The notes under the pieces: model-generated
What the model saw: the letters and a program-made list of their open reading frames with translations, nothing else
Told to the model about the DNA's origin: nothing
Database searches by the model: none
Shown: piece after piece, positions 1-64,000 of the stretch
Position numbering within the stretch: position 1 is the first letter of the stretch
How the letters are laid out: the number at the start of each line of letters is the position of its first letter
Position numbers and translations under genes: made by a program
Origin: Candidatus Bipolaricaulota bacterium
GTDB taxonomy: Bacteria > Patescibacteriota > Patescibacteriia > UBA11705 > DATKZF01
Reading direction: 5' to 3'
Assembly (NCBI GenBank): GCA_035528115.1
Contig: DATKZF010000002.1
Coordinates: 69,751 to 133,750, forward strand
Length of the DNA stretch: 64,000 bases

Positions 1-251
1 CGTCGCGCAGGACGCCATCAGAAACGTGACGCACGTGAACATTGACGCCATTCTCGCGAACCTCTTCATTTCGAATTCTCCCCCGCCGCTCGTTGCGACG
101 CGTGGAATGTTTCCGATTCTCATTCTCAGAATCTGGGAATCTCCCAAACTGTACTCGCTTCAGAGCGAAACGCTTACGGTTTGAGAGCCGAAAGGATTTA
201 CCTCTCGGCCGCTCCTCCTTGTTGATGTGATGTGATGCAGCTTCGCGGAAG

Positions 252-986
252 CTACTGGGACTTGCCCTTGTGCAGGTACAAGTTCCAATCGACCTTGCGC
301 TCGGCCGCGGCGGTCTCGGGAGCGTCTCCGCCCCCCATGACCGTCACGTTCGCGTCCTCGGCCTCGACGTTCACGGTCTTGTAGACCACGATCGTCTGCC
401 TACCGGCGGAAGGAATGTACTCCGGCCGCGGCAAGGGCATGGGCCGCGCGATGAGCTGCGTCTTCTGACGGGGACGCCGCGCGACCTGCGTGACCTTCAC
501 GCAGTCACTCTGACAGCCATCCGCCGTCGGCCGACACCGGAGCCGGTACCCTGGAAGGCACTGGCTCGGCGGGGCCGCGGTGAGCTGCACGGGTCGCTCG
601 CCGCAACCGTCGCCGAAGCATTTCTGCTCCAGCGCGTCGAGCCGCCGTCCGTGCTCCTCGATCTCCGGCTGGACGACGCCGATAGCGTCTGCCAGACGCC
701 CCACCTGGCTGGGCAGAACTTCCAACGAATGGTTGAAGTCCTGCCGCAAGGAATCGACATCGGCCATGTTCTGGGCAGCCAGCGCCGCCGTGTCTCCGAC
801 CACAGGAATCAATCCCGCAATCGAAGCGGCATTCTGGCCGCCCAGCGACCTTGCCTCCTCCGCCTTGACCCAGGCGGCGCCGCCGGTCTCGCCAACGGCA
901 GACACCCTCTGGCTGTTGTAGAACAAGTAGACCAGGACGGCGACCGAAGCCGCCGCCACCACAGCCGCCAGAATCTTTCGTCCCAT
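252..986 (-). CDS. Hypothetical membrane-anchored protein encoded in a GC-rich island. It has one N-terminal TM helix and a Cys-containing extracytoplasmic region
   Basis: ORF of 244 aa with N-terminal hydrophobic helix (ILAAVVAAASVAVLVYLF). Visibly GC-rich versus the flanks. AAGGAGG lies 7 nt upstream of the ATG (reverse complement of 987-1010). No recognisable family. Confidence 0.45.
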   Translation of the reverse strand: MGRKILAAVVAAASVAVLVYLFYNSQRVSAVGETGGAAWVKAEEARSLGGQNAASIAGLIPVVGDTAALAAQNMADVDSLRQDFNHSLEVLPSQVGRLADAIGVVQPEIEEHGRRLDALEQKCFGDGCGERPVQLTAAPPSQCLPGYRLRCRPTADGCQSDCVKVTQVARRPRQKTQLIARPMPLPRPEYIPSAGRQTIVVYKTVNVEAEDANVTVMGGGDAPETAAAERKVDWNLYLHKGKSQ

Positions 987-1228
987 GATGAATTCCTCCT
1001 TTCATGGGTTCGTAGGTTTCGTCCGTAAACTCGCCACACATCGCTTTATTCTTACCTCTAAAAATAAAACGATTTAAGGCGAGAAACCCCTTGTTTTAGC
1101 CACGATTCTGGCTATTTTATTTAACCGTTCAGTATAGCATGCTTTTAATTTTTTGTCAATACTTTAAACTCCCTTTTAAAAAACTCCAGGCGCGTTCATG
1201 GAACGCGCCTTTTAAGGTGAAAAAACTA

Positions 1229-2128
1229 CTAGATGATCATCGCCAGGAGAGCCCCGAGACCCATGGCGATGATGGAAAAGGCGATGACCTTCACCAGCAG
1301 GTCGCTGTCGCCGGAGCGATCATCGCCCTCCCCGGCCTGTCCGGCGGAGCCTTTCGGACCTTGCGGACCGACGGGACCCTGCGGACCTTCCGGACCGGCG
1401 AGTCCCTGCGGACCTTCCGGACCGACGGGTCCCTGCGGGCCTTCCGGACCGACGGGTCCCTGCGGGCCTCGGGGTCCTTCCAGACCCTGCGGGCCGGGCA
1501 CGGGTTCCGGCCTCCCCGAATCGTCTTCGACGATCGGCGGAGGCGCTTCGGGTTCTTCCGGCGGCTCCACCACACGGGTGGTGAGAGCCGCCGGATCCAC
1601 GACCGCGATGAGGCGGTGGCACCCGGGACAGATGAGCTCCTGCCCGGGCAAGGCCTGCTCCCGCGCGACCTCGATCTGCCGGTCGCAGGCCGCGCAGACG
1701 AGAGGAACGAACTCTTCGCCCTCCTCGTCGTCGCCGTCGCCACCATCCTCGTCATCGGTGGCGTCGTCGCCGTCGCCGTCGTCGTCGTCGGCTGCGTCGC
1801 CGTCGTCGTCGTTGTCCGGAGGCGGAGCATCCGCCCCCACCGGCATGTCCAAGCCGCAAACGTTGCACTGCGACGCGCCCGCGGGCACGGCCGCGCCGCA
1901 CTCGCACTTACGGCCGGAGGGCTCGGGTACGGACACGATCTCTCCTTTCTCGTTGATGCGAAATACCTGCCCGCACGTCTCGCAAATCCCCTCCGCGCCG
2001 GCGACAGCCGACTCGTCAGGGATCTCGCCCACCGCCCCGCAATCGGGGTTAGGACATTTGATCTCCATCTCTGTTTCCTTTCCCCAAATCCCATGGATTC
2101 GGGTTTTTTTATCATCCAAGTCCAACAC
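1229..2128 (-). CDS. Zinc-ribbon / collagen-like (G-P-X-G-P) repeat protein with acidic D/E tract and C-terminal TM anchor. Likely true start at 2068 (MEIKCPNP)
   Basis: Translation shows three CxxC...CxxC ribbons (CPNPDCG...CETCG; CECG...CNVCG; CAACD...CPGC). It also shows a long D/E/G-rich acidic stretch and about 12 tandem GP(E/Q)GP(Q/V) triplet repeats typical of collagen-like Gly-X-Y. The C-terminus is hydrophobic ([23 protein letters not shown]). Alternative-frame ORFs 1233..2156(+) and 1291..2151(-) are low-complexity artefacts of GC richness. An RBS-like GGAAAGGAAAC lies before the internal ATG at 2068. Confidence 0.6.
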
Positions 2129-2229
2129 GGAAAATCATAATATATTATCACATTAAGTAAATTCTGTCAATAGATAAAAGAACTCATTTCAATTAAAAAA
2201 AGCTATTTCCCTTGGGAAAATAGCCTTTG

Positions 2230-3663
2230 CTAGTAGTTCAACGCATTAACCTGATTGACGAGCGCTTCGAGCTGAGCCGAAATCCCATCAATCTTTTGCT
2301 CAGTCGACGGCGTCTGCCGCTCCACCTTCGCGGCCACCACAGCCTCCTTTGGGGGGGCAATGATTTTGTCCGCGGGGAGCGGCGAGAATTCGCACTGAAG
2401 CGCGGCCGAGGAGACCGATTCCAGCCGTTTTTGCGTCTCCTCGATTTGCCGAGAAAGCGCGGCGATCCGAGCCTCGAGACGAGCAAATTCTTCTCGCGAC
2501 CCATTTGAATCACCGGCCTTTTCGAGCGCCTTTTGCGCCCGCTTCAGCTGTTTGCCTTGCTCTTGCAGGGTCTCGCCTTGGGCTTTCATTTCTTTCGAAA
2601 TTCGAGCCAGTTTCTTGCTCATATCGCCTGCCGCGTATTGCCGAGCCTCCACAGCGGTGAGGCGTCTGCCGAGATTCCTGCCGAGCTTACGAAACGGTTC
2701 AGCCCATTTCTTCCCGGCCGCGGCAAGAACGGCCAGAGCCTTTTGCGTCGCGTTCTGGATTTCAAGCCGAGCCGCGGCCGCTTCCTTCAACGCCTGGTCG
2801 ACGGCCTGCTCCTTCTTGGCATACTTCTCCGAGAAAGAGCTCATGCCTTCAACCACGCGCATAACCTGCGGCAAGCTTTTTTCCAGCGCGCTCTGCGTGG
2901 CCTGACTTTTCTTGACGCTGATTTCAGCCTGCTTGCCGATGTCTCTGACCTCGATCAAAGACTTGTCGAGGTCTTGTCGCTTGATCGCGCTCGCGTCAAG
3001 CGCGGTAATCCTCCAACCCAGCTCAGAATAGTGCCTTTCCTGCAGGTAGAAAGCCACAATACCCGGGCTGCCAAGCACGACGGCGATGAGGATCGCCAGG
3101 GCTGGTCGCCAGTCATAGCTGACGCCACCATCAACGATCTTGTCCGGGTGGGATTCCACTCCGCCGGGCACAATATTATGCCAGTCATTCTCTGCCGGCA
3201 AAGCCCCCGACGGCGCGGCCGGCTGATCTTCAGCCGACTCTCCAGGAGGCTCAACAGTCTCTTCGTGTTGGAGAGCCGCCGCCGCAGGTGCCTCGGCATG
3301 AACCTCCACTACGAAATCCGCCGGCTGAGCATCCTGATGGATCAAGCCGTATTCAGCTATCGCAGCAGCCAGATCATCCGTGACGGACTCCTCATCATCG
3401 GTCTCAGACGCCGCGGCCGCGTCAGCGGACACCGGAACCAAGTCCCGATCCGTCGGATCCGGCGCTTGAGCAGGGCGACGCTGAACCGGTGTCGAAGTCG
3501 GCATCTGATCAAATGCCTCGAACGTCCCCTCTCCGTCAACCAAGCGTAGCATTATGCCGCAGTTGGGGCATGGTTCTTCATGCCCCTGATTCAGGTTTTC
3601 CACTTCAGCGGGTTTGACTTGCAAAGTCGCCTCGCAAATGGGGCACTTCCATGGCGTTTGCAT
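2230..3663 (-). CDS. N-terminal Zn-ribbon, central TM helix, C-terminal long coiled-coil protein (GC-rich island)
   Basis: The N-terminus has CPICE...CPNCG. A TM segment follows (ALAILIAVVLGSPGIVAFYL). About 280 aa of heptad-like K/E/A/Q-rich sequence complete the protein. GGAGG lies 5 nt upstream of the ATG. Composition is GC-rich like its two neighbours. Confidence 0.55.
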   Translation of the reverse strand: MQTPWKCPICEATLQVKPAEVENLNQGHEEPCPNCGIMLRLVDGEGTFEAFDQMPTSTPVQRRPAQAPDPTDRDLVPVSADAAAASETDDEESVTDDLAAAIAEYGLIHQDAQPADFVVEVHAEAPAAAALQHEETVEPPGESAEDQPAAPSGALPAENDWHNIVPGGVESHPDKIVDGGVSYDWRPALAILIAVVLGSPGIVAFYLQERHYSELGWRITALDASAIKRQDLDKSLIEVRDIGKQAEISVKKSQATQSALEKSLPQVMRVVEGMSSFSEKYAKKEQAVDQALKEAAAARLEIQNATQKALAVLAAAGKKWAEPFRKLGRNLGRRLTAVEARQYAAGDMSKKLARISKEMKAQGETLQEQGKQLKRAQKALEKAGDSNGSREEFARLEARIAALSRQIEETQKRLESVSSAALQCEFSPLPADKIIAPPKEAVVAAKVERQTPSTEQKIDGISAQLEALVNQVNALNY

Positions 3664-3807
3664 GATACCTCCAGAAAACGGTTGCGGGTTTGCTGATTTT
3701 CCGACATCTTAACTTAATACAAAAGCTAAATTTAATCAAGCACAACAATAAAAACACCGAGAGTCATCCAACTCTCGGGTTTTTAAATATATAATTTTTT
3801 TTAATGT

Positions 3808-4590
3808 TTATTGCGCGTTTTCTTGATGAGTTTTGGGCATAATATCGATTTCTTCTTCCGGATAATATGAATAAGTTTCGATTTCCGCTCGTTTTTTGGC
3901 GGCGGATTCCAAAGCCTCTTCCTCCTCAACATTTTCGATTATTTTAATCGGCCGTCTCTTTTTTTTGCCGCGACCGGTCGCGTTCGGCGAAAGAGCCACA
4001 TAAGAGATGCCGATAATGGCGCCGATCAATATTCCCAAAAACGCGTTCAACACGAAATTGGGCTTGACCGGATATCTCGAAACCAAAACATTATCAACGA
4101 TTTTAATACTGACATTGGAGGAGCCGATATACTCTTGGCCTTGCTTGGCCAAAACATCGGCCACGGCATTGGCCAATTCTCCCGCTTTGTATTGACTGCC
4201 GTCATAAACGATAATTTGCAAAATGCCCGTGCCTCTTTTTACCTGAGTTTCCACGGTTCTGGCCCATTCTTGTCGTCTTTTGTATTCCAAAGGATCAAAA
4301 GAACTTCTCGAGACATCATAGCCCGAATTCATGACTTTATCGAAAAAAGTCGAAGTATAAACCAATTGAGACAAACTGTCGGCCACTCTTTCCGCGGAAC
4401 GCGAAGCGCTGTAAATATCGTAATTCACGTCCCCCGTTTGAATAATCAAAAGACTGATTGAAGCCGAATATTTAAGAGGTTGAAATAAACTGAAAATCAA
4501 CGTTAACAACAACACAAAAGAAGTTATGAGAATGATTACCCCTTTTCTTTTTGAGACTTGAGATAAAATTAAAATTTCATTTGATTGCAT
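3808..4590 (-). CDS. Polysaccharide chain-length determinant (Wzz/YveK-like) protein
   Basis: Two TM helices (near the N- and C-terminus) flank a roughly 150-aa loop, with a charged C-tail. This topology and size are typical of the Wzz/CapA family. Assigned by architecture and weak motif similarity only. Confidence 0.45.
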   Translation of the reverse strand: MQSNEILILSQVSKRKGVIILITSFVLLLTLIFSLFQPLKYSASISLLIIQTGDVNYDIYSASRSAERVADSLSQLVYTSTFFDKVMNSGYDVSRSSFDPLEYKRRQEWARTVETQVKRGTGILQIIVYDGSQYKAGELANAVADVLAKQGQEYIGSSNVSIKIVDNVLVSRYPVKPNFVLNAFLGILIGAIIGISYVALSPNATGRGKKKRRPIKIIENVEEEEALESAAKKRAEIETYSYYPEEEIDIMPKTHQENAQ

Positions 4591-4640
4591 ACCTCCTGAT
4601 TATAACACAATATCGCATTCTTGGCAAGGTCGATTTATTT

Positions 4641-5771
4641 TTACTCTAAAATGACGGTTTTTTCAATATTCTCAACTCCTCGCAAAATTTTCATCACAAT
4701 CTCCTGCCCGGGCTTGTATGATTGAACCAATTTCGTCAAAGTATCGCTCGAAGTGATGGTTTCACCCTCGATTGAAATTATTATATCTCCCGGCAATAAA
4801 CCCGCTTTCTGAGCCGGACTTTGCGCCATAACGGCCGGCCACAAATCGGAAGCGAAAATTAAGGCGCCGTTTTTCACATCAGCATATTTGTCCCAGCCGA
4901 TTGATTCGCTCAAATCAATGAAATGAACGCCCAAAACCGGCCGAACTATTTTTTTCTCCGAAACGGCTTGCTTGATCACCATTTGAATATTATCGATGGC
5001 CAGAGCCGTGTTTTCGGAAGTGACAATGCCAAAAACCTGGCCGTCCAAATTAACCAAAGGCGCGCCAAGCCATTTCTTATCGAGCGTCTCAATCAATTTT
5101 ATTTCTTGATAATGAATTTCCGAAGAATGTATTAAGTCGCCCTTTTTCTCGGCGGAAGAAAAATATAAACGTTCTATGTTCGTCGGCAAAATATTATTTC
5201 CGGAAATAACCAAAGCCGTCTGGCCGCTGGATAAATATTCCCGACTTATCAAATTGACCACGGGCAAATCCTTGGCGTCAATTTTTATAAAACACGCCGT
5301 CGTGCCGGAATCGCAAACGGTCTCTTCGATCGAATAAACTTTTTTATCGAAAGAAACCGCCACTTCCTCGCCGCTTCCGCCCAAAACGCTTTTGTCCGTC
5401 AATATCCAACCGTCCGCGGTCATGATCGCGCCGACGCCCCGCGCGTCGTTTTCCAATAAAATATCATCGTACGAATTTGATTTTCTGCGAAACGCGTAAA
5501 AATCAACAATGGCCGGCCTGACGCTTTCAATGGTCGAATACACGGACAAATCTTTTTCGGACAAAATATCTTTTAATTTTTTATCCTGCTTGGCGGTCAA
5601 CTCGTCCAAACGCTGACTCAAAGTTTGAATTTTTTGTTCATCTGGAACTCCACCGGAAAGGAAAGAGTCCAGCCATAATTCCCCCAAGACTCCGGAAATG
5701 AAACCGAAAATCACGGACACGATTATCACGGACAAAATTTGCGCGTAAAACTTGGAAAAGAATTTTTTCAT
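4641..5771 (-). CDS. Membrane-anchored HtrA/DegP-like trypsin-fold protein with C-terminal PDZ domain. The catalytic Ser and His appear to be substituted
   Basis: N-terminal TM helix. The segment GAPLVNLDGQVFGIV aligns with the HtrA GNSGGPLVN..G.V.GI motif, but the Ser is missing. ILTDKSV sits where the His-containing IVTNNHV is expected. The C-terminal PDZ carries a GLLPGDIIISIEG motif. Confidence 0.55.
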   Translation of the reverse strand: MKKFFSKFYAQILSVIIVSVIFGFISGVLGELWLDSFLSGGVPDEQKIQTLSQRLDELTAKQDKKLKDILSEKDLSVYSTIESVRPAIVDFYAFRRKSNSYDDILLENDARGVGAIMTADGWILTDKSVLGGSGEEVAVSFDKKVYSIEETVCDSGTTACFIKIDAKDLPVVNLISREYLSSGQTALVISGNNILPTNIERLYFSSAEKKGDLIHSSEIHYQEIKLIETLDKKWLGAPLVNLDGQVFGIVTSENTALAIDNIQMVIKQAVSEKKIVRPVLGVHFIDLSESIGWDKYADVKNGALIFASDLWPAVMAQSPAQKAGLLPGDIIISIEGETITSSDTLTKLVQSYKPGQEIVMKILRGVENIEKTVILE

Positions 5772-5777
5772 ATTTAA

Positions 5778-6539
5778 TTATATCCACTGAGCAGTCAACA
5801 AAATCACTGCAAAGCAAACTGCGCTGATTATTACAAAATTAATGATTCTTTTTTTATCCAAACTGCCGAGCAGAAAAAATCTCGCCAAACCGGTCATCAA
5901 ATAAAAAGCGATGGTCATCACCAAACCGTTGACGAAATAGCTGGTCGGCAAATAATACAAGGCGCCGAAAAGCTCCACCAAAATAAACGAAATCGAAAAA
6001 ACAAAAATCCTGCCATCGGAAAACTTTATTTTGTTAACCCAGAAAAGTTGATACGTCAACAGACAAGAAACCAACAAGACCGTCAGCGCCAAGAACAACG
6101 AATTGATTTTCAAAAAAACCACCATGGCGTAGACGAACGAACAAAACAGAAAAACCGTCAAAATATTCAAGTACCAAGAAAAATTTTCCAATGAATACGG
6201 CTGGTATCTGGCCGGATAAAATTTAAAATCCAATATTCTGCCCAAATACAGGAACAAAACAATCCCTGAAAAAACAGCAAAAAGATGCAGAGTCCAACCT
6301 TTATTTAAAAATAACGAAAAACTGATTGATGAAATCACGTAAATCAACGGACTGATTACCAGCCCCCAAAACCCGGGACGCAACTTCCAGCGATTGAACA
6401 TCAATAAGGCGAAGAAAACGAGAACCGCGCTGAGCGAGCCGAAAATCCAGAGCAGATTTTCATTCAACATGATAATCTCAATGGTCAAGACAAGCATTAT
6501 GGACGTCAAAAATTGCGCTAACTTGTTGATTAAAAACAT
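5778..6539 (-). CDS. Polytopic integral membrane protein, function unknown
   Basis: 253 aa with about 8 predicted hydrophobic helices and no recognisable motif. The stop lies 4 nt before the next gene (operon-like with 6543..7631). Confidence 0.4.
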   Translation of the reverse strand: MFLINKLAQFLTSIMLVLTIEIIMLNENLLWIFGSLSAVLVFFALLMFNRWKLRPGFWGLVISPLIYVISSISFSLFLNKGWTLHLFAVFSGIVLFLYLGRILDFKFYPARYQPYSLENFSWYLNILTVFLFCSFVYAMVVFLKINSLFLALTVLLVSCLLTYQLFWVNKIKFSDGRIFVFSISFILVELFGALYYLPTSYFVNGLVMTIAFYLMTGLARFFLLGSLDKKRIINFVIISAVCFAVILLTAQWI

Positions 6540-6542
6540 AAA

Positions 6543-7631
6543 TTATTCAGTCGCCCTTTGCTTCATCCTATCCAAGGCGTCTCTTTCTTCAAATAATTCC
6601 TTAATCAAAATACTGATGGCCGTGGCCACGGGGATGGCGAGCACAGCGCCGATCACCCCTCCCACTTTCGCGCCGATAAGCAAAGCGATCACGCTGATGA
6701 TCGGATTTAAGCCCACCGCCTTTTGCATTATTTTGGGCACCAGCAAATGATTTTCCAGCTGTTGAATAATTACGAACAAAATCAGTACGAGCAAAGCCTT
6801 GAGCGGCGATTGAGCGAACGCCAGAAAAATGGCGGGAATCGAGCTGATGATCGGCCCGATGTAGGGAATAAATTCTCCGATGGCCGCTATCAAAGCCAAA
6901 ATCAATGCGTACTTCACGCCCAAAATCAACAACCCTATGTATGAAAAAATTCCGATTATCAAACTCAAAATCAACTGGCCTTTAAGCCAAGCGCCAATTT
7001 TCTTCTGGATCTTATTGATTAGCATCACGACAAAATCTTGGTATCGAGATGGCAAAACGGCTCGCAAAGTTCGTTTGATGGCGTCTTCTTCCACGGTCAT
7101 GTAAAACGTGATCACCAAAATCACCAAGAACGAAAACAGCCCGCCAAAGATGCTGGCCACCGTTGAAAAAATACTGCCGGCCGCTTTGGTCAGGGAAGAA
7201 CTGATTGATGACGCGTTGTCAGCGGATTGCTCAAATCCGAATTTGTCGGAATATTCTTTGACAAAAGAAAAAGCTTGCGTGACTTTTTCATAATATCGAG
7301 GAAAATTGTCCGCCAACTCGCTTACCTGATGGGCGATCGGCGGAATGATCAAAACAACGGCGGATCCGACGATGGCGATGGCCACCAAATAAACCAACAA
7401 AACGCTGACGCCTCGAGGAATTTTTTTGTTTTCCAAATAATCAACCCAAGAATCTATCGCCGAGGCGAAAATCAAAGCCACGAAAATCAGAGCCAGCACG
7501 TCTTTGATCAAATACAGAAAATACAAACTCAAAACAACCAAAAAAAACTTAACAATCGAAACAAAGGAGATATTTATCGTCCTGTGATTTTTCATATTTT
7601 TGATAAATGAAATGATGTTATCATTATACAA
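6543..7631 (-). CDS. AI-2E family transporter (PerM/YdiK/UPF0118-like permease)
   Basis: 362 aa, multi-TM with large loops. The architecture and motifs (LILALIAAIGEFIPYIGP, GLNPIISVIALLIGAKVGGVIGAVLAIP) are typical of the AI-2E / UPF0118 family. Confidence 0.6.
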   Translation of the reverse strand: MYNDNIISFIKNMKNHRTINISFVSIVKFFLVVLSLYFLYLIKDVLALIFVALIFASAIDSWVDYLENKKIPRGVSVLLVYLVAIAIVGSAVVLIIPPIAHQVSELADNFPRYYEKVTQAFSFVKEYSDKFGFEQSADNASSISSSLTKAAGSIFSTVASIFGGLFSFLVILVITFYMTVEEDAIKRTLRAVLPSRYQDFVVMLINKIQKKIGAWLKGQLILSLIIGIFSYIGLLILGVKYALILALIAAIGEFIPYIGPIISSIPAIFLAFAQSPLKALLVLILFVIIQQLENHLLVPKIMQKAVGLNPIISVIALLIGAKVGGVIGAVLAIPVATAISILIKELFEERDALDRMKQRATE

Positions 7632-8168
7632 TAATTTTTAAAAAACAGCTAATAACGCCGCGGCGGCAACCGAGCTTGACAAATTTCGTCTTTTTTGCTA
7701 CTATAATCAACTCTGCGATAAATTCGCGGAATTGTTCATTAATATCGCTCCGCTAGGACGCACATTTGGGCGTTATTTCAAATAAAATCCAAACGTGTGC
7801 CCTAGAGGGGCAAAAGGCCCCCCTCGTGGGGGACGAATGCTATTAATTACTAACATCAACCCACAAGGTTGACGTTGGATTTAGCCTTCCCTCATGAGCG
7901 CACTATAAAAAGGACAACAAGACAAACAGGAAAAAAATAAGAAAAGAGAAAGAGAAGAAAGCAGTACAAAAGAAGAAAGAAACCCCAGACGGTCCAACCC
8001 GATGTTGAAAAAACCCATGCAACCCCACCCACCCATGCTTACCCCAAACCTTTTCAACATTACTCCCGTCCCGCCCCAACCCACCTTGTACCCGCTTCTC
8101 TCAACCTTTCTCACTCCTGACAATGCACCTATTGTCCTTTTTTCTTTTTAAACGTATTATTTATAATA

Positions 8169-8627
8169 TTGAATATGAAACCCGTCTATAATAAACAAGC
8201 GCATTTCGATTATGAAATCCTGGAGAAATTCGAGGCGGGTTTGAAATTGACGGGCGCGGAAGTAAAAGCGGTCAAAGCCGGGGGCATTAACTTAAAAGGT
8301 TCCTATGTCACGCTCAAACAACAACCCAAAACCGAGGTTTTTTTAATCAACGCTCACATTTCAAAATATAAACCGGCCGGCGAGCAACCGGAATACGACC
8401 CGACAGGGTCTCGCAAACTGCTTTTGCGCAAAGAAGAAATCAATAAATTAACGGGTATTTTACGGCAAAAAGGCTTGACATTCGTCCCTCTTCGGGTGTA
8501 TACTAAGCACAACCTCGTTAAATTGGAATTCGGCGTCGGCCGAGGCAAGAAACGATTCGAGAAAAAAGACAGCATCAAAAAAAGAGAGAATGATCGAAAA
8601 ATTGAACGAGCGATGAAGCAATATTAA
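8169..8627 (+). CDS. smpB: SsrA-binding protein SmpB
   Basis: 152 aa. NKQAHFDYEILEKFEAGLKLTGAEVKA...GSRKLLLRKEEINKL matches the conserved SmpB core. tmRNA lies immediately downstream. Confidence 0.9.
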   Translation: MNMKPVYNKQAHFDYEILEKFEAGLKLTGAEVKAVKAGGINLKGSYVTLKQQPKTEVFLINAHISKYKPAGEQPEYDPTGSRKLLLRKEEINKLTGILRQKGLTFVPLRVYTKHNLVKLEFGVGRGKKRFEKKDSIKKRENDRKIERAMKQY

Positions 8628-8663
8628 TGATACGTGTTACGTGATGCATGATACGTGGATAAC

Positions 8664-9046
8664 GGGGATGATCGGCTTCGACGGGAGTCCTGAAATCAAA
8701 AGCGCGAAATGAGCTGTCAGCCGCTCATTAAACTGCTGGCAAATCCAATAAGTGCAACAAATGTACTGGCGAAAGTCAAAAGCTTATTTCAAGCTCCGGC
8801 TTTTGCTCCCGTTCTTGCCTAAAAGTGAGAACCGTCCGCTTGCCGATACTCGATGAGCAAACCGGACGTCAATATCGAGTTAGGCCGTCGCCATGCCAAA
8901 AGCGCCGACTGAAATAAAACGGCTCGGCCCGCTCGGAGTTTCGTTTATCTTTAATCCGGCGGTCTTAAATGATAAGATAAACTATTTTCGTAGATGCTTT
9001 TTATTTCAACTTCCAGACGCGGGTTCGATTCCCGCCATCTCCACCA
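8664..9046 (+). ncRNA. ssrA: tmRNA (SsrA)
   Basis: The 5' end GGGGATGATCGGCTTCGACGGG matches the canonical tmRNA 5' acceptor/D-arm consensus (GGGG..G.TTCGACGGG). The 3' end ACGCGGGTTCGATTCCCGCCATCTCCACCA is a tRNA-like T-arm plus acceptor with encoded CCA. The 5' GGGGATG pairs with 3' CATCTCC. It sits directly after smpB. The tag-peptide reading frame was not confidently identified. Confidence 0.85.
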
Positions 9047-9067
9047 TTCGACTCGCTCCGCTCGCTC

Positions 9068-9667
9068 ATGGTGTTCCACCACCTGCAAATCAAATTAATT
9101 ACATTATTTTCTAAAAAAATGAGAAGGTACTATAAATTCGGCAGAAAGCCGCAAAAGCAAAGAGTCAAATACCCGATCAACGAGGCCATCAAGGCTCTCG
9201 AGGTGAATGTCATTGACGAAACGGGCAAACCGCTCGGCATCATGCCGACCGCAAAGGCCATTTCCGATGCCGCGGAACGGGGATTTGATCTGATCGCGGT
9301 GTCGCCCAAAGCCGTTCCGCCGGTGGTCAAATTCGCGGATTACGGCAAACTGCAATACCAACAAGAAAAATTGTTAAAAAAACAAAAGACTCTACAAAAA
9401 AAAGCTGACCTCAAGGGCATACGGCTATCGGCCAAAATCAGCGACCATGACGCGGAATTGAAAAGAAATCAGGCCAACAAATTTCTGGAAAAAGGCCACA
9501 AAGTGAAAATAGAAGTGATTGTTCGAGGCAGAGAACACAATCATCTGCCAATGATCAAAGAAATGATTTATAAATTTATCAATAATTTATCCGTTGAACA
9601 CATAATCGAACAAGATTTGGCGAAACAGGGCAGCAAATTATCAGCCGTTGTGGCTCCAAAATCTTAA
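9068..9667 (+). CDS. infC: Translation initiation factor IF-3. The probable true start is the ATG at 9119 or a non-AUG start nearby
   Basis: The translation aligns with IF-3 from KFGRKPQKQRVKYPINEAIKALEVNVIDETGKPLGIMPTAKAISDAAERGFDLIAVSPKAVPPVVKFADYGK onwards. It is followed by rpmI and rplT, the conserved infC-rpmI-rplT operon. Confidence 0.85.
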   Translation: MVFHHLQIKLITLFSKKMRRYYKFGRKPQKQRVKYPINEAIKALEVNVIDETGKPLGIMPTAKAISDAAERGFDLIAVSPKAVPPVVKFADYGKLQYQQEKLLKKQKTLQKKADLKGIRLSAKISDHDAELKRNQANKFLEKGHKVKIEVIVRGREHNHLPMIKEMIYKFINNLSVEHIIEQDLAKQGSKLSAVVAPKS

Positions 9668-9673
9668 AATTAT

Positions 9674-9874
9674 ATGGCAAAAATGAAAACAATTAAAGCG
9701 GTCAGTAAAAGAATCAAAGTGACTAAAAATGACAAGTTGATCATCCGCAAAGGAGGACAAGATCATTTTAATTCCAGAGAAAGCGGCAAGACCGGCAGAA
9801 ACAAGAAACGAGACATCCAGATGTCCGGCGTCAACAAAAAAAATGTCAAGAATTTTATTCCGTACAATAAATAA
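9674..9874 (+). CDS. rpmI: 50S ribosomal protein L35
   Basis: 66 aa; MAKMKTIKAVSKRIKVT...GKTGRNKKR is L35-like. Its position between infC and rplT supports the call. Confidence 0.85.
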   Translation: MAKMKTIKAVSKRIKVTKNDKLIIRKGGQDHFNSRESGKTGRNKKRDIQMSGVNKKNVKNFIPYNK

Positions 9875-9904
9875 ACTTAATCACTAATCATCATTTAAGA
9901 TCAT

Positions 9905-10249
9905 ATGCCTAGAGTAAAACGCGGGAAATCGCATTTAAAGAAAAGAAAAAGTCTGCTTTCCAAGACCAAGGGTTTTAGACATGGGAAAAAGAAATTAATC
10001 AAGCAAGCAAAGACTGTCGTACTCAAGGCCGGCAAATCAGCGTTCAAGGACAGACGAGCAAAAAAAAGAACGGCCAGAGCGCTCTGGCAAATCAAATTAA
10101 ACGCGGCCGCCAGAGAACACGGGCTCAGCTACAGCCAATTCATCAAAAAATTAAAGGACAAAAAAGTTGAGCTCGACAGAAAAGTCTTGGCCGACCTGGC
10201 TGAGAATCATCCGAAAATATTCGAAAAGATCATCAAAGAAATTTCATAA
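9905..10249 (+). CDS. rplT: 50S ribosomal protein L20
   Basis: 114 aa. MPRVKRGKSHLKKRKSLLSKTKGFRHGKKKLIKQAKTVVLKAGKSAFKDRRAKKR..ALWQIKLNAAAREHGLSYSQFI is the canonical L20 sequence. Confidence 0.92.
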   Translation: MPRVKRGKSHLKKRKSLLSKTKGFRHGKKKLIKQAKTVVLKAGKSAFKDRRAKKRTARALWQIKLNAAAREHGLSYSQFIKKLKDKKVELDRKVLADLAENHPKIFEKIIKEIS

Positions 10250-10254
10250 AACCA

Positions 10255-10287
10255 TAAAAAAATCAGCTGCTAAGCTGATTTTTTTAT
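10255..10287. terminator. Bidirectional rho-independent terminator between rplT (+) and the convergent minus-strand gene
   Basis: Hairpin AAAAAATCAGCTGCTAAGCTGATTTTTTT: stem CAGCT/AGCTG with flanking A-run and T-run. Confidence 0.6.
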
Positions 10288-11175
10288 TATCGTTTGATAT
10301 TCTTCGTATAATTTCTTGAATTCCTCTGAAATCTCCAACAAATTTTTTATCGCTTCCCTTTCTTCGGCCGAAGGCTTCGAAAGATCAATGTAAAAATCTT
10401 TGGCAATCTTCTTTTCCAAAATCTTCTTGCGCTTTTCCGGCCGCGCCGCTTTGTCAATGAGCGGAGCAGTACGCTCATCTCCCGACGGCCGATGCCTGTT
10501 TTTTATTTGGCATGACGCGGGCAAAAGTTTAAAATAACCCGGCAGCAATTTTTTTACAAAAAAAGGATTGGACGGCCGCTTGTCTTTGGTCAAAGATTGC
10601 GCCAAGGCGAAATATTTTTCCAAATAAGGGAAATGTCCGAGTTGGACGACCAAACGGCTCAAAACATGTTTTTTGATTCCTCTTATGCATTCCGCCAAAT
10701 TATTTATTCTCTCTTTTTCTGTTTCAGCTCCAATGGCGTCCATCATCTCATTTAATGCCGCTTCTTCCTCGGGCGTCATATTTTTCAAAAAATCTTGAGC
10801 GTAAACATCCATTTCTTTTATTTTGCCCAAAGCTTTTTCTTTTTCACCCCTTTCCTTCTCCATTCTTAAACATTTCAAGCGAGCGGCTGATTGTGAGAAT
10901 AAACGCGACTCCCCTTTTTCCATCTCTACGGTCTCTTCTTTTTCACCGGCTTTGCCGGTCCTGATTTTTTCCAAAATCTCATTGACCAAACTCTCATCGT
11001 CATTAAGTTGTTTTTTGTTTTTGTTCCGCATAAATATTGATTGGGAAAACCGATGCTTCCTTAAAACATTATAGCCGATTTTGGCAAAAGCATAAAGCCG
11101 AATGTGTTTTTTTTCACTAAAACGGACTTGACCGATTAAAGAAGTTTGGCTATAATGATAACGTCTTTGACGCAA
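10270..11175 (-). CDS. Hypothetical K/E-rich protein (start uncertain)
   Basis: 301-aa ORF, charged and helical, with no recognisable motif. Convergent with rplT. Confidence 0.35.
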   Translation of the reverse strand: MRQRRYHYSQTSLIGQVRFSEKKHIRLYAFAKIGYNVLRKHRFSQSIFMRNKNKKQLNDDESLVNEILEKIRTGKAGEKEETVEMEKGESRLFSQSAARLKCLRMEKERGEKEKALGKIKEMDVYAQDFLKNMTPEEEAALNEMMDAIGAETEKERINNLAECIRGIKKHVLSRLVVQLGHFPYLEKYFALAQSLTKDKRPSNPFFVKKLLPGYFKLLPASCQIKNRHRPSGDERTAPLIDKAARPEKRKKILEKKIAKDFYIDLSKPSAEEREAIKNLLEISEEFKKLYEEYQTIIKKSA

Positions 11176-11188
11176 AATTCAGGCTGTT

Positions 11189-11265
11189 GGATCGGTGGTG
11201 TAGCTGGTTAACACGCCGCCCTGTCACGGCGGAGATCGCGGGTTCGAGTCCCGTCCGATCCGCCA
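11189..11265 (+). tRNA. tRNA-Asp (anticodon GTC), CCA encoded
   Basis: Cloverleaf read by hand. The acceptor is GGATCGG/CCGATCC, with D-stem GTGT/ACAC. The anticodon stem is CCGCC/GGCGG with loop CTGTCAC (U33, GTC, A37). The T-arm is GCGGG-TTCGAGT-CCCGT, the discriminator is G, and CCA follows. It is flanked by the complementary ATTCAGGCTG / CAGCCTGAAT leader-trailer pairing. Confidence 0.88.
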
Positions 11266-11293
11266 GCCTGAATCTTGCGTTTTAAGCAAATGA

Positions 11294-11323
11294 AAAACCA
11301 TCGCCCAAGCGATGATTTTTTTA
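11294..11323. terminator. Rho-independent terminator after tRNA-Asp, followed by a second perfect palindrome at about 11331-11366
   Basis: AAAAACCATCGCCCAAGCGATGATTTTTTT is one hairpin. GCAAATTTGGGTTCAATCGATTGAACCCAAATTTGC is a 36-bp perfect palindrome. Confidence 0.55.
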
Positions 11324-11394
11324 TGTCCGCAAATTTGGGTTCAATCGATTGAACCCAAATTTGCGGCAACGAAACTTCATGGAAGCATCGCCGC

Positions 11395-11598
11395 CTACTG
11401 CCTTCTTCCTTTCCTTTGACAGTAATAAAAGGTCAAGCCGCCGGCCATCGCGGAAACCGCCCAAATGCCGAGACAAATGGCGGCAAACCGCTGACTAGGC
11501 AACGCTGACGCGTCAGCGATTCCCTTGATCAAGATGCCCCAGATCAAGAGAAACATGACCGTCAAGCCGACAAGCCACCCACGAACCGCGCCTTTCAT
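11395..11598 (-). CDS. Small hydrophobic protein (about 67 aa, two TM helices), moderately GC-rich
   Basis: The internal ATG at 11598 is preceded by GGAGG (reverse-complement context AACCCTGGAGGAGTCATG). The longer six-frame ORF to 11808 lacks such a signal. Confidence 0.35.
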   Translation of the reverse strand: MKGAVRGWLVGLTVMFLLIWGILIKGIADASALPSQRFAAICLGIWAVSAMAGGLTFYYCQRKGRRQ

Positions 11599-11760
11599 GA
11601 CTCCTCCAGGGTTTTGTCCACGATTCTGTATTATATCATGTTTTATCAAAAAAGTCAATACCACAAACAAAAAAATCCCCTTCGTGAGGATTTTGCATAA
11701 TTTGACAATCACCCTGAAAACAAATAAGCTTTTCGAGAACCGCCAAACAGGAGGACGACC

Positions 11761-12033
11761 GTGAAACCAAACTCCAACAATGGAAATGGCTCGCCGCGCG
11801 ATCCACAAGCCTGTTTTTCACAGCGCATTTTCGGAAAACGCAATGCTTGGGCCATTGTTGACCCAAGGGCACGCGATGTGTATTTGATAAACGTGGGAAA
11901 ACGATCCGCCGCGGAAGCTCGCTGGTCTTCGACTCGCCAGCTACTCGAGAAAAAAGCGCCGGATTTCCCCGAATGGGCTAAAAGCAAAACCATCCGGTTG
12001 TTCAAGGACTATGGCTTTCACAAACCGCGATGA
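11761..12033 (+). CDS. Hypothetical 90-aa protein, GTG start with AGGAGG RBS
   Basis: CAGGAGGACGACC precedes the GTG at 11761. Divergent from the small membrane gene. No family recognised. Confidence 0.35.
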   Translation: MKPNSNNGNGSPRDPQACFSQRIFGKRNAWAIVDPRARDVYLINVGKRSAAEARWSSTRQLLEKKAPDFPEWAKSKTIRLFKDYGFHKPR

Positions 12034-12057
12034 TCGGAAATTAATCAATTTCCGATT

Positions 12058-12924
12058 TTAAAATTCTTTTTTGATCCGCTCTATTTGTTTATCAATTTTT
12101 TTCTTAATTTCCGTTCTTTGCCCTTTTCGAAGGGACATAAAAATAATGAAAAACACTGAGATCAACGCGACCAAAACGCTGAAAAGCTGAGCCCAACGAA
12201 CGCCGAAAACAATCGGGCTATAGTCGACTCTCAAAAACTCCATATTGAATCTGATGATCGAATAGCCCAGAAGATATGAAAAGAAAATTACGCCATTTTT
12301 TATCGAGATATTTTTTTTAAATCTCAGCCATACCAAAAGCAACAACGCTCCGAGCAAAACGATGTTAAGCAATGACTCATACAAAAACGCGGGATGGAAA
12401 TATTTATCGGCCAAATATTCGACCGGCCGAAAGGCGGACAAAATCGGAATGCCCCAAGGCAAATCGGTTGGCTGGCCGAAAAGCTCCTGATTGAAATAAT
12501 TGCCCCAGCGTCCGATAATCTGCGCGCACACCAAGCCGATGGCTGATAAATCGAAAAGGTCTTTCCAATTAACTTTTTTCATTCTGGCAAAAAAATAAGT
12601 CGCTAAAAAAGCTCCGATCATGACGCCATGCACCGCGAGTCCTCCTTGCCATATTTTCAAAACATCAAGAGGTCTGTCTTTATAAAATTCAAAAGCGTAA
12701 AGCACGTAATAAATTCTGCCTCCGACAAGACCGGCGATGGCCCACCAGAAAACAAGATCAAACAGCCAATCTTTTTTTATTTTAAAATATTTCGCCAATG
12801 CTCTGGCCAAAAACAATCCGGCCAAGCCTCCGAGAACCATGAGCAAGCCGTACCAATGGACGTCCAGCGGTCCAATGGAAAAAGCGATCGGCTTGGGAGA
12901 AAATGTGTGCAAAAAAATATTCAT
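12058..12924 (-). CDS. lgt: Prolipoprotein diacylglyceryl transferase
   Basis: 288 aa and multi-TM. HWYGLLMVLGGLAG and GRWGNYFNQELFGQPT are signature Lgt motifs. Confidence 0.9.
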   Translation of the reverse strand: MNIFLHTFSPKPIAFSIGPLDVHWYGLLMVLGGLAGLFLARALAKYFKIKKDWLFDLVFWWAIAGLVGGRIYYVLYAFEFYKDRPLDVLKIWQGGLAVHGVMIGAFLATYFFARMKKVNWKDLFDLSAIGLVCAQIIGRWGNYFNQELFGQPTDLPWGIPILSAFRPVEYLADKYFHPAFLYESLLNIVLLGALLLLVWLRFKKNISIKNGVIFFSYLLGYSIIRFNMEFLRVDYSPIVFGVRWAQLFSVLVALISVFFIIFMSLRKGQRTEIKKKIDKQIERIKKEF

Positions 12925-13009
12925 AAAAAATGGATTAATTCAATTGATTGCATTATAGCACAACAAAATATTTTTTTTAATTTAAAAAGCCTTTGGCGTG
13001 GCCAAAGGT

Positions 13010-13231
13010 CTATGGGCGGCAGTCGCGAAGGCTCGCCTGCAGGATCGCGAACGGCGATTGCATCAGCGGCGGTGGATCCGCCTGCGAGCGCGGGCGCGCG
13101 GCGCTTGTTCGAGCCGGTTGCCAGTCCGGATCAGGGACCTCATCGTAGCGAGGCCCGCGACCGAACTCGAAATCCTCAGGGATCGTCCGGAGCCGCTTGT
13201 TCGTCAGATCCTCTCGATAGTCTCTCGGCAT
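13010..13231 (-). CDS. Hypothetical 73-aa Pro/Arg-rich protein on a roughly 330-bp GC-rich islet
   Basis: AAGGAGGG lies 5 nt upstream of the ATG at 13231. A downstream hairpin (GCCTTTGGCGTGGCCAAAGG) plus A/T run at about 12986-13010 serves as terminator. The overlapping plus-strand ORF 12998..13351 is rejected. Confidence 0.4.
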   Translation of the reverse strand: MPRDYREDLTNKRLRTIPEDFEFGRGPRYDEVPDPDWQPARTSAARPRSQADPPPLMQSPFAILQASLRDCRP

Positions 13232-13471
13232 GGATTCCCTCCTTGGGTTGCCGGGTTGCGGGAAACAATAACAATAAAATATCAAATGGGAAGAGGCCTG
13301 TCAAGAGACAAAAAGAAAACCCCGCTTAATCGCGGGGTCTTCTCTCTTTAGGCTTTTGCCGTTGCAATACGCAACATTTATTGTAATAACAAAGGAATCA
13401 CTTCCCTTGTTTATTATAATTTACTAAAAATTGTTTTTGCCGTCAAGATCTTCAATTATCAATGTGGATAA

Positions 13472-13789
13472 CTACTTCATTTTCAGCTCTTTTTGAACAT
13501 CTCGCCAGCGAGCCTTCAATTCTTTGTTGATTTCATCCAAAGTCTTGTTGGCGGTTTTCTTTTTCTTTTTGTATTCCGCGACCACGCCATCAACGATTTT
13601 CTCATACTTGTCTTTGGTCATGCTTTTCGCTTTTTCCACTTCGCCGATGATTTTACCGCTCATTTCTTTGGCCAAATTTTTAATGTCGGCTCTCGTTTGC
13701 TTGCCTGACTTGGGAGCCAGCAAAATAGCCGCGGCCGCGCCGATCACCGCGCCGATGGCGGCTCCGGCCAAAAATGTTTTCTTTTTCAT
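13472..13789 (-). CDS. YtxH-like small membrane-anchored protein (general-stress-like, DUF948-type)
   Basis: 105 aa. It has an N-terminal Gly/Ala-rich TM (FLAGAAIGAVIGAAAAILLAPKSGK) then a charged helical tail. This pattern is typical of YtxH-domain proteins. Confidence 0.5.
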   Translation of the reverse strand: MKKKTFLAGAAIGAVIGAAAAILLAPKSGKQTRADIKNLAKEMSGKIIGEVEKAKSMTKDKYEKIVDGVVAEYKKKKKTANKTLDEINKELKARWRDVQKELKMK

Positions 13790-13899
13790 ATTTGTTTGCT
13801 CTTTAAATCACTCCCCGGCAACGGCCGTAAACGGCCTCGCCGATGAATGAATTTTTTATTTATTCTTTATGTCTTAATTATATCACATTTTTTAATTCA

Positions 13900-14997
13900 T
13901 CATAACCAATGACTCAACAATTCGGAAAATGCCCGCTTGATTCTGGCGAAAAAACCTCTATTCTTCCAACGATACTTGGCGAACGGCTCGGAAAACTCCT
14001 GCCAGCCGTTCAATATTTTTTCGACATCGCCGACCATCTTCTTATCGCTGATGTACGCATTGGCTTCTCGGTTGCGATAAAAACTGCCCTGGTCGATATT
14101 GCTCGAGCCTACCATGGCTTCGCGGCCGTCAACCACGAAAGCTTTGCCATGCATCATTTTCGAAGTGAAATGAAGTTTGACGCCGATCTTGTCCATTAAT
14201 TCATAATATTTAATCGCCGTCCAATTAACGATTCGCAAATCAGTTCGAAACGGCAAAATCAAATCTATTTTCACTCCCCTCTTTCTGGCTCGAGAGATCG
14301 CTTTGATCAATTTTCTGTCAGGCAAATAATAAGGCACGGCCAATTTCAAATATTTTTTGGCGTGGTTGATCGAACGCAGAAAATTCGCTCGAATGCGGGA
14401 ACGTTTGGCATTGGGCACCTGAAAAAGAAATTTTATTTTTTTGCTTTTCTCTATTTTCGGATGGAGCAATTTTAAAACGTTCTTTTTATCTCCGCCGGCC
14501 TTGATATATGACTTGGCGAAAGCTCTGGTCAAAGACCTGGCCAATTTCCCCACCACCATCAATTGCAAATCCAGCCAATCGGCCATGAAATTCTGCACAT
14601 TAACGCCGCCGAGAAAGCCCTCATTGCTATCGACCACCAAAATCTTTCTATGCGTCCTCTCCCAAAAGGCTCGCCAAAATCGGATAAATTTACCCAACGT
14701 TACTTGATTGTAAATAACCAAATCAACGCCGGCATTTTTCAGCCGGGAGATCGATGAGTTTGAAAAACCGTAACTGCCTATGCCATCAATTAACAATTTC
14801 ACCTCCACTCCTTCTTTCGCCTTTTTTTCCAGCAAATCGACAAATTCAATCCCGACTTCATCGTCAATGAAAGTATACGTTTCCCAATAAATACTGGTCT
14901 TCGCCTTGTCCATCGCCTCTCGCATCGCTTGCCAAGCGTCTTTGGAAACGGAAAAAAACTGATATTGAATTTGCTCTTTAAGATGATTCATATGCAA
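13900..14997 (-). CDS. cls: Phospholipase D-family enzyme, cardiolipin synthase-like (two HKD motifs)
   Basis: 365 aa. HRKILVVDSNEGFLGGVNV and HGKAFVVDGREAMVGSSNID are the two HxK(x)4D(x)6GSxN motifs. Confidence 0.8.
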   Translation of the reverse strand: MHMNHLKEQIQYQFFSVSKDAWQAMREAMDKAKTSIYWETYTFIDDEVGIEFVDLLEKKAKEGVEVKLLIDGIGSYGFSNSSISRLKNAGVDLVIYNQVTLGKFIRFWRAFWERTHRKILVVDSNEGFLGGVNVQNFMADWLDLQLMVVGKLARSLTRAFAKSYIKAGGDKKNVLKLLHPKIEKSKKIKFLFQVPNAKRSRIRANFLRSINHAKKYLKLAVPYYLPDRKLIKAISRARKRGVKIDLILPFRTDLRIVNWTAIKYYELMDKIGVKLHFTSKMMHGKAFVVDGREAMVGSSNIDQGSFYRNREANAYISDKKMVGDVEKILNGWQEFSEPFAKYRWKNRGFFARIKRAFSELLSHWL

Positions 14998-15084
14998 TAT
15001 TTTAACACAAATGGCCGAAAATTAAAGAGCGCGGCCAAAACGGACATTTATCCACTTAACAACCACCCTTCGTTTTGATAACCT

Positions 15085-16614
15085 TTGTATGACCATATGA
15101 CCAAAAATTTCATTTCAATCGAAGATTTTAAGCTGGACGAGATTGAGGAGATTCTCGGCGAAGCGGAACAATTGATTCCATTCGCCAAAGCGAAAATCAC
15201 TCCGCCGAAAGAGCATCCTTTGCACCTTGACTTTGGCAACCATTTAGCCAAAGTTTTAATTTTCATGCTCGAACCGTCCAGCCGCACCGCCGGTTCCAAC
15301 GACGAAGCGGCCAGGCTCTGGGGATTTGCCAGAGACAAAATCAGCGGACTGGAAGCGACTTCGCTGATGAAAAAAGAAAGTTTGGCCGACGCCATCAGGA
15401 CTCACGCCGGCACCCAATTGGCCGACATTTTGGTTTTGAGAACGAAATACGAAGGCAGCGCCAGATTCGCCAGTGAAATTTTGGAAAAAACCGATTTTCA
15501 AGTGGCCGTGCACAATGCCGGCGACGGCGCCAATCGGCATCCGACCCAATCGCTGCTCAATCTGCTGACCATTAAACAAAAAATAGGAAGAATTCACGAT
15601 TTCACCATCGGATTTTTCGGGGATTTGAAATATTCGCGAACTCTCAATTCCGATCTGGACACGCTCAGGATGTTAAACGAGCGATACGGAAACATTAAAA
15701 TCATCACCGTCTCGTCCGCGGAAAACAGAATACCAAGCTACCGAAAAGCCGGATTAAACATCGAAGAATATGATCACTTGGACGCCCTAAAAAAATGCAA
15801 TATCATCAGCGGCACCAGGATACAAGAAGAGCGATACACCGATGAATTGGAAAAATCCAGAGTTCTCGGCAAATATATTTTGGACAAAGCGGTTTTGGAT
15901 CAAATGGCCGCGGATGTTGTGATTATGCATCCCGGACCGCGAGGGCCGGAAATAGCGCCGGACATTTCCATTGATCGCAGAAACGTCATGTGGTTTCAGA
16001 TGTTCATGGGCGTGGTTTTGCGCATGACCATTTTGCGCCGCAGCTTTTTGGCGCGCCACGAGCCGAATCTGGGATTTCAGAACACTTGCGGCAGACTGGA
16101 AGTACTCGACGAAGAACCGGCCGAACAAAGATTGAGAAAAAGAGAGGAACAAGGCAAACAAGACAAATATTTCAGACCGATATACAAAAGAGGCATGATC
16201 TTGGATCACATTGAACCGGGCAAAGGCGGCTTTATCAAAGAACTGATTAAAAAACACGCCGGTCTCAACGGCACGGGCGCCATTCATTTGATCGAAGGCA
16301 TTGAAAACAGAAAGGACGTCATCGTCATCGAGGGCAATTTCATCCCCGACTGGTTTTTCAGCCCGGCGACTTTCGTCAGTCCGACAACGACCTTCAACAT
16401 AATCAGAGACGGCCTATTCAAAAAAGTCAAAATAAAAACCGCGAACACCACCATGCCCAAAGCGTTCAAATGCCCCAATTCGGTGTGCATCACCAACGCG
16501 GACAAAGAAGCTCAATCCAGATTCACGGTCGGAGAAAATGAAATAACCTGCGTGTGTTCTTATTGCAATCGCGAATTCACTCAAGAAGAGATTATCGCGG
16601 CCACCTCGAAATAA
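15085..16614 (+). CDS. pyrBI: Aspartate carbamoyltransferase with catalytic (PyrB) and regulatory (PyrI) chains fused in one polypeptide
   Basis: N-terminal roughly 320 aa: SSRT (carbamoyl-phosphate site), HPTQ and HPGP motifs of the ATCase/OTCase fold. C-terminal roughly 150 aa: PyrI-like allosteric domain (GMILDHIEPGKG) and Zn domain (CPNSVC...CVCSYCNREF). Confidence 0.7.
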   Translation: MYDHMTKNFISIEDFKLDEIEEILGEAEQLIPFAKAKITPPKEHPLHLDFGNHLAKVLIFMLEPSSRTAGSNDEAARLWGFARDKISGLEATSLMKKESLADAIRTHAGTQLADILVLRTKYEGSARFASEILEKTDFQVAVHNAGDGANRHPTQSLLNLLTIKQKIGRIHDFTIGFFGDLKYSRTLNSDLDTLRMLNERYGNIKIITVSSAENRIPSYRKAGLNIEEYDHLDALKKCNIISGTRIQEERYTDELEKSRVLGKYILDKAVLDQMAADVVIMHPGPRGPEIAPDISIDRRNVMWFQMFMGVVLRMTILRRSFLARHEPNLGFQNTCGRLEVLDEEPAEQRLRKREEQGKQDKYFRPIYKRGMILDHIEPGKGGFIKELIKKHAGLNGTGAIHLIEGIENRKDVIVIEGNFIPDWFFSPATFVSPTTTFNIIRDGLFKKVKIKTANTTMPKAFKCPNSVCITNADKEAQSRFTVGENEITCVCSYCNREFTQEEIIAATSK

Positions 16615-16675
16615 TGAATTGCGAGGCTTGCGTATTTTTTTGTTTGTTGATATAATGGAATTCGTAACTATTCAT

Positions 16676-16810
16676 AAAACCAATAACAAGGCTGGCCATG
16701 CGGCCGTAAATATTCGTCATCCATAAAATTATATTTGTAACCATTTGTAATATAATTAATAACGCCAATAACCAAGGCTGGCCATGCGGCCGTAAATATT
16801 CGTAATGTAT
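16676..16810 (+). repeat. Two copies (period about 92 bp) of the motif AATAAC(C)AAGGCTGGCCATGCGGCCGTAAATATTCGT, ending at the rpmE start codon
   Basis: Direct reading shows ccaataacaaggctggccatgcggccgtaaatattcgt at about 16677 and gccaataaccaaggctggccatgcggccgtaaatattcgtaat at about 16767. It carries an internal GGCC-ATGC-GGCC hairpin. It belongs to the same family as the repeats upstream of rplK. Confidence 0.7.
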
Positions 16811-17081
16811 GAAGAAAGACATTCATCCGACATATTATAAAGACGCCAAAGTTACATGCGCTTGCGGTAACAGTTTTGTGACGGGCTCAAGCGAAAAAGA
16901 AATCAAAACCGAGCTTTGCTCCATGTGCCATCCGTTTTTTACGGGCAAACAAAAAATCATGGATACGGCGCGGCGAGTGGAAAAATTCAAAGACCGCCTG
17001 GCCAAAAAGACCACAACTGGCTCGAAAAAGAAAACCGTAAAAAGGAAAGTCAAAGATCAGAAGAAAAAAACCAAAAAGTAG
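16809..17081 (+). CDS. rpmE: 50S ribosomal protein L31 with Lys-rich C-terminal extension
   Basis: [10 protein letters not shown]...VTCACGNSF...[24 protein letters not shown] is the L31 core. The roughly 25-aa [25 protein letters not shown] tail is additional. Confidence 0.88.
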
Positions 17082-17150
17082 CATATCAAAATCTCCTTCC
17101 GATTTTTTGTTTCGCGCAAAATTGAAAGGAGATTTTTGTTTAGATTACAT

Positions 17151-17280
17151 AAAACGGAGAGCGGAGAGACGAGCTCTCCGCTGGATTTGGAGGTGGCGGC
17201 CGGCGCCGCCGCGACAGCATCCAACCATTCCCAGCGGAAAGATTGCCTGCCCTGCCTGCCGGCAGGCCTTTCCGCGCTTA
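17151..17280. repeat. GC-rich palindromic intergenic element (copy 1 of 2), containing hairpins CGGAGAGACGAGCTCTCCG and GGAAAGATTGCCTGCCCTGCCTGCCGGCAGGCCTTTCC
   Basis: It sits directly 3' of rpmE and is likely also the rpmE terminator. It is near-identical in organisation to 62175-62297 after rpmA. The CTGCCTGCCGGCAGGC sub-palindrome recurs at 53536. Confidence 0.65.
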
Positions 17281-17313
17281 GCGAAATAAAGACGCATTTG
17301 ATATAATAAATAT

Positions 17314-18384
17314 ATGAAAGACCAAATTGATAAAATCAAAAAACAATTTCAAAAGCTGGAGCAAGATTTGCAGAATCCGGCCGTGATTAATGATCCTCAA
17401 AAAATAAAAAACGCGGCCAGTGAGCGCGCCAAGCTGACCGAAATCATCGAGGTTATCAGCGGCTACGAAAAGTCGCAAAAAAACTTGGCGCAGGCCAAAG
17501 AAACATTGGATGACAAAAATTCGGACGAAGAGCTGAAAGAACTGGCGAGAGCCGACATTGAAGACTTGGAAAATAAAATCGCGATCATGGCCGAACAAAT
17601 CAAGATTCATCTTCTGCCCAAAGATCCGAGAGACGAAAAAGACGTTATCGTGGAAATCCGAGCCGGCGCGGGCGGCGACGAGTCCGCGCTGTTCGCGGCC
17701 GATCTTTTCAGAATGTATTCGAAATACGCCGAAAGCAAAAACTGGAAAACATCGCTCCTTAGCGCCAACAGAATCGGCATCGGCGGTTTCAAAGAAGTGA
17801 TTTTCGAAATCAAAGGAAAAAGCGTTTTCGCCGACATGAAATACGAAATGGGCGTTCATCGCGTCCAAAGAGTGCCGGAGACTGAAAAACAAGGCCGAGT
17901 GCACACCTCCACGGCCACGGTGGCCGTACTGCCGCAAGCCGAAGAAGTCGATATTAAAATAGATCAAAAAGATCTGAGAATAGACACTTTTTGCGCCGGC
18001 GGACATGGCGGCCAGAGCGTCAACACCACTTACTCGGCTGTCAGGATCACTCACCTGCCCACCAATACCGTGGTCTCCTGCCAAGATGAACGTTCGCAAT
18101 CTCAAAACAAAGAAAAAGCCATGAGAGTCTTAAGATCAAGACTGCTTGAACTGGGAGAAGAAAAACACCACAAGGAAATTTCTCAAAATCGAAAAATGCA
18201 AGTCGGCTCGGGAGACAGATCCGAGAAAATCAGGACCTACAATTTTTCTCAAGACCGCATCACCGATCATCGCGTCAAACAAAACTGGTCGAACATTCAA
18301 ACCATTTTGGATGGAAATATCGGGCAAATAATTAAAACTCTCAAAGAAGAAGATGTTAAATTAAGGCTGGAAAAACAAAAATAA
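17314..18384 (+). CDS. prfA: Peptide chain release factor 1
   Basis: 356 aa. The RF1-specific tripeptide is in [17 protein letters not shown] (P-x-T). The GGQ motif is in [22 protein letters not shown]. Confidence 0.92.
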
Positions 18385-18422
18385 ATCATGGGAATTGGAA
18401 AGCGGGAAATGAAAATTGAGGT

Positions 18423-19265
18423 ATGGACATCAAACAAGCGCTGGTAGTCGCCGCGCAAAAACTGAAAACGAAAAAAGTCATCAGCTCAGGACTTGACGCT
18501 GAAATTTTGCTGGCCTTTGTTTTAAAAAAAGATAAAGCATTTTTATATACTTATCCGGAGAAAAAATTGACCGCTTGGCAACTGAAAAAATTCAATCAAT
18601 TGATTTTGAAACGATCAAATCACCGGCCACTCGCCTATCTTGTCGGCCAAAAAGAATTTTACAAATTGAATTTCAAAGTAAATAACCAAGTGTTGATTCC
18701 TCGGCCGGAAACGGAACTTTTGGTTGACGAAGTTCTAAAACTCAATAAAAATCTGGTCGTCGCGGACATCGGAACCGGCTCCGGCTGCATTGCGGTCTCT
18801 TTGGCCAAAAACGGATTCAAACAAGTCTTGGCGACCGACTCTTCGAAGAAAGCCCTAAAAACCGCCAAGGAAAACGCCAAAAGCAACCAAACGGCGTCAA
18901 GGATCAAATTTTTCCCGGGCGACCTTTCCAAGCCTGTCGCCGATGGAAAACCCGAGATCATTTGCGCCAATCTGCCTTATTTATCAAATGAGATTTACAA
19001 ACAAAGCGTCAAGTCGTTCCCGGAAATAAAAAAAGAGCCGAGAACGGCGCTGATTGCCGCCGAAAAAGGTCTGTATTTTTATAAAAAACTGCTATCGCAA
19101 ATCGCGATTGCCAAACATCAACCTCAATACCTGTTTTTCGAAATTGATTCCGGCCAAAGCAGGGCGATCAAAAAAATTATTCGGTCTTTTTTAGAAACGA
19201 AATCAATCTTAATTAAAAAGGATTTATGCGGCCTCGATAGATTGGTTATAGTGAAACTCAAATAA
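18423..19265 (+). CDS. prmC: Release-factor glutamine N5-methyltransferase PrmC/HemK
   Basis: SAM-binding VVADIGTGSGCIAVSLA and the NPPY-type motif (ANLPY) are present. Adjacent to prfA. Confidence 0.82.
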   Translation: MDIKQALVVAAQKLKTKKVISSGLDAEILLAFVLKKDKAFLYTYPEKKLTAWQLKKFNQLILKRSNHRPLAYLVGQKEFYKLNFKVNNQVLIPRPETELLVDEVLKLNKNLVVADIGTGSGCIAVSLAKNGFKQVLATDSSKKALKTAKENAKSNQTASRIKFFPGDLSKPVADGKPEIICANLPYLSNEIYKQSVKSFPEIKKEPRTALIAAEKGLYFYKKLLSQIAIAKHQPQYLFFEIDSGQSRAIKKIIRSFLETKSILIKKDLCGLDRLVIVKLK

Positions 19266-19267
19266 AC

Positions 19268-19310
19268 AAAAGACGGCTCGCCGCTCTCGAGCGACGGGCC
19301 GTCTTTTTAT
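19268..19310 (+). terminator. Rho-independent terminator after prmC
   Basis: AAAGACGGCTCGCCGCTCTCGAGCGACGGGCCGTCTTTTTATTTT forms a long GC hairpin followed by a T-run. Confidence 0.65.
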
Positions 19311-19326
19311 TTTCAGAAAGCTGAAT

Positions 19327-20046
19327 TTATCTGATTTTGCCAAAAGCTTTGGTTCCGTTAAAAACGGGATGCGTTTTATTGGCAAAATTATCAGCCAATT
19401 TGCTTTTAAGCAACTCCGAAACCCTATCCGCCTGATCGCTTGAAATTACGTTCTGATCCACCAATTCCTGCAAATCCGACCTGAAATCAATCGCGAAATT
19501 ATCGCGAGGACCTTTCATTTCGCCTATTTGCGGAGCTGAAGATATTTTATCGTATTGCTCCCGCGTAATGGACCCTGATGAAAGCAAATCCTGCAAATGC
19601 GCGGTTTGAATGGCCTTTCTTCTCTCGGCCATTTTGTCATGAAACTCCTGAGCCGTGAAGCCCGCTTGTTTGACCAAATCCGGCAATTTGGAGCCATTGT
19701 CAAGCGCGTCTTTTAATTCAACAACGGAAATGTCCAGCAATTCAGCCTGAGCGGCTAGAATTTTGTCCTTAAGCTCCGTGTCCCACTTGGCGGCTTGCTC
19801 CATTTTAGCCAATTTATCAATCATCTCTTGCTGAGTAATTTTTCCGGCCGTCACCATGTCTTCAAGTTTTGCTTGAAAACCTTCCAATGTTTGATCACCC
19901 AAATTCTTATTCAATCTCATGCCCAGGCCATCTTTGGAATCCTGCGCGAACATCATGGCGTCATCGAACGCCAAAGCGTTCGTTGAAAAAAGCAAGACGA
20001 AAAGCACGGAAGATGAAACGACCAACTTAATTTTTTGTTTTTTCAT
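19327..20046 (-). CDS. Secreted helical hypothetical protein (signal peptide; start at the internal ATG at 20046)
   Basis: MKKQKIKLVVSSSVLFVLLFSTNALA is a signal-peptide-like N-terminus. The rest is charged and helical, with no family recognised. Confidence 0.4.
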   Translation of the reverse strand: MKKQKIKLVVSSSVLFVLLFSTNALAFDDAMMFAQDSKDGLGMRLNKNLGDQTLEGFQAKLEDMVTAGKITQQEMIDKLAKMEQAAKWDTELKDKILAAQAELLDISVVELKDALDNGSKLPDLVKQAGFTAQEFHDKMAERRKAIQTAHLQDLLSSGSITREQYDKISSAPQIGEMKGPRDNFAIDFRSDLQELVDQNVISSDQADRVSELLKSKLADNFANKTHPVFNGTKAFGKIR

Positions 20047-20209
20047 AAATCCATGACGAACCGATCTGAACGCTTCGAGAATTATTATCCGCAAAGACGC
20101 GATCAGCCGCCAATTTTTATTATTAAACATCTCGAGATTTTCGCAACTGTTTAATAATACAAAAACGCGGCATTTTTATTTCACCCGCGTTTTTCCGCCA
20201 TATTTTGAT

Positions 20210-20911
20210 TTATCTTTGAATCTTGATGACGTCGCTGTATGTTGATTCCAATTCGCTTAAAAAACTCTCCGACCAATCCCCTTCCGCTTTGGCGATATAG
20301 ACCGTTTTTTCTTCACTCTCCGCGAAATTTATATCATAAGAAGCGAAGGATTGCGATAATTGCTCCGGATAATACGCCGTCTTGTAACAAATTCGCCAAA
20401 TCGGCGGCTCCATGGCATTCAATTCTTTAACATCATCTTCCGCCTTTAAAAAAATCAGCGTTTTTTCTCTGTCTTCCACGCCGATATTTATGTCAAAACA
20501 ATTTTTTGCGGCCAAATCCGATATTTTAAGATCCGCGGACGCGTCGATATCCGATAAAAAGTCTTTGATATTATTATAAGTCTCGGCGGGATTTTCTTTT
20601 AAAAAGTATTCCGAAAAATAAATACCCGGCGCCAGCGCTTCCTCGGCCGGCGCCTCTGACGCTTTAACCTTGACCTTGATGGCCTCGGCCAATTGCATTA
20701 GTTTGAATCTATAAAAAGGATTGTTTTCCTGATTCGTGGCGAATTGATAAAATTGCTCGGCCGGATCCTCGGCATCGGGATTTTCAGGTTTATTGAGATT
20801 GGCGAAATAAATCACAAAACCGGCGATAAAAATCACCACCACACCGATCAAATAAATATTGTCTCTTTTTCCGTCGTTTTTTTTATCTCTTTTTGACCAC
20901 ATAAAAATCAT
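20210..20911 (-). CDS. Membrane-anchored hypothetical protein
   Basis: 233 aa with one N-terminal TM helix. ATGA overlap with the stop of the upstream gene (20908..21987) suggests translational coupling. Confidence 0.4.
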   Translation of the reverse strand: MIFMWSKRDKKNDGKRDNIYLIGVVVIFIAGFVIYFANLNKPENPDAEDPAEQFYQFATNQENNPFYRFKLMQLAEAIKVKVKASEAPAEEALAPGIYFSEYFLKENPAETYNNIKDFLSDIDASADLKISDLAAKNCFDINIGVEDREKTLIFLKAEDDVKELNAMEPPIWRICYKTAYYPEQLSQSFASYDINFAESEEKTVYIAKAEGDWSESFLSELESTYSDVIKIQR

Positions 20912-21987
20912 TGATACTCCGCCTCTTGATAATTATCGGGAACTATATTAATCCATGTTCTGCCGCGATTCATTTGAAATTCTTCTCCACTCTCATCGAA
21001 AAAGCTCAAACGATCCTGATTTGATTCTTTTTTCCAAACGCCGGGTTTGGCCAAACCGTCTTGGAACAACACCGCTTGTCCGCTCCCTACGGTTTGAGTG
21101 CGCAACCGGCCGTAATCGTCAATGACGGCAACCTCCGCGTAAACCACGACCACGTTTTTGGCGCTAAGGCTTTGACCGGCAAGCGTCCGATATATTTTTC
21201 CGGATTGAAATCTCAAATAACCGTTATCCAAAGGATCATATTCCCAAATCACGTCATAATTGTAAGCGTTGTAATGCACTGTCACCGATTGCGAAATCGG
21301 ACGATCGTTTTTATCCGCATCGTCTTTGAACGGCCAAGCGTCGAATTCTTCTCCGTCATCCCATTCGTTGTTTCTGCGCGCGTCCCTTAAAAGCTCCGTC
21401 GAAGTATAGACGTTATGCGGCGCGTATCTATCCGCTGAGCGCCAAAAGTATCTGCCATTATAAAATTGATCCAAATTTTTCACCTCAGCCGAGCCGAGCT
21501 GATCGAGCGCTTGCGGACTGCCGCCGACGTGGGCATAGACCGCGTCGAACTCTTCCGCCCAATTTATGTAATAAGGCCGCGCCGACCTGACCGGACCGAT
21601 TTGGGAAACTTCGGCCATGCCCGGAAATATCGCCAAAAACCTGGTAATCGCGCCCTCGGCCACCGCTTCGAAAACAATGCTGGCTTGATCGATTCCGGAC
21701 ACGGGACGGGCATCGATATTATTTTCCACCATGACGCCGAACGGACGAAGTGTCATCGAATCTTTATTTTCCAAACAAACTCCATCGAGCGGACTTTGGT
21801 ACTCGCAATCCGCCGTCAAATCAGCCTTTTCTTTTTTTTCAGACGGCTCAACGGATTCCGTCGAAGACAACGCCGGCGGAATCAAATAAAAAACGCCGAT
21901 GGCGATCAACAGCGCTCCGCCGTATACCAACAACCAAACAATATCTTTATTTCGATACCATTTTTCTTCCGATTTTTTCATATGCAA
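20908..21987 (-). CDS. Membrane-anchored extracytoplasmic protein (possibly DUF3048/YerB-like)
   Basis: 359 aa, N-terminal TM then a large soluble domain. The family resemblance is weak and from memory only. Confidence 0.35.
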   Translation of the reverse strand: MHMKKSEEKWYRNKDIVWLLVYGGALLIAIGVFYLIPPALSSTESVEPSEKKEKADLTADCEYQSPLDGVCLENKDSMTLRPFGVMVENNIDARPVSGIDQASIVFEAVAEGAITRFLAIFPGMAEVSQIGPVRSARPYYINWAEEFDAVYAHVGGSPQALDQLGSAEVKNLDQFYNGRYFWRSADRYAPHNVYTSTELLRDARRNNEWDDGEEFDAWPFKDDADKNDRPISQSVTVHYNAYNYDVIWEYDPLDNGYLRFQSGKIYRTLAGQSLSAKNVVVVYAEVAVIDDYGRLRTQTVGSGQAVLFQDGLAKPGVWKKESNQDRLSFFDESGEEFQMNRGRTWINIVPDNYQEAEYQ

Positions 21988-22063
21988 AAAATAAAAGCGT
22001 CCATTAAAGACACTTTTATTCTATCATATTTTTTTAAATAACGCATTGGGTCAAACGTTTCAA

Positions 22064-22762
22064 TTATTTACCGGACGATCCTTTTTCTTTTCCTTTCTCA
22101 TTTTCTTTCTCCCCTTCCTCTTCCTTTTCCTTTTCACCGGCCACTTCAACCTTCTTCATTTCATCTTCCAAAACAGCGGCAGTTTCAACTTTTTCTTCTT
22201 CAGGCTCGGTGACAAACACAACGACATCATCCATTTTGTCCAAAACCTCTATTTCCGCCGGCAGATTCAAATCTTTAACGTAAATCAAATCGTCAAAATT
22301 TTTCAACCCGCCAAGATCCACCTTCAACTCAGCCACCTTTTCAAGATCCGCGGGCAAACAACGGATCGAAAGACGATCGATATTTTTAATCACAATGCCG
22401 CCATAAGCTTTAACGACCGGCGCTTCATTGATAAATTCAATTTCAACCTCCGCTTCAATTTTTTGTCCGCGTTTGGTTTGATAAAAATCAACGCTCATCG
22501 GCGCGTCGCTCACCGAATCATAACTGATGTGTTTGATCAAAACTTCAATAGGCTTCGCTGAACCGGCGATATTGAGTTCGATCAAACCGCTTTCTCCGAT
22601 CTTGTCGTACACTTTATCCAATTCCCTTCGATCGATTGAAACCAGTTTGTTCTCTTTTAATTCCGGTCCATAAATAACGCCCGGAACGAGATTATTCTTC
22701 CTTAATGATTTGACTTTTTTACCCGTCAATTCTCGATTTTCGACGGCCAGCGCGTATGGCAT
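22064..22762 (-). CDS. rplY: 50S ribosomal protein L25 / general stress protein Ctc, with acidic Glu/Lys-rich C-terminal tail
   Basis: The N-terminal roughly 190 aa match the L25/Ctc two-domain fold (ENRELTGKKVKSLRKNNLVPGVIYG...). The C-terminal EKEKEEEGEKENEKGKEKGSSGK tail is low-complexity. Confidence 0.75.
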   Translation of the reverse strand: MPYALAVENRELTGKKVKSLRKNNLVPGVIYGPELKENKLVSIDRRELDKVYDKIGESGLIELNIAGSAKPIEVLIKHISYDSVSDAPMSVDFYQTKRGQKIEAEVEIEFINEAPVVKAYGGIVIKNIDRLSIRCLPADLEKVAELKVDLGGLKNFDDLIYVKDLNLPAEIEVLDKMDDVVVFVTEPEEEKVETAAVLEDEMKKVEVAGEKEKEEEGEKENEKGKEKGSSGK

Positions 22763-22764
22763 AA

Positions 22765-23106
22765 TTATTTCTTTATTATTTCTAAAAATTTGTTCGAATT
22801 ATTAATCTTCTCTCTGATATCCAAAACCTCATCGGCGCTCACCGGATTGCCCCGCAAATATTTCAGCGCCTCTTCACTATCCAATTCAGTGACCAGACCG
22901 ACACTGCTTATACCCTTGGCTCCGGCGATAATCAACACCAGCAAACAATTTTTACATTTCCTGCATTGCAAATGAAGCAAATGCGCGTTTTCCTTTTCAT
23001 CGACAACATTTATCTCCGAAGGGTAATAAACCGCTTTGCAAACCGGGCAATTGCTGATTATTTTTAATGAAGAATTTTGTGATAACATACTCTCCTTATT
23101 GAACAA
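22765..23106 (-). CDS. Small zinc-ribbon hypothetical protein
   Basis: 113 aa with CPVC...CRKCKNC. No family recognised. The stop abuts the rplY start. Confidence 0.35.
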   Translation of the reverse strand: MFNKESMLSQNSSLKIISNCPVCKAVYYPSEINVVDEKENAHLLHLQCRKCKNCLLVLIIAGAKGISSVGLVTELDSEEALKYLRGNPVSADEVLDIREKINNSNKFLEIIKK

Positions 23107-23142
23107 GCATAACTTAAAAAAATAAATCAGTCAAGCGAATAA

Positions 23143-24240
23143 TTACTTATCGCTGCGCACGATAATGCTCTCGCCAACGCCCAAAATTGCCAAACTTATC
23201 AATAAAAAGCTGCCTCCGGAGCTCAGCAAAGGCAAAGAAATTCCGGTCACCGGCACCATGCCCATATTCATGCCTATATTAACGAAAATATGAAAAAAGA
23301 ATAATACGGTGATTCCGAGCAACGCGAACATGGCAAAGTCATTCGGCGCTTTTTTGGCCGCGATAACCAAACGGTAAAAAATCACGCCCCACAGCCCCAA
23401 CACCAGAAAAACTCCAAAAAAGCCAAGCTCTTCGGCAATAACCGCAAAAATGAAATCCGTCTGGCTCTCGGGTATAAAACGCAATTGGCTTTGCGAGCCG
23501 AAACCCAGCCCCCTACCCAAGAATTGCCCGGAACCGACGGCGATCATTGACTGAGCCACATTATAACCGCTGCCGAGCGGGTCGTTCTCCGGATGCATGA
23601 AAGTGAAAATCCTGTCTTTTTGATAATCCTTTAAAACGAAAAGCCAGCTCGACATAGAGATAACGCAAACAGCCAAAAGCAACACGGCAATATATCTTTT
23701 CTTCACTCCGGTCGTCAAAAGCAACACGAACCAAATGGCGACAAGCACCATCGCCGAGCCCAAATCCGGCTGAAGCAATATCAACATCACAAAAATCAAA
23801 ACGCCGGCCAAACTGACGATCACATGTTTTAATTGATTGAAATGCTGGTATCGATTGCTGAAAAATTTAGCCAAGAAAAAAATCAAAGCGATTTTCGCCA
23901 GCTCGACCGGCTGAAAACCGAAATTGCCAATGGCGAACCAACCGGTCGTGCCTCTGATATTCTCTCCGAAAATCAAAACCAAAAACAACAAAATCAAGGT
24001 TAAAATGTAAATCACGCGGCTGTATGAACGAAAAAAAATATAATTAAAAAAACTGAAAAAGAAAAAAACCGCCAAACCGATGCCCACGAAAATAAGCTGG
24101 CGATTGAATGCGGCCGCTCCCTCGCCTTCCTGATTCAAACTAACGCTGTAAATGGCGCTAAGCCCGAGCACGAGCAATAAAAAAATCGCCGTGAACAAAA
24201 TCCAGTCGAATTTTTTCAATTTTTGAATGATTCCGTACAT
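23143..24240 (-). CDS. rodA: SEDS-family peptidoglycan polymerase (RodA/FtsW-like); second copy in the window
   Basis: 365 aa, about 10 TM. GSGYNVAQSMIAVGSGQFLGRGLGFGSQ and IPESQTDFIFAVIAEELGFFG are conserved SEDS motifs. The other SEDS gene lies in the mur cluster at 50525. Confidence 0.8.
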   Translation of the reverse strand: MYGIIQKLKKFDWILFTAIFLLLVLGLSAIYSVSLNQEGEGAAAFNRQLIFVGIGLAVFFFFSFFNYIFFRSYSRVIYILTLILLFLVLIFGENIRGTTGWFAIGNFGFQPVELAKIALIFFLAKFFSNRYQHFNQLKHVIVSLAGVLIFVMLILLQPDLGSAMVLVAIWFVLLLTTGVKKRYIAVLLLAVCVISMSSWLFVLKDYQKDRIFTFMHPENDPLGSGYNVAQSMIAVGSGQFLGRGLGFGSQSQLRFIPESQTDFIFAVIAEELGFFGVFLVLGLWGVIFYRLVIAAKKAPNDFAMFALLGITVLFFFHIFVNIGMNMGMVPVTGISLPLLSSGGSFLLISLAILGVGESIIVRSDK

Positions 24241-24325
24241 AATAACATCTTATGGCATCGGCGGCATTTTATCAATATTAAAAAAAACGCCTCAAAGAAA
24301 GCGTCGACTCAAAGTCAATTCGGCC

Positions 24326-25276
24326 TTATTTTTGCTCGCCGATAATTTCCTTAAACCCTTTGAAGGAATCCGGATTCAAAATATCGAGCTGGGGAATCAC
24401 GGACACTTTGTTTACGGCCGGCAAAATGCCCGGCCAATTTATGGTAATGTCCCGCTGCTCGAGCGAGTCCAAACTGTCCAGATGAAAAGTGTTGATCGCG
24501 CGAAGCTGCGTGCCGCCATACAATAAAATGATCAAATCCACGTCCCAATAATTTTGAGGAGAAGAATTTTTTATTTTGAATTTGACCTGATTGATCGGCT
24601 GGCTGCCTTCGATTCCCGATTGACCGGACGGCACGTACTCGACATCGGTGACATCAAATCTGAGCAACTCGTCTTGCAACAACTGGAAATTCGGTTCTTT
24701 TTTCCATTTGAGACTATCAATCACCAATTCAGCCGCCAGCCCGGACGCCGGCCGGCTTTGATTGAGTTCGGCGATATAAGTGACCGAACCCGGTAAAACA
24801 AAAGCTGTTTTCGTTTCCGTATTCTCATTGCCGAAGACAAAATGATATCTTAACTCTCTGACATACCAATTGTCGTTTAAGTTCGATACTTTCGACAGCA
24901 AGTCATAATTATCTTTCGCTTTAAGCACCTTAACATCATCTATCTCAATGCCGGAAGGAGTGCTTATCTGATCAATATAATTCCAATTCAAACTGACGGC
25001 TCTGGGCTGATACAATCTTTTATTGGCAGAATGACTTAACACATAATAATCCAGGACGCCCCACATTCCGTACAATAAAAACGCTCCGGCCACGGTTAAA
25101 AAGAAAATCAGAGCGATATTTTTTACCGTTGATTTGTTGCCGACCCACCAATAGCCGAATTGCAATCTCGAATCAACCTGTTGCCGGGGACTTTTGGAAT
25201 CGGCGATAACCTCTTTTTTTCCGGAGACCGCCATTGGCGGTTGTTTTTGCTTTCCGTTATTCACGAAAAATGGCAT
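24326..25276 (-). CDS. Membrane-anchored hypothetical protein
   Basis: 316 aa with a single TM near the N-terminus and a soluble beta-rich domain. No family recognised. Confidence 0.35.
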   Translation of the reverse strand: MPFFVNNGKQKQPPMAVSGKKEVIADSKSPRQQVDSRLQFGYWWVGNKSTVKNIALIFFLTVAGAFLLYGMWGVLDYYVLSHSANKRLYQPRAVSLNWNYIDQISTPSGIEIDDVKVLKAKDNYDLLSKVSNLNDNWYVRELRYHFVFGNENTETKTAFVLPGSVTYIAELNQSRPASGLAAELVIDSLKWKKEPNFQLLQDELLRFDVTDVEYVPSGQSGIEGSQPINQVKFKIKNSSPQNYWDVDLIILLYGGTQLRAINTFHLDSLDSLEQRDITINWPGILPAVNKVSVIPQLDILNPDSFKGFKEIIGEQK

Positions 25277-25483
25277 ATCAAATTTATTATAACATAATTT
25301 TATGTGAATGGTAATTGGTAATGGGTAATTTATAAGGCGGTAGCTTGTAGCTTCTTAGCTGGTTACAACCTAATAAGCTAAAAAGCTACAAGCTCTAATT
25401 CATTCTCCATCACAAAGCTCTTAACAATCCTCTCAATCTCTGCTATAATGTTCTTGTAGTAATTTTCATAAATCAGCATATTT

Positions 25484-27532
25484 ATGCCCCTAAAAAAACC
25501 TCCGGTAAAAACCAAAAACGACAACCAGAAAATATCCTATACGGCCGAACAAATCACTGTGCTTGAAGGCCTGGATCCGGTCAGAAAAAGACCGGGCATG
25601 TACATCGGCAATACGTCCAGCGAAGGTCTGCACCATTTAATTTGGGAAGTGGTGGACAATTCCATCGATGAAGCCATGGCCGGCTATTGCGATCATATCA
25701 TCGTCAGGATTTTGCCCGACAATATGATCGAGGTGACGGACAACGGCCGCGGCATTCCGGTTGATATTCACAAACAAACGAAAAAATCAGCGCTGGAAAC
25801 CGTCATGACCGTTTTGCACGCCGGCGGTAAATTCGGCCAAGGCGGGTATAAAGTATCGGGCGGCTTGCACGGCGTGGGCGTCAGCGTGGTTAACGCTCTT
25901 TCCAAATGGACCAAAGCCGAAGTAAAACGAGACGGTTATTTGTACGAGCAAGAATATAAAATCGGCAAACCGCAAAAAAACGTAAAGAAAGTCGGAGCCA
26001 TAAACAAACCATCCAAAATGGATCCCCTGGATCCGGGAGAATCTTTCGACCACGGCACGCGAATCACTTTCCAACCTGACGACACCATTTTCACGGAAAC
26101 CGAATTTAAGTGGGAAAAAATACTGAGCCATTTAAGACAACAAGCCTTCTTAACCAAAGGGGTTAAACTTACGATCATCGACATCAAGGATAAAAAAAAT
26201 CCCGGGCTTTATAATTTCTATTTTGAAGGTGGCATCGCGACCTATGTCAAAATGCTGAACAGAAACGACGAATCCAAACACGAAAATATTTTTTACGTCA
26301 ATAAAACCATGGATGAAATAGATGTAGAAATCGCTTTGCGCTATACGGCCGAATACCAAGAAACCGTGCTGGCCTTCACGAATAATATTCAAAATCCGGA
26401 AGGCGGCACTCATTTAATCGGCTTCAAAACAGGTTTGACGAGGACATTGAATTCATACGCCAGAAAACATAATATTTTGAAAGAAAAAGACGAGAATTTG
26501 ACCGGCGAAGACACGCGAGAAGGATTGACCGCCATTATCAATGTCAAAATAAAAGATCCGCAGTTTGAAGGACAAACCAAAGCCAAATTGGGCAATGCCG
26601 AAGTGCGGCCCGCGGTTGACACCGTTTTATCCGAAGCCTTGGAAACATTCCTTGAAGAACACCCAAGAGACGCCGAAGCTATTATCGGCAAAGCCTTGCT
26701 GGCAGCGCAAGCGCGTCGCGCATCCAGAGCGGCCAGAGAAACCGTTTTGAGAAAAGGCGTGCTCGACGGTTTTGCCTTGCCCGGCAAACTGGCGGATTGC
26801 TCCAGCAGAAAAGCTGAAAATTGCGAAATCTTCATTGTTGAGGGAGACTCGGCCGGCGGCAGCGCCAAACAAGGCAGAAACAGGGAATTTCAAGCCATAC
26901 TCCCCTTGCGCGGAAAAATCATCAACGTTGAAAAAGCGCGGCTGGATAAAATATTGGCGAACACGGAAATCAAAGCCATGATTATCGCCATGGGCACCAA
27001 TGTCGGCGAACAATTTGATATTGAGAAACTAAGATACAATAAAATCGTCATCATGACCGATGCGGACGTGGACGGCGCTCATATCAGAACGCTGCTGCTC
27101 ACGTTATTTTATCGATACTTCCCGGAATTAATCACCAAAGGACATATTTTCATCGCCCAGCCGCCGCTTTTCAGCATCAAACGCGGCAAGGAGATGGTCT
27201 ATGTTTACACCGAACAAGAAAAAGATGCGGCCATAAGCCGCATGGCCAAAACCAAAGTCACGAGTAAAATAAAAGAAACGCCGGTCGCGGAAGACTCCTC
27301 AATCAACGAACAAGGCCTGACTATTCAGCGATACAAAGGTTTGGGAGAAATGAATCCGGATCAGCTGTGGCAGACAACCATGGACCCGGAGACCAGATTC
27401 ATGAAGCAAGTGATGATCGAAGACGCGGAAAAAGCCGATGAGATTTTCGACATTTTAATGGGTTCGGAGGTCGGCCCGAGAAAAAAATTCATTCAAACCC
27501 ACGCCAAATCCGTGGAAAATCTTGATATTTAA
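25484..27532 (+). CDS. gyrB: DNA gyrase subunit B
   Basis: 682 aa. It has the GHKL ATPase (EVVDNSIDEAMAGYCDHIIVRI...DNGRGIP) and the Toprim motif (EIFIVEGDSAGGSAKQGR). The C-terminal LGEMNPDQLWQTTMDP motif is also present. Confidence 0.92.
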   Translation: MPLKKPPVKTKNDNQKISYTAEQITVLEGLDPVRKRPGMYIGNTSSEGLHHLIWEVVDNSIDEAMAGYCDHIIVRILPDNMIEVTDNGRGIPVDIHKQTKKSALETVMTVLHAGGKFGQGGYKVSGGLHGVGVSVVNALSKWTKAEVKRDGYLYEQEYKIGKPQKNVKKVGAINKPSKMDPLDPGESFDHGTRITFQPDDTIFTETEFKWEKILSHLRQQAFLTKGVKLTIIDIKDKKNPGLYNFYFEGGIATYVKMLNRNDESKHENIFYVNKTMDEIDVEIALRYTAEYQETVLAFTNNIQNPEGGTHLIGFKTGLTRTLNSYARKHNILKEKDENLTGEDTREGLTAIINVKIKDPQFEGQTKAKLGNAEVRPAVDTVLSEALETFLEEHPRDAEAIIGKALLAAQARRASRAARETVLRKGVLDGFALPGKLADCSSRKAENCEIFIVEGDSAGGSAKQGRNREFQAILPLRGKIINVEKARLDKILANTEIKAMIIAMGTNVGEQFDIEKLRYNKIVIMTDADVDGAHIRTLLLTLFYRYFPELITKGHIFIAQPPLFSIKRGKEMVYVYTEQEKDAAISRMAKTKVTSKIKETPVAEDSSINEQGLTIQRYKGLGEMNPDQLWQTTMDPETRFMKQVMIEDAEKADEIFDILMGSEVGPRKKFIQTHAKSVENLDI

Positions 27533-27540
27533 GATAATAA

Positions 27541-27575
27541 GCCCGTCGTAAAATGACGGGCTCATGCTTATAAAA
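27541..27575 (+). terminator. Rho-independent terminator after gyrB
   Basis: GCCCGTCGTAAAATGACGGGC hairpin followed by a T-rich stretch. Confidence 0.55.
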
Positions 27576-27729
27576 AACGTTTTATTTGACCACTTGCGCT
27601 AATTGATAAATTAGTGTATAGTAAAAGCATCAAAAATAGCCGGTCAAAAGGCTATTTTTAAGACCAAAAAATAATCAAACAACCCAGCCGCGAAAAGAAG
27701 TGTCTTTTCCAAGCTGATAATCAACCCAT

Positions 27730-27918
27730 ATGGAAAAAACCAATCGACTCGTACAATATTTGAAAGAGTCAAAAACGGAAATGAAAAAAGTATCATGGCC
27801 CACCAAAAAGGAAACCATGAAACACACCATGATCGTCATCGGCGTCAGCTTGGGCGTGGCCTTGTTTTTGGGAGCCCTGGATTTTTTATTTTCCTGGGCA
27901 ATCGGTTTATTCCTTTAA
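27730..27918 (+). CDS. secE: Preprotein translocase subunit SecE
   Basis: 62 aa with a single C-terminal TM. It sits directly upstream of nusG, which is the conserved arrangement. Confidence 0.75.
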   Translation: MEKTNRLVQYLKESKTEMKKVSWPTKKETMKHTMIVIGVSLGVALFLGALDFLFSWAIGLFL

Positions 27919-27946
27919 TCATCGCGAATAATAAATCATTAAACAT

Positions 27947-28489
27947 ATGCCAAAACAAATAGACCGAGGACGTAATTGGTACGTGATTCATACTTACTCC
28001 GGGTATGAAGAAAATGTGGCGGAAAATCTTCAGCAAAGAATCGAATCCATGGATATAGAAGACAAGATTTTCAACATCCTCATTCCCACGGAGAAAAAAA
28101 TAAAAATCAAAAACGGCAAACGAAAAATCGTGACGGAAAAAATATTCCCGGGCTATGTGATGGTGGAAATGATCGTTACCGATGACTCTTGGTATGTCGT
28201 CCGCAATACGCCGAACGTCACCGGTTTTATCGGCACTGGCAATACGCCGACTCCGGTTTCTGAAGCGGAAATCAAAGGTTTGAAAAAACGAATGGGCGTG
28301 TCCGATCCAAAATATAAAATTCCTTTTTCCGCCGGCGATCCGGTTAAAATCGTTGATGGTCCGTTCAAAGGATTTGACGGCAAAGTCGATGAAATTAATG
28401 AAGAAAAAGGCAAGGTTAAAGTTCTGGTATCCATGTTCGGCCGCGAAACTCCCGTGGAACTTGACTCTCTGCAAATAAAGGAGGTATAG
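27947..28489 (+). CDS. nusG: Transcription termination/antitermination factor NusG
   Basis: NGN domain (WYVIHTYSGYEENV) and C-terminal KOW (GDPVKIVDGPFKGFDGKVDEI). Confidence 0.9.
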   Translation: MPKQIDRGRNWYVIHTYSGYEENVAENLQQRIESMDIEDKIFNILIPTEKKIKIKNGKRKIVTEKIFPGYVMVEMIVTDDSWYVVRNTPNVTGFIGTGNTPTPVSEAEIKGLKKRMGVSDPKYKIPFSAGDPVKIVDGPFKGFDGKVDEINEEKGKVKVLVSMFGRETPVELDSLQIKEV

Positions 28490-28650
28490 TATTTTATCAT
28501 GGAGCACGTAACACGTATCACATATCACGTAACATGGAGCATTTTTACAAATTACATTCACCTATAGCTTTATACCTAAGAATATTGTAATTCGTAACAA
28601 ATAACCTGAAAGCTAAATAGAATATTGTAATTCGTAACAAAATTATTAAA

Positions 28651-28860
28651 CAATAAACCAAGGCTAGCTAACTAGCCGCAATAATTTGTAACGCAACGTA
28701 AACGTATTTGTAATTATTCGTAATAAAAGATTAACAATAAACCAAGGCTAGCTAACTAGCCGTAATAATTTGTAACGTAAACGTAAACGTATTTGTAATT
28801 ATTCGTAATAAACGATTAAAAATAAACCAAGGCTAGCTAACTAGCCGTAATAATTTGTAA
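28651..28860 (+). repeat. About 2.5 tandem copies (period about 84 bp) of a unit AATAAACCAAGGCTAGCTAACTAGCCGTAATAATTTGTAACG...GTATTTGTAATTATTCGTAATAAA, ending 3 nt before the rplK ATG
   Basis: Copies begin at about 28651, 28735 and 28820, the last truncated. Each contains the hairpin GGCTAG-CTAA-CTAGCC. They have the same architecture as the 16676-16810 repeats upstream of rpmE. Confidence 0.75.
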
Positions 28861-28863
28861 CAT

Positions 28864-29286
28864 ATGGCGAAGGAATTAATCACTAAAATCAAACTGCAAA
28901 TACCGGCGGGCAAAGCCAACCCCGCTCCCCCTGTCGGTCCGGCTCTCGGACAACACGGTTTGAATATCCAAGATTTCTGCAACAGATTCAATGAAGCCAC
29001 CAAAGAAAAAGGCGGCGACATCATCCCCGTGGAAATTTCCGTGTATAAAGATAGAACTTTTGACTTTATCCTGAAAACGCCTCCGGCCTCCACTTTAATC
29101 ATGAAAGCGGCGGGCATTAAAAAAGGCGCCAAAAATCCGTTGACTGATAAAGCAGGAAAAATCACCAAAGAACAAGTGCGACAAATCGCCGAAACGAAAC
29201 TGCCCGATCTAAACACAGACAATGTGGACAACGCCATGAAAACCATCGCGGGCACGGCCAGACAAATGGGCGTTAAAGTCGAATAA
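28864..29286 (+). CDS. rplK: 50S ribosomal protein L11
   Basis: [26 protein letters not shown] is the L11 signature. Confidence 0.92.
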
Positions 29287-29346
29287 TATAATTAATTAAG
29301 TGGGAGTTTCGCCGTTGCGCGAAACGATCGCACCACAACAACAAAT

Positions 29347-30030
29347 ATGTCCAGATCAAAAAAATATCTCGCGTTAAAGGAGAAAATCGACATCGACAAA
29401 ACCTATTCCGTCGAAGAAGGCATGAAATTGGTTAAAGAAACGGCGCAAAGCAACTTCGACTCGAGCATTGAAATCCACTTAAGATTGGGAATCGATCCGA
29501 AAAAGGGAGAACAGCAAGTTCGCGGCACTGTGGTGCTGCCTCACGGCATCGGCAAAAAGATCAAAGTGGCGGTCTTCGCCGAAGGAGATGACGCCAAAGA
29601 AGCCAAGGGCGCGGACGCGGATTTCGTCTACAGCGAAGAAGATATCAATGAATTGAAAAAAACGGGTAAAATAGAATTCGATATCGCGGTAGCCCCGCCT
29701 TCAATGATGAAAAAGCTGGCGGTCATCGCGAAAATGCTGGGTCAAAAAGGTTTGATGCCGAGCCCCAAGAACGAAACGGTCACGCCGAATGTCGCCAAGG
29801 CGGTCAAAGAATTGAAAGGCGGCAAAATCGCCTTTAAAAATGACGACACGGGCAATCTGCATCAGCTCATCGGCAAAGCTTCTTTTGACGAAACCAAACT
29901 TATTGAAAATTACCGAAGCTTTATGAAAGCGGTGGCAGACTCGAAACCGGATGGAATCAAAGGAATCTTCATCAAAACGGCTTATCTGACTTCGACCATG
30001 GGACCGAGCGTGAAAGTGGAATTGAAATAA
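29347..30030 (+). CDS. rplA: 50S ribosomal protein L1
   Basis: 227 aa matching the L1 fold. Followed by a classical terminator at 30036-30060 (AAAACCGGCGCAAGCCGGTTTTTTT). Confidence 0.9.
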   Translation: MSRSKKYLALKEKIDIDKTYSVEEGMKLVKETAQSNFDSSIEIHLRLGIDPKKGEQQVRGTVVLPHGIGKKIKVAVFAEGDDAKEAKGADADFVYSEEDINELKKTGKIEFDIAVAPPSMMKKLAVIAKMLGQKGLMPSPKNETVTPNVAKAVKELKGGKIAFKNDDTGNLHQLIGKASFDETKLIENYRSFMKAVADSKPDGIKGIFIKTAYLTSTMGPSVKVELK

Positions 30031-30171
30031 TTTCGAAAACCGGCGCAAGCCGGTTTTTTTATATATCGACAAAGACTATAATCTCGATTTGTTTATAGCT
30101 CTGAATCTCTCAATAAGTATTTAAAAACTCTCACACAACATAGCTATGCGAGAGTTTGAACTCTTAAGAGA

Positions 30172-31464
30172 TCAAAATCTCTTACTCTTTGGTTTAATCG
30201 ACTGCACGCCAGTGTATGCATGCAGGACATCGGGAATGAGCACTGACCCGTCAGCCTGCTGGTTATTCTCAAGAATGGCAAGAACCACGCGAGTAATTGC
30301 GACCGCCGTTCCGTTGAGTGTGTGTACGAATTCATTTTTGCCAGTTGCGCTATTCCTGAACTTGATGTTCAGTCGACGCGCCTGGAAATCCGTACAGTTT
30401 GATGCGGAGGTTATTTCGCCATACCCGCCTCCCTCGCCGATGCAGGGCATCCACGCTTCGATATCATACTTCCGGTAAGCAGGGGTTCCCAGCTCCCCCA
30501 TACACATAAGCAACACGCGGTAGGGAATCTTCAGATCCTGGCAAAACTCTTCCTCTATCGAAAGTATCTCTTCATGAGCGGCTGCACTCTTCGAGGGATG
30601 CACAAATTGATAGAGCTCCACCTTGCTGAACTGATGCACGCGGTAAAGCCCCCTGCTCTCGCGTCCTCCGCTGCCAGCTTCGGTCCTGAAGCAATGGCTA
30701 ACACCCGCGACCTTGATTGGCAGATCTTCTTCCGAAATCACGGCATCCGCCATGTAACCACCAATGGTGATTTCGGAAGTCCCGATGAGACTCATTCCCC
30801 CTTCAGTCAATGAATAGATCTGACTCTCTGGTCCCCGAGGAGAGAACCCTGAAGCGGTGATAATCTCGTCTCGAACAAGTTCTGGCGTCGTCATTGGAAC
30901 GAAGTCATACTTGAGCGCAAGCTCAAGCGCGTAACGGATGAGCCCCAACTCCAAGAGCACTGCCTCGTTCTTAAAAAAGTAGAACTTGGAGCCAGCGACT
31001 TTCCCCGCAGCCTCAAAGTCCAGGATATCCAGACTCCTGCCGAGTTCGATATGATCGAGCGGCCTGAAGCCGAATTTAGTAGTCTCTCCGACGAATCTGA
31101 TAGCGACGTTGCCTTTCTCGTCCTTACCTTGCGGCACATCCGAAGCAGCAAGGTTCGGGATTTTCCTTGCCTCCCCAAGATACTCCTTCTCGACAACCGC
31201 GATTTCCTGCTTGAGGGAAGCTATGGTTTTCTTGAGATTAGCAACCTCCAACTTGAGCCTTTCTTGAGTTGCACCATCGGCACTCTTGAACTGCCCGGAG
31301 ATCTGATTAGATCGGTGCAAAGCCTCTTCGAGACTCCGCCTCTTCTGTTTTGTTTGCTCGTAGAGAGCAACAACCTGGTCGACGTCAGCCTTGGCATAAC
31401 GCTCCTGCGTATTCTGCCTCACCAAATCGATGTTTCTGAGAATGAATCTAATGTCCAACATCAT
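30172..31464 (-). CDS. serS: Seryl-tRNA synthetase (full length, with N-terminal coiled-coil arm); composition is more GC-rich than the core genome
   Basis: 430 aa. Class II motifs are present: FRTEAGSGGRESRGLYRVHQFSKVE (motif 2) and GGGYGEITSASNCTDFQARRL (motif 3). AAGGAG lies 5-8 nt upstream of the ATG. Confidence 0.9.
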   Translation of the reverse strand: MMLDIRFILRNIDLVRQNTQERYAKADVDQVVALYEQTKQKRRSLEEALHRSNQISGQFKSADGATQERLKLEVANLKKTIASLKQEIAVVEKEYLGEARKIPNLAASDVPQGKDEKGNVAIRFVGETTKFGFRPLDHIELGRSLDILDFEAAGKVAGSKFYFFKNEAVLLELGLIRYALELALKYDFVPMTTPELVRDEIITASGFSPRGPESQIYSLTEGGMSLIGTSEITIGGYMADAVISEEDLPIKVAGVSHCFRTEAGSGGRESRGLYRVHQFSKVELYQFVHPSKSAAAHEEILSIEEEFCQDLKIPYRVLLMCMGELGTPAYRKYDIEAWMPCIGEGGGYGEITSASNCTDFQARRLNIKFRNSATGKNEFVHTLNGTAVAITRVVLAILENNQQADGSVLIPDVLHAYTGVQSIKPKSKRF

Positions 31465-31591
31465 CTATCTCCTTGGTATCGTTGGTGCCCGGAACGGACA
31501 TCTGACGAAAATATATATTAATAGTAATTAACTGTTTTGTCAACAAATTTCTATTTCATAATTGTAATCATAATATAAAACAGAGCTGCGG

Positions 31592-32938
31592 TTGACGATA
31601 ATTTATAAATATTATACGTTGCATTACACCATCATAGTTAGTACATTAACAAAAATCCACCATTGGGAGATAGACCAAATGGATAAGGAAAACGTACATA
31701 TTTTCTCGGCAGGAACACCCTGTATCGATGATGCGGAATTTGAAGTAGTAGAACGTAAAGGAATCGGCCATCCAGACACGCTCTGCGACACAATCGCTGA
31801 AAAGGTATCTCAAGCGTATGCTCAGTATTCTCTGGAACGCTATGGCATCATCTTGCGGCACATGGTTGATAAAATCGCACTGTCAGGAGGGGCTGCGAAG
31901 GTCAAATTCGGCGGCGGTGAAATGAATGAGCCAATCAGGCTTTATCTAAATTGTCGCTTCACCAGGAGATACCAAGAAGAAACAATCCCGTATCTGGAGA
32001 TTGTCAAAAGCACAGTATACAACCATCTCAAAGCTGTGCTTCCATTACTGGATCTTGATCGGTGGCTCATGATTGTTGACAATACTCACTTTTCTCCAGG
32101 TCCTGGCGTTGTCTACGAAGCTGACGGATCAACGCAAAACGAACGTCAGTTTTTCTTCGAGATCCCGCAGAAAGAATTTGCCATATTTCACGACAACAGC
32201 CTTCGTGCCAACGACACATCCACGGCTGTCGCATATAGCCCTCTTAGCACTACGGAAAAGATAGTAATATTAATCGAAACAACATTAAATGGATCGGAAT
32301 TCAAAAAACGACATCCCTATGTGGGTACAGACATTAAAGTCATGGCTAGACGCATAAAAAAACGCATAGCCATTACGGTTTGCATTCCTTTTGTTGCTAT
32401 CTACACGCCAACCAAAGAATTCTATACCGAAAAACTCAGATTACTGCAAGATGTGATCAGACAACTGGTAATCTCAAGTTTCGGGCAGTTAGATGTTACT
32501 GTCTCGCTCAACACGAGGGATAATCCGAGCAAATCAGATTATTACCTCACCCTAACAGGGAGCGCAATCGAAAGCGGTGACGAAGGAGTGGTTGGGCGAG
32601 GAAACCGGTACAATGGGGTCATTCCCTTTACCAGGCACATGAGCATGGAGGCTTGCTGTGGCAAAAACCCTGTCTACCACGTAGGCAAGGTGTACACGGC
32701 AATCTGCTCCCTTATCTCCGAGGAAATCTTCAAGCTCATAGGGATTGAGGTGTACGTCTACCTCACTTCACAAATGGGTAGAAGTCTATCAGATCCATGG
32801 TTGGCCTGTGTTGAGGTCTGCGGTGGAAACGTAACTTCTGTTCAACGCCAAATGATTGAAGCAATCATCGAGAGCAACCTCGCCAGTGCCAACGAAGTTA
32901 CTAAAAAGATCGTTAACGGAGAACTCAATTTATACTGA
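31592..32938 (+). CDS. Archaeal-type S-adenosylmethionine synthetase (MAT); likely start at the ATG at 31679
   Basis: FEVVERKGIGHPDTLCDTIAEKVSQAY matches the archaeal MAT N-terminus (VERKGLGHPDSICDGIAE in Methanocaldococcus), not bacterial MetK (SEGHPDK). GDEGVVGRGNRYNGVI matches the archaeal GRGNR motif. Confidence 0.7.
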   Translation: MTIIYKYYTLHYTIIVSTLTKIHHWEIDQMDKENVHIFSAGTPCIDDAEFEVVERKGIGHPDTLCDTIAEKVSQAYAQYSLERYGIILRHMVDKIALSGGAAKVKFGGGEMNEPIRLYLNCRFTRRYQEETIPYLEIVKSTVYNHLKAVLPLLDLDRWLMIVDNTHFSPGPGVVYEADGSTQNERQFFFEIPQKEFAIFHDNSLRANDTSTAVAYSPLSTTEKIVILIETTLNGSEFKKRHPYVGTDIKVMARRIKKRIAITVCIPFVAIYTPTKEFYTEKLRLLQDVIRQLVISSFGQLDVTVSLNTRDNPSKSDYYLTLTGSAIESGDEGVVGRGNRYNGVIPFTRHMSMEACCGKNPVYHVGKVYTAICSLISEEIFKLIGIEVYVYLTSQMGRSLSDPWLACVEVCGGNVTSVQRQMIEAIIESNLASANEVTKKIVNGELNLY

Positions 32939-32980
32939 AAATTGCAACTTTCGCGCCTGTGTCACAGATACGGGCTCTTT

Positions 32981-33676
32981 TTATAGATTAAATAATCCTC
33001 CTGAACTAATATCTGTCTTTACCCCAGTGGCAGAATATATCGTACAGAATCGCTCTCCAATACATGATGCGACATTATTTTCTATAATCATACCTGCTCC
33101 TTCAGACAAACATACAATAGGCAAATTGTTATTCATTGCCCATGATTTAAAACGATTGTTCTGATTATTCTTAAAATGACATGCGACAGAAAAATCATGT
33201 AAAAGGTTTAATCCTGCATTATCTTGTAATCCTATCTTATTTTTGTCATCTTGAGTATCAATTCTTTTCCCCAAAATAATTGCTCCTGCACTTCCTCCAT
33301 ATACTTGCCCTCCTGATTTATAGTATTTAATCAATGCGTCAGCAAAACCTGAGTTTTTGAGTTCATCCATTAAATCCCACGTATTACCTCCGCCTATATA
33401 AATGCCGTTAAAATTTATTAAATAATTAAATTTATATTTAGAAGGATCATCAATTACCTCAAACTGAATATCATCTCTCTCATGAAGTTTAATAACGCTA
33501 TTCATCCACAAGCGCACTGTGAGATAAATCTTAGAATCACGAAGAGCAATTGGCACATATAAAAAACGCCCATTTACAGGCAATGTGCTAAAAAAAAATT
33601 TGTCAAGGAGGAATGATTGTTTCTCATTGCCACCCCCCGACAAATATATTCGGTTTTTCTCCTTTATTTTTTGCAT
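32981..33676 (-). CDS. Peptidase family S51 protein (PepE / cyanophycinase-like dipeptidase)
   Basis: The N-terminus has a YLSGGGNE motif, and the central YIGGGNTWDL and GGSAGAIILG motifs match the S51 Ser-nucleophile context. The stop overlaps the start of the next gene by 13 nt. Confidence 0.55.
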   Translation of the reverse strand: MQKIKEKNRIYLSGGGNEKQSFLLDKFFFSTLPVNGRFLYVPIALRDSKIYLTVRLWMNSVIKLHERDDIQFEVIDDPSKYKFNYLINFNGIYIGGGNTWDLMDELKNSGFADALIKYYKSGGQVYGGSAGAIILGKRIDTQDDKNKIGLQDNAGLNLLHDFSVACHFKNNQNNRFKSWAMNNNLPIVCLSEGAGMIIENNVASCIGERFCTIYSATGVKTDISSGGLFNL

Positions 33677-34851
33677 GTTTGTATCGCTCTACGTAGCTCG
33701 CAAATGTTGATTTTATGAGCATACACCAAGCGATTAAAATAGTCTTCCGTCGTTTCGTCGCGAGGTTGCGGCAGATTTAGCTTCTTGCAAACCCTCAGGT
33801 TAATGAACCTTTCAATTTCCAGCCGTGCCAACTGAACGGCGGATTCTCTAGAAACGAACGGGGTAAGGAACTGACCCCAGTAATCGAAATAGTACAACAG
33901 GATACGGAATAGATTCTTGTCAAAATACTTCTCACTGAGCATTTTGGCGATACGTCTGAACTGAAGACCAGGCCCCTTGTTTGTCGCTTGTACCCCACAC
34001 AATACGATGAGTGACAACGTTCGGTACAAGTCGAACATTTCCCTTGCCCCATCTGATGTCCCAGGAATCAACAAATCGAAGTAAGAATCGGTCTTATTTA
34101 TTGCCCAGGCAATTCTCTCAAGACCAAACCCAACATCGCTAATGGGAATCGACGCTCGATTTGCTTGAGGTATCTGCATGTAAGCAGCGTCCCCAAGCTC
34201 AAGTCCTCCATAAGAGAAAAAAAGCTCCAGCGCGGAAAACTGGCCCGTTCCCCAATCATTGGCAGATGTTCTCATGACAACGATGAAATCATTCATGTGA
34301 AGGCCAAGCCTTGATAGCATCGTGCACCAGCAATCTACTATCTGCAAATGCTCGTCAAGGGTGGCTCCCATCTTCTCGGTACACACATTTACAAAAGAAG
34401 TGGAAGTCCCGTTTTGTGACTCGACATATGGCTGAAATTGCATGCGTACACAGGGCTGGGAGACGAATAGCTTACATTCCCGTGTCTGCTGACCTTTATG
34501 TATGACGTCGTCAAACATCTGCACACCAGCCACCACAAGGTCGGTTTGCCCCTCTAAATTTGCTATCTTTAGAGGAGGAGACAGTTTGAAGCCGGACGAA
34601 ACAAAGTACTCTCTCATCATTGCATTGATTTTTGCAGGGGGCAGCATTTTCTTTCGCTTTGAGAAATTAAGAAAAGCTAATACCCTCTTATCGCACTGAT
34701 GCCAACCGCAGCTTGAGGTCTCTATCTTGGCTAAACGCTTAAAGAAAAAAGTCCTCCCACAACCTTCGCAAGCACGGACTTGCCACCCTCTTTTCACCAT
34801 GAATTCGCTTACGACACCAGCAAGATCACAGGTCTTCATCTTTTCAGACAT
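33664..34851 (-). CDS. Stand-alone alanyl-tRNA-synthetase catalytic-domain paralogue with N-terminal Zn-ribbon-like CxxC/C..C segment
   Basis: SQPCVRMQ aligns with AlaRS QKC(I)RAG, and TSFVNVCTEKMGA with HHTFFEMLGN. FGLERIAWAIN aligns with the AlaRS GLERI motif. The protein is only 395 aa, with no tRNA-binding, editing or C-Ala domains. The N-terminus has CEGCG and a separated CGWHQC pair. Confidence 0.55.
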   Translation of the reverse strand: MSEKMKTCDLAGVVSEFMVKRGWQVRACEGCGRTFFFKRLAKIETSSCGWHQCDKRVLAFLNFSKRKKMLPPAKINAMMREYFVSSGFKLSPPLKIANLEGQTDLVVAGVQMFDDVIHKGQQTRECKLFVSQPCVRMQFQPYVESQNGTSTSFVNVCTEKMGATLDEHLQIVDCWCTMLSRLGLHMNDFIVVMRTSANDWGTGQFSALELFFSYGGLELGDAAYMQIPQANRASIPISDVGFGLERIAWAINKTDSYFDLLIPGTSDGAREMFDLYRTLSLIVLCGVQATNKGPGLQFRRIAKMLSEKYFDKNLFRILLYYFDYWGQFLTPFVSRESAVQLARLEIERFINLRVCKKLNLPQPRDETTEDYFNRLVYAHKINICELRRAIQTCKK

Positions 34852-35027
34852 GGATAAATCTCCAGTTATAATTTTAATGTACTACCAATATAATTTAACG
34901 ACAATTAGCGATTTTGTCAAACGCCACTTTTCCACTTTGCCTTCAGCGATTAATTTGCTAAAATTATACTGCCGATAAAACAGAAAGCCGCCCTTTCTGT
35001 TTCTCTATCTATTCACCATAAAAACAT

Positions 35028-35858
35028 ATGACTCAATTCGACCGACTCTATCGCGACGGGATTTTAAAAATAATGAACGAAGGCTTTGAAGAGTACAACG
35101 AGCGCACCGGACACAGCTGCAAAATCATTCCGGGCCTGACTTTTGAACTCGACAACGGCTTCCCTCTTTTGACTTTAAGAAAAATTCCCATCAAAATTTT
35201 CGTGGCCGAACAAATCTGGTTTATCATGGGCTCGAAAAACCCGGACGACTACGTCAATAAATTCACTCAAATCTGGAAAGACTTCACCGAAGAAGACGGC
35301 ACTATTCCGGCCGCTTACGGCTATCGCTGGCGAAAAGCTTTCGGCAGGGATCAATTGAAATTGTTGATTGAACATTTGGCCGGCCAGCCGGGCTCTCGGC
35401 ACGGCGTGATCATCACTTGGGATCCGCGAGAAGACGGCCTGGGCAATCCGGAAAGTAAAAAAAACGTGCCCTGTCCCTACACTTTCACGGTCAACATCAT
35501 CGGCAATAAATTGCATATCCACAGCGTGGTCAGATCAAACGACATGATGCTGGGCTGTCCGCATGACGTGGCCGGCTTTGGAGTTTTGCAAGCCATTTTG
35601 GCGGCCAAGCTGGGCGTCAAACCCGGCAAACTCACCCACACCATCAGCAACGCGCACATTTACGACACGCATTATCGGCAAGCCTGGGAATTGGTCGAGA
35701 GAGAAAACAACCATCCCAATATCTATCTAGAGGCTCAACCCGATTATTTCGATCGCGCGGAAAAAGGAGACGAATCCTTGGTGGCTGAAATCGCGGGCAA
35801 ATTGGAAGCGCAATATAATCCGCTGGGACCGATTAAAGGAATGAAAATTGTTTTATAA
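35028..35858 (+). CDS. thyA: Thymidylate synthase (ThyA-type)
   Basis: 276 aa. The ThyA fold is recognised around RHGVIITWDPREDG and the catalytic Cys context (VPCPYTFTVNIIGNKLHIHSVVRSNDMMLGCPHDVAGF). Confidence 0.8.
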   Translation: MTQFDRLYRDGILKIMNEGFEEYNERTGHSCKIIPGLTFELDNGFPLLTLRKIPIKIFVAEQIWFIMGSKNPDDYVNKFTQIWKDFTEEDGTIPAAYGYRWRKAFGRDQLKLLIEHLAGQPGSRHGVIITWDPREDGLGNPESKKNVPCPYTFTVNIIGNKLHIHSVVRSNDMMLGCPHDVAGFGVLQAILAAKLGVKPGKLTHTISNAHIYDTHYRQAWELVERENNHPNIYLEAQPDYFDRAEKGDESLVAEIAGKLEAQYNPLGPIKGMKIVL

Positions 35859-35879
35859 AGAAAATAGTCGGCATGGCAT

Positions 35880-36070
35880 AAAGTTGTGTTACGAATTACA
35901 AGAAACTAATAAGCTTACAGGTTATCTGTTACGAATTACAAGATTCTGTTTAGCTTTTAGGTGATTTGTTACGAATTACAATATTCTTAGGCATAAAGCT
36001 ATAGGTTCATGTACTTCGTAACAATACAAACTAAGAGCTATTTAGTGAATGTAATTCGTAACAAATCCTC
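35880..36070. repeat. Cluster of short dispersed repeats of the TTGTAATTCGTAAC / GTTACGAATTACAA word family (4 copies) between thyA and folA
   Basis: gttacgaattacaagaaac, ctgttacgaattacaagattc, gatttgttacgaattacaatattc and gaatgtaattcgtaacaaatcc are read directly. The same word recurs at 28571-28640, 38735-38920 and, in degenerate form, at 39630-39720 and 40560-40597. Confidence 0.7.
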
Positions 36071-36079
36071 ATTGAATAT

Positions 36080-36595
36080 ATGAACATAACACTAATGATG
36101 GCCATCACGGCTGATGGAAAAATCGCCAAAGACGAATCGCATTTGGCTGACTGGACGTCCGTCGAAGACAAAAAACTTTTCGTTGAAAAAACCAAAGAGG
36201 CCGGCGTAATTATCATGGGCCGAAAAACTTTTGAAACCATTGGCAAACCTCTGCCGGGCAGATTGAATTTGGTCATTACTTCTCAAGCCAAGGAAAAACA
36301 AGGCCAAGCCATTCCCGGCTCACTGGAATTCACGGATCTATCGCCCAAAGAAATAATCGAAGAATTGAAAAACAAAGGATTTAAAAATGCGATTCTCGGC
36401 GGCGGCGCGGCGATCAATTCCCTTTTCCTTGAACAAAACCTGATTGATGAAATAATGTTGACGGTCGAGCCGAAAATTTTCGGTAGCGGACTGAATCTAT
36501 TCAACAACGTAAAAACCGATTTGAATTTGCGGCTTTTGGAAATAAAAAAAATAAACGAAAACGCGGTGAATTTGCATTATCAAGTCATAAAATAA
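36080..36595 (+). CDS. folA: Dihydrofolate reductase
   Basis: 171 aa. MMAITADGKIAKDESHLADW...LFVEKTKEAGVIIMGRKTFETIG...LNLVIT follows the DHFR pattern. Confidence 0.82.
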   Translation: MNITLMMAITADGKIAKDESHLADWTSVEDKKLFVEKTKEAGVIIMGRKTFETIGKPLPGRLNLVITSQAKEKQGQAIPGSLEFTDLSPKEIIEELKNKGFKNAILGGGAAINSLFLEQNLIDEIMLTVEPKIFGSGLNLFNNVKTDLNLRLLEIKKINENAVNLHYQVIK

Positions 36596-36602
36596 TAACA
36601 AT

Positions 36603-37259
36603 ATGCTGCTCGACAAAAAAACATTGCTCGATTTGCTCAAAGAAAACAAAATTACCTTCGAACCGAACCTCGATGGTTTTCAGATTCAACCCAATTCAAT
36701 CGATCTTCGGCTCGGCCATTCGTTTTACATTCCGGTTTCTTGGAAATTAAATGAACAAGGCCGGGTGGCCATGTCAGCCGATTACCTTGATTACCACGCG
36801 CCGCAGGATAAACTGCAATTGATCAAATTAAAACCCGGACAATATTTCGAAATTTTACCGCATGAATTCATCATGATTTCCACTTTGGAAAAAATCAGTT
36901 TGAATAACGACAATATCGTGGGCAACCTGCAGCCTCGAAGCACGGCCCTAAGACGCGGTTTGCAAATCACGGGCGGCGCGGTCGATGTTCATTACAGCGG
37001 ACATTTGATCATTCCCATGGTCAATAACACCAACCACATTTTAAGGCTTTATCCGGGCGAGCGCATTTGCCAATTGCAGTTTTTCGAATTAAAGTCGCCG
37101 CTCAGCGTCGAAGAAGCCAAAAAGCACGGTCTGCAAGACGCCAAATACAATGAAGCCACTCCTTACGGTCTGGAAGCCAAGTCCGACAGCCAGGAAGAAA
37201 TCGACTTGATCAAGGCGGGCAAAATCGACGAGCTGAAAAGCAAATATCAAAATCTATGA
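36603..37259 (+). CDS. dcd: dCTP deaminase (dUTPase-superfamily)
   Basis: 218 aa. The PNSIDLRLG motif is present, and ...GGAVDVHYSGHLIIPMVN... belongs to the dCTP deaminase/dUTPase fold. Confidence 0.7.
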   Translation: MLLDKKTLLDLLKENKITFEPNLDGFQIQPNSIDLRLGHSFYIPVSWKLNEQGRVAMSADYLDYHAPQDKLQLIKLKPGQYFEILPHEFIMISTLEKISLNNDNIVGNLQPRSTALRRGLQITGGAVDVHYSGHLIIPMVNNTNHILRLYPGERICQLQFFELKSPLSVEEAKKHGLQDAKYNEATPYGLEAKSDSQEEIDLIKAGKIDELKSKYQNL

Positions 37260-37738
37260 GCGATTCAATAGTTTATCCTTATCTGCCCGAAGGCAAGAAA
37301 ATCCTTTATGTTCCCGAGAACAATATTTTTATTCGCGCGGCTCAAGAAATTCGAGACAATGATTCCACTGACTTGATGAATCCCACCGGCGCCGTCATTG
37401 TCAAAAATGAAACCGTAATTTATCGCTCGGCGAATAAAGCCAAGCTTGAAAACCCGACTTTGCTTAAACTTCATTCAAAATACTGCGTGAGAAGAATTTT
37501 AAGAATTCCCAGCGGCAAAGGCTATTTTCTCTGCCCTGGCTGCGCCGACCACAAACAGCACGCGGAATTCCGCGCTGTATCGCAAGCGATTAAAGAAGGG
37601 CTGGACGTTCTCGACGCGGATCTATATTTGTATGGGCATTGGTGGTGTTGCGAGTCTTGCTGGAATAAAATGATTGAGCACGGCATTAAAGACGTATATC
37701 TTTTGGAAAACGCTCACGCGATTTTCGCCAGAAAATAA
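37256..37738 (+). CDS. dCMP deaminase (ComEB/cytidine-deoxycytidylate deaminase zinc-binding family)
   Basis: The HAEFRAV (HAE) and CPGCADH (PCxxC) zinc-binding motifs are present. The start overlaps the dcd stop by 4 nt. Confidence 0.72.
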   Translation: MSDSIVYPYLPEGKKILYVPENNIFIRAAQEIRDNDSTDLMNPTGAVIVKNETVIYRSANKAKLENPTLLKLHSKYCVRRILRIPSGKGYFLCPGCADHKQHAEFRAVSQAIKEGLDVLDADLYLYGHWWCCESCWNKMIEHGIKDVYLLENAHAIFARK

Positions 37739-37754
37739 TAATCAATATCATCTT

Positions 37755-38324
37755 ATGAACAAAATAATTTTCGGTTTTGTCGGCGAAATCGCCAGCGGCA
37801 AAGGCACGGCTTGCGATTATTTGATCAATAAATACGCGGCCGGTTATCATCGCTACTCCACTATTTTAAGAGACATAACGGATCGTTTGTATTTGGAACA
37901 AAGCCGCGAAAACCTGCAGGACCTGTCAACCATTTTAAGAAACCGCTTCGGACAGGATTTGTTCGCTCAGGTCATGGCCAAAGAAGTCGAGGACGATCCG
38001 GCGGAAATAATCTGCGTGGACGGCATCAGGCGGCCCGATGACATTATTCATTTGAAACAATTGCCCGGGTTTATTCTGGTCAGTATCGTTGCGGACATGA
38101 AAACGCGCCATAAAAGAATCGTGGAACGCGCGGAAAACACGGATGACCAAATCAAAACATTTGAAGAATTCAAAAAAGACCATGAGAACGAAAATGAGAA
38201 AAGCATTCGCGTTGTCGCGCAAGACGCCAAAGAAAAAATAGACAACAACGGCTCTCATGACAAACTGTTCGAGCAAATCGACAGCTTGGTGGAAAAATAT
38301 GAAGATAAAAATAAGCAGAATTGA
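37755..38324 (+). CDS. P-loop nucleoside/nucleotide kinase (dNK/CoaE-like)
   Basis: The Walker A motif is GFVGEIASGKGT. It is about 190 aa and sits inside a dNTP-metabolism operon. Start placed at the internal ATG at 37755. Confidence 0.5.
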   Translation: MNKIIFGFVGEIASGKGTACDYLINKYAAGYHRYSTILRDITDRLYLEQSRENLQDLSTILRNRFGQDLFAQVMAKEVEDDPAEIICVDGIRRPDDIIHLKQLPGFILVSIVADMKTRHKRIVERAENTDDQIKTFEEFKKDHENENEKSIRVVAQDAKEKIDNNGSHDKLFEQIDSLVEKYEDKNKQN

Positions 38325-38733
38325 TAAAACCCTGCCATTGCCGAAATATCAAACGGCCGGTTCGGTCGCTTTTGATTTGTATTCTCGAATCGACAAGGAA
38401 ATTCCCGCGCGATCAATCGACAAAGTGCCGAGCAATCTGATTATCGAAGTGCCGGCTGGATTTGCCTTAATCATTGCCAATCGATCAAGTCTGACCGCTA
38501 AAAAAGGCCTGACCATGTCAAACAACATCGGCATCATCGATCAAGATTTTTGCGGATCTGAAGATGAAATAAATTTAAGTCTTTATAACATTACAGACGA
38601 GCCGGTAAAAATCAAACGCGGCGAACGGCTCTGCCAAGCGCTCTTGGCGCCCGTTGAAAAAGTCGACTTCGAAGAAGTCGAAAAAATTTCCGACAAATCG
38701 CGAGGCGGCTTCGGATCTACAGGCGATTCATGA
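38299..38733 (+). CDS. dut: dUTP diphosphatase
   Basis: MKIKISRIDKTLPLPKYQTAGSVAFDL aligns with the E. coli Dut N-terminus. The five dUTPase motifs (AGSVAFDL, RSSL, IDQDFCGS, GERLCQ, RGGFGSTG) are present. It overlaps the upstream kinase by 26 nt. Confidence 0.85.
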   Translation: MKIKISRIDKTLPLPKYQTAGSVAFDLYSRIDKEIPARSIDKVPSNLIIEVPAGFALIIANRSSLTAKKGLTMSNNIGIIDQDFCGSEDEINLSLYNITDEPVKIKRGERLCQALLAPVEKVDFEEVEKISDKSRGGFGSTGDS

Positions 38734-38734
38734 A

Positions 38735-38920
38735 ACATTGTTACGAATTACAATATTCTATTTGGCTTTTAAACGGTTGTTAAAAAGTACATTCACTTAT
38801 AGCTTTATTCCTAAAAATATTGTAATTCGTAACAGATAACCTAAAAGCTAAATAGAATATTGTAATTCGTAACAAATAACATAGAAGCTAAATGGAATCT
38901 TGTAATTCGTAACACCCCCT
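38735..38920. repeat. Cluster of 4 copies of the ATATTGTAATTCGTAACA word-repeat family downstream of dut
   Basis: attgttacgaattacaatattc, aatattgtaattcgtaacagataacc, aatattgtaattcgtaacaaataac and aatcttgtaattcgtaacaccccc are read directly. Confidence 0.7.
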
Positions 38921-38998
38921 AATTTAATATTTAAAATTAAAAAAGAGCCAAGTCTGACCTGGCTCTTTTGGGCCTAACGTCGTTATCGCGACGGATCT

Positions 38999-39421
38999 CT
39001 AGCCGATCGCCGAAATCGGCTCGCGGTCGTCGCAGATGGCCTCGACCGCGCGGGAGATTGCCCACGCCCACAACGCGGCATAGGCAGGCAGGATAAGGTG
39101 CCGGAAACCCTGGCGATCGCGAATCGGCTGCGGCTCATCCAGATTGTGATTGACAGAAACCACCAACAGCGGGATCTCCTGCCTGATCGCCGCCTGGTGA
39201 ATCTCCAAGACGAGCGGCGTGAGCATTCGATGCTCCCGCCCCCATTCCGCGAGGATGACGAGATCGACTCCCGGAGGCAAATTGATGCCTCCATTGTCGA
39301 GCTGAGCTCGCAGCTCCCGCTCGTCAATGTAGTCGAAATCTTCCTTCAGACACTCTCGACACCATGCTTGCGCGCTTCCGGCCGCGGCCCGATTGTATCC
39401 AATCACCAACACATTCGGCAT
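38999..39421 (-). CDS. GC-rich orphan hypothetical protein with alternating beta-alpha (flavodoxin/Rossmann-like) pattern
   Basis: 140 aa. VLVIGYN...DLVILAEWG...PLLVVSV hydrophobic strands alternate with helices. A G-rich RBS lies upstream. A bidirectional terminator hairpin sits at 38941-38975 (AGAGCCAAGTCTGACCTGGCTCT). Confidence 0.4.
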   Translation of the reverse strand: MPNVLVIGYNRAAAGSAQAWCRECLKEDFDYIDERELRAQLDNGGINLPPGVDLVILAEWGREHRMLTPLVLEIHQAAIRQEIPLLVVSVNHNLDEPQPIRDRQGFRHLILPAYAALWAWAISRAVEAICDDREPISAIG

Positions 39422-39751
39422 TGTCCACCCCCCTCAGTCATCAATAGTTGCGGTGTTCACCCGTTTTCTCGGGCAATATTATATGTTTACTACGAAAAGA
39501 TGATTTTGTCAATAACATGAACGGTTAACTAATTAAAGTAGTTAGAGTAGTTTAAACGATTAATGATTATTTATACCAATTCAATTTATAATAAACATAA
39601 CACCAAGCCAAACTTATCAGCTGCTGTAATTTGTAACGTATTTGTAATTATTGGTAATAAATCAATAAAACCTAAATATAACTTATCTTTTTGAATGCAA
39701 TTATTTGTAATTTATGATAAAATAAGCTAAACGCATATCTAACATAAAAAT

Positions 39752-40396
39752 ATGTCAGGAAAATTCATTGTCTTTGAAGGCGGAGAAGGCACGGGAAAAA
39801 CCACGCAAATCAAACTTTTGGAAGAACAATTGAAAAACGCGGGCTATCAAACTCTTTTAACCAGAGAACCCGGCGGAACGGATTGTCCGATCGCGGAAAA
39901 AATCAGAACACTGCTTAAAGACCCGGCCAATAAAGAAATGATGCCTGAGACCGAATTATTTTTGTTTTGCGCGTCGCGCGCTCAGCATGTCAAACAAATC
40001 ATCAGACCGAAAATGGATCAAGGAACGATCGTTATTTGCGACAGATTTCAAGGCTCCTCTTTCGCCTATCAGCATTTCGGCAGAGGCCTGTTCGATTTGA
40101 ATAAAGTCAAAGAAATAAACGGCTTTGCCACGGGCGGCCTGAATCCCGATCTGACCATACTTTTGGACATTGACCCGAAAATCGGTTTGGCCAGAGTGGA
40201 AAACGGCCAAGATAGAAATAATTTAAAAGACGACCGCTTTGACGCGGAGAAAATCGAATTTCACGAAAAAGTCAGGCAAGGTTATTTGTCTTTGGCGAAA
40301 ACCGAAGTCAATTGGGTAGTCATTGACGCGGATGATACGATTGAAAATATTCAGAATAAGATTTGGCAAGAGATTAAGAAAATTCTAATGGTATAA
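39752..40396 (+). CDS. tmk: Thymidylate kinase
   Basis: FIVFEGGEGTGKTTQ P-loop; LLTREPGGT; DRF(Q) motif (CDRFQGSSFAYQ). Confidence 0.9.
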   Translation: MSGKFIVFEGGEGTGKTTQIKLLEEQLKNAGYQTLLTREPGGTDCPIAEKIRTLLKDPANKEMMPETELFLFCASRAQHVKQIIRPKMDQGTIVICDRFQGSSFAYQHFGRGLFDLNKVKEINGFATGGLNPDLTILLDIDPKIGLARVENGQDRNNLKDDRFDAEKIEFHEKVRQGYLSLAKTEVNWVVIDADDTIENIQNKIWQEIKKILMV

Positions 40397-40597
40397 ACAA
40401 CAATATTTTGTCATTTCGACCCCTCGGCCATGCTCGGGGCAGGCTGGAGAGAGCGAAGTGAACGGAATGGAGAAATCTTATTAAAGCCGCCGCTTATGCT
40501 TCCACTGCTATTTTGTGGATTCCCGCTTTCGCGGGAATGACAATCGTCGCGGCGGATCCTCATTCGTAATTATTTGTAATATGTAATTATTCGTAAT

Positions 40598-42136
40598 ATG
40601 AAATATACTCCAATAATCGGCCTCGAATTTCACATTCAGCTGAATACTCGCAGCAAAATGTTTTGCGATTGCGATAATTTGAACGAAGATGATTTGCCGA
40701 ACACGGCCATCTGCCCGATCTGTCTGGGCCAGCCGGGAGCCTTGCCGACTTTGAACAAAAAAGCGATTGAATCCGCGGTCAAACTCGGTTTGGCGCTGAA
40801 TTGCGAAATAGCTTCATTCACCAAATTCGATCGCAAAAATTATTTTTACCCTGATCTGCCCAAAGGTTATCAAATCTCGCAATTTGATTTGCCGATTTGC
40901 TCGGAAGGAAATTTTATAATCAATGCGGGCGCCAAAGACGGCCTGGCCGGCAGACTGGACAAAGAAGAAGAATTGAAAAGAATCAGAATCGTGCGCGCGC
41001 ACATGGAAGAAGACACGGCAAAAATGATTCATTCGAAGGAAGAGTCAAAATCGCTTTTGGATTTCAATCGCAGCGGTTCGCCTTTGCTGGAAATAGTCAC
41101 CTATCCGGATTTTCGAAATCCGAGCGAAGCCAAGACCTTTGGCCAAGAATTGCAACTGCTGGTGCGGGAACTGGGAATTTCAGACGCTGACATGGAAAAA
41201 GGGCATCTTCGCTGCGACGCCAATATTTCGCTATTGCCTGAAAACGACACGGAATTAAATCCCAAAACCGAAATCAAAAACATCAATTCGTTCAAATCGC
41301 TGGAAAAGGCGCTGGAATTTGAAATCAACAGACAGACCTTGCTTTGGGAAAAAGGCGAAGCGCCCAAAGAGCAAGCGACTCGCGGCTGGAACGATAAAAT
41401 TCAAGAGACGGTGGAGCAACGCTCCAAAGAAGGCGCGAAAGATTACCGCTATTTTCCGGAGCCGGATATTCCTCCGCTGACCATTGGCAAAGAATACGTG
41501 GCGGAAATAAAAGCGCTCTTGCCCGAATTGCCGCAAGCCAAGCGCCGACGATTCATGGAAGAATACGGCTTTCCCGGCGAAGCCGCTAAAATTTTAACTT
41601 CAAACAAACAAATCGATGACTTTACCGAGCGAGCGATTTCAGAGCTGAGCGAATGGGTGTCCACTCTCGAAGAGGTCGAAGGGTCAAAAGAAGAAATCTG
41701 GGAAAATTCGAAAAAGAAATTGATTAAAACTTTAAGCGACCGGCTAATCAACGGACTTTTGCCGATATTGGAAAAAGAAAATATTGATTTGTCCGAAAGC
41801 AAAATCAATCCTGAAAACTTCGCTGAATTGATTACCATGATTTTTGAAAGAAAAGTAAACAGCGCGGCCGCCGATAAAATATTGGAAGCCATGGTAAAAA
41901 CCGGCATTGGCCCGTCGCAGGCCGTTGTGGAATTGAATTTGGAACAAGTGTCCGATGACGAAACCATTGAAGCCGTGGTTGATTCGGTGATCAAACAATG
42001 TCCGGATCAAGTGGCCGAATACAAATCAGGCAAGGAGCCGATAATAAAATATTTATTGGGCCAAGTCATGAAACAATCCGGCGGCAAGGTTGAGCCGAAA
42101 AAGGCGGAAGAAATTTTAAAAAACAAATTGAAATAA
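40598..42136 (+). CDS. gatB: Asp-tRNA(Asn)/Glu-tRNA(Gln) amidotransferase subunit B
   Basis: 512 aa. The MKYTPIIGLEFHIQLNTRSKMFCDC N-terminus and the C-terminal YqeY-like domain match GatB. It is followed by GC-rich palindromic terminators at 42160-42235 (GTAGAGACGCGCCGCGGCGCGTCTCTAC). Confidence 0.9.
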   Translation: MKYTPIIGLEFHIQLNTRSKMFCDCDNLNEDDLPNTAICPICLGQPGALPTLNKKAIESAVKLGLALNCEIASFTKFDRKNYFYPDLPKGYQISQFDLPICSEGNFIINAGAKDGLAGRLDKEEELKRIRIVRAHMEEDTAKMIHSKEESKSLLDFNRSGSPLLEIVTYPDFRNPSEAKTFGQELQLLVRELGISDADMEKGHLRCDANISLLPENDTELNPKTEIKNINSFKSLEKALEFEINRQTLLWEKGEAPKEQATRGWNDKIQETVEQRSKEGAKDYRYFPEPDIPPLTIGKEYVAEIKALLPELPQAKRRRFMEEYGFPGEAAKILTSNKQIDDFTERAISELSEWVSTLEEVEGSKEEIWENSKKKLIKTLSDRLINGLLPILEKENIDLSESKINPENFAELITMIFERKVNSAAADKILEAMVKTGIGPSQAVVELNLEQVSDDETIEAVVDSVIKQCPDQVAEYKSGKEPIIKYLLGQVMKQSGGKVEPKKAEEILKNKLK

Positions 42137-42298
42137 ACGCGCGGCAACGGACGAATGTCCGTCGTAGAGACGCGCCGCGGCGCGTCTCTACACGGCGGCG
42201 AAATCGCCGCCGGCCGCGCGTTTTTATTTTTTAAAATAGAAGAACGCCGTCTGGATTGACCAAACGGCGCTCAAGAACTGCAGGAGGCGCCCACTCCC

Positions 42299-43012
42299 CT
42301 AGTACGGGTAGCAGGCGCCATCGTTGTCGCAGTACGTGCCGGTCGGACAGTCGTTGTCCGATCCGCAGGTGGCAGGCCGAGGCTCGGGCGCGCTCTGGTA
42401 ACAGAGCCCGTCCGAGGAGCAGAAGGTTCCGACCGGACAGTCGCTGGCCGACTGGCAGCCGGTCCGCGTGAGCGGGACACAGCTACCATCCGCGGCGCAG
42501 AAGTTGCCGACCGGGCAGTCGTAGTCCGAGATGCAACCGGCCTGCATCGCATAGCAGGCACCGTCAGCACCGCAGTAGAAACCGATATGACAGTCGGCAT
42601 CCACGCGGCAGCCTCCGACCGGACCGTCTTCGACCACGACCGCGACTTGCGAGACGCTGCAATAGCCGTCCCAGTCGCAGAACATGTCGGACCGGCAGTC
42701 CCAGTCGCTGGCACAGGGGTACAACCACTCACAGTAGTTGACCCCCGGGACAGCCATCGGCTGACAGTACATGTTGAACGGACAATCATCGTCCGTCCAA
42801 CAACCACCGTCTGTCGCGACCGCCTCGTCCACGTAGCCGGGCTCGCCGATGCAGGTGTTTCCCACATCGGTGCCGGTGCAGACCGTCCCGTACGGACAGT
42901 CGTAGTCGCTGTAGCACTGATCGTCGATCGGCTCGTGGTAGCCGACCGAGCCGAAGCAGCCGTTGAAGAAAGCGCACAGGACGCACAACGCCGCAAACAT
43001 CATGCTTTTCAT
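42299..43012 (-). CDS. Secreted cysteine-rich repeat protein with about 8 tandem DxDCPxGxxC(x)2-4DG(x)C modules; GC-rich
   Basis: The start is at the internal ATG at 43012, preceded by GGGGAG. The signal peptide is MKSMMFAALCVLCAFFNGCFG. Repeats such as SDYDCPYGTVCTG, TDDDCPFNMYCQP, SDWDCRSDMFCDWDGYC, VDADCHIGFYCGADGAC, SDYDCPVGNFCAADGSC, SASDCPVGTFCSSDGLC and SDNDCPTGTYCDNDGAC are read directly. Confidence 0.6.
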   Translation of the reverse strand: MKSMMFAALCVLCAFFNGCFGSVGYHEPIDDQCYSDYDCPYGTVCTGTDVGNTCIGEPGYVDEAVATDGGCWTDDDCPFNMYCQPMAVPGVNYCEWLYPCASDWDCRSDMFCDWDGYCSVSQVAVVVEDGPVGGCRVDADCHIGFYCGADGACYAMQAGCISDYDCPVGNFCAADGSCVPLTRTGCQSASDCPVGTFCSSDGLCYQSAPEPRPATCGSDNDCPTGTYCDNDGACYPY

Positions 43013-43196
43013 GATCTCTCCCCTTTTCTTTTCCCGCCTTGGCGGGATTTTGAAGTTCTTGCAATTCCAGTAAATCATTATATTATATCATATTTAATCA
43101 AAAAAGTCAATGATTGTAGTCTTTTTTTATCTAATTTTGGATAAAAAAAGCGAAATGCAAACATTCCGCAAACAAATAGAAATGGATAATGTATTA

Positions 43197-44117
43197 TCAG
43201 CTTAAAAACGCGTTAATAAGCGGTTTGGCGTCCTTTGGTCCATTGACCCATTTAATTGATTTATCGCGCAAAAACCAAGTATTTTGGCGCTTGGCGTAGT
43301 GTCTGGTGTTGATCTTAAGATCCTCTTTGGCTTTGGCCAGATCCGTTCTGCCTTGAATGAATTCGCAGACTTCCTGATAGCCGATGGTGTTCTTCATAAT
43401 CGGCAAATCGCAAGTATAACCGCTCTTATTAAGCTCCTTTATTTCTTCGACCAAACCCTGCGCAAACATCTCATCCACTCGATGATTTATTTTTTCATAC
43501 AATTCTTCCTTGTCGACTTTCACTCCCAAAGTCAAAAATTTATATTTTTTAGAAACACCGCGTTGCTGAAATTCGGAAAACTTCTTGCCCGAGCTCATGA
43601 CCACTTCAAGCGCTCTGATCACTCGGCGCGGATTTTTCAAATCAATCAATTCCTCGGCTTCGGGGTCGAGCTTCAATAATTTTTCAACCAAATATTCAAG
43701 TCCTTTTTTTTCAAATTTTTTATTGAGCTTGTCTCTTAATTTTTGCGAGGACGCGGGCGCCAATGAAAATCCTTGCGTCAGCGCTGAAATATAAAGTCCG
43801 GTGCCGCCGACAATGATCGGCGTTTGATCCGGATTCTCGGCGATAATGCGATCAACTTCGGACAACCAATCGGCTACGGTAAAATCGTTTTTCGGATCGA
43901 TTATGTCAACCAAATATTCGGCAATGCCGTTGACATAAAAGACGCCATCCTTCCATTCTCCTTGGTCTTTATTGGTGCCGATATTCATGTGTTTATAAAT
44001 TTGGCGAGAATCCGCGGCAATCAAAAAACCGTCATGCTCTTTGGCGATTTGCAGAGCAAGACCAGATTTGCCCGAGCCTGTCGGACCGCAGATGATAATT
44101 ATCTTTCTTTTCTTCAT
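43197..44117 (-). CDS. miaA: tRNA dimethylallyltransferase
   Basis: The P-loop is IIICGPTGSGKS, followed by ...ADSRQIYKHMNIGTNKD. It is 306 aa, typical of MiaA. Confidence 0.9.
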   Translation of the reverse strand: MKKRKIIIICGPTGSGKSGLALQIAKEHDGFLIAADSRQIYKHMNIGTNKDQGEWKDGVFYVNGIAEYLVDIIDPKNDFTVADWLSEVDRIIAENPDQTPIIVGGTGLYISALTQGFSLAPASSQKLRDKLNKKFEKKGLEYLVEKLLKLDPEAEELIDLKNPRRVIRALEVVMSSGKKFSEFQQRGVSKKYKFLTLGVKVDKEELYEKINHRVDEMFAQGLVEEIKELNKSGYTCDLPIMKNTIGYQEVCEFIQGRTDLAKAKEDLKINTRHYAKRQNTWFLRDKSIKWVNGPKDAKPLINAFLS

Positions 44118-44364
44118 AAAATTCTAAATTCTAATACCTAAATCCGAAACAAATTCCAATTTCCAAAATCCCAAATTCTAATATTGACGATTCGAACCAA
44201 ACAAGCCCGTGGGGGTCTGGGGGAAAATGCTGAGCCGTGGCGAGATCATTAACATTTAATCGACGCTTTGCGAATCATTTTCCCCCAGCGCTTTTTGCCC
44301 ACTTTTTGGCGCCAAAAAGTGGGTCGGCGATGCCCCAAATGGGCAAGCCGAAACCAAGCCTTTC

Positions 44365-45645
44365 TTAAACAACCCCTCCTATCAAAATCCACTCCTTCGC
44401 CTCTTTGACTTTAACATCAATGATTTTTCCCAGCAAATCTTTGTCGCTTTCAATTCTGACTCTTTTCATTTCCAAACTATTACCTTCCCAAATATTTTCA
44501 GCCACTTTCTTATCAATCAAAACCGAAACGGTTTTGCCCAAATATTTCTGATTGTTTTCCAAGGAATATTTCACGTTCAATTTTTGCAATTCTTCCCAGC
44601 GCGATTTTTTTTCTTCGCGGGAAACATCATCGGGCAATTTAGCGGCGGCCGTGCCCGGTCGCGGAGAAAACCGCGCGAGATAGGCTATATCAAATTTCAC
44701 CTTGTCATATAAATCAATCGTATCCTGAAAATCTTTTTGCGTTTCACCCGAAAAACCGACGATGATATCAGTGGCCAGCGCGATATCCGGCTTTACCTGC
44801 CTGACTTTTTCAATAATTTTCAAATAATCTTCAACGGTGTATTTTCTATTCATGCTTTTTAAAATTTCATTCGAACCGGATTGAACCGCCAGATGCAAAA
44901 AATTCATTTGCTTTGGCAAAGTCAAAGCGTTAATCAAATCATCGGACATGTCTTTGGGATGGCTGGCCGTAAAATTGATTCTCTTCAAACCGTCGAGCTT
45001 GTTTAATTCCCACAACAATTTGGCGAAATTATTTTCATAAGGATTTTCAACGGAAAAGGAATCCAAATCCTCCGGCTTGTATGAATTCACGTTTTGGCCG
45101 AGCAAAGTGATTTCTTGACCGCCGCTCGCAATGAAACTTTTTATTTGCGAAATCAAATCTTTAACCCGCGCGCTTTCTTCCCTGCCTCGAGTCAGCGGCA
45201 CCACGCAGTAAGAACAAAAATTATCGCAGCCGGTCATAATCGGGATAAACGCCTGAAAAGAAGATTCATATTTAGGCGCGACTTTCAAATAATCTTTGGG
45301 TAAAGTTTCCTTTTCAAATAAAAACTTTTCCAGCTGCCATAAATTTTTAATATTGAAAATAAAATCGAACTTGTTTTCGAATTTTTTTCTGTCCGATTCG
45401 GCCACGCAACCCGTTAAAATAGTCATGGCTCCTTTTTTTCTGTTTTCCTGCCATAGACGCGCTTTGCCGAAAACCCTGTCCACGCCTTTTTGCCTGACCG
45501 AGCAGGAGACAATCAATAAAATGTCGGCTTTATTTTCATCTTCAATCTCAACATAGCCTGATTTTCGCAAAACCGCGGCAATTCTCTCAGCGTCCGATTT
45601 ATTCATCTGACAACCGAAAACGACAATTTTATAAGATTTATCCAT
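44365..45645 (-). CDS. miaB: tRNA methylthiotransferase (MiaB-like radical SAM enzyme with MTTase N-domain and TRAM domain)
   Basis: The MTTase N-terminal domain (VVFGCQMN) is present. The radical-SAM motif is CDNFCSYCVVP (CxxxCxxC), and a C-terminal TRAM-like domain follows. Adjacent to miaA. Confidence 0.8.
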   Translation of the reverse strand: MDKSYKIVVFGCQMNKSDAERIAAVLRKSGYVEIEDENKADILLIVSCSVRQKGVDRVFGKARLWQENRKKGAMTILTGCVAESDRKKFENKFDFIFNIKNLWQLEKFLFEKETLPKDYLKVAPKYESSFQAFIPIMTGCDNFCSYCVVPLTRGREESARVKDLISQIKSFIASGGQEITLLGQNVNSYKPEDLDSFSVENPYENNFAKLLWELNKLDGLKRINFTASHPKDMSDDLINALTLPKQMNFLHLAVQSGSNEILKSMNRKYTVEDYLKIIEKVRQVKPDIALATDIIVGFSGETQKDFQDTIDLYDKVKFDIAYLARFSPRPGTAAAKLPDDVSREEKKSRWEELQKLNVKYSLENNQKYLGKTVSVLIDKKVAENIWEGNSLEMKRVRIESDKDLLGKIIDVKVKEAKEWILIGGVV

Positions 45646-45707
45646 AAAGCATTGACAAATAAATAAAACATGTTAAGATAACAAACCTATTGCAAGGAGG
45701 AGTCACC

Positions 45708-46094
45708 ATGACCGAACCCCGGATCCCTGCGATCATTAGAGCTTGGCTCCGGGCCAATCCGGCCATGGCTGAGCTCATCGATGAGTACGTAGCAAAAAGG
45801 CGCATCAGTGAAATCGGCAAAGCGCTCCTGCTCGAACATTTGGTTCCGCTGATCCAAGCAAAGCCTTTTAACAACACTGAATGCTCGCTGTCATTTCGAC
45901 AGTATACGGCAGAACAAGCGAACTTTCAAGAGCTTATCGGACAATTGCCGGCCGAGAGGCAAGGATTGATCTTTACCATAGGGGTCAGATTCACGGCGGA
46001 TGTTCGCGAAAAGATTAAAGACGAAAACGAACGCCGCTGGCTGAAAGCCTTATTTTCCGGCCTGGCCATGGCGGCGTCGCCGATCGAAACATAA
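45708..46094 (+). CDS. GC-rich orphan hypothetical protein (about 129 aa)
   Basis: AAGGAGGAG lies 5 nt before the ATG at 45708. No family recognised. Confidence 0.4.
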   Translation: MTEPRIPAIIRAWLRANPAMAELIDEYVAKRRISEIGKALLLEHLVPLIQAKPFNNTECSLSFRQYTAEQANFQELIGQLPAERQGLIFTIGVRFTADVREKIKDENERRWLKALFSGLAMAASPIET

Positions 46095-46132
46095 AAGAGA
46101 GCTCATAAACTCTCTTTTTCAAATACTTTATT

Positions 46133-47416
46133 TTATGCGGCCAGTCTGACAGTCATGCCCACTTCGGTCAAATCATCAATTTTTGTATCAGCTTCTCCAT
46201 CCTCTTTCTTTCTATCCTCAGCTTCTTTGAATTCTCTTGAAAGCTGGCTATTGATTACTTTAAAATCAACCGAATTTTTTATGCTTTGCTCCAATTCTTT
46301 TCGCGTTCTATTATCAGACAAACCATCGGAAGCTGCAAAAACCATGTCTCCGTCTTCGAGCGTTATCCAGGCCAAATCCAAATCTTCTTTTTTATAATTT
46401 TTATTGCCAACGCCTCTATCAACCATGCTTCTCATTTTTTTATAAACATCCACCAAATCTTCCGAATCTACATTTTTAAATTCTCCGGCCACGCGAGATG
46501 CGTCCTCAACCGTTTCGCACGCTGACAATTTTTTAATCGCTTTGCTCATCGTCTCAGCTCCGATTTGATCGAATTTGGCGCCCAGCACTCCTCTGCCCAA
46601 AGCAATGGCATAATTGGACAATTTATTCGGGTCATCGGTTTCAGCCACCACCTTCAACGCGTTATGATCTCGGCTGACTTGCTCCAGCCGGCCATCTTTT
46701 CTTCTCACGTAAATGGGACTGTCGCCCAGCCAGCCGGCGCAGGCCATAAGCTTGCCCGGAGCGGATTCAACGACTTTCACGAACGAAACCGTAGTTGACG
46801 AACCCGGCGCGTTCTTTAGCACCAAATCATTAATGCCCTCTTTTTTATTTTCACTAACTTTGTCTCCGCTAAAAATTTTTCTCAAATTAGCTTCATATTT
46901 TTTGCGATCGCCGTCGAATTCAGCCAAAAGCAATTCCTTATACAAGGCTTCGGACGCGATCCTGCTGGCGAGCTCCCCTTTTTGTCTGCCTCCCATACCA
47001 TCACACACTCCAAGCAATCCGGCCTCCGGATCAAAAAAGGCCGTGTCTTGATTAAACATATGTTTATCGTCGGGGGCTTTTTCTTTGGTAAAGCCGAAAC
47101 ATGACGCTTCAAATGTCCCGTTGCCTTCAACATTAATAATTCCGGACTTTTCCACAAATTTATTTTCCGGCAAGGCCGGGTAAGCGTATTGTTCGTTCAA
47201 TTTTCTGTTGGCGTCCATTCTGACCTGTTTTTCTATTTCTTCTTGCGGCAGAGGCGGCATCTCCACGGCTTCGACCATCTCAGGCTCTATTTCTTCATAA
47301 ATGTCTTCGTCTCCCAAAGCGATCTCCTCTTCGGCCAAATCGCCGACTTTCGGCGACTTTGGCATTTGCGGGATCGGCAAATGAGGTTTGTTGATGCCCG
47401 GCATTTCAAAAGTCAT
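46133..47416 (-). CDS. PP2C-family Ser/Thr protein phosphatase with long acidic N-terminal extension
   Basis: LLGVCDGMGGRQKGELASRIASEAL (the DGxGG metal site) and FAASDGLSDN (the C-terminal Asp motif) are present. Confidence 0.7.
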   Translation of the reverse strand: MTFEMPGINKPHLPIPQMPKSPKVGDLAEEEIALGDEDIYEEIEPEMVEAVEMPPLPQEEIEKQVRMDANRKLNEQYAYPALPENKFVEKSGIINVEGNGTFEASCFGFTKEKAPDDKHMFNQDTAFFDPEAGLLGVCDGMGGRQKGELASRIASEALYKELLLAEFDGDRKKYEANLRKIFSGDKVSENKKEGINDLVLKNAPGSSTTVSFVKVVESAPGKLMACAGWLGDSPIYVRRKDGRLEQVSRDHNALKVVAETDDPNKLSNYAIALGRGVLGAKFDQIGAETMSKAIKKLSACETVEDASRVAGEFKNVDSEDLVDVYKKMRSMVDRGVGNKNYKKEDLDLAWITLEDGDMVFAASDGLSDNRTRKELEQSIKNSVDFKVINSQLSREFKEAEDRKKEDGEADTKIDDLTEVGMTVRLAA

Positions 47417-47532
47417 ATTTTTTCAATTAATAATCAATGTTCAAATTATATCAAAAAGCGACTTATTCGACAATTTCTCAACTTTCAAAAATCCAAAAAG
47501 AGTGCTAAACTGAATTTTAGAATACCAACAAT

Positions 47533-47931
47533 ATGCTAGCCTCAATTCACCAAATTTTCGAAAATTTCAAAGCCAGCCCGGCCAGAAAAAACAAGCTGAT
47601 AATCATTTGCTCGATTATCGGACTTTTGATCAATCTGGGCATCTGGGCTCTTTTGTTATTTAAATTTCGACCTATCGCTCTGGCCAATCCGGAAAAATTA
47701 TCCTTGCCGCTTCATTACAATATTTATTGGGGCATTGATCTTTACGGACAATGGTATCAGAGTTTGTACGTTCCGGCCTTGGGCTTGGGAATTTTAATAG
47801 TCAATTTCATTTTGGCCATTTATTTTTACAGCAAAAAAATCATGGTCAGTTATTTTTTCTCTTTCGCCACTTTGCTGACTCAATCATTCCTGGCCATCGC
47901 GACACTATTAACAATTTTAATAAATATCTAA
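47533..47931 (+). CDS. Small integral membrane protein upstream of mraY
   Basis: 132 aa with 3-4 hydrophobic helices. Its stop is adjacent to the mraY start. Confidence 0.4.
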   Translation: MLASIHQIFENFKASPARKNKLIIICSIIGLLINLGIWALLLFKFRPIALANPEKLSLPLHYNIYWGIDLYGQWYQSLYVPALGLGILIVNFILAIYFYSKKIMVSYFFSFATLLTQSFLAIATLLTILINI

Positions 47932-47932
47932 T

Positions 47933-48982
47933 ATGGAAACAGCTCTCGTTTTTAAAATCGCTTTACTTGCCACTTTGGCTTTCGTCTTCGCCATTGCCTG
48001 GACGCCGGCGCTGACTCATTTTTTGTATAAATACAAATTGGGCAAGCAAATCAGGGACAGCAAAGAAACGCCAATTTTCTCAAAACTACACAAAGAAAAA
48101 GCGGGCACGCCGACCATGGGCGGCATTATCATTTGGTTGTCCGTTTTAATCATCGCGGTTGTCTTTTTCTTATTGGCGGCGTTCACCAACATTGAAATCT
48201 TCCAAAAATTAAACTTTTTAACCAGAGCGCAAACTCTTTTACCTCTCGGCGTCTTGATCATCAGCGCGCTCATCGGATTGGTCGACGATTATTTGGGCGT
48301 TCGAAAAATCGGGCCGCACGGCGGCGGCCTGAGCATGGGCATGCGGCTCGGTGTTTATTTCATTATCGCCTTGATCGGCGCGTTTTGGTTTTATTTCAAA
48401 CTGGACTGGGATGTTTTTCACGTGCCTTTTATCGGCAATTTCAATATCGGCTGGTGGTATATACCGGTTTTCATCTTCGTCATCGTGGCCACTTCTTTTT
48501 CCATCAATGAAACCGACGGCCTCGACGGCTTGGCCGGCGGAACATTGGTCACCGCCTTCGCGGCTTTCGGCGCCATCGCTTTCACTCAGGGCAAATTCGA
48601 GCTGGCCACTTTTTGCGGAGTAATAGTGGGCGCGCTTTTGGCTTTTTTATGGTTCAATATCAATCCGGCCAGATTTTTCATGGGCGATACCGGAGCCATG
48701 GCGCTAGGCGTCACTTTGGGCGTAGTGGCCATGCTGACCAATACCGCGCTGTTGCTTTTAATCATCTGTCTGATTCCCGTTTTGGAATCCTTATCGGTCA
48801 TCATTCAATTAACTTCTAAAAAGATCCGCAAGAAAAAAGTCTTTCTCTCCGCTCCCATTCACCATCACTTTCAAGCGCTGGGCTGGTCCGAACCGAAAAT
48901 CGTCATGCGCTTCTGGTTGATCTCCGGAGTGGCCGCGGTCATCGGAGTAATCATATCGTTGATGGATCAGGGGTGGTATTGA
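47933..48982 (+). CDS. mraY: Phospho-N-acetylmuramoyl-pentapeptide transferase
   Basis: 349 aa, about 10 TM. KAGTPTMGGIIIW, LIGLVDDYLG and GDTGAMALG are MraY motifs. Confidence 0.9.
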   Translation: METALVFKIALLATLAFVFAIAWTPALTHFLYKYKLGKQIRDSKETPIFSKLHKEKAGTPTMGGIIIWLSVLIIAVVFFLLAAFTNIEIFQKLNFLTRAQTLLPLGVLIISALIGLVDDYLGVRKIGPHGGGLSMGMRLGVYFIIALIGAFWFYFKLDWDVFHVPFIGNFNIGWWYIPVFIFVIVATSFSINETDGLDGLAGGTLVTAFAAFGAIAFTQGKFELATFCGVIVGALLAFLWFNINPARFFMGDTGAMALGVTLGVVAMLTNTALLLLIICLIPVLESLSVIIQLTSKKIRKKKVFLSAPIHHHFQALGWSEPKIVMRFWLISGVAAVIGVIISLMDQGWY

Positions 48983-49101
48983 TCATGGATCACATAACAC
49001 GTAGCAATGAAACAATGGAGCAATTTTTTCTCCAACCCCAATTTCTAGTTTCCAGTTTCTATTTTCCCATTCCGCATTACTTTTTACTCATTACTTAACT
49101 T

Positions 49102-50523
49102 ATGGAATTCCCGAATTTTAAAGGCAAAAAAGTCACGGTCATGGGCCTCGGCTTATTGGGGCGCGGCTTGCTTGATACCAAATTTTTCGTAAAACATGGC
49201 GCCATTGTCACGGTTACGGATTTGAAAACGGAAGAAGAATTGGCCTCGTCATTGAAAGAATTAGCCGGTCTGCCCATCAAATACACGCTGGGCAAACACG
49301 TCGATGAGGATTTTACGAGCGCGGATTTGATTTTAAGAAACGCGGACGTGCCGGCAAACTCGCCTTTTTTGAAAGTCGCAATAGACGCGGGCGTCGAAAT
49401 AGAAATGGATGAATCGCTATTCGCCAAATATTGCCCCTGCCCGATTATCGGCATTACCGGCACTCGAGGAAAAACAACCACCGCGACTTTGATCGCCGAG
49501 ATTTTAAAATTAACGGGAAAAAAAGTTTTTCTGGCCGGAAACATCATGGGCAAAGCGACTTTGCCGCTAATCGATGAGGCGACGGAAGATGATCTGGTCG
49601 TTTTGGAATTATCGAGCTGGCAGCTGCAAGGTTTCGGCGCGGACAAAATCAGCCCGCAAATCGCCATGGTCACCAATATTTATCCGGATCATCTCAATCG
49701 CTACGCAAACATGGCAGAATACATTGAAGACAAAAAAAATATTTACAAATACCAGCGCCAAACCGACTGCTTGATTTTGAACGCCAAAAACGAAGAGACG
49801 AAAAAAATGGCCGATGAGACCCAAGCGCAAATCATTTGGTTTGACGATGAATCAGTGCGGCCGGACTGGGATTTGAAACTGCTCGGAGTTCACAACAAAG
49901 AAAACGTGGGCGCGGCTTTGAAAGTCGCGGAAATTTTCGAACTCGACATAAAAAAAGTCCGCGAAGTTTGCGAAAATTTCAAAGGAGTGGAAAACAGATT
50001 GGAAAAAATCGCCAAAATAGACGGAGTCACCTTCGTCAATGACACCACCAGCACCACGCCCGTGGCCGGCCAAGCGGCTTTGAAGGCCTACCAAGATTTT
50101 CCGATCATTCTGATTGCGGGCGGCGCGGATAAAAAACTGGATTTATCGGATCTGGCCAAAGACATCGCGGAAAACGTCAAAGCTTGCTTTCTTTTGGAAG
50201 GAACGGCCACGGCCGAACTTAAAAAACAAATTGAGGCATTTGGCGGAGACGATGTCGCCGGAATTTACGACAACATGGATAAAGCGGTGGCCGACGCGTT
50301 TGAATCAAGCGAGGTCGGCGACGTTATCTTGCTTTCTCCGAGTCTGGCCAGCTTCGGCCTGTTTAAAAACGAATTCGATCGCGGCGATAAATTCCGCCAA
50401 GCCGTGAATAAACTAAAAAGTTTGGAAGCCGGCAGAGGCGAACAACAAATAGAAACTCAATTCGGCGAAGTATCGCCTAAACTGGAAGACGCTGAGGAAA
50501 AAAACTTGGACCAAATAAGATAA
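49102..50523 (+). CDS. murD: UDP-N-acetylmuramoyl-L-alanine--D-glutamate ligase
   Basis: The Mur ligase P-loop IIGITGTRGKTTTATLIAEIL and the N-terminal Rossmann VMGLGLLGRG are present. It sits between mraY and ftsW. Confidence 0.88.
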   Translation: MEFPNFKGKKVTVMGLGLLGRGLLDTKFFVKHGAIVTVTDLKTEEELASSLKELAGLPIKYTLGKHVDEDFTSADLILRNADVPANSPFLKVAIDAGVEIEMDESLFAKYCPCPIIGITGTRGKTTTATLIAEILKLTGKKVFLAGNIMGKATLPLIDEATEDDLVVLELSSWQLQGFGADKISPQIAMVTNIYPDHLNRYANMAEYIEDKKNIYKYQRQTDCLILNAKNEETKKMADETQAQIIWFDDESVRPDWDLKLLGVHNKENVGAALKVAEIFELDIKKVREVCENFKGVENRLEKIAKIDGVTFVNDTTSTTPVAGQAALKAYQDFPIILIAGGADKKLDLSDLAKDIAENVKACFLLEGTATAELKKQIEAFGGDDVAGIYDNMDKAVADAFESSEVGDVILLSPSLASFGLFKNEFDRGDKFRQAVNKLKSLEAGRGEQQIETQFGEVSPKLEDAEEKNLDQIR

Positions 50524-50524
50524 A

Positions 50525-51643
50525 ATGATAAAAAAACAAAAAACATCTTATCATCGACCGGATTATATTCTGATCGGTTTGTTCGGGGCGATTTTATTGT
50601 TCGGCCTGATTATTTTAACATCCGCCAGCTCAGCGGCCGGTTTTGAAAAATTCAATGACAGCTATCATTTCATCAAACAACAGCTGTTTCACGGATTTTT
50701 GCCCGGCATTGTTTTATTGATTTTGCTCTCATTGATAAATTATCAGCGCTGGAAAAAATCCATCGGTCCGTTATTTATCGTTTCTTTAATACTGCTGCTC
50801 AGCGTTTTTCTGCCCGGAGTGGGAGTGGAATACGGCGGCGCCAAAAGTTGGATCGATCTGGGAGGATTTTCATTTCAACCTTCGGAATTGGTCAAACTGA
50901 CCTTTTTGATGTATTTGTCGATCTGGTTATCCAGAAGGAATAAAGATGATATCAAAAACTTTAAATCCGGATTTTTACCATTCATCTTCATCATCGGCAT
51001 TATCTCCATTTTAATGGCTTTGCAGCCGGATATCGGCACATTGTTTGTGATCCTGGCGTCGGCGATCATTGTCTATTTCGCCTCCGGCGCCAAGATATCT
51101 CATTTGACCACCATCGCGGCCGCCGGCGCGGGCTTAATTTTATTACTGATCAAAATCTCGCCGTATCGCAGCGCCCGACTAATGACCTTCCTTCACCCGG
51201 AACTGGATCCGCAGGGCATCGGTTATCATATCAATCAAGCGTTTTTGGCCATCGGTTCGGGAGGACTTTTCGGCCGAGGATTCGGCCATTCTCGCCAGAA
51301 ATTCCAATACCTGCCCGAAGTGACCGGCGATTCCATTTTCGCGATCGTTTGCGAAGAACTCGGCTATTTTTTCGCTCTTTTGCTGATCGGACTATTCATC
51401 GCGTTGTTTATAAGAATTTTAAAAATGGCTGACAAATGTTCGGATCCCTTCGGCCGTCTCTTGGCCATCGGCATCGGCAGTTGGTTCATCGTACAGGCGT
51501 TCGTCAATGTCGCGGCCATGGTCGGCCTGGCGCCTATGACCGGCGTTCCCCTGCCGCTCGTCAGTCACGGCGGCACGGCGTTGGCCATCAATATGGCGGC
51601 TTTTGGCATTTTGATCAATATTTCCAGGCAGACTAGAGCCTGA
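50525..51643 (+). CDS. ftsW: SEDS-family peptidoglycan glycosyltransferase FtsW
   Basis: 372 aa, about 10 TM. GIGYHINQAFLAIGSGGLFGRGFGHSRQK and LPEVTGDSIFAIVCEELG are present. Its position in the mur cluster supports the call. Confidence 0.85.
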   Translation: MIKKQKTSYHRPDYILIGLFGAILLFGLIILTSASSAAGFEKFNDSYHFIKQQLFHGFLPGIVLLILLSLINYQRWKKSIGPLFIVSLILLLSVFLPGVGVEYGGAKSWIDLGGFSFQPSELVKLTFLMYLSIWLSRRNKDDIKNFKSGFLPFIFIIGIISILMALQPDIGTLFVILASAIIVYFASGAKISHLTTIAAAGAGLILLLIKISPYRSARLMTFLHPELDPQGIGYHINQAFLAIGSGGLFGRGFGHSRQKFQYLPEVTGDSIFAIVCEELGYFFALLLIGLFIALFIRILKMADKCSDPFGRLLAIGIGSWFIVQAFVNVAAMVGLAPMTGVPLPLVSHGGTALAINMAAFGILINISRQTRA

Positions 51644-51732
51644 ATCATGGAGCATAGATCACATATCATGAAACATGGAACATAAAACAAAAGAGCAGAG
51701 AGACAAAGAAACATGGAAACAAGGCCGCCGCT

Positions 51733-51828
51733 GTTGTCATCTCGACCGAAGTCGTCCGAAGCTTTCTTGTCCATAGTAGTTTTAGCGCGGACATAAGCGA
51801 AGGACGACGAAGCGGAGAGATCTTTTCC
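51733..51828. repeat. MITE-like palindromic element, copy 1 (GTTGTCATCTCGACCGAAGTCGTCCGAAGC ... GAAGGACGACGAAGCGGAGAGATCT)
   Basis: It has internal 7-bp arms GTCGTCC/GGACGAC. A near-identical element lies at 53522-53607, where a CCTGCCTGCCGGCAGGCAG palindrome is nested inside it. Confidence 0.65.
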
Positions 51829-51929
51829 TAATTTTTCGAAATAGATTTCTCCATTCCCAGTTTCTATTTTCCAATTTCCGGTTTCCGGAAATAAAAAAGC
51901 CCGCCAATTCGGCGGATCTTTTTATCAAA

Positions 51930-53105
51930 TTATTTAGGCGACATTTGCCTGAGTTTTTCAATAATACCCGGCAAAACTTTCAAAAATTGTCTGACTTCAA
52001 CTTCCGTGTTGAACCGACCGAGCGTTATTCTCAAACTGCCGTGAGACCATTCCGGTTTTATGCCCATGGCCGTGAGAACATGCGAGGAGGACAATGACCC
52101 GGAAGAACAAGCCGAGCCCGTGGAGACGGCAATGCCTTCCATGTCGAGAAGCATCAAAATGCTCTCGCCTTCCGCGCCTTTGAAACTGATATTCAAATTA
52201 TTCGGCAAACGATGTTCCAAACTGCCGTTTATTTTAGTGTCCTTTATTTTCAATATTTCTTCAGCCAGTTTGTCCTGCAAACTTTTCACTTTTTTTACGT
52301 TGGCCGCCCTGTTTTTTTCCGCCATCTCCATGGCTTTGGCCAAACCGACGTTGAGCGCCACGTTAATGGTGCCCGGTCTGAGGCCGCCTTCCTGATGGCC
52401 GCCAAAAGTGATCGGTGAAATTTTCGTGTTGTTTCTGATGAATAAAAGTCCCACGCCTTTGGGACCGAAAATTTTCTGCCCGGAAATCGTCAATAAATCG
52501 CACCCGAGGTAATTCACTTTGCAAGGCAAATAATTAAACGCTTGCGCCGCGTCCGTGTGCAAATAAATCGGCAAATCCTTGTCCGTTCTTTTTTCTCTGG
52601 CTTCGGCCACGATTTTGGCGATTTCTTCAATCGGCCACACAACGCCGATTTCATTATTGGCGTACATGATTGACACGAGCGCCGTATCCTTTTTTATTTT
52701 GGCTTTCAACTCATCCAATTTAATCATGCCTTCATGATCAACGCCGATAATATCAACTTCGCAACCTCTGTTTTTAAGTTCTTTGAATGTTTCCAAAACC
52801 GCCGGATGCTCAATGGCGCTGGTTATAAAATGAGGTTTTTTGTCTTTGAAACTTTCGTAAACGCCCAAAATAGCCAAGTTGTTGCTTTCGGTCGCGCCCG
52901 AAGTAAAAATGGCTTCCTTTGGCTGACATCCCAAAATATCGGCGATTTTTTCTCTAGCCTCGGTCAACGCGGCCTCGGCTTCCTGGCCGAAGGAATGAAT
53001 CGAGGAAGGATTGCCGAATTTTTCGGTAAAAAACGGCAGCATGGCCTCGAGCACTTGCGGATCGACCTTGGTGGTCGCCGCGTTATCGAAATAAATTCTA
53101 TTCAT
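51930..53105 (-). CDS. iscS: Cysteine desulfurase (NifS/IscS class)
   Basis: SGATESNNLAI, HTDAAQA and the PLP-Lys context SGQKIFGPKGVGLLFIR are present, as is the catalytic Cys loop SSGSACSSGS. Confidence 0.88.
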   Translation of the reverse strand: MNRIYFDNAATTKVDPQVLEAMLPFFTEKFGNPSSIHSFGQEAEAALTEAREKIADILGCQPKEAIFTSGATESNNLAILGVYESFKDKKPHFITSAIEHPAVLETFKELKNRGCEVDIIGVDHEGMIKLDELKAKIKKDTALVSIMYANNEIGVVWPIEEIAKIVAEAREKRTDKDLPIYLHTDAAQAFNYLPCKVNYLGCDLLTISGQKIFGPKGVGLLFIRNNTKISPITFGGHQEGGLRPGTINVALNVGLAKAMEMAEKNRAANVKKVKSLQDKLAEEILKIKDTKINGSLEHRLPNNLNISFKGAEGESILMLLDMEGIAVSTGSACSSGSLSSSHVLTAMGIKPEWSHGSLRITLGRFNTEVEVRQFLKVLPGIIEKLRQMSPK

Positions 53106-53108
53106 AAA

Positions 53109-53345
53109 TTAAACGGTTACGTTAATAACCTCAGTCACCTCTTTGATTTTTGTTTTCAAATTTTTCTCAACCAATTTTTGCAAAGTCAATGTAGCCATGG
53201 GACAATGCGCGCAATGTCCGGCCAATCTGACTTTGACTTGGCCGTTTGAGGCGTCGGCCTCGACCAATTCAATATCGCCTCCATCGGCTTGAAGATGCGG
53301 TCTTATTTCGTTGATGACTTGTTCGACTTGTTCTTTAAATTCCAT
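53109..53345 (-). CDS. NifU-like (Nfu C-terminal domain) Fe-S cluster carrier
   Basis: 78 aa with the GHCAHCPMA CxxC motif in an Nfu fold. Confidence 0.75.
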   Translation of the reverse strand: MEFKEQVEQVINEIRPHLQADGGDIELVEADASNGQVKVRLAGHCAHCPMATLTLQKLVEKNLKTKIKEVTEVINVTV

Positions 53346-53500
53346 ATTACGAATAATTAATTCTATTAGGATTAAGCTTGGTTTAGGTTTATCTGTTTGC
53401 TACGAATCGCTGCCGCTGATTAGCTTGACTTGACCTTGAAAGCTACGAATAATTAAATCTATTAGGATTAAGCTTGGTTTTTAATTTATGGTTTAGGCCC
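53346..53500 (+). repeat. Two copies (period about 98 bp) of TACGAATAATTAA(T/A)TCTATTAGGATTAAGCTTGGTTT between nfu and iscU
   Basis: Read directly at about 53346-53395 and 53441-53490. It is followed by the MITE-like element at 53522-53607. Confidence 0.7.
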
Positions 53501-53521
53501 TATTACGAATAAACAAAAGAA

Positions 53522-53607
53522 GTTGTCATCTCGACCGCCTGCCTGCCGGCAGGCAGGAAGTCGTCCGAAGCTGAGGCGAAGGATGACGAAGTGGAGAGAT
53601 CTCTTTT
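53522..53607. repeat. MITE-like palindromic element, copy 2, with nested CCTGCCTGCCGGCAGGCAGG palindrome
   Basis: GTTGTCATCTCGACCG[CCTGCCTGCCGGCAGGCAG]GAAGTCGTCCGAAGCTGAGGCGAAGGATGACGAAGTGGAGAGATCTC. Confidence 0.65.
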
Positions 53608-53627
53608 TGTAATCCTTAAAATCTCGC

Positions 53628-53996
53628 CTACTTGCCACTGACTCTATACTTGTCAATGCCATCTTTCAGCGCCTTGGTAGCCAGAATCGAACAATGATAT
53701 TTGACCGGCGGCAAATCGCCGAGTGAATCGACAATGTCTTTGTCAGTCACTTTCAAGGCGTCTTCGAGCGTTTTTCCTTTAACCAAATCTGTCATAATAG
53801 AAGACGTGGCGATCGCGGCCGCGCAGCCCAAAGTCTCGAATTTTATGTCATCGATTTTATCGTCCTTTATTTTCAAATAAATTTTCATAATATCGCCGCA
53901 ACGCATGTTCCCGGCCTCGCCAACCGCATCGGCATCGTCAATTGTGCCTTGATTATGCGGATTGGTGAAGTGCTCAAGTACTTTTTTTGAATACAT
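53628..53996 (-). CDS. iscU: Fe-S cluster assembly scaffold IscU/NifU N-terminal domain
   Basis: 122 aa. The three conserved Cys lie in GNMRCGDIMK, LGCAAAIATSS and KYHCSILA. Confidence 0.85.
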   Translation of the reverse strand: MYSKKVLEHFTNPHNQGTIDDADAVGEAGNMRCGDIMKIYLKIKDDKIDDIKFETLGCAAAIATSSIMTDLVKGKTLEDALKVTDKDIVDSLGDLPPVKYHCSILATKALKDGIDKYRVSGK

Positions 53997-54141
53997 ATAT
54001 TAAGTCGTTAAAATTTAAGGTATTAACAATATAACAAAAAAGGGCTTAAAAGTCAAAGATATGACCTTAAAAAATCAAAAGCTCTTCCGAAAAGATCCGG
54101 AAGAGCTGGCCCTTGAGATTTGACTCGAAGGGCTGTGTGTT

Positions 54142-55236
54142 CTAGTCGACGTCTGCCGCGGGGAATGCCCCGGACAAGAAGTTCTCGGACTCGGCCGCCT
54201 TGGCCAGGTCCTGCTCGATCAACTTCGCCCAGAGCTCGACGACCGTGAGCGGGAGCTCGAAGATGAACCGGTCGCCGCGCGCGACCATGATCTCCTCGAG
54301 CAGGCCGAGATCATCCGAATTGCCCAGCAATCCGACGGCTGTGACCGGGGTCGGGTCGCCGAAGACCGCCTTGATCTTCTCGCCGCGAATGAAGACGCCC
54401 GGAGCCACTTCGTAGCCGGGCCAGGTGTCCGTCGCCGCGGTCTGGTAGAACTGCTCGACGACCGCCCAGAAACCCTCTTCCTCGCGGAAGTACTGCTCAA
54501 CCGTCTTGAAGAAACGGCTGAGCAATCCCGGCATGAAGCGCTGGAGCAGCTGCTCCTTCGAGCAGAGCGCCTCGGACGCGGCTCCGAGCATGTGCACGTC
54601 GAGGGGGAGCAAGTGCGCGAGCTCGGGGTACTTCTCGAACACCGGCCGGAACCCGGCCGCGAGTTCGGAAGCGCTCAAGCCGAACGCCTTGTCGCCGAGC
54701 GGACCGGACTGCCGCACTTCCGTTTCCTTGAGGAAGAAGCATGGCCCGTTCAGAACCTCGAAGATGGGGTGGCCGAGCCACTCCTCCCCTGCCTTCTCGT
54801 GCAGGTAGCCGGACAGCCGAGGCAGGCCGGCCTTGATGAAGTCGGTGATCGCCGCCTCCACGCGGGCGAAGAACGCCCGCGTGCCGCCGTCGTAATGCGC
54901 TAGCAGCTGCCGGCGCCGCCACGCCTTGCGCACGTCCACTGCATGCGTTCCGCGCTCCTGCGGATCCTGCTCGCTCGAGACCTCCAGCATGCGTAGGGGA
55001 GTAGCCGCCGCCTTCTTCTCCGCCTTGGCCGCGCTGGGCGGCACGTCGATCTGGAACACCTTCGGCTCTGACTTCGGCCGAGCCTCTGGAGGAACATCGG
55101 TCTGAAAGCCGTTGCCCGCCGGTGCCGCCGCCGAGTCGAGCCGGACAGTATTCGGTCCCGGCGTGAAATGCACCGCCGGATCCACGGTCGTGCCCGGCTC
55201 CGAAAAAGAAACGCCCTTGCCCTTCTTGTCCGTCAT
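54142..55236 (-). CDS. GC-rich orphan hypothetical protein (364 aa), Ala/Pro-rich N-terminal region
   Basis: AGGAGG lies 6 nt upstream of the ATG. It is much more GC-rich than the flanks. No family recognised. Confidence 0.45.
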   Translation of the reverse strand: MTDKKGKGVSFSEPGTTVDPAVHFTPGPNTVRLDSAAAPAGNGFQTDVPPEARPKSEPKVFQIDVPPSAAKAEKKAAATPLRMLEVSSEQDPQERGTHAVDVRKAWRRRQLLAHYDGGTRAFFARVEAAITDFIKAGLPRLSGYLHEKAGEEWLGHPIFEVLNGPCFFLKETEVRQSGPLGDKAFGLSASELAAGFRPVFEKYPELAHLLPLDVHMLGAASEALCSKEQLLQRFMPGLLSRFFKTVEQYFREEEGFWAVVEQFYQTAATDTWPGYEVAPGVFIRGEKIKAVFGDPTPVTAVGLLGNSDDLGLLEEIMVARGDRFIFELPLTVVELWAKLIEQDLAKAAESENFLSGAFPAADVD

Positions 55237-55562
55237 GGTCTTCCTCCTGGTTGACGATTGATTATTCTCACAGTGATTCTCGATGAAATCGAGATATTAT
55301 AATAACAAATAACTCTTTTTTTGTCAATAATAAAAAAATGACCGAATTAAGCCACTTTTTTATCCTTTATAAACCTTTTACAATCATTATTTTCCGATCT
55401 CCCAATCGCATTTTACGCAGTTTTTCAGCGTCCGAGACGCTCGTTTCTTCATAAGGTCTGAAAACAACCCCATTTTCGGAATATTTCCTTGACATCTCTC
55501 AACTTTCTTATAAAATTACAACTAGGTGACCATTATTCATCTTCAGTGAAGGAGCGGTATCA

Positions 55563-55988
55563 ATGCCACTAAAATCTTTCATTTTCTACGGTTCACTCAA
55601 GGACCCAAGACGACAAATTGATATTTTGGGAAGTGCTCCGGTCGAAGTGATGGAAGGCTTTATTCACGGAGATATATATGTCGTCACGGATACAACAGAT
55701 CCGTTTGAGGTATTCGTATACCCCATTGTGATTCTCGGAGAGGAAAAACCATCTGTCCCAGCAATACTCGCCATGGTCGAGGTCTCCAACGACGGAGAAT
55801 ATAAAAAAATCATCGACAGTTTACTTAGGTTTGAAGGCGATCTCTTCCGAGTGTCAGAAGCTCCGTTCCACCGAATGGACGGATCTATTAGTTGCGGCAT
55901 CGTTTTTGTTGCTATAGAAAACGCAATTATGGATCATAGGGTACACAAACCAGATCCTCAATACATCTATAAGTTAGGGACTGGATAA
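55563..55988 (+). CDS. Gamma-glutamyl cyclotransferase-like (AIG2/GGCT-fold) protein
   Basis: 141 aa. The N-terminal FIFYGSLKD matches the (V/I)F(V)YG(S/T)L signature of the GGCT/AIG2 family, and the size fits the family. Confidence 0.45.
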   Translation: MPLKSFIFYGSLKDPRRQIDILGSAPVEVMEGFIHGDIYVVTDTTDPFEVFVYPIVILGEEKPSVPAILAMVEVSNDGEYKKIIDSLLRFEGDLFRVSEAPFHRMDGSISCGIVFVAIENAIMDHRVHKPDPQYIYKLGTG

Positions 55989-56012
55989 AGTGCGCCAAAC
56001 AAAGACGCACTT

Positions 56013-57032
56013 TTATAATTGAAAAAAATCTTTAAGTATTGGGACAAATGAGTATTTTTTTACTCTATCAACTAATTCATGTTCTATATTTTTATTGTTA
56101 CAATCTTTTATATAATGACTAATAAGATAAATAGCTTCTTTACTAGTTGTGTAAAGAAATCTTTCTGGAAAAAAATCAGGGTAACACAAATTATTAGGTA
56201 ATACCGGGATACATCCGCATGCAACAGCCTTCATGACTGCATAACCAAAATTCTCTTGTTTTGAACAACTTAAAACAATACGTGATTGAGCAAGTGTTTG
56301 AATATGCTCAGTTGAAGATTGCTCCGCAATAAATATTATATTTTTATATCGTTGAAGCATTTTAAAATATTTATTTTTTCTCATAATATTCATGGGCTGC
56401 GGGAAAGTTACCACGAACCCAACAGCAGGCAACTTTGATACGATGCAACAAAATTGCTCAATACCTTTATCGTCATCGAGCCTATGTGGAAATATTACAT
56501 CATATTTTATTTTATGTGATAAAAGACATTTCCTAAAAGCATCCATTCCCCATGGTGAAACCTTTATCTTTTTGCAAAAATCCTGAGGACACTCTTCAGC
56601 AAGAAACCTTGATGGCACATAAATCCTATCATAAATACTAGCCCAAGCGAATTCTGTTTTTTTTAACCACGGCCAAGAATATAAATCATTCGGCAAAAAA
56701 GAACCTCCATGCAACAATGCGCCCAATCGACAAATAATTCCTTGCTGAGTATAATAATATTTCAATAGATCAATGCCGGGATTAAAAAAATCCAAAAATA
56801 AAATTCGGTCAACTTTCCCTAATGCAATAAGTTTTTCAATGAGTTTAAATTGTCCAGTAATATAATCTGAGTCATCCAATATTCCTCCTTTAATGCAATT
56901 ATCAAGTGGTTTAATATATCCAACCATCGTTGCCTTTATACCAATATGTTTAATGGATAATTTCAATCCACGCACAATATCTTCAAATGAAGTTCCTAAA
57001 TAGTAAGGTGGGATAGCGATAATATTCTTCAT
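56013..57032 (-). CDS. Glycosyltransferase, GT-B fold (GT4-like)
   Basis: The C-terminal ENFGYAVMKAVACGCIPV matches the E-x7-E / ExFG nucleotide-sugar binding motif of GT4 enzymes. 339 aa. Confidence 0.65.
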   Translation of the reverse strand: MKNIIAIPPYYLGTSFEDIVRGLKLSIKHIGIKATMVGYIKPLDNCIKGGILDDSDYITGQFKLIEKLIALGKVDRILFLDFFNPGIDLLKYYYTQQGIICRLGALLHGGSFLPNDLYSWPWLKKTEFAWASIYDRIYVPSRFLAEECPQDFCKKIKVSPWGMDAFRKCLLSHKIKYDVIFPHRLDDDKGIEQFCCIVSKLPAVGFVVTFPQPMNIMRKNKYFKMLQRYKNIIFIAEQSSTEHIQTLAQSRIVLSCSKQENFGYAVMKAVACGCIPVLPNNLCYPDFFPERFLYTTSKEAIYLISHYIKDCNNKNIEHELVDRVKKYSFVPILKDFFQL

Positions 57033-57040
57033 AATATATT

Positions 57041-58108
57041 CTAAGAATACCTAAGAATATCCGCGGTATTAGCTAACACGTCTTTCGTCAAAATAATATC
57101 ATGCTGTTGGACCTGCGACAATGGCACGTCCTCTCTATATTCTCCTTTTTCCTTTCTTAATTCATTCATTAATAATGTTGGAATAGTAGCCGCTGTCATC
57201 CTCACGTTGAGTTCTAAGACTGATATCTTCTGGGTCTCCGATTCAACCATGAAATCAACACCAAAAAAGCCTTCATATCCTTCAAGGAAAATATTTATTT
57301 TACTTAGCACATCACGTAACTGTCTTAAAATTATGTCATCTAAAAATTCCAATGGCAATATTTTAGATCCTACAAAATATTTATTTTCCGCGATAAGTTG
57401 TTCTGAAAATCCAAAAATAATGGTGTCTCCCGATTCTCTATATCGCACACATTGTATGCTATGAGGTATTCCTAACGCGAGAGCTTCCCAATACCATTCA
57501 TCAGAAGTCTTTGAAAAAAGATTTCTAAAATTTAAATCACATTTTATTTCCGAGCTCAAAAACACCGTATACCCCCCGGATCCAAATCTTCTTTTAAGAA
57601 AACCTGGCTTATGAATGCACTCAAAATCATCCAACTCTTTCACATTATTAATTTTCTTCCATTCCGGAGTATAACTCTTTAATACATCCTTTTGAGATAA
57701 TTTATCATTATATTTTTTAAATTCCGAATAATTGTAATTAATGGATAGTTTGTTTTCCTTAGCTAATGCATCTGCCTTAGGATGAGGTATTGATACCCAG
57801 AGAGAAGAAATTTCATTCTTAGTTATTATGTCATCTTTTACTCTCTCAAATACCGACACTCTTGGATCCATGGCTTTTCTTACCGGCAATATGTTATTAC
57901 CATGATTATATTCAATACCTCCAAAATCATCATTTACTATCACATATTGCCCATCCAATATCCATGGTAAAAGATTTTCATACTTCCACATGGCCGGGAT
58001 TTCGTATAACATAGATTCGCTGATAGCACGAAAATCTGACAGATAAAGCGTCCGTTTATTGCAAAGAAAAGGAATTTCTGATGGAATTAACTGTTTTGTT
58101 AGAATCAT
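57041..58108 (-). CDS. ATP-grasp domain ligase
   Basis: LKRRFGSGGYTVF (the Gly-rich ATP loop) and GVDFMV...ELNVRMT (C-terminal Mg/ATP site) are typical of ATP-grasp carboxylate-amine ligases. Confidence 0.55.
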   Translation of the reverse strand: MILTKQLIPSEIPFLCNKRTLYLSDFRAISESMLYEIPAMWKYENLLPWILDGQYVIVNDDFGGIEYNHGNNILPVRKAMDPRVSVFERVKDDIITKNEISSLWVSIPHPKADALAKENKLSINYNYSEFKKYNDKLSQKDVLKSYTPEWKKINNVKELDDFECIHKPGFLKRRFGSGGYTVFLSSEIKCDLNFRNLFSKTSDEWYWEALALGIPHSIQCVRYRESGDTIIFGFSEQLIAENKYFVGSKILPLEFLDDIILRQLRDVLSKINIFLEGYEGFFGVDFMVESETQKISVLELNVRMTAATIPTLLMNELRKEKGEYREDVPLSQVQQHDIILTKDVLANTADILRYS

Positions 58109-60063
58109 AAATAATGTATATAAAATTTTTTAAAGTTTATTTGTTTACCGAGCCAGTCTATATCAGGATCAATAGTCCTGAATATAAATAAATCAGAAGA
58201 TGAACTATACTCCGACGAAGACCTATCAATTGCAAGACTGTCGAGAAAACGATCAGCTCTTTTTCTCTCACTGAAATGCATTGGTAATTTATACTGACTG
58301 AAATTCCTTCTTATTTCAATCAAATACACCCCTGCGCGAGAAAGGATCTGTTGCAATTTCAACAAATTTTTCCCTATCATCGTTTGATTTAAAATAACAT
58401 AAAATTCTTTTACATTGTTATTCTTTACAAGCATCCTAAGGCCAGCAAAAATAAATGCCAAAGCACCATATATAGTATACGGCGGATCAGTAATAAATGT
58501 CTGAACTTCCGGGAAACCATCCGCCTTAATTATCTTCCTAATGTCAAATTTTATAACTTTAAATCGTGGAGAGGCCTTTTTAATAATTTTTGTTATATTA
58601 TCGTCTTTTTCTATAATAACAGGGTAAGCCCAAAATTCATTAATAAATTCTAAACTTACCAAGTCATCATCTCCTATTATGCCAAACTTTAAATATTCAG
58701 TAAAAGGGTAGCGTTCTTTAAATAAATCAAAACGTCGTTTACGTGACGCAAAATCACAAGGGAATTGATTTAAATCACAATTTGGAACAAAAGATGGATT
58801 CTCTATTAATTCAAAAAAATCTTTTTTTGTAAAATGAAAATTGAATATTTTTTTCACCTTACCGTTCTTTTCAACCTTGACTATTTCATTCTTTATTCCC
58901 ACATCAATAAGAACGCCTATATTGTCAAAATCCGCTGAACTATTCTTAATAAACTCATCAACATTATTACTGTTTTGTAAATTCCTCATTAAACAAGCAA
59001 AATCCATCTTTTCAATCATGTTATTTTTTCGCCAAGATGAAACTGTTTTCCTATCAGACAATTGTATATCTAAGGGTATCAGCCTGATATAATCCTCATA
59101 TGCTTCTTCTATTCTAAAATCATAATGAATAGGCTTTAATTTTTCTAAAACCGTCCTCCTCTGCATTGGTTTTCCAGAAAATGTGTTTATCACGTGGAAC
59201 GAAAAATATCCTCTTTCAATTAATGCTAAAAAGTATTCAACAAGATTGCTCTGTTGATTTATTCCTGCACGGTGAGACACATGAATCACTAAAAAATCAT
59301 TCATAAGCATAAAACGATATCCTAATTCATATAATCTGAACATCAAAAAATCATCTTCAAATCCATAACCCGAATAATTCGGAAATCCTCCCAGTTTTTT
59401 AAAAATATCCTTTTTGCAGAATCCGAAATTAGCGATAAATGTTGACTGCTTAATATTTTGAAAAAATGGATCACGAAACAAAGCAGGAGGAAGTCCGGCA
59501 TTATGTTTTAAAAACCCAATTTCTCCGTTCTCCATTTTATTAAGTATCTTTTTTGTATTTTTGGGAAACCATCCCTGCCTTGTCCACAATCGTTTTGCGC
59601 CGTATCCATAATCGAAATTCCTCGAAAGACAAAAAATTTTCTGAAAAGCGCTATTATCTAAAATTATTGTATCATCATCAACAAAAACAAGCAGATTGCT
59701 ACTTGCCCTCTCAGCGCCGATATTCCTTGCTTTACCATAACCATATGATTGCTTGTTATTTATAAGCGAAAAGGCTATGGGCGTTGGCCTTCTTTTGTTC
59801 AATTCACGAACCGTGTCTCGTATTAATGGGATGTTATTTTTTTTATGGTGACTATTTTCAATTAAAATTACCTCAAAATATTTAAATTTTTGTGCAAAAA
59901 TTGCAGTCAAACAATGAAGGATACAATTTCCTTTCGCTTTCCCTGGGTCACAGGAAAGGATAATACAAGAAAGTTTAATTATTTTTTTTCCCATACAGAT
60001 CATAACAAGCACTTTCAATACAATCCACGTAAACTCATATAATAAAGAATAGCGAACTTTCAT
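58105..60063 (-). CDS. Fusion protein: N-terminal GT2 glycosyltransferase plus C-terminal GDDD/DPPY-motif domain (DUF43/BpsA-like aminopropyltransferase- or amino-methyltransferase-like)
   Basis: GT2 motifs: CIILSCDPG, GYGKARNIG, VFVDDDT (DxD) and GFEDDF. The C-terminal roughly 250 aa carry KFGIIGDDDLVSLEF and FITDPPYTIYG. The ATGA start overlaps the stop of the ATP-grasp gene. Confidence 0.6.
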   Translation of the reverse strand: MKVRYSLLYEFTWIVLKVLVMICMGKKIIKLSCIILSCDPGKAKGNCILHCLTAIFAQKFKYFEVILIENSHHKKNNIPLIRDTVRELNKRRPTPIAFSLINNKQSYGYGKARNIGAERASSNLLVFVDDDTIILDNSAFQKIFCLSRNFDYGYGAKRLWTRQGWFPKNTKKILNKMENGEIGFLKHNAGLPPALFRDPFFQNIKQSTFIANFGFCKKDIFKKLGGFPNYSGYGFEDDFLMFRLYELGYRFMLMNDFLVIHVSHRAGINQQSNLVEYFLALIERGYFSFHVINTFSGKPMQRRTVLEKLKPIHYDFRIEEAYEDYIRLIPLDIQLSDRKTVSSWRKNNMIEKMDFACLMRNLQNSNNVDEFIKNSSADFDNIGVLIDVGIKNEIVKVEKNGKVKKIFNFHFTKKDFFELIENPSFVPNCDLNQFPCDFASRKRRFDLFKERYPFTEYLKFGIIGDDDLVSLEFINEFWAYPVIIEKDDNITKIIKKASPRFKVIKFDIRKIIKADGFPEVQTFITDPPYTIYGALAFIFAGLRMLVKNNNVKEFYVILNQTMIGKNLLKLQQILSRAGVYLIEIRRNFSQYKLPMHFSERKRADRFLDSLAIDRSSSEYSSSSDLFIFRTIDPDIDWLGKQINFKKFYIHYL

Positions 60064-60066
60064 GAA

Positions 60067-60384
60067 CTAATAGTGAAACTTTAGCACTCTCCCTTTTCTC
60101 AGCAAAAAGCATAGCTTAAATAGATTCGCTACTTTTAACTGACGAATTGTTTTTTTAGAACAAGTAACTAAGTCGATGTGTATGTAAGAATTTTCGGGCC
60201 AGACATGTACAGCAATATGGCTTTCCTCTAATATAAAAACGATTGAACTGCCTTGAGGATGAAATCCATGAACTGTTTTTTTTACAATATGCAAACCTAA
60301 TAGAGAAACAAACATCTCTATTCTGGACATAAGTTCTCTTTTTTTAAAAATATTGGGATCATCGCCAAAACCTTCTAGCACCAT
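60067..60384 (-). CDS. speH: S-adenosylmethionine decarboxylase proenzyme (pyruvoyl-dependent, small bacterial/archaeal SpeH/SpeD type)
   Basis: 105 aa. FILEESHIAVHVWPE matches the self-processing E|S site and HTWPE signature of class-1 AdoMetDC. Confidence 0.78.
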   Translation of the reverse strand: MVLEGFGDDPNIFKKRELMSRIEMFVSLLGLHIVKKTVHGFHPQGSSIVFILEESHIAVHVWPENSYIHIDLVTCSKKTIRQLKVANLFKLCFLLRKGRVLKFHY

Positions 60385-60483
60385 ATGACAAGTAATGTGT
60401 GTATGCTCGCCCCATTGTTTTTCCCAATTATCTACTGGACTAAAATTATATATTTGGATTGTCTTATTTGGACATGATATAGA

Positions 60484-60852
60484 TTAAACAATTATCCATG
60501 ATGATAACACTTCTCCCATATATCCCTCACACACTGAAACTGAAACAGTTTTAAAATTAAAATCAGCAGCGATCTTTTTCTTTATAAATATTGCTATATT
60601 CTCCGCCGTTGTAGGCTCGTTCCAGCCATGCTCGTTAAAAACATCATTAACGTGTCTGTGATCAAAAATTCCTATAATGTCTTTGATTTTTTTAAAATCT
60701 GCAATCATGCCATTCTTTAATTCGCCCGATTCAATTTCTACTTTCACAAGATAAGTATGCCCATGCAGTCGCGCACAATCCTTTGAAATCAAATTACTGC
60801 TGTCGGGCAGTGTGTGAGAAGCATGGAAAAAATCTGATACTACAAGCTTCAT
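60484..60852 (-). CDS. 6-pyruvoyl-tetrahydropterin synthase family protein (QueD/PTPS-like)
   Basis: 122 aa. The Zn-binding CARLHGHTY (CxxxHGH) and second motif D..H.HV (FDHRHVNDV) are present. Confidence 0.75.
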   Translation of the reverse strand: MKLVVSDFFHASHTLPDSSNLISKDCARLHGHTYLVKVEIESGELKNGMIADFKKIKDIIGIFDHRHVNDVFNEHGWNEPTTAENIAIFIKKKIAADFNFKTVSVSVCEGYMGEVLSSWIIV

Positions 60853-60895
60853 AAAAAATATAACTAATTTAAAAAAATTATTTTCTAAATTTTAC

Positions 60896-61705
60896 TTATA
60901 AACCCTTTACAATCATCATTTTCCGATCGCCCAGCCTCATTTTTCTTGACTTTTCCGCGTCAGGCGTTTCCGTCTCTTCATAAGGCCGGAAAACAATGCC
61001 GTTTTCCGAATACAAATCATGAACGGCCGAGAGCAAATTATCGTATTTATATTTGAATTTCAATCCTTTTCTGGTGCCCGGATCATTGGTGATAAATTCG
61101 TTTCTGTCATATCCGCGAACGACCAACATGTGAAACAGCGGGCCCGGAGCGGTAAAATTGGGATTATCCAAGTCGCGGCCCGAAGCCGGCAAAATGATCA
61201 AATGTCCCTTGACCAATTCTTCCTTTATTCTTTGTTCCGAAACATCGCTTGATATTTCAACATCCAATTTAAAATATTCCTTGGCCATTCGAGCCACCTC
61301 AGCCACGTTGGTGTCGGTGTACAAGCCGAGATTGGTCGTTTCCCAAGCCACCAATTTTTTCAATTCCTCATCCATAATGGCGGCGTCCAGCGGCTGTTTG
61401 GCGAAATATTTGTATGCCGTGATCAAGCTGGCTTCTTCGCACGCTTCCTGATACGGCAATTCCCAATTGCCAAAAGGCGCTTGCGACGCGAACGCCACGT
61501 CCAAATCAAAAGTGGCGGGCAATGAAACCTCTTGCTCAGCCGGGGCATGCTCAAGCGTCGCGGGAGATTCTACCGTTGTTTCTGGCGTCGCTTCGGTTGT
61601 TAATGCCTCGTTTTCAAGATTGTTCGCAAGCAATGAAATTCGGCCGCAACCGGACAAAATTATCAATAAAAACGGAAAAAACGCGATTTTTGTTAATTTA
61701 TTCAT
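60896..61705 (-). CDS. Lipoprotein (lipobox LSGC) with possible papain-like/C39-like peptidase domain
   Basis: MNKLTKIAFFPFLLIILSGCG is a signal peptide plus lipobox. QAPFGNWELPYQEACEEASL with a downstream His (VKGHLIIL) is weakly reminiscent of C39-like peptidases. This is low confidence. Confidence 0.4.
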   Translation of the reverse strand: MNKLTKIAFFPFLLIILSGCGRISLLANNLENEALTTEATPETTVESPATLEHAPAEQEVSLPATFDLDVAFASQAPFGNWELPYQEACEEASLITAYKYFAKQPLDAAIMDEELKKLVAWETTNLGLYTDTNVAEVARMAKEYFKLDVEISSDVSEQRIKEELVKGHLIILPASGRDLDNPNFTAPGPLFHMLVVRGYDRNEFITNDPGTRKGLKFKYKYDNLLSAVHDLYSENGIVFRPYEETETPDAEKSRKMRLGDRKMMIVKGL

Positions 61706-61830
61706 ATATTAATATCGTATTTTAATAGAGCTGAATTGTCAATTTGTGAAACTTGACGAATTCTTTGAAATAAGTTAATATTATCAATATCTTAAACAAT
61801 TAATCGCAAAATTTTAATTTTTAACTTAAT

Positions 61831-62121
61831 ATGGCACATAAAAAAGCGGCCGGCAGTACTCGGCTGGGACGAGATTCCGTCTCGAAAAGACTGGGCGTTA
61901 AATTATATGCCGGCGAATACGCCAAGGCCGGCAACATCCTGATTCGTCAAAGAGGTTCGAAATTTCGACCCGGCGAAAACGTGGACTCGGGCAAAGACGA
62001 CACTTTGTTCGCCACAGCCAACGGGATTGTGAAGTTCACGGAGAAGAAACAAAGAAGATTCACGGGCGCGTTGAAGAAAACCAGATACGTGCATGTCGTG
62101 TCTGAAAAAGGCAAAAAATAA
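61831..62121 (+). CDS. rpmA: 50S ribosomal protein L27 (with about 10-aa C-terminal extension)
   Basis: [61 protein letters not shown] is the canonical L27 sequence. Confidence 0.9.
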
Positions 62122-62174
62122 CAAATTGAAAAAAATTCCGAAATCAAATCGGGATTTTTTTATTTGATAAAAAA

Positions 62175-62297
62175 AAACGGAGAAAGCGGAGAGGCGAGCT
62201 CTCCGCTGGTATTGGATTGTTGATGGATTTGCCTTTGGGCAATTTGTTGGGTTGATGGCGTTTTTTCCTCACCAACGGAAAGCTTGCCTTTCCGCTC
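62175..62297. repeat. GC-rich palindromic intergenic element (copy 2 of 2): CGGAGAGGCGAGCTCTCCG hairpin plus GGAAAGCTTGCCTTTCC hairpin
   Basis: It is directly 3' of rpmA. It matches 17151-17280 after rpmE in sequence, order of sub-elements and spacing (AAACGGAGA(A)AGCGGAGAG(G/A)CGAGCTCTCCGCTGG(T/A)ATTGGA...). Confidence 0.65.
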
Positions 62298-62344
62298 TAT
62301 GTATTTTAAAAGAGCATTTATAAGAAAATGCCCTTTTGCTGTTT

Positions 62345-64000
62345 TCAGCCGCCGCTCGGCGAGATGTCGCCGGTCGAGGTCAGACTGAACTTGATGCCGC
62401 ATGTGTACGCGCTGCCGTCGAAACCGCAGCGGCGAAACGGTCCGACATCATCGTAGAGCGAATCTCCATACTGCGCCCAAGCGCCCGACTCGCTCATGTA
62501 CGAGACGCTATACTGGCCGGCCAAGGTATTGGCGGGCAAAAGCAGACGGTAATAGCCGTCCGCGTCGATTGCCATTTGCATGCCGGATTGAAGCGACCAG
62601 CCCATGTCCGGCAATTCTCCAACCGCGAAAGCCGCGTTGGGCTTTCCGGTCAAGTATTGGCTGTTAAAGGCCAAACAGCGCTGACCGCAGGATTTCGCCG
62701 CCCAAAAATCGGGCGTCTGATCCGGCGAAGACTGAGGCGGCAATGACGAAGAAAAATCTTCGTCCGTTTGACCATCGCAGTTATTGTCCGCGTTGTCCTC
62801 CACTTCGGCGCTCGGCAAGACTTCATCTTGGATCGTCTGCCAGACGCCGTTGTCGCAATACTCGATTCGAGGCCGGCATTCTCCCACCCCGATCGTCTCG
62901 CTCGCTTCGGAATACGAAGTTTGCATCTGATGATCCACGCATTCTTCGTCGTCTTGCGGCGGATCGGGATATTGATTCCAGCCGTCGTCGGTCAGGCCGT
63001 CGCAGTCATTGTCTTGCCCGTCGTTTTGCTCCGGCTCGGGCAGGACCTCGTCTTGAGAAATGACCCAGTGTCCGCTTTGGCAGACCGAAATCTCCGGCCG
63101 GCAAGGACCGATGCCGAAGGTTTCGATCGATCCGGAGTAGGCGCTGAAAATTTGACCTTCTTCGCATTCGACAGGTGTCGAAAAATCCTCGTCCGTTTCG
63201 CCGTCGCAGTCATTGTCGAGGCCGTCCGCCGTTTCCGAGATTGGCAAGACCTCGTTTCTGATCTGATGCCAATCTCCGGCAAAACATTCTTCGATCTTGG
63301 TCCGGCACGAACCGACGTTCACCGTCTCGCTTGAACCGGAATAGGTTTCCAGCTCATCCCCATCGAGGCATGAGTTGCCTCCTCCTTCGGGATTTGCGAA
63401 ACACCGGTTGATGTTCTCGACGGTGATCAGGTCGCCGAAACCGGCGACGCTCATGAGCATTTGAGCCGCGTCCACGGTCCAGATCTGACCGCTCGCGTAG
63501 CCCATTTGCGAAAATACTTGAAAATTCGCGAACGGTCTGGCCACTCCATTGCCTGAAATGACAAAGACCGCGCCCTGGCCAAAGCCCTGATTGGTCAGAG
63601 CCGGTTCGGGTTTGACCAGCCGTCCGTCTCTGATGTGCAGAATGCCACCCTCATCGCAAACGGACAGCTTTTGCTGACCTTGCGACGCGGACAGCACGGG
63701 CATGTCTTCGGGCAGATAGCCCCAGCTTTCCGCGGCCAGCGCGGAAGCGAACTTGTAGATCATGCAGCCCTGGTCATTGGCCGATTGCTTTTCCAGCAGG
63801 TAATGCCAGCTGGCGCCGGCCACGCGAAAGACTTCGCGATAAGGCTGCCAGTCAACCGTCCAAGATTCCGGATAGCAGTCGAGCTCTGTCTGACTGACCT
63901 CCAGAATCAAGTTGGAGTCGAAGCCGTGAGCCAGGAAGACTTCCCAATTCACGACCCAGTGCTTGGCGCCATCGAGGAGAACGTAGACCTTGGGCTCGAG
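62345..64000 (-). CDS. Large GC-rich secreted/surface protein with three tandem MopE-like putative metal-binding repeats (D-x-D-N-D-C-D-G-x-T-D-E). 5' end beyond window
   Basis: The 5' end runs beyond the window, as the reading frame stays open to 64000. Three repeats are read directly: ...CRTKIEECFAGDWHQIRNEVLPISETADGLDNDCDGETDEDF, ...CRPEISVCQSGHWVISQDEVLPEPEQNDGQDNDCDGLTDDGW and ...CRPRIEYCDNGVWQTIQDEVLPSAEVEDNADNNCDGQTDEDF. Confidence 0.6.
   Translation of the reverse strand, partial: LEPKVYVLLDGAKHWVVNWEVFLAHGFDSNLILEVSQTELDCYPESWTVDWQPYREVFRVAGASWHYLLEKQSANDQGCMIYKFASALAAESWGYLPEDMPVLSASQGQQKLSVCDEGGILHIRDGRLVKPEPALTNQGFGQGAVFVISGNGVARPFANFQVFSQMGYASGQIWTVDAAQMLMSVAGFGDLITVENINRCFANPEGGGNSCLDGDELETYSGSSETVNVGSCRTKIEECFAGDWHQIRNEVLPISETADGLDNDCDGETDEDFSTPVECEEGQIFSAYSGSIETFGIGPCRPEISVCQSGHWVISQDEVLPEPEQNDGQDNDCDGLTDDGWNQYPDPPQDDEECVDHQMQTSYSEASETIGVGECRPRIEYCDNGVWQTIQDEVLPSAEVEDNADNNCDGQTDEDFSSSLPPQSSPDQTPDFWAAKSCGQRCLAFNSQYLTGKPNAAFAVGELPDMGWSLQSGMQMAIDADGYYRLLLPANTLAGQYSVSYMSESGAWAQYGDSLYDDVGPFRRCGFDGSAYTCGIKFSLTSTGDISPSGG

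Follow-up and report, generated by a model that had tools for sequence, protein, structure and literature searches.

Three GC-rich genes of a Patescibacterium as probable members of a diversifying envelope-gene cluster at a conserved site

Are the three GC-rich genes at the start of the window (the whole 64,000-nucleotide stretch of DNA analysed here) a foreign cassette, or part of something resident at this site? A sequence-only reading had proposed the former, a horizontally acquired set of genes for surface or envelope proteins whose high GC would fit an actinobacterial host cell or another high-GC donor. Its description of base composition is accurate. The three minus-strand genes, here g1, g2 and g3, have 59-69% GC vs 45% for the core (per gene 0.665, 0.677 and 0.586, with core genes at 0.385-0.514). 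Their GC3 is 0.83, 0.76-0.78 and 0.65, respectively, vs about 0.52. On both measures, which that reading had suggested as a check, all three lie beyond the range of the core genes. GC is 0.63-0.75 within the three ORFs, 0.35-0.41 in the spacers, which are as AT-rich as native intergenic DNA, and 0.41-0.45 across the next 6 kb.

Decomposition attributes 54-67% of the GC excess to amino-acid composition, the residues responsible being Ala, Gly, Pro, Asp and Glu. What is left is a real synonymous shift that is strongest in g1 and weakest in g3. Fourfold GC in g1 is 0.81 and twofold G/(A+G) is 0.96; in g3 fourfold GC (0.687) equals that of the core and twofold sites are intermediate. The amino-acid share and the core-like fourfold GC of g3 do not support the high GC as a pure donor signature. 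That g1 and g2 are compositionally distinct from the core at synonymous sites too is supported. The GC-rich genes form a discrete codon class, to which the ribosomal protein genes do not belong, and their position on the Muto-Osawa lines is that of a genome with 59-68% GC. By its dinucleotide signature the three-gene segment is only borderline atypical (delta* 128 vs a null maximum of 122) and retains the host excess of CpG and AA/TT.

The GC-rich genes had also been said to carry strong ribosome-binding sites that are mostly missing from the core, and a survey of Shine-Dalgarno (SD) sites agrees. All three have one (Table 1). Sites of at least 5 nt precede 4/6 GC-rich genes in the window vs 1/44 core genes (3/45 core genes if any in-frame start in the first 40 codons is allowed; Fisher p = 0.002). 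Over four genomes the counts are 16/18 cluster genes vs 3/39 flanking core genes (p = 2e-9), and in one relative, L004, gene A is SD-led although its GC3 equals its background. The proposal that the AT-rich spacers hold promoters of their own is right for g1 and g2, but the promoter scan found no match of at least 9/12 for g3. The position of the g1 promoter implies a 5' UTR of ~138 nt. The core Wzz gene is also preceded by a sigma-70-type promoter like those of g1 and g2. Intrinsic terminators were found after the Wzz-like gene, g3 and g2, and none 3' of g1. Each gene of the segment appears to form its own transcription unit, in which an AT-rich spacer, with a promoter of the sigma-70 type in the case of g1 and g2, would lead into a 5' UTR with a strong SD, a GC-rich coding sequence and a terminator.

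Table 1. Coordinates of genes and signals in the window.
Feature	Position	Strand	Remarks
Gene D, 5' end	1..69	-	~187-aa lipoprotein (MKRFARMASMFTCVTFLMASC...), C-terminal TM helix; runs off window start
g1, class C	252..986	-	244 aa; N-terminal membrane anchor, long helix, 6-Cys motif 123-162, basic/Pro-rich disordered tail
g1 Shine-Dalgarno	995..1001	-	AAGGAGG; read in sequence, SD survey
g1 promoter, sigma-70-type	1131..1159	-	TTGACA-17-TATACT, 11/12, with TG
Intrinsic terminator 3' of g2	1188..1210	-	10-bp stem, 7 GC pairs, T-run
g2, class B	1229..2068	-	279 aa; ATG 2068, alternative GTG at 2128
g2 SD-like site	2076..2080	-	AAGGA, ahead of ATG 2068
g2 promoter, sigma-70-type	2142..2170	-	TTGACA-17-TAATAT, 10/12, with TG
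Intrinsic terminator 3' of g3	2198..2228	-	14-bp stem, T-run
g3, class A	2230..3663	-	477 aa; N-terminal zinc ribbon, acidic disordered linker, one TM helix, long helices
g3 Shine-Dalgarno	3667..3672	-	GGAGGT
Terminator 3' of Wzz-like gene	3757..3778	-	Proximal boundary of cluster; GC drops to 0.32-0.40
Wzz/GNVR-like gene	3808..4590	-	Pfam Wzz and GNVR both just under gathering cut-offs; core codon classes
Cys-rich secreted protein gene, GC-shifted	42299..43012	-	Between gatB and miaA; Pfam Dickkopf_N, DUF7107
GC-shifted gene, SD-led (AGGAGG)	54142..55236	-	364 aa
Paralogue of cluster class E MopE lipoproteins	62345..63952	-	Intermediate GC shift; Pfam MopE

What do these genes encode? The architectures support the earlier description of envelope or membrane proteins. 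In each protein there is indeed a single TM helix, which is N-terminal in g1, forms a tail anchor at the very C-terminal end of g2 and spans 187-209 in g3; the flanking charges leave the topology ambiguous. Two of the three begin with zinc ribbons as claimed, g3 with CPIC-x21-CPNC and g2 with three Cys4 motifs; each protein has 5-12 Cys. The collagen-like content noted before is a run of 19 uninterrupted GXY triplets in g2 (residues 192-248), which scores 34.5 bits against Pfam Collagen (cut-off 27.2, 1.7e-8). g2 also has an acidic low-complexity stretch at 87-119. Long helices are predicted at 254-425 of g3 (about 220 aa helical), which also has an acidic disordered linker at ~53-182. The AF2 models of g1 and g3 both have a pLDDT of 53. 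One gene boundary needs revision. g2 had been drawn from 2128, but the ATG at 2068 is the more likely start because GC climbs only past this point (0.60, vs 0.43 over 2128-2069), and the NCBI gene call is likewise 279 aa. Database searches, also suggested earlier, yield a family for g2 (Collagen) and leave g1 and g3 as ORFans, each matching itself alone among 5.8 billion proteins and g3 also in an exhaustive HMMER scan of 1.84 billion representatives.

The idea of a discrete three-gene cassette did not hold. A fourth co-directional gene, D, starts at position 69 and is complete on contig L001 (10918-11481; GC3 0.83, SD GGAG). The GC-rich region extends at least 10 kb past the window start, where L001 has a GC of 0.54-0.70, and this further 10 kb holds the co-directional SD-led lipoprotein genes D, E and E2 and a giant gene. 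E and E2 are MopE-type Cys-rich lipoproteins. The giant lipoprotein gene, seen in the window genome alone, encodes at least 1664 aa with 17% Cys and 22-residue Cys repeats. At least 13.4 kb of the cluster is seen, and it probably spans at least 15.6 kb. A second contig, assembled separately and belonging to another sample record, has the identical junction. Cluster genes contain internal tandem repeats, which show ongoing remodelling. Three other genes of the GC-shifted codon class lie elsewhere in the window (Table 1). The one at 42299 has a fourfold GC of 0.83, Y2 of 0.78 and R2 of 0.80, and its product scores 24.9 bits against NCBIfam Myxo_Cys_RPT, just below the 25-bit cut-off. The product of the gene at 54142 has no family match, and that of 62345 aligns with E-class proteins, including a shared C-terminal domain.

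Recent acquisition fared no better once relatives were compared. Three have long enough contigs (L003, L004 and L007; 55-60% identity in the flanking protease). All share the block L20-L35-IF3-SmpB-AI-2E-DUF5656-PDZ-Wzz, and past it each carries matching architectures in matching order, the Wzz/GNVR-like gene being the last conserved core gene ahead of the cluster in 4/4 genomes. In the relatives, too, an SD precedes the cluster genes, and a GC shift is seen in the distal ones. The sequence-only reading had set orthologues with identical synteny in all relatives against acquisition, and this is largely the picture: 3/3 relatives have the same site and order and the E genes are homologous. More distant Patescibacteria genomes have no Wzz and no such cluster at this site. 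E genes match across genomes at 1e-24 to 1e-61 and the D genes of L003 and L004 match each other at 8e-11. With the relatives' proteins as the sole input, the class D profile puts gene D at the top of 297 ORF segments (E 0.021), and the class C profile does the same for g1, but at E 0.35. Pairwise and profile searches gave no statistical sequence support for g3 or g2 against their positional counterparts. We infer orthology of A to C across the relatives, for g2 and g3 from position, architecture and short motifs seen by eye.

The synonymous shift is also shared in part. Genes C to E are shifted vs their own same-strand core in 3/3 genomes examined. Under the same control the window genome shows a gradient, C-E > B > A > Wzz. 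There alone the shift reaches B and, weakly, A, whereas the counterparts of A and B in L003 and L004 are unshifted. Its magnitude varies about three-fold between genomes.

How did the shift arise? A recent cassette of three genes, donated by an actinobacterial host or another high-GC organism and inserted beside core genes, would fit the sharp compositional step at 3663-3808, GC3 values up to 0.83, the SD sites absent from core genes and the ORFan status of g1 and g3. It would also fit the codon usage, which is homogeneous, follows the Muto-Osawa lines as in a genome of roughly 65% GC and shows no amelioration. However, the cluster runs at least 10 kb further, and relatives with the same order and architectures at the same site, an equivalent SD-led cluster after DUF5656-PDZ protease-Wzz, largely refute such an event. 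The proximal boundary has no integrase, tRNA or att-like repeat; phage and plasmid searches gave no match; and g1 and g3 have no homologue, actinobacterial or other, in the 5.8 billion proteins. Outside affinities are limited to the Cys-rich/MopE repeat modules of neighbouring genes and point to Myxococcales, Polyangiaceae and 'Deltaproteobacteria', so that the proposed actinobacterial donor finds no support. The spacers are AT-rich, two of them with promoters like that of the core Wzz gene, and g3 has core-like fourfold GC. We consider a single recent insertion very improbable, and less likely than allele replacement. What if nothing was transferred after the clade ancestor? Vertical inheritance under a persistent in-place GC-favouring force, either selection for mRNA properties in SD-led genes or, at a diversifying surface locus prone to recombination, GC-biased gene conversion, is unlikely but deserves real weight. 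C to E are shifted in 3/3 genomes whose backgrounds span 0.30 to 0.68 fourfold GC, with twofold sites shifted more than fourfold in each. At 55-60% flanking protein identity synonymous sites should be saturated, and an ancestral shift should therefore have decayed. The spatial gradient fits such a force, and the tandem repeats indicate frequent intragenic recombination. Against it, the shift ends at coding boundaries (spacers 0.32-0.38 GC), its size differs about three-fold between genomes, and the lone GC-shifted genes among the core at 42299 and 54142 fit separate insertions better than separate hotspots. Published cases of GC-biased gene conversion in bacteria change GC3 by a few percentage points rather than by 30. 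The L004 cluster genes have a GC3 5-13 points under the Muto-Osawa expectation, which looks like amelioration.

That deficit is what an older transfer into the clade ancestor, which is possible, might leave behind. The specific case in which a Myxococcota-like bacterium of high GC was the source of the cluster, or at least of the Cys-rich lipoprotein genes in it, through a single ancient transfer, with the GC excess as a remnant of slow lineage-specific amelioration, seems to us improbable. The absence of the cluster in more distant Patescibacteria would fit, as would the MopE, Myxo_Cys_RPT and acidic-disulfide repeat motifs and the repeat-level relatives, which lie on 62-72% GC contigs and in MAGs of Myxococcales, Polyangiaceae and Deltaproteobacteria. 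The CxxC-x18-21-CxxC ribbon spacing presumably recalls Myxococcus MJ0042-type fingers, a lead and not a test. However, amelioration would have to differ, ~20% in the window genome vs 80% in L004 over the same time, by our estimate, which assumes an ancestral fourfold GC of ~0.85. In addition, A and B are shifted in the window genome but not in L003 and L004, the window-genome cluster genes have no GC3 deficit, and the high-GC likeness is confined to short Cys repeats, which an archaeon of 34% GC and a Bdellovibrio-like MAG of 41% GC have as well. Later allele replacement from a GC-richer gene pool is also possible. We think it probable, with considerable reserve, that the three ORFs are positions A, B and C of a clade-specific, rapidly diversifying envelope-gene cluster at a conserved site, with a GC shift that stems from allele replacement. 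Such replacement would require GC-rich donors with the same cluster, and none was found. On the contigs of uniformly high GC that have similar Cys repeats, the genes are ordinary housekeeping ones, and A to D are absent. The native-like AT-rich spacers, near-consensus promoters in two of them and the borderline dinucleotide signature count against replacement.

Does such a cluster resemble known systems? Like Scl1/Scl2 of Streptococcus and Lcl of Legionella, g2 has a GXY run, and it matches the collagen regions of NCBIfam SclB, Lcl and SclA. However, it scores far under the family cut-offs (35.8 vs 325 bits) and has no signal peptide, LPXTG or other wall anchor, but three N-terminal Cys4 ribbons and a C-terminal tail anchor. 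With this anchor the collagen-like rod would be cytoplasmic, unless exported by an unusual route. The Myxococcus MJ0042-type finger membrane proteins AgmX/GltJ presumably share the N-terminal CxxC-x(~19)-CxxC ribbon, low-complexity linker and single TM helix, a lead only, and the cluster has other Myxococcota-flavoured modules. Yet Pfam Zn_ribbon_4 reaches 14.9 bits vs a 30.3 cut-off in g2 and has no match in g3, there is no GYF or other shared ectodomain and no motility genes lie nearby. The O-antigen (rfb) clusters between galF and gnd in Enterobacteriaceae are a hypervariable surface locus at a fixed site with atypical GC. The present cluster is similar in its conserved flanks (which include a Wzz-like gene), divergent contents, distinct composition and proposed allele replacement via flank recombination. 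It differs in encoding structural membrane or secreted proteins rather than sugar-pathway enzymes, in deviating to high and not low GC, and in keeping gene order and architecture but not sequences.

Within the CPR, Peribacteria have large, very Cys-rich, strain-variable extracellular proteins with similarity to Myxococcus repeats, in a genome of 58.5% GC for which no compositional contrast was reported (Anantharaman et al., 2016; PMC4736985). Both cases combine a small CPR genome, large products that are secreted or lipoproteins and very rich in Cys (17% for the giant gene here), weak similarity to Myxococcus Cys-rich repeat proteins and a proposed role in attachment. However, the likeness covers the neighbours E, E2 and the giant gene, whereas g1-g3, with their fewer Cys, have other architectures; the conserved gene order, the split between SD-led and SD-less genes and the GC shift are not described there (PMC4736985). 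Horizontal transfers in Patescibacteria are mostly within the phylum, and their genomic islands are likewise regions of atypical composition with accessory functions in streamlined CPR genomes (PMC12455944). Unlike those islands, the present locus is fixed in position and order across the clade, has no mobility genes or att repeats at the examined boundary and has no detectable donor.

If the three ORFs do belong to a diversifying cluster renewed by allele replacement, the following picture may apply. The cluster sits directly downstream of the DUF5656-PDZ protease-Wzz block in a small-genome Patescibacterium. A would be bitopic, its zinc ribbon and its long helical stalk lying on opposite sides of the membrane; B would be tail-anchored, with zinc ribbons and the collagen-like rod; and C would be N-terminally anchored, with a helical stalk and a small Cys-knot. 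Then would come D, a putative doubly anchored lipoprotein, the MopE-type E and E2, and the giant lipoprotein of 22-residue Cys repeats. The most likely source of the synonymous shift would be an accessory gene pool, GC-richer and SD-using, whose alleles replace those at the conserved site and so renew the locus. Judging from architecture, the products would together form a surface structure, anchored in the membrane and stabilised by disulfides, that most plausibly serves contact with another cell, and diversifying pressure on such a structure may be what renders A to C unrecognisable between relatives.

The three GC-rich minus-strand genes at the window start (g1, g2 and g3) belong to a cluster of Shine-Dalgarno (SD)-led genes for membrane-anchored and secreted proteins that is ancestral to its clade. 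They had been read from sequence alone as a discrete island of three genes. However, GC-rich DNA extends past the window start (0.54-0.70 GC all through the next 10 kb, seen in the extended locus L001), and over that distance lie four more co-directional genes, all encoding lipoproteins (D, E, E2 and a giant gene; Table). The cluster can be followed for 13.4 kb, its distal boundary lying beyond that sequence. Neither the proximal boundary nor the rest of the 13.4 kb seen has an integrase gene, a transposase gene or att-like repeats, and the tRNA nearest to the cluster is at 11189. The giant gene is made of 22-residue repeats (CGDGxCxxxExxxxCPxDCG) in tandem units of 66 nt. Tandem units are also found in the collagen-like region of g2 (27 nt, 81-85% identity, window 1336-1521) and in E2 (156 nt, 87-88% identity, each encoding a CGNGVLDAGEECDY...WCNADCTFHWEAC module, L001 14312-14916); the g2 and E2 repeats are recent.

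Features of the cluster and its surroundings (window positions)
Feature	Position	Strand	Properties
g1 (class C)	252-986	minus	GC 0.665, GC3 0.83; predicted GC 0.566 vs observed 0.668, 54% of excess from amino-acid composition
g2 (class B)	1229-2128	minus	GC 0.677, GC3 0.76; predicted GC 0.614 vs observed 0.697, 67% of excess from amino-acid composition
g3 (class A)	2230-3663	minus	GC 0.586, GC3 0.65; predicted GC 0.539 vs observed 0.588, 65% of excess from amino-acid composition
D	start at 69	co-directional with g1-g3	187-aa lipoprotein
E, E2	beyond window start	co-directional	517 aa, 570 aa; MopE-motif Cys-rich lipoproteins
Giant lipoprotein gene	beyond window start	co-directional	at least 1664 aa, 17% Cys
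Core genes			GC 0.385-0.514, mean 0.447; GC3 about 0.52
Terminators	3778..3757, 2228..2198, 1210..1188	minus	minus-strand reading and consensus scan
Sigma-70 promoter TTGACA-17-TAATAT	2170..2142	minus	near-consensus, consensus scan
Sigma-70 promoter TTGACA-17-TATACT	1159..1131	minus	near-consensus, consensus scan

What if the junction between core and cluster were an assembly chimera? The sequence is present in several public assemblies (locus tags VMX18_01655-01665), with one contig of 763 kb among them, and those available are identical to each other, with no strain polymorphism among them. A chimera is excluded because another contig, assembled separately and belonging to a different sample record, has exactly the same junction; a JGI contig also lists the same gene order. 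An apparent 90% variant of g2 turned out to be the same sequence with V in place of M at residue 1. Public annotation places a 2439-aa product opposite the giant region (L001 15646-20735) and a 121-aa product opposite gene D (L001 10942-11307), both repeated in locus L033. These calls look like antisense artefacts because a frame with GC3 0.77-0.83 runs on the strand of the other cluster genes. The GC-rich genes of this genome produce long antisense ORFs by which gene callers are misled.

It is clear that the three genes are far richer in GC than the region that follows, as first described, and that GC3 is raised together with GC. In 200-nt windows the ORFs reach 0.63-0.75 GC and the DNA past 3.7 kb 0.41-0.45. 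One source of the excess is amino-acid composition, and its share was estimated by combining the composition of each gene with the codon preferences of 40 core genes (Table). For g3 this explanation is largely accepted; its fourfold sites (0.687 GC) are level with the core and its twofold sites are intermediate. As the sole cause in g1 and g2 it is ruled out by shifted twofold and fourfold sites. Three other window genes share this composition: those at 42299-43012 and 54142-55236 and an E paralogue at 62345-63952. The GC-shifted genes form a discrete codon class: g2, g1, D, E, E2, the giant gene and the genes at 42299 and 54142 lie at about 0.77-0.96 in all codon classes, with twofold sites past the core per-gene maxima and fourfold sites at or just above the core maximum. 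Translational selection for GC-ending codons is not the cause, since ribosomal protein and other presumably highly expressed genes are unshifted (those for ribosomal L1 and L25, gyrB, RF1 and SerRS). The composition expected of a genomic island is thus seen in all synonymous classes of g1 and g2 and in part in g3. By its dinucleotide signature, window 1-3663 is no more than borderline atypical (delta* 128 vs a null mean of 53 and maximum of 122) and retains the CpG and AA/TT excess of the host.

The core is itself unusual. Its fourfold sites are at 0.66 GC vs 0.36-0.44 for twofold sites, so that codon usage is inconsistent within itself, and the core genes tested have a GC3 7-21 points higher than the Muto-Osawa expectation. 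Codon choice is also strand-dependent: on the plus strand C/(C+T) is about 0.5-0.6 and G/(A+G) about 0.2-0.3, and the minus strand is reversed. GC skew is negative over nearly the entire window; the minus strand is therefore G-rich and presumably leading. All six GC-rich genes of the window are on it. An island at 56013-60063 is low in GC (GC 0.32-0.34, GC3 0.23-0.30); it has genes for a GT1 glycosyltransferase, for an ATP-grasp enzyme and for a fusion of a GT2 with a BpsA_C-like domain. A peptidase S51 gene (32981-33676) is separate from it and is likewise low in GC. The genome is therefore atypical in both compositional directions.

Strand bias was handled by taking same-strand core genes as controls for logit shifts. 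Genes C to E are significantly shifted in each of the three genomes compared. In the window genome the shift amounts to +1.04 at fourfold, +2.12 at twofold Y and +2.18 at twofold R sites; the corresponding values are +0.54, +1.87 and +1.29 in L003 (the locus of the relative MAG187) and +0.35, +1.24 and +0.72 in L004, another relative. A and B are shifted in the window genome only, where there is a gradient of C-E > B > A > Wzz, the last core gene before the cluster. In a Lawrence-Ochman test the cluster genes of the window genome fall on the lines expected at equilibrium for a genome of 59-68% GC. The cluster genes of L004 are 5-13 GC3 points short, a deficit that looks like amelioration.

The second property that sets the cluster apart is translation. 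As the sequence-only reading had proposed, strong ribosome-binding sites mark the GC-rich genes and are mostly missing from the core: SD motifs of at least 5 nt precede 4/6 GC-rich window genes vs 1/44 core genes. If any in-frame start within the first 40 codons is permitted the core count becomes 3/45 (p = 0.002). Across four genomes the motif, properly spaced, is found in 16/18 cluster genes vs 3/39 flanking core genes (p = 2e-9). Translation from SD sites characterises the cluster whatever its GC; gene A of L004 is SD-led although its GC3 (0.25) equals its background. The motifs are presumably functional because they are conserved, and unused motifs would decay. L004 has another accessory SD-led insert in SD-less surroundings, between smpB and the AI-2E transporter gene (5097-7930). 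Its two genes are slightly raised in GC; one encodes a 697-aa Band_7 protein and the other a His/Asp-repeat protein of 247 aa. Both start with GTG and have an SD motif (GGAG and AAGGAGGT). The core genes of the window (3808-61705) almost never have an SD motif. Several have a TATAAT-like box 6-10 nt ahead of the ATG (e.g., 4641-5771, 17314-18384, 24326-25276). Such boxes suggest that initiation in the core may be leaderless or SD-independent, although the stop codon of the preceding gene lies within some of them.

Cluster genes appear to be individually transcribed in the segment examined. The spacers are AT-rich as claimed (0.35-0.41 GC), and the promoters proposed for them were recovered ahead of g2 and g1. 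For g3 the consensus scan found no promoter at 9/12 or better, and one is implied because a terminator stands upstream of the gene. The predicted 5' UTR of g1 is unusually long (about 138 nt, window 986-1131) and contains a palindrome, TAGCCAGAATCGTGGCTA, and T-rich tracts, and this leader could be regulatory. The long 5' UTRs have no credible match in Rfam.

The three genes had also been seen as a horizontally acquired cassette; comparison with relatives speaks against a recent acquisition. An equivalent cluster is at the same site in all three relatives with enough flank (L003, L004 and L007), and it is missing only from genomes that are much more remote. None of these usable relatives is close. 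The flanking PDZ protease has relatives at 55-60% identity, one of them in a MAG titled 'Patescibacteria group bacterium'. The NCBI label of the source MAG, 'Candidatus Bipolaricaulota bacterium', looks wrong: the organism is probably a Patescibacterium, to judge by the Patescibacteria label of the nearest protease relatives, by DUF5656 and by the small genome. The order L20-L35-IF3-SmpB-AI-2E-DUF5656-PDZ-Wzz is kept in all three relatives. In the window smpB is followed directly by tmRNA (8664-9046, tag ATNVLAKVKSLFQAPAFAPVLA; pair at 8175-9046), an ordinary arrangement, and the DNA adjoining the cluster is therefore core genome.

Past Wzz the relatives have unannotated genes whose architectures match those of the window genome position by position (position A only in L007, where the contig stops after gene A). 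Class A proteins combine one or more zinc ribbons with an acidic linker, a single TM helix and an ectodomain that is helical. Class B is tail-anchored. Class C proteins are anchored N-terminally and contain a helix and a Cys motif, with a tail that is basic. The lipoproteins of class D are about 185 aa long and have a TM helix at the C-terminus, and those of class E are large and of MopE type. The A-B-C-D-E cluster is thus recognised by its site after DUF5656-PDZ-Wzz, by the order of architectures and by being SD-led, all of which were found. L003 and L004 have an extra minus-strand lipoprotein gene between Wzz and A (12079-13089 and 12065-13138); the products, of 337 and 358 aa, are 42% identical and both genes are moderately GC-shifted. 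This gene is missing from the window genome, where the gap between Wzz and g3 is 145 nt only.

Sequence similarity is another matter. E proteins are homologous between genomes (1e-24 to 1e-61) and D of L003 matches D of L004 (8e-11). However, g1, g2 and g3 give no significant pairwise BLAST match to their counterparts in the relatives. Profiles built from the relatives only place g1 first of 297 ORF segments (E 0.35) and gene D first (E 0.021), at E-values that are weak, and those for A and B match none of the 297. The proposed orthology of g3 and g2 is therefore drawn from their position and architecture and from short motifs paired by eye (LES..CEFSPLP / LES..CCFSPAP; FYLQERHYSEL / AYLSDKRYNEL). 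The cluster proteins diverge far faster than the flanking core. In more distant Patescibacteria DUF5656-PDZ is followed directly by PGK/enolase or LepA, with no cluster. Therefore, the cluster is clade-specific and was in the common ancestor of the clade.

What do these genes encode? The zinc-ribbon motifs ascribed to two of the proteins, and one TM helix in each of the three, were borne out. g3 has the motif CPIC-x21-CPNC (C7/C10, C32/C35), an acidic disordered linker, long helices and its TM helix at 187-209. In g2 there are three Cys4 ribbons, a stretch rich in acidic residues, a collagen-like region of 19 uninterrupted GXY triplets (residues 192-248; Pfam Collagen 34.5 bits, cut-off 27.2) and a TM helix at the extreme C-terminus. 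Its start is better placed at ATG 2068 (279 aa, as at NCBI) because GC climbs only from there and an SD-like AAGGA lies upstream. g1 is anchored at its N-terminus and contains a long helix as well as a 6-Cys motif. Membrane topology is ambiguous. The two AF2 models, from single sequences, are of low confidence (pLDDT 53), with short beta strands in residues 1-50 of g3 (pLDDT 66-82).

Comparison with known systems gives partial likenesses. g2 shares an uninterrupted (Gly-X-Y)n region with the Scl/Lcl collagen-like adhesins. Unlike them, it lacks both a signal peptide and LPXTG, has its TM helix at the very end of the chain, at the C-terminus, and does not match the full-length models (NCBIfam SclB 35.8 vs 325 bits, Lcl 30.4 vs 500). 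g3 and g2 share the spacing of two CxxC knuckles with zinc-ribbon families (Zn_ribbon_4/MJ0042, DZR, LysW-like), and metal binding is putative; their best scores, 13.7-19.8 bits, are below the curated cut-offs of 25-30. The H-x3-C-x2-C motif of a zinc-binding anti-sigma factor (ZAS) is absent from both, and among the genes called in the 20-kb loci round the cluster, in all four genomes, none gives a Pfam match to a sigma factor. The large Cys-rich extracellular proteins of CPR bacteria (PMC4736985) are fitted by E, E2 and the giant gene in size, lipoprotein nature, Cys and Myxococcus-like repeats. g1-g3 differ from them, having 244-477 aa and 5-12 Cys, with no signal peptide in g2 and g3.

Among 5.8 billion proteins nothing matches g1 or g3 except the protein itself, and the same holds for g3 when 1.84 billion cluster representatives are scanned exhaustively with HMMER. 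Pfam, NCBIfam, PADLOC, PHROGs and PDB returned compositional or sub-threshold matches only, the PDB sequence search giving chance-level matches for g1 and g3, and phage, plasmid and viral collections returned nothing. An origin in a phage, plasmid or defence system was rejected, the matches being compositional (tail fibres matched the collagen repeats, and SMC-like arms the coiled coil). The repeats of the giant gene have relatives at 37-56% identity on contigs of uniformly 62-72% GC. These contigs are not donors of the whole cluster, for ordinary housekeeping genes are present on them and genes A to D are absent. For class E, scanned by MopE motif only, the best alignment among the matches listed is to MAG187, and the listed repeat-only matches include Myxococcales, Polyangiaceae, 'Deltaproteobacteria', a Pseudobdellovibrionaceae MAG and a 34% GC Woesearchaeote. 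The C-terminal domain of class E was found only in the Patescibacteria loci and the paralogue in the window.

How, then, did the synonymous GC shift arise? Least supported is a recent three-gene cassette from an actinobacterial host, the kind of origin that the sequence-only reading had suggested, given that no search made turned up an actinobacterial link and that g1 and g3 match nothing else. The favoured explanation is that the locus has been renewed from a GC-richer, SD-using accessory gene pool, which would have brought in the shifted codons. This is consistent with the discreteness of the codon class, with lone shifted genes dispersed among core genes, with the shift of A and B in the window genome only and with the fit of cluster genes to Muto-Osawa lines. 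However, a donor with the same cluster was not found and the spacers look native. Perhaps a persistent bias acts in place instead, for example biased gene conversion. Three genomes of very different background are all shifted and the window genome shows a spatial gradient, as such a bias would have it, but the shift is restricted to coding regions and is very large, which leaves this explanation unlikely. A single ancient transfer followed by slow amelioration would suit the Myxococcota-like repeat modules and the GC3 deficit of L004. It is more doubtful still, as it needs very unequal amelioration between genomes over equal time.

A bolder proposal, and an improbable one, is that two gene classes have long been kept apart, a moderate-GC SD-less core and a set of SD-led, GC-shifted, singly transcribed genes for envelope and secreted proteins, and that this is actively maintained. 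If so, maintenance would come either from selection on the mRNAs or from biased gene conversion, the surface locus being prone to recombination. A true two-class organisation would amount to a built-in translational partition of housekeeping and surface genes, and an actively maintained synonymous shift would be an unusually strong bacterial case of gene-confined GC bias.

Conserved flanks around hypervariable contents of atypical GC are familiar in surface-structure loci such as O-antigen clusters. Genomic islands and intra-phylum transfer are known in Patescibacteria (PMC12455944) and giant Cys-rich surface proteins in CPR bacteria (PMC4736985). Beyond these precedents, gene order and architecture are kept here without sequence similarity, the split between SD-less core and SD-led cluster is sharp and clade-wide, and a gene-confined synonymous GC shift lasts across genomes of 33% to 45% GC. 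Some cautions follow for similar loci. More than half of a 20-point GC excess can be amino-acid composition, public annotation puts long antisense artefacts over such GC-rich genes, and compositional islands may be clade-ancestral, not recent.

Patescibacteria rely on contact with other cells, and the structures involved are mostly obscure and encoded by ORFans that cannot be annotated. The cluster products plausibly form a disulfide-stabilised surface structure under diversifying pressure, for cell-cell contact, which agrees with the proposal made for large Cys-rich, strain-variable CPR proteins (PMC4736985). The locus is a positionally conserved candidate envelope gene set, and sequence similarity is not needed to identify it in other genomes of the clade: it is marked by its site after DUF5656-PDZ-Wzz, its strong SD motifs in an SD-less genome and its GC-shifted codon class.

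What the first reader, a model, noticed from the sequence alone, without database searches (positions are those of the whole stretch)
1229..2128. Bacterial collagen-like (Gly-X-Y) repeat protein combined with three zinc ribbons, a poly-acidic tract and a C-terminal tail anchor
About 12 consecutive GP(E/Q)GP(Q/V) triplets form an uninterrupted run of roughly 75 residues, long enough to form a collagen triple helix.

The acidic (D/E/G) tract and three CxxC pairs precede it. The only TM segment is at the extreme C-terminus.

This domain order is unusual. Collagen-like bacterial proteins (Scl, BclA, phage fibres) are normally N-terminally secreted.

In the other two frames the same DNA gives long ORFs, which are artefacts of GC richness. 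Only this frame has structured motifs.
Basis: seen in the sequence. Interest (0 to 1): 0.6.

Follow-up and report, generated by a model that had tools for sequence, protein, structure and literature searches.

The report
Tail-anchored collagen-like zinc-ribbon membrane protein
This is a real but one-of-a-kind gene in a tiny uncultivated (Patescibacteria-type) bacterium; it joins three zinc-binding modules, a strongly acidic stretch and a short collagen-like rod to a membrane anchor at the very end of the protein, so the collagen rod probably sits inside the cell, not on its surface.

Summary
Window 1229-2068 (- strand; the ORF extends to a GTG at 2128) encodes a 279-aa protein. It has three Cys4 zinc ribbons and a 45-residue D/E/G tract (net charge -24). 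It has an uninterrupted Gly-X-Y run of 19 triplets (57 residues, not about 75; Pfam Collagen 34.5 bits, above the 27.2 cut-off). Its single TM helix ends at the last residue. The gene has its own promoter, SD-like sequence and terminator.

No full-length relative exists in 5.8 billion clustered proteins or 1.8 billion representatives. All hits are to the collagen segment or to generic zinc ribbons.

Synteny changes the picture. In two related Patescibacteria species the same slot holds a small tail-anchored protein without collagen. That slot lies downstream of the conserved HtrA-like and Wzz-like genes. It sits between a Zn-ribbon/TM/coiled-coil protein and an N-anchored Cys-rich protein. So the gene is the fast-evolving tail-anchored member of a clade-specific, GC-enriched envelope gene cluster.

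Best reading (inferred): an N-in, tail-anchored homotrimer whose collagen stalk holds nine zinc ribbons off the cytoplasmic face of the membrane. Function is unknown. It is a new variant of bacterial collagen-like proteins, of moderate interest.

The parts
1229..2068 (-). Gene B coding sequence, 279 aa plus stop (stop codon 1229-1231). This is the tail-anchored collagen-like zinc-ribbon protein.
   Evidence: ORF. NCBI annotates 279 aa as HUT22097.1 / VMX18_01660. JGI calls the 299-aa form. GC1/2/3 are 0.79/0.51/0.78.
2069..2128 (-). Probable 5' UTR. It is the part of the mechanical ORF that runs from GTG 2128. It contains an SD-like purine tract at 2074-2085.
   Evidence: ggggaaaggaaa lies upstream of ATG 2068, while nothing SD-like lies upstream of GTG 2128.
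2142..2170 (-). Sigma-70-like promoter, TTGACA-17-TAATAT with a TG extension.
   Evidence: 10 of 12 matches
1931..2068 (-). Zinc ribbon 1 (residues 1-46; C5, C10, C29, C32).
   Evidence: Cys positions. Sub-threshold full-length match to Pfam Zn_ribbon_4 (E=0.027). AF2 strands with pLDDT 64-73.
1841..1930 (-). Zinc ribbon 2 (residues 47-76; C55, C57, C68, C71; atypical CxC knuckle).
   Evidence: Sub-threshold matches to DZR and Zn_Ribbon_1. AF2 pLDDT is below 40, so this is the least certain of the three.
1706..1840 (-). Poly-acidic D/E/G tract (residues 77-121, net charge -24).
   Evidence: TRF reports a 3-nt periodic array at 1725-1816.
1589..1705 (-). Zinc ribbon 3 (residues 122-160; C125, C128, C147, C150).
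   Evidence: This is the only part of the N-terminal 190 residues with database relatives, which are generic repeated zinc ribbons (best E=1e-7).
1496..1588 (-). Pro/Glu-rich linker (residues 161-191).
   Evidence: sequence
1325..1495 (-). Collagen-like Gly-X-Y run of 19 triplets (residues 192-248), built from 27-nt (9-aa) tandem units. Units 2 and 3 are identical at the DNA level.
   Evidence: Pfam PF01391, 34.5 bits above GA 27.2. TRF period 27, 4.3 copies, 92% matches. Codon table.
1295..1324 (-). Acidic juxtamembrane linker (residues 249-258, [10 protein letters not shown]).
1232..1294 (-). C-terminal transmembrane tail anchor (residues 259-279, [21 protein letters not shown]). It has an AxxxGxxxA small-residue motif, and no residue follows it.
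   Evidence: KD maximum 2.65. AF2 helix 255-278. It is the only credible single C-terminal-TM ORF in the window.
1178..1210 (-). Intrinsic terminator (10-bp stem with 7 GC pairs, then a T-run).
2230..3663 (-). Gene C, the upstream cluster partner: N-terminal zinc ribbon, acidic linker, TM (about 189-207) and a C-terminal coiled coil of about 270 aa. It has its own terminator at 2198-2228.
   Evidence: It has no homologue but itself. Positional and architectural counterparts are in L002, L004 and L005.
252..986 (-). Gene A, the downstream cluster partner: N-terminal TM anchor, helical region and a 6-Cys, Pro-rich region. Its promoter is at 1131-1159.
   Evidence: Positional counterparts are in L002 and L004.
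1..69 (-). First 23 codons of the next cluster gene, a lipoprotein with a C-terminal TM. It runs off the window start.
3808..4590 (-). Gene D, a Wzz/GNVR-like two-TM protein. It is the last gene of the conserved, normal-GC backbone before the GC-rich cluster.
   Evidence: It is conserved next to the HtrA-like gene in L002, L004, L005, L006, L009 and L010.

Best explanation
Window 1229-2068 (- strand) is a real, independently transcribed gene of a small-genome Patescibacteria-type bacterium.

Its product has no signal peptide, and its only hydrophobic segment forms the last 21 residues. It is therefore most likely a tail-anchored membrane protein, inserted after translation, with the whole N-terminal part in the cytoplasm (inferred).

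The 19 Pro-rich Gly-X-Y triplets lie only 10 residues before the anchor. They would zip three chains into a short collagen triple helix (a rod of roughly 16 nm), nucleated at the membrane end, where the small-xxx-small TM helices bring the chains together (inferred).

This stalk and the Pro/Glu linker would hold three copies each of three Cys4 zinc ribbons and a polyanionic tract away from the inner face of the membrane. The assembly would act as a membrane-tethered docking or spacer scaffold (inferred; the ligand is unknown).

The gene is the tail-anchored member of a clade-specific, fast-evolving, GC-enriched envelope gene cluster (order and topology classes shown). The cluster runs: Zn-ribbon/TM/coiled-coil protein, tail-anchored protein, N-anchored Cys-rich protein, doubly anchored lipoprotein, then secreted Cys-repeat proteins.

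In one relative the equivalent tail-anchored protein carries a coiled coil where this one carries collagen. The rod type therefore looks interchangeable, and the collagen and zinc-ribbon parts look like lineage-specific additions made by 27-nt repeat expansion and module shuffling (inferred).
For: Gene reality:
- It has its own promoter, SD-like tract and terminator.
- Both JGI and NCBI call this frame.
- Pfam Collagen scores above its gathering score.
- All 12 Cys are paired, and the 19-triplet run is never reached in 100,000 shuffles.
- Alternative frames give no family hit.

Topology:
- There is a single TM at 259-279 and no N-terminal hydrophobic segment.
- No C-terminal sorting-signal or sortase-type family appears in NCBIfam at E<=0.1.
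- In E. coli, natural tail-anchored proteins (DjlC, Flk) need SRP, FtsY, DnaK and YidC for optimal targeting and insertion. Their insertion is reported as Sec-independent (PMC6794478).

Collagen:
- Pro is at X in 14 of 19 triplets, and Y is mostly Q/E/V/R.
- Collagen folds by C-terminal nucleation and zips towards the N-terminus (PMC11923368).

Cluster:
- Homologues of the flanking HtrA-like gene (55-56% identity) lie in the same L20-L35-IF3-SmpB...AI-2E-DUF5656-HtrA-Wzz order in L002/L008 and L004/L007. They are followed by the same series of topology classes.
- The slot of gene B holds tail-anchored proteins of 133 aa (L002) and 219 aa (L004). The latter has a strong heptad pattern (0 of 500 shuffles) and sub-threshold Syntaxin/Use1 hits.
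- The MopE-type gene of the cluster is clearly homologous between genomes (E=1e-33).
- Cluster genes are GC-elevated in all three genomes.
Against: - No significant sequence similarity links genes A, B or C to their positional counterparts (blastp E>0.03). Equivalence rests on synteny and topology in only three genomes.
- Trimerisation, zinc binding, membrane insertion and orientation are all untested. The AF2 single-sequence model is poor (mean pLDDT 56.7).
- The TM N-flank is acidic (DDRSGDSD), which does not fit the positive-inside rule well.
- Nineteen unhydroxylated triplets is short for a stable helix.
- The gene is known from one population only (identical sequence on 3 contigs), so there is no evidence of purifying selection.
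- No ligand or phenotype can be proposed from data.
Confidence: 0.45

Rival explanations
1. The protein is a surface fibre or adhesin. Its N-terminal part, including the collagen rod, would be exported by an unrecognised route and displayed on the cell surface from a C-terminal anchor. It would then work like Scl, Lcl or BclA fibres, perhaps in attaching this probable episymbiont to its host.
For: - Well-studied bacterial collagen-like proteins (Scl, Lcl, BclA, phage fibres) are surface, spore-coat or virion components. The best family-level hits are Scl2/SclB, Lcl and phage tail fibres.
- The neighbouring cluster genes encode secreted or surface proteins.
- The protein is very acidic (net charge -44).
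- The TM N-flank is acidic, which would favour translocation.
Against: - There is no signal peptide or Tat motif.
- 258 residues, including three Cys4 ribbons, would have to cross the membrane N-terminus first.
- The same ribbon type sits N-terminal to the only TM, without any leader, in the cluster's C-family proteins, so it must be cytoplasmic there.
- Hits to adhesin families cover only the collagen segment, at 27-35 bits against cut-offs of 325-500.
- The relatives' tail-anchored counterparts have basic N-flanks.
Confidence: 0.15
2. The gene is an evolutionarily young mosaic with no settled function. A short ancestral tail-anchored gene in a hypervariable locus picked up zinc-ribbon modules, a slippage-generated acidic tract and a recently expanded 27-nt collagen-coding repeat. 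It may be expressed, but it does nothing specific.
For: - It has no full-length homologue anywhere.
- Two 27-nt units are identical at the DNA level, and the array matches at 92%.
- The acidic tract is a 3-nt periodic array.
- The counterparts in relatives differ completely in their N-terminal parts.
- The flanking cluster genes A and C are also without detectable homologues.
Against: - The 840-nt reading frame is intact and carries proper expression signals.
- Cys4 geometry is perfect in all three ribbons.
- The Gly register is uninterrupted, with stabilising Pro at X and Q/E/V/R at Y. Drift alone would not be expected to produce this.
Confidence: 0.2
3. The gene is foreign DNA: a fragment of a phage collagen-like tail fibre, or a gene recently transferred from a GC-rich donor such as Myxococcota or Actinobacteria. 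That would explain the 69% GC in a 43% GC genome.
For: - GC3 is 0.78, against about 0.5 in backbone genes.
- PHROG tail-fibre families hit with E down to 1e-15.
- Neighbouring genes carry Myxo-type Cys repeats and MopE motifs.
Against: - PHROG hits cover only the Gly-X-Y segment (residues about 170-250), with one weak exception (phrog_5602, E=0.009, on zinc ribbon 1) and one envelope that starts at residue 46.
- No relative was found in IMG/VR.
- No other collagen-like run was seen in the window, and the flanking genes examined are not phage-like.
- The cluster is syntenic and also GC-elevated in two related species, so it is vertically inherited in the clade.
- The intergenic spacers are AT-rich, like the rest of the genome's spacers.
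Confidence: 0.05
4. The call is an artefact. The true coding frame would be one of the other long ORFs over the same DNA, or none of them.
For: Four ORFs of at least 286 aa overlap here. The in-phase antisense frame has the same GC1/2/3 pattern. JGI demonstrably mis-called strands elsewhere in this island.
Against: - Only the - frame has a Pfam hit above threshold, paired Cys4 sets, a TM helix, an SD-like tract with ATG, a promoter and a terminator.
- It is co-oriented with all neighbouring genes.
- The alternatives translate to low-complexity S/P/R/A strings without family hits.
Confidence: 0.03

Closest known systems
Streptococcal Scl1/Scl2 (SclA/SclB) and Legionella Lcl collagen-like adhesins
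   Same: All have an uninterrupted, Pro-rich, unhydroxylated Gly-X-Y domain expected to form a homotrimeric rod. A C-terminal hydrophobic segment holds the protein at the membrane or wall. Best NCBIfam hits: SclB E=1.1e-8, Lcl E=1.3e-7.
   Different: Scl and Lcl have an N-terminal signal peptide and a globular trimerisation (V) domain. They have far longer collagen domains, and Scl has LPXTG sorting followed by a basic tail. Here there is no leader, no V domain and no LPXTG, and the N-terminal part is zinc ribbons. Scores are 27-35 bits against cut-offs of 325-500.
Bacillus BclA-type exosporium proteins and phage collagen-like tail fibres / minor tail proteins
   Same: They carry short, variable-length Gly-X-Y arrays made of tandem DNA repeats and folded inside the cytoplasm without hydroxyproline (general knowledge). 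PHROG tail-fibre hits reach E=1e-15.
   Different: Those proteins have a C-terminal globular trimerising or receptor-binding domain, no TM anchor and no zinc ribbons. Here similarity is essentially limited to the repeat, and there is no phage context.
Bacterial tail-anchored inner-membrane proteins (E. coli DjlC, Flk, T6SS TssL/SciP)
   Same: Single TM at the extreme C-terminus, no signal sequence, functional domain in the cytoplasm, post-translational insertion (PMC6794478, PMC3426401).
   Different: No sequence relationship. None of these examples is known to carry a collagen-like rod or a zinc-ribbon array.
Animal membrane collagens and collagenous receptors (collagens XIII/XVII/XXIII/XXV, MARCO, SR-A)
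   Same: A single-pass membrane anchor is directly coupled to a collagen triple helix, so the membrane end helps bring three chains together (general knowledge).
   Different: Those are type II proteins: the anchor is N-terminal and the collagen is extracellular and hydroxylated. Here the anchor is C-terminal and the collagen is predicted to be cytoplasmic.
Membrane proteins with N-terminal cytoplasmic zinc ribbons (Pfam Zn_ribbon_4/5, DZR; e.g. Myxococcus GltJ, from memory)
   Same: CPxC...CxxC ribbons without a leader, followed by low-complexity acidic or Pro-rich linkers and a single TM. Neighbour gene C and its counterparts have exactly this design.
   Different: Gene B places the TM at the very end, inserts a collagen rod, and scores below every Pfam zinc-ribbon threshold (E=0.027-0.06).
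Positional counterparts in related Patescibacteria (L002 16849-17250, 133 aa; L004 15197-15856, 219 aa)
   Same: Same slot in the same gene order. All are tail-anchored with TMs rich in small residues. L004's protein also has a rod-forming (heptad) region before the anchor.
   Different: They have no collagen, no zinc ribbons and no acidic tract. Sequence similarity is not significant.

Membership tests
Pfam Collagen (PF01391) / bacterial collagen-like proteins in the broad sense | Uninterrupted Gly-X-Y repeat scoring above the Pfam gathering threshold | tested here: met
   34.5 bits against GA 27.2, E=1.7e-8, residues 211-267 of the 299-aa form. 19 triplets.
Pfam Collagen (PF01391) / bacterial collagen-like proteins in the broad sense | Actual formation of a trimeric triple helix | not testable with these tools
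   Only a monomer AF2 model is available. This needs CD, trypsin resistance or SEC-MALS.
LPXTG-anchored Scl1/Scl2 adhesins (NF038329/NF038330) | Full-length score above the NCBIfam cut-off | tested here: not met
   34.5 and 26.7 bits against cut-offs of 325 and 400.
LPXTG-anchored Scl1/Scl2 adhesins (NF038329/NF038330) | N-terminal signal peptide, plus an LPXTG motif followed by a basic tail | tested here: not met
   No N-terminal hydrophobic segment. The sequence ends ...GALLAMII, with no LPXTG and no K/R tail.
BclA-type / C1q-like collagen proteins | Globular trimerising domain C-terminal to the collagen region | tested here: not met
   Only a 10-residue linker and a 21-residue TM follow the repeat. 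No such Pfam domain was found.
Phage collagen-like tail fibre / minor tail proteins | Similarity outside the Gly-X-Y segment and a phage genomic context | tested here: not met
   PHROG matches fall on the Gly-X-Y segment, with two marginal exceptions: phrog_5602 (E=0.009, residues 3-42) and the phrog_366 envelope (46-248). No IMG/VR relative. The flanking genes are cellular.
Tail-anchored membrane proteins | Single TM domain at the extreme C-terminus and no N-terminal signal sequence | tested here: met
   KD scan gives one segment only, at 255-279 of 279. AF2 helix at 255-278.
Tail-anchored membrane proteins | Post-translational insertion with the N-terminal domain cytoplasmic | not testable with these tools
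   Inferred only. Needs topology reporters or protease shaving.
Cys4 zinc ribbons (Pfam Zn_ribbon_4, DZR, Zn_Ribbon_1) | Two Cys knuckles (CxxC-type) separated by about 10-25 residues | tested here: met
   Three sets. 12 of 12 Cys are paired, and 2 of 100,000 shuffles match this.
Cys4 zinc ribbons (Pfam Zn_ribbon_4, DZR, Zn_Ribbon_1) | Score above the family gathering threshold | tested here: not met
   13.7-15.1 bits against cut-offs of 25-30. The exhaustive search finds only generic ribbon repeats, best E=1e-7 on ribbon 3.
C-terminal sorting signals (LPXTG, PEP-CTERM, GlyGly-CTERM, MYXO-CTERM and similar) | Signature motif, then a TM helix, then a basic cluster, on a protein that has a signal peptide | tested here: not met
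   No NCBIfam sorting-domain hit at E<=0.1. No basic tail and no leader.
Clade-specific envelope gene cluster of this Patescibacteria lineage (defined here) | Same gene order and membrane-topology classes downstream of HtrA-like and Wzz-like genes | tested here: met
   Seen in L002/L008, L004/L007 and, in part, L005. The MopE-type member is homologous at E=1e-33.
Clade-specific envelope gene cluster of this Patescibacteria lineage (defined here) | Detectable sequence homology of gene B to the tail-anchored protein in the same slot | tested here: inconclusive
   No significant blastp hit. Only the TM anchors align, with A268, L274 and A276 invariant.

The most novel reading that the evidence does not exclude
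A collagen triple helix is used inside a bacterial cell as a membrane-tethered stalk. On this reading, tail-anchored proteins occupying the same slot of a conserved Patescibacteria envelope gene cluster use interchangeable rod modules, a coiled coil in one species and collagen here. The rod holds a cytoplasmic head (here nine zinc ribbons plus a polyanionic tract) at a set distance under the membrane. This would be, to my knowledge, the first cytoplasm-facing, tail-anchored collagen. It would also be a natural example of coiled-coil-to-collagen rod replacement.
Probability: 0.3. Interest if true: 0.6.

Novelty: new variant of a known kind. Interest (0 to 1): 0.4.

Why it matters
Bacterial collagen-like proteins are known as surface fibres, spore-coat filaments and phage fibres. 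A tail-anchored version predicted to face the cytoplasm and fused to zinc ribbons would widen what the collagen fold is used for.

It would also offer a compact, naturally membrane-nucleated triple helix for protein engineering: 57 residues, with the anchor 10 residues away.

The context matters as well. The gene marks a fast-evolving, GC-enriched, clade-specific cluster of envelope proteins in an ultra-small bacterium. Such a locus is a plausible place to look for host-interaction machinery of these largely uncultivated organisms.

The practical weight is limited, because the gene is known from a single population and nothing about its function can yet be tested.

Tried and rejected
- **Full-length homologue search.** It found 4323 hits, all through the collagen segment (at most 46% coverage) except the protein itself. 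Useless for family assignment.
- **Exhaustive HMMER search with the non-collagen N-terminal 190 aa against 1.8 billion representatives.** Seven weak hits, six to generic repeated zinc ribbons and one to an acidic low-complexity tract. No family.
- **Locus scans for relatives of the N-terminal part.** Metagenome and viral contigs gave nothing. A first genome scan with the single HtrA-like sequence also failed. The alignment-based repeat worked.
- **Gene C homologue search.** It found only itself.
- **PDB sequence search of the N-terminal part.** Nothing below E=0.1.
- **AF2 single-sequence model.** Mean pLDDT 56.7, too poor for a fold search, so none was run.
- **PADLOC.** No defence-system match for A, B or D. 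The hits to C are coiled-coil noise.
- **Paralogue search within the window and L001.** None found.
- **Recent horizontal transfer or a phage origin as the explanation for the GC-rich island.** Rejected after finding the syntenic, also GC-elevated cluster in relatives.
- **Codon-position GC as a frame test.** It cannot separate the sense frame from the in-phase antisense frame.
- **Literature searches for collagen-like plus zinc ribbon, or plus tail-anchored, in bacteria.** No relevant paper.
Full report
**What is in the sequence.**
The window averages about 43% GC, but its first 3.7 kb are 53-63% GC. At finer scale the GC-rich stretches are three minus-strand coding regions: A 252-986, B 1229-2128 and C 2230-3663. 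They are separated by AT-rich spacers of 37-41% GC. The flagged ORF, 1229..2128 (-), 299 aa, exists exactly as described.

The likely start is the ATG at 2068, giving 279 aa. It follows an SD-like ggggaaaggaaa tract, while the GTG at 2128 has none. NCBI annotates the 279-aa form (HUT22097.1, VMX18_01660) and JGI the 299-aa form. A sigma-70-like promoter (TTGACA-17-TAATAT, 2170..2142) and a strong intrinsic terminator (1210..1188 plus a T-run) bracket the gene. Gene A has its own promoter (1159..1131). A terminator-like site (2228..2198) directly follows gene C. The three genes therefore look like separate transcription units.

**Anatomy of the 279-aa protein.**
- Zinc ribbon 1: C5-x4-C10 ... 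C29-x2-C32.
- Zinc ribbon 2: C55-x-C57 ... C68-x2-C71.
- A 45-residue D/E/G tract (residues 77-121, net charge -24).
- Zinc ribbon 3: C125-x2-C128 ... C147-x2-C150.
- A Pro/Glu linker (residues 161-191).
- An uninterrupted Gly-X-Y run of 19 triplets (residues 192-248).
- A 10-residue acidic linker.
- A hydrophobic helix, [21 protein letters not shown], which forms the last 21 residues.

The whole protein has net charge -44.

**Is it more than chance?**
- Pfam Collagen scores 34.5 bits, above the gathering score of 27.2 (E=1.7e-8).
- None of 100,000 residue shuffles reaches 19 triplets (maximum 8).
- All 12 Cys have a partner within five residues. The shuffle mean is 4.0, and only 2 of 100,000 shuffles match the observed value.
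- The collagen-coding DNA is a 27-nt tandem array (4.3 copies, 92% matches). Units 2 and 3 are identical at the DNA level, which indicates recent repeat expansion.
- The acidic tract is also a 3-nt periodic array.

**Which frame is real?**
Four ORFs of at least 286 aa overlap here. GC1/2/3 is 0.77/0.50/0.76 for the proposed frame, but 0.76/0.50/0.77 for the in-phase antisense frame.

The strand is settled by other evidence. The expression signals lie on the minus strand, and the gene is co-oriented with all its neighbours. The Pfam score and the Cys geometry also fit only this frame. The alternative frames translate to low-complexity strings. They have no Pfam hit except a sub-threshold Collagen echo (18.7 bits) in the antisense frame.

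**Relatives.**
The full-length search returned the protein itself. That is a cluster of three members, identical apart from how the first codon is read or where the start is placed, on contigs of 138, 151 and 763 kb. All other hits share only the Gly-X-Y segment. Of the 119 best such hits, none combines CxxC ribbons with a C-terminal TM, and 21 have N-terminal hydrophobic leaders.

An exhaustive HMMER search with the non-collagen N-terminal 190 residues against 1.84 billion representatives gave only seven weak hits. Six are generic repeated zinc ribbons matching mostly ribbon 3, and one is an acidic low-complexity tract (best E=1e-7). Scans of metagenome and viral contigs found nothing. NCBIfam hits (SclB, Lcl, SclA) cover only the repeat, at 27-35 bits against cut-offs of 325-500. 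PHROG tail-fibre hits also fall almost entirely on the repeat. The PDB sequence search gave nothing below E=0.1, and PADLOC found nothing. The AF2 single-sequence model is weak (mean pLDDT 56.7). It does model the C-terminal helix (255-278) and beta-hairpin elements in ribbons 1 and 3.

**Context changes the picture.**
Proteins of the window are named by NCBI as a MAG 'Candidatus Bipolaricaulota bacterium', with a 763-kb contig. However, the closest relatives of the flanking HtrA-like protease (window 4641-5771) are Patescibacteria MAGs at 55-60% identity. More distant relatives are Uhrbacteria and Magasanikiibacteriota.

In two related species the backbone order L20-L35-IF3-SmpB...AI-2E transporter-DUF5656-HtrA-like-Wzz-like is conserved. 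These species are represented by L002 (with L003 and L008) and by L004 (with L007). Downstream of that backbone comes the same series of topology classes as in the window and its extension L001:
1. A protein with 2-10 N-terminal zinc ribbons, an acidic linker, one TM and coiled coil. This is the gene C analogue (L002 1146 aa, L004 611 aa, L005 821 aa).
2. A small protein whose only TM is at the extreme C-terminus. This is the slot of gene B (L002 133 aa, L004 219 aa).
3. An N-terminally anchored protein with a helical region and a Cys cluster (the gene A analogue).
4. A lipoprotein with a C-terminal TM. Its first 23 codons are window 69..1.
5. Secreted MopE/Myxo-type Cys-repeat proteins, homologous between genomes at E=1e-33.

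L002 and L004 also carry an opposite-strand lipoprotein gene (357 and 336 aa) between the Wzz-like gene and this series. That gene is absent from the window and from L005.

The relatives' C-family proteins are significantly similar to one another (E=5e-6 to 3e-5). The window's A, B and C are not significantly similar to their counterparts (E>0.03). Equivalence of gene B therefore rests on position and topology, plus a weakly conserved TM rich in small residues.

The L004 counterpart has a strong heptad pattern (0 of 500 shuffles) and sub-threshold hits to tail-anchored coiled-coil families such as Syntaxin and Use1. The L002 counterpart is a short basic/acidic protein without such a pattern. 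The cluster is absent after the Wzz-like gene in the Magasanikiibacteriota locus.

The cluster genes are GC-elevated in all three genomes: 0.43-0.49 against 0.29-0.36 in L002, up to 0.64 in L004, and 0.59-0.69 against about 0.42 here. The GC-rich 'island' is therefore a vertically inherited, fast-evolving locus and not a recent insertion.

**How it most likely works.**
Shown:
- The gene is real and has its own expression signals.
- The protein has one TM at the extreme C-terminus and no leader.
- It has a bona fide collagen-type repeat 10 residues before that TM.
- It has three Cys4 sets and a polyanionic tract.
- It lies in a conserved cluster of envelope proteins, in a slot that holds tail-anchored proteins.

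Inferred:
- Insertion would be post-translational and N-in, as for the E. coli tail-anchored proteins DjlC and Flk. Those need SRP, FtsY, DnaK and YidC for optimal insertion and are reported to be Sec-independent (PMC6794478).
- The same ribbon type in the C-family lies hundreds of residues upstream of the only TM and has no leader. It must therefore be cytoplasmic, which supports a cytoplasmic location for B's ribbons.
- Collagen folds by C-terminal nucleation and zips towards the N-terminus (PMC11923368). Three AxxxGxxxA-type TM helices in the membrane would supply that nucleus. The result would be a rod of about 16 nm (19 triplets at about 0.29 nm per residue, textbook value).
- Pro at X in 14 of 19 triplets and Q/E/V/R at Y are, from memory of host-guest peptide data, among the more stabilising choices without hydroxyproline.
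- The product would be a trimeric, membrane-tethered stalk presenting nine zinc ribbons and three acidic tracts. That is a docking or spacer scaffold on the cytoplasmic face, possibly working with the cytoplasmic ribbon and acidic parts of gene C. The ligand and the cellular role are unknown.

**Rivals.**
- A surface fibre or adhesin exported by an unknown route (0.15). This fits what is known of bacterial collagens and the secreted neighbours. It conflicts with the missing leader and the ribbon logic above.
- A young, drifting mosaic without settled function (0.20). This fits the singleton status and the fresh repeats. It fits poorly with the flawless Cys4 geometry and Gly register.
- Phage or foreign origin (0.05). 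Contradicted by synteny.
- A wrong-frame artefact (0.03).

**Comparison with known systems.**
The protein works like a bacterial collagen-like protein in its rod and like a tail-anchored protein in its anchoring. It is not a member of the Scl, Lcl, BclA or phage-fibre families, because their defining features were tested and not met. It mirrors animal membrane collagens but with the opposite polarity. I found no paper describing collagen-like repeats combined with zinc ribbons or with a tail anchor in bacteria.

**Verdict.**
The gene is a new variant of a known kind, embedded in a previously undescribed clade-specific envelope gene cluster. Interest is moderate (0.4). The architecture is unusual, and a cytoplasmic tail-anchored collagen would surprise specialists. 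However, the gene is a singleton from one uncultivated population, and every mechanistic step is inferred.

Noticed in passing
window 1-3663, continuing beyond the window start (L001 8500-20900): The coding regions of a run of at least 8 genes are 59-69% GC (GC3 0.65-0.86) in a genome of about 43% GC, while the spacers between them stay AT-rich (26-41% GC). The syntenic cluster is also GC-elevated in two related species. This is therefore a property of the locus, not a recent transfer. The cause is unexplained; recombination or biased gene conversion, or amino-acid bias towards C/G/D/A/P, are possibilities.
   Followed up: partly
L001 16788-20900 (outside the window, beyond position 1): JGI calls a 2439-aa gene on one strand. 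The in-phase opposite frame instead starts with a lipoprotein signal (MKARFWFLVALVALLLAGCG) and continues for more than 1360 aa as 'CGDGxCxxxETxxxCPxDCG' repeats of about 21 aa (17% Cys). The public call looks like an antisense mis-annotation of a giant Cys-repeat surface lipoprotein.
   Followed up: partly
window 1-69 (-) / L001 12060-12623: This is the start of a lipoprotein that also has a C-terminal TM, with analogues in L002 and L004. JGI instead annotates a 121-aa ORF on the opposite strand here, probably another wrong-strand call in GC-rich DNA.
   Followed up: partly
window 42299-43078 (-): A single GC-rich gene (GC3 0.81) lies between the housekeeping genes gatB and miaA. It has a signal peptide plus DxDCPxGxxC repeats (Pfam Dickkopf_N 38 bits, DUF7107; NCBIfam Myxo_Cys_RPT 24.9 bits against a cut-off of 25).
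   Followed up: partly
window 54142-55236 (-) and 62345-63952 (-): Two further GC-rich outlier genes. The first is a 364-aa protein with no family hit (GC3 0.86). The second is a 535-aa protein with repeated DNDCDGxTDE MopE-type motifs (GC3 0.69).
   Followed up: partly
window 56013-60852 (-): A low-GC block (32-36% GC, GC3 0.23-0.33) of five co-oriented genes. This is a second kind of compositional outlier in the same window. The gene functions were not examined.
   Followed up: no
window 8664-9046 (+) and 11189-11265 (+): tmRNA (128.6 bits; tag peptide ATNVLAKVKSLFQAPAFAPVLA) lies next to smpB (window 8169-8627). tRNA-Asp(GTC) lies further on.
   Followed up: no
window 2094-2104 (-) and about 1000-1010 (-): The 5' leaders of genes B and A share a CGAAYCCATG motif about 15-35 nt upstream of their start codons. 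This could be chance or a shared regulatory or ancestral element.
   Followed up: no
start regions across the window (e.g. 986, 3663, 4590 and 55236 compared with 25484, 40598 and 44117): The GC-rich cluster genes A and C, the GC-rich gene 54142-55236 and the Wzz-like gene D have strong GGAGG-type Shine-Dalgarno sequences. The sampled housekeeping genes (gyrB, gatB, miaA, HtrA-like) have none.
   Followed up: no
whole window (taxonomic label): NCBI names the source MAG 'Candidatus Bipolaricaulota bacterium'. However, the closest syntenic relatives are labelled Patescibacteria group, and more distant ones Uhrbacteria and Magasanikiibacteriota. One relative contig is labelled 'uncultured Gammaproteobacteria'. 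The CPR-typical DUF5656 and the 763-kb contig also point to Patescibacteria, so the public labels look unreliable.
   Followed up: partly
L002 12065-13138 (-) and L004 12079-13089 (-): The relatives carry an opposite-strand lipoprotein gene of 336-357 aa between the Wzz-like gene and the Zn-ribbon protein. It is absent from the window (144-nt spacer at 3664-3807) and from L005.
   Followed up: no

Follow-up and report, generated by a model that had tools for sequence, protein, structure and literature searches.

A tandem hairpin repeat at the rpmE and rplK start codons of a Patescibacteria genome is probably one module of a mosaic, BOX/BIME-like repeat family

Two ribosomal protein genes, rpmE and rplK, are each preceded by tandem copies of a short hairpin-bearing repeat in the window, i.e. 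the whole 64000-nucleotide stretch that was analysed (C2:69751–133750 of a 1,026,340-bp, three-contig genome with 42–45% G+C), which raises the question of whether this repeat is a regulatory RNA of ribosomal protein genes or something of wider distribution. The best relatives of the L11 protein encoded here, by tblastn (225 confirmed relatives), are found in Magasanikbacteria- and Parcubacteria-type MAGs, which places the bacterium in the Patescibacteria (CPR). The first-pass annotation had described tandem hairpin copies that end within 3 nt of the start codon at both loci, with common flanks and different hairpins; the sequence confirms both statements, with two copies before rpmE, three before rplK and a distance of 2 nt to the ATG in each case. 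We refer to the repeated unit as module B, a 33-nt sequence that consists of AAGG, a short palindrome and the word ATTYGTAAY, the last being termed the box.

The rpmE gene (ribosomal protein L31, 90 aa; 16809–17081, plus strand), which is a listed ORF, matches Pfam PF01197 with an E value of 5e-28. Upstream of it, a σ70-type promoter is predicted at 16628–16656 on the plus strand (TTGCGT, 17-nt spacer and TG-n-TATAAT), as a consensus match only (9/12 plus an extended −10) that is missing from the list of a stricter promoter scan. Judged from this consensus promoter, transcription would start at approx. 16660–16664, at the first box word ATTCGTAAC (16660–16668, plus strand), which opens the leader array. 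The first module B copy (16688–16720, plus strand; covariance model E 6e-4) comprises AAGG, a hairpin at 16690–16705 and a degenerate box ATTCGTCAT, and its core has a predicted fold of −8.4 kcal/mol. Two adjoining box words, ATTTGTAAC and ATTTGTAAT (16733–16751, plus strand), separate it from the second copy (16774–16806, plus strand; covariance model E 1e-7), which has its hairpin at 16776–16791 and ends in the box ATTCGTAAT at 16806, 2 nt before the ATG at 16809. The array thus holds two module B cores with a period of 86, each core being ordered as AAGG, the 16-nt GC-rich hairpin GGCTGGCCATGCGGCC, GTAAAT and the word typified by ATTCGTAAT. The rpmE hairpin variant also contains a three-codon mini-ORF (ATG CGG CCG TAA) 6 nt past AAGG, at 16698–16709 and 16784–16795; found at this locus only, it is probably coincidental. 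Logan contigs from three soil runs reproduced the rpmE copy junctions at a depth equal to the flanks, and as these runs are possibly the assembly's own source they do not amount to independent support. No copy-number variant or informative relative was found at either leader in the contigs of four DNA runs, which break at repeats; among public runs, the stretch was listed for these four and for no RNA run.

The rplK leader is longer and more composite. A promoter-like sequence at 28461–28490 on the plus strand (TTGACT, 18-nt spacer and TATAGT; 10/12 consensus matches) overlaps the end of a 180-aa ORF read as nusG, and is followed at 28495–28584 (plus strand) by other mosaic modules, namely a CACGTAACACG-type word pair (28495–28534) and an inverted box pair (28545–28556), which opposes the downstream direct boxes; copies related to these modules occur elsewhere in the genome. 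Two double boxes TTGTAATTCGTAAC, spaced by 40 nt (28585–28598 and 28625–28638; 28585–28638 overall, plus strand), then enclose a second consensus match to a promoter, GTAACA-18-TAGAAT, at 28594–28623 on the plus strand. This promoter-like sequence, which lies within the 40-nt double-box unit, is weaker, and at four loci (rplK, trpS, HD/OB and DUF4153) it precedes module B by 62–123 nt; at rplK the start predicted from it falls on 28630, where the 85-nt array begins. That array (28630–28861, plus strand; TRF: period 85, 2.7 copies, 93% matches) is built of units of a box, an A-rich linker and module B, and its three module B cores lie at 28660–28692, 28744–28776 and 28829–28861 on the plus strand (covariance model E 6e-11 to 3e-10), with the hairpin GGCTAGCTAACTAGCC at 28662–28677, 28746–28761 and 28831–28846. 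The last copy ends at 28861, 2 nt before the ATG at 28864 of rplK (ribosomal protein L11, 140 aa; 28864–29286, plus strand), a gene on the ORF list whose relatives have flanks that read as nusG-rplK.

The genome-wide search for the module pattern that had been proposed in the first-pass annotation was run, and the unit proved to be widespread: matching by pattern and by profile led to a curated set of 38 copies, which are spread over 25 loci and all three contigs. The composite module pattern has 23 exact matches in the genome compared with none for its reversed control, far beyond chance, and a covariance model built from the curated copies gives 43 genome matches at E≤0.01. In its fuller layout the module starts with the word and an A-rich linker of approx. 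12 or approx. 20 nt, continues with CC-AAGG and a short core that is often a palindrome, and closes with a second word. Only two of the 25 loci precede ribosomal protein genes, so that the family is not tied to such genes as had been supposed. Module B or a sister module lies directly upstream of a varied set of genes, which includes, in addition to those for L31 and L11, hpf (ribosome hibernation factor), an AMP/pyrimidine-phosphorylase-like gene, a VIT1 transporter, an HD/OB protein, atpB and atpC (ATP synthase subunits a and ε), tpiA, trpS (TrpRS), porA (pyruvate:ferredoxin oxidoreductase α), clpB, clpP, a NifU-like protein, an M50 peptidase, a PsbP-like protein and DUF4153.

This distribution bears directly on the proposal, also made in the first-pass annotation, of a ribosomal protein autoregulatory leader, in which L31, L11 or L1 would bind an rRNA-mimicking hairpin and repress its own operon. 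Both arrays in the window do precede ribosomal protein genes, and in E. coli L1 acts at the rplK leader. Yet the other 23 of the 25 loci are non-ribosomal, the starts of three further ribosomal protein operons (S10, S2 and L13) carry no copy, the two hairpins are unlike each other, and module B occurs in none of 60 related genomes, where the orthologous rplK and rpmE leaders carry other sequences. Rfam gave no match at the gathering score, and at E≤1 nothing over the rpmE region and only the unrelated Staphylococcus aureus Teg23 (E 0.85) over rplK; the relatives' rplK leaders gave no Rfam match. We consider this explanation very improbable, and module B is not a ribosomal protein regulator. 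A separate GC-rich hairpin that starts with GTGGGAG in the rplK-rplA spacer (window 29300–29336) could be an L1 autoregulatory site, and is a better candidate for one. Many relatives have a GCTTCTC motif in a stem of the nusG-rplK leader, which is missing both here and in the nearest relative, G001.

The second pillar of the RNA interpretation was that the hairpins seemed to co-vary between the two loci, an impression which rested on two independent sequences. Over all 38 copies, 71.1% of the cells of the proposed helix are paired, compared with 69.2% in shuffles that keep column composition, so that pairing is about what column composition leads one to expect. The covariation score was 0.141 compared with 0.108 in the shuffles, a value reached by 7 of 500 of them. 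Double changes fall in three pairs and five cells, two of which are the tandem rpmE copies and so represent one event. The sole clean double change in an inner pair, A-T to G-C in the rpmE variant, is genuinely compensatory, but this is insufficient to call a conserved RNA, and the hairpin is a subfamily palindrome. In addition, RNAalifold over the module B copies returned no consensus pair, and when the 38 copies were folded singly, 14 formed a strong hairpin (−5 kcal/mol or better), ten formed a weaker or shifted one and 14 formed none.

How the arrays arose is suggested by comparing their units, which are 83% identical within rpmE and 85–95% identical within rplK, compared with 61–69% between the two loci, each hairpin variant being private to one locus. 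Such high identity within and low identity between loci indicates that the arrays grew by local tandem duplication, which accounts for flanks that are alike and hairpins that differ without invoking selection on RNA structure. The multiplication of module B in situ at rpmE and rplK would probably have proceeded by slippage or by unequal recombination between the repeated words.

A further suggestion of the first-pass annotation, a small mobile repeat targeted upstream of ribosomal protein starts, comes closest to the truth, since module B is indeed a repeat that lies upstream of gene starts, but it is not specific to ribosomal protein genes and we found no evidence for its transposition. As a MITE it was rejected: it has no terminal inverted repeats, direct copies of the box bound it, and there is no clear target-site duplication. 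The box word is the internal junction of every other module as well, so that it is not readable as a target duplication. The transposase search, which covered PF01797 only, identified two Y1-transposase-like genes, at C3:95194–95496 and C3:130459–130725, both on the minus strand. Both are flanked by GC-rich palindromes of the GCGGAGAG...CTCTCCGC type, a separate repeat family with the look of a RAYT/REP pair, one palindrome of which lies right after rpmE (window 17160–17182). Mobilization of the AT-rich box family by a RAYT was rejected in turn, as both genes are flanked by this different family.

Module B is embedded in a much larger set of sequences that share its bounding word. ATTYGTAAY is the dominant intergenic repeat of the genome and joins all modules of the family: the word family numbers 374 copies, of which 313 (84%) lie in the 12% of the genome outside crude ORF calls, and for TTCGTAAC 171 of 186 copies are intergenic, within the same 12% non-coding share. 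The double word TGTAATTYGTAAY has 154 copies here compared with 0–21 across 30 relatives, and its reversed control has none. A box stands 9–29 nt upstream of module B in 36 of the 38 copies, the linkers between them falling into two classes of approx. 12 and approx. 20 nt, and a 3′ box closes the module in 37, the exception being the degenerate first copy at rpmE. Module B is found in combination with double-box units of 40 nt, centres of inverted boxes and further modules, and the arrays of the family include 85 nt×2.7 at rplK and 103 nt×5. The latter, at C3:611750–612157, consists of five tandem 103-nt units, the unit being composed of two other box-bounded modules, and lies upstream of a 262-aa gene. 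As in BOX and BIME repeats, modules recur in varied order and number, and the family is dispersed, non-coding, of high copy number and restricted to a narrow lineage.

Units of approx. 40 nt with conserved edges, a middle word and more variable segments between them are also what one would expect of a TIGR-type guide-RNA array, in which alternating short repeats and spacers are read by a Nop-domain Tas protein, and TIGR-Tas systems have been reported in Patescibacteria/CPR (PMC12045711; doi 10.64898/2026.09.09.750476). Such arrays adjoin a Nop-domain Tas gene and have alternating edge and loop repeats, unique spacers of approx. 9 nt and UG...CCA repeat ends (PMC12045711). Here no Nop-domain match was obtained in the genome at E≤1, although the Pfam model might miss a Tas protein of very divergent sequence; the arrays are scattered over many loci with two to three units each and are not clustered beside one gene; their interiors are shared family variants and not unique 9-nt spacers; and the UG...CCA repeat ends are not present. 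A guide-RNA array is accordingly a highly implausible reading.

Binding sites at the DNA level form a less remote alternative, in which the words, at spacings of 7, 10–11 and 40 nt and often in inverted groups, would be recognized by a DNA-binding protein peculiar to the lineage, either a global regulator or a protein of the nucleoid, and module B would be a spacer variant. The words follow one another at about one helical turn and diverge around centres, nearly all lie in non-coding DNA, and in relatives too the bare word is approx. 2.4-fold more frequent than its reversed control. We also counted in favour of this reading the arrangement GTAAY-N5-GTAAY, which we take to resemble the direct-repeat sites of OmpR/PhoB-type proteins. 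No protein could be named as a candidate, the 374 words in this 1-Mb genome far exceed a normal regulon, and the density of words, 3.05 per kb in same-strand spacers, falls to 1.6 per kb in divergent spacers, which are rich in promoters, and to 1.1 per kb in convergent ones. The conserved AAGG core and the phase of the module with the ATG would be left unexplained, and we regard protein-binding arrays as a doubtful and rather improbable explanation.

Taking the above together, we favour the view that module B is probably one module of a genome-specific mosaic of AT-rich, BOX/BIME-like repeats that occupy 5′ leaders, its function being unproven. Its apparent restriction to this genome was assessed by searching 60 related genomes, which include two of the same family at 97–98% completeness and none of the same genus, and no copy was found by either the composite pattern or the covariance model. 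A pattern scan of a metagenome collection gave 83 single matches without module features, approximately the number expected by chance. By these searches, module B appears to be confined to this Patescibacteria genome. In G001, a genome of the same family whose L11 is 86% identical, the rplK leader is approx. 95 nt long and lacks module B, but it keeps a promoter-like TTGACT-18-TATAAT at the same place, at the end of the upstream ORF. G001 has box-like words directly before the ATG of both rplK and rpmE, so the word itself may be an older functional signal. In relatives, different short words are present in the orthologous leaders of rpmE, trpS, tpiA and atpB. When 150 nt upstream of the same genes was viewed, G001 and a second relative, G019, had different short words of their own, in tandem and inverted groups that reach the ATG, such as ATCCGTAAY before rpmE and ATCTACC before trpS in G001. 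That short-word repeats might be a general trait of Patescibacteria rplK leaders was considered and set aside as unconvincing, with z>3 in 25% of 36 compared with 18% of 44 others.

The placement of module B is not random. A co-oriented gene start is faced by 34 of the 38 copies and at 22 of the 25 loci (for the loci, one-sided binomial approx. 8e-5 against a baseline of approx. 0.5), and at 16 loci the final box lies 0–9 nt from the start codon. Across the genome, a box word comes to within 12 nt of the start in 34 genes, the distances having a sharp peak at 2 nt (exactly this value in 12 genes), and in same-strand spacers 167 words are co-oriented with the genes compared with 89 opposed. The first-pass annotation had coupled random placement with stems that do not co-vary as the combination that speaks against an RNA element; the stems do not convincingly co-vary, whereas placement is non-random and directed towards gene starts.

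The setting of these starts is unusual in itself. A Shine–Dalgarno word is present at −18 to −4 in approx. 10% of 929 crude ORFs, although the 16S rRNA 3′ end (C3:324829 onward) has the usual CCUCC tail. T occupies −1 in 76% of 706 ATG genes, starts lie in A/T-rich DNA, and TAA/TAAT is 2–5-fold enriched right upstream of the ATG, in box-free genes too. The terminal word matches this start context of the genome (GTAAY, 0–4 nt, T and ATG), and, by the 11-nt period of the words, the ATG stands where another ATT would be due. Our literature search retrieved no paper on Patescibacteria together with Shine–Dalgarno and translation initiation. Two further ideas were considered and rejected. A promoter for leaderless mRNA does not fit, as module B contains no σ70-type −10/−35 pair and there is no genome-wide T peak at −7/−12; and although the box plus its following bases shares a 9-nt identity with a conserved 16S stretch near the 3′ end, it does so in the same sense, is not complementary and is within chance.

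One alternative is a functional RNA leader module, in which the boxes, with or without the hairpin, would form a Shine–Dalgarno-independent landing or standby site for ribosomes, or a stabilizing or processing signal, the latter also a candidate in the first-pass annotation, and the module would have spread from one housekeeping gene to another as a portable 5′ UTR. In addition to the co-orientation, the abutment of start codons and the sharp peak of box-to-ATG spacing at 2 nt, some other initiation signal must exist in a genome so poor in Shine–Dalgarno words, box-like words stand before rplK and rpmE in G001, the start codon is unpaired in the predicted leader folds, and housekeeping and stress functions are common among the genes. 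Against this, the hairpin is dispensable, as 14 copies lack one, among them copies directly before atpB and trpS; no consensus structure emerges, and the pairing is no better than in shuffles; whole leaders fold no better than shuffled sequence (z +0.32 and −1.33); all relatives express the same genes without module B; and most genes of this genome, other ribosomal protein operons included, start without it. We judge such a module to be a possible but unlikely explanation. A bolder version, which we put forward only tentatively and hold to be improbable, is that the box word and module B constitute a portable, Shine–Dalgarno-independent expression leader. On this view, housekeeping genes would obtain their 5′ UTRs by combining exchangeable repeat bricks, namely the promoter-like unit of 40 nt, a leader module and, at the end, the word that creates the TAA...T-ATG context; the bricks would attract ribosomes, or else an RNA- or DNA-binding factor specific to the lineage, and their copy number would tune expression.

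For a mosaic repeat that expands in leaders, which is the reading we prefer, the same placement would follow from what such leaders tolerate. At rpmE and rplK the modules may now make up most of the 5′ leader, between the predicted σ70-type promoter and the start codon. In a genome poor in Shine–Dalgarno sequences, with no Shine–Dalgarno spacing to protect, repeat arrays could be tolerated right up to the start codon, and because the terminal word supplies a TAA-rich context with T at −1, a leader made of modules would plausibly be tolerated there. In the opposite orientation the module would present a hairpin followed by a T-rich run, a predicted terminator-like arrangement that may be harmful in a leader. 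The minus strand of the three rplK copies does match the terminator consensus, with three matches found compared with 0.5 expected in shuffles; the minus strand of the rpmE copies gives no such match. At the three loci where module B faces a gene end, the copies lack a T-run on the other strand, and the idea of terminator avoidance is unsupported there. Positive selection for a function could equally have caused the orientation bias and the sharp box-to-ATG peak. The leader status of module B, its promoters and its harmlessness are all read from sequence and should be taken as putative.

Comparison with known systems places the family closest to modular interspersed repeats, with clear differences from each. 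The BOX elements of Streptococcus pneumoniae and Streptococcus suis have the structure boxA-(boxB)n-boxC (PMC3049150) and are likewise short, non-coding, interspersed and modular, with an internal module in variable tandem number and a distribution largely confined to one species group; for them, too, stem-loops are predicted if transcribed, and co-transcription with neighbours is predicted (PMC3049150). In contrast, a word of 9 nt links the modules here, where BOX has fixed A and C ends, and module B lacks terminal inverted repeats. Moreover, in pneumococcus the BOX, RUP and SPRITE repeats occur in excess downstream of genes and in convergent spacers (PMC3049150), the opposite of module B, which is directed towards gene starts. 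BIME/REP mosaics and REPINs of γ-proteobacteria, which are associated with RAYT, resemble the family as mosaics of short motifs in both orientations, intergenic and in high copy number, but REPs are GC-rich palindromes, mostly at gene 3′ ends and linked to the RAYT gene that they flank, whereas the box family is AT-rich. The BrickBuilt MITE/minisatellite of Porphyromonas gingivalis (PMC4596501) has internal tandem units (‘bricks’) in variable number, as here, but is a MITE with inverted ends, whereas for module B no inverted ends, clear target-site duplication or partner transposase was found. Correia elements of Neisseria (PMC3049150 and general background) are small repeats that are often co-transcribed with adjoining genes and may bring promoter-like sequences and processing sites that alter downstream expression; they differ in that they are not tandem modules but units of 100–150 bp, which have inverted repeats at their termini and a duplicated TA, and the rpmE and rplK leaders have no predicted long stem of the RNase III type. 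Finally, ribosomal protein leaders, e.g. the L1 site of the L11 operon, are alike only in position, as a structured element in the rplK leader; they are conserved across taxa, belong to one operon and mimic rRNA, whereas module B is genome-specific, occurs at 25 mostly non-ribosomal loci and has a hairpin that is variable or missing.

These results remove a tempting false lead, as the arrays before rpmE and rplK are not a new ribosomal protein leader RNA. They also indicate that a streamlined 1-Mb CPR genome tolerates, and perhaps uses, home-grown repeats that would build whole 5′ leaders up to the start codons. This position against the start codon is one that the classic interspersed repeats (REP, BOX and SPRITE) avoid, and orientation towards gene starts together with phase to the ATG is the unusual feature of the family. 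If the placement is functional, it would bear on translation start in bacteria poor in Shine–Dalgarno sequences and on the spread of new leaders within a genome; if it is not, the family would be a clean case of repeat expansion limited by the start codon alone.
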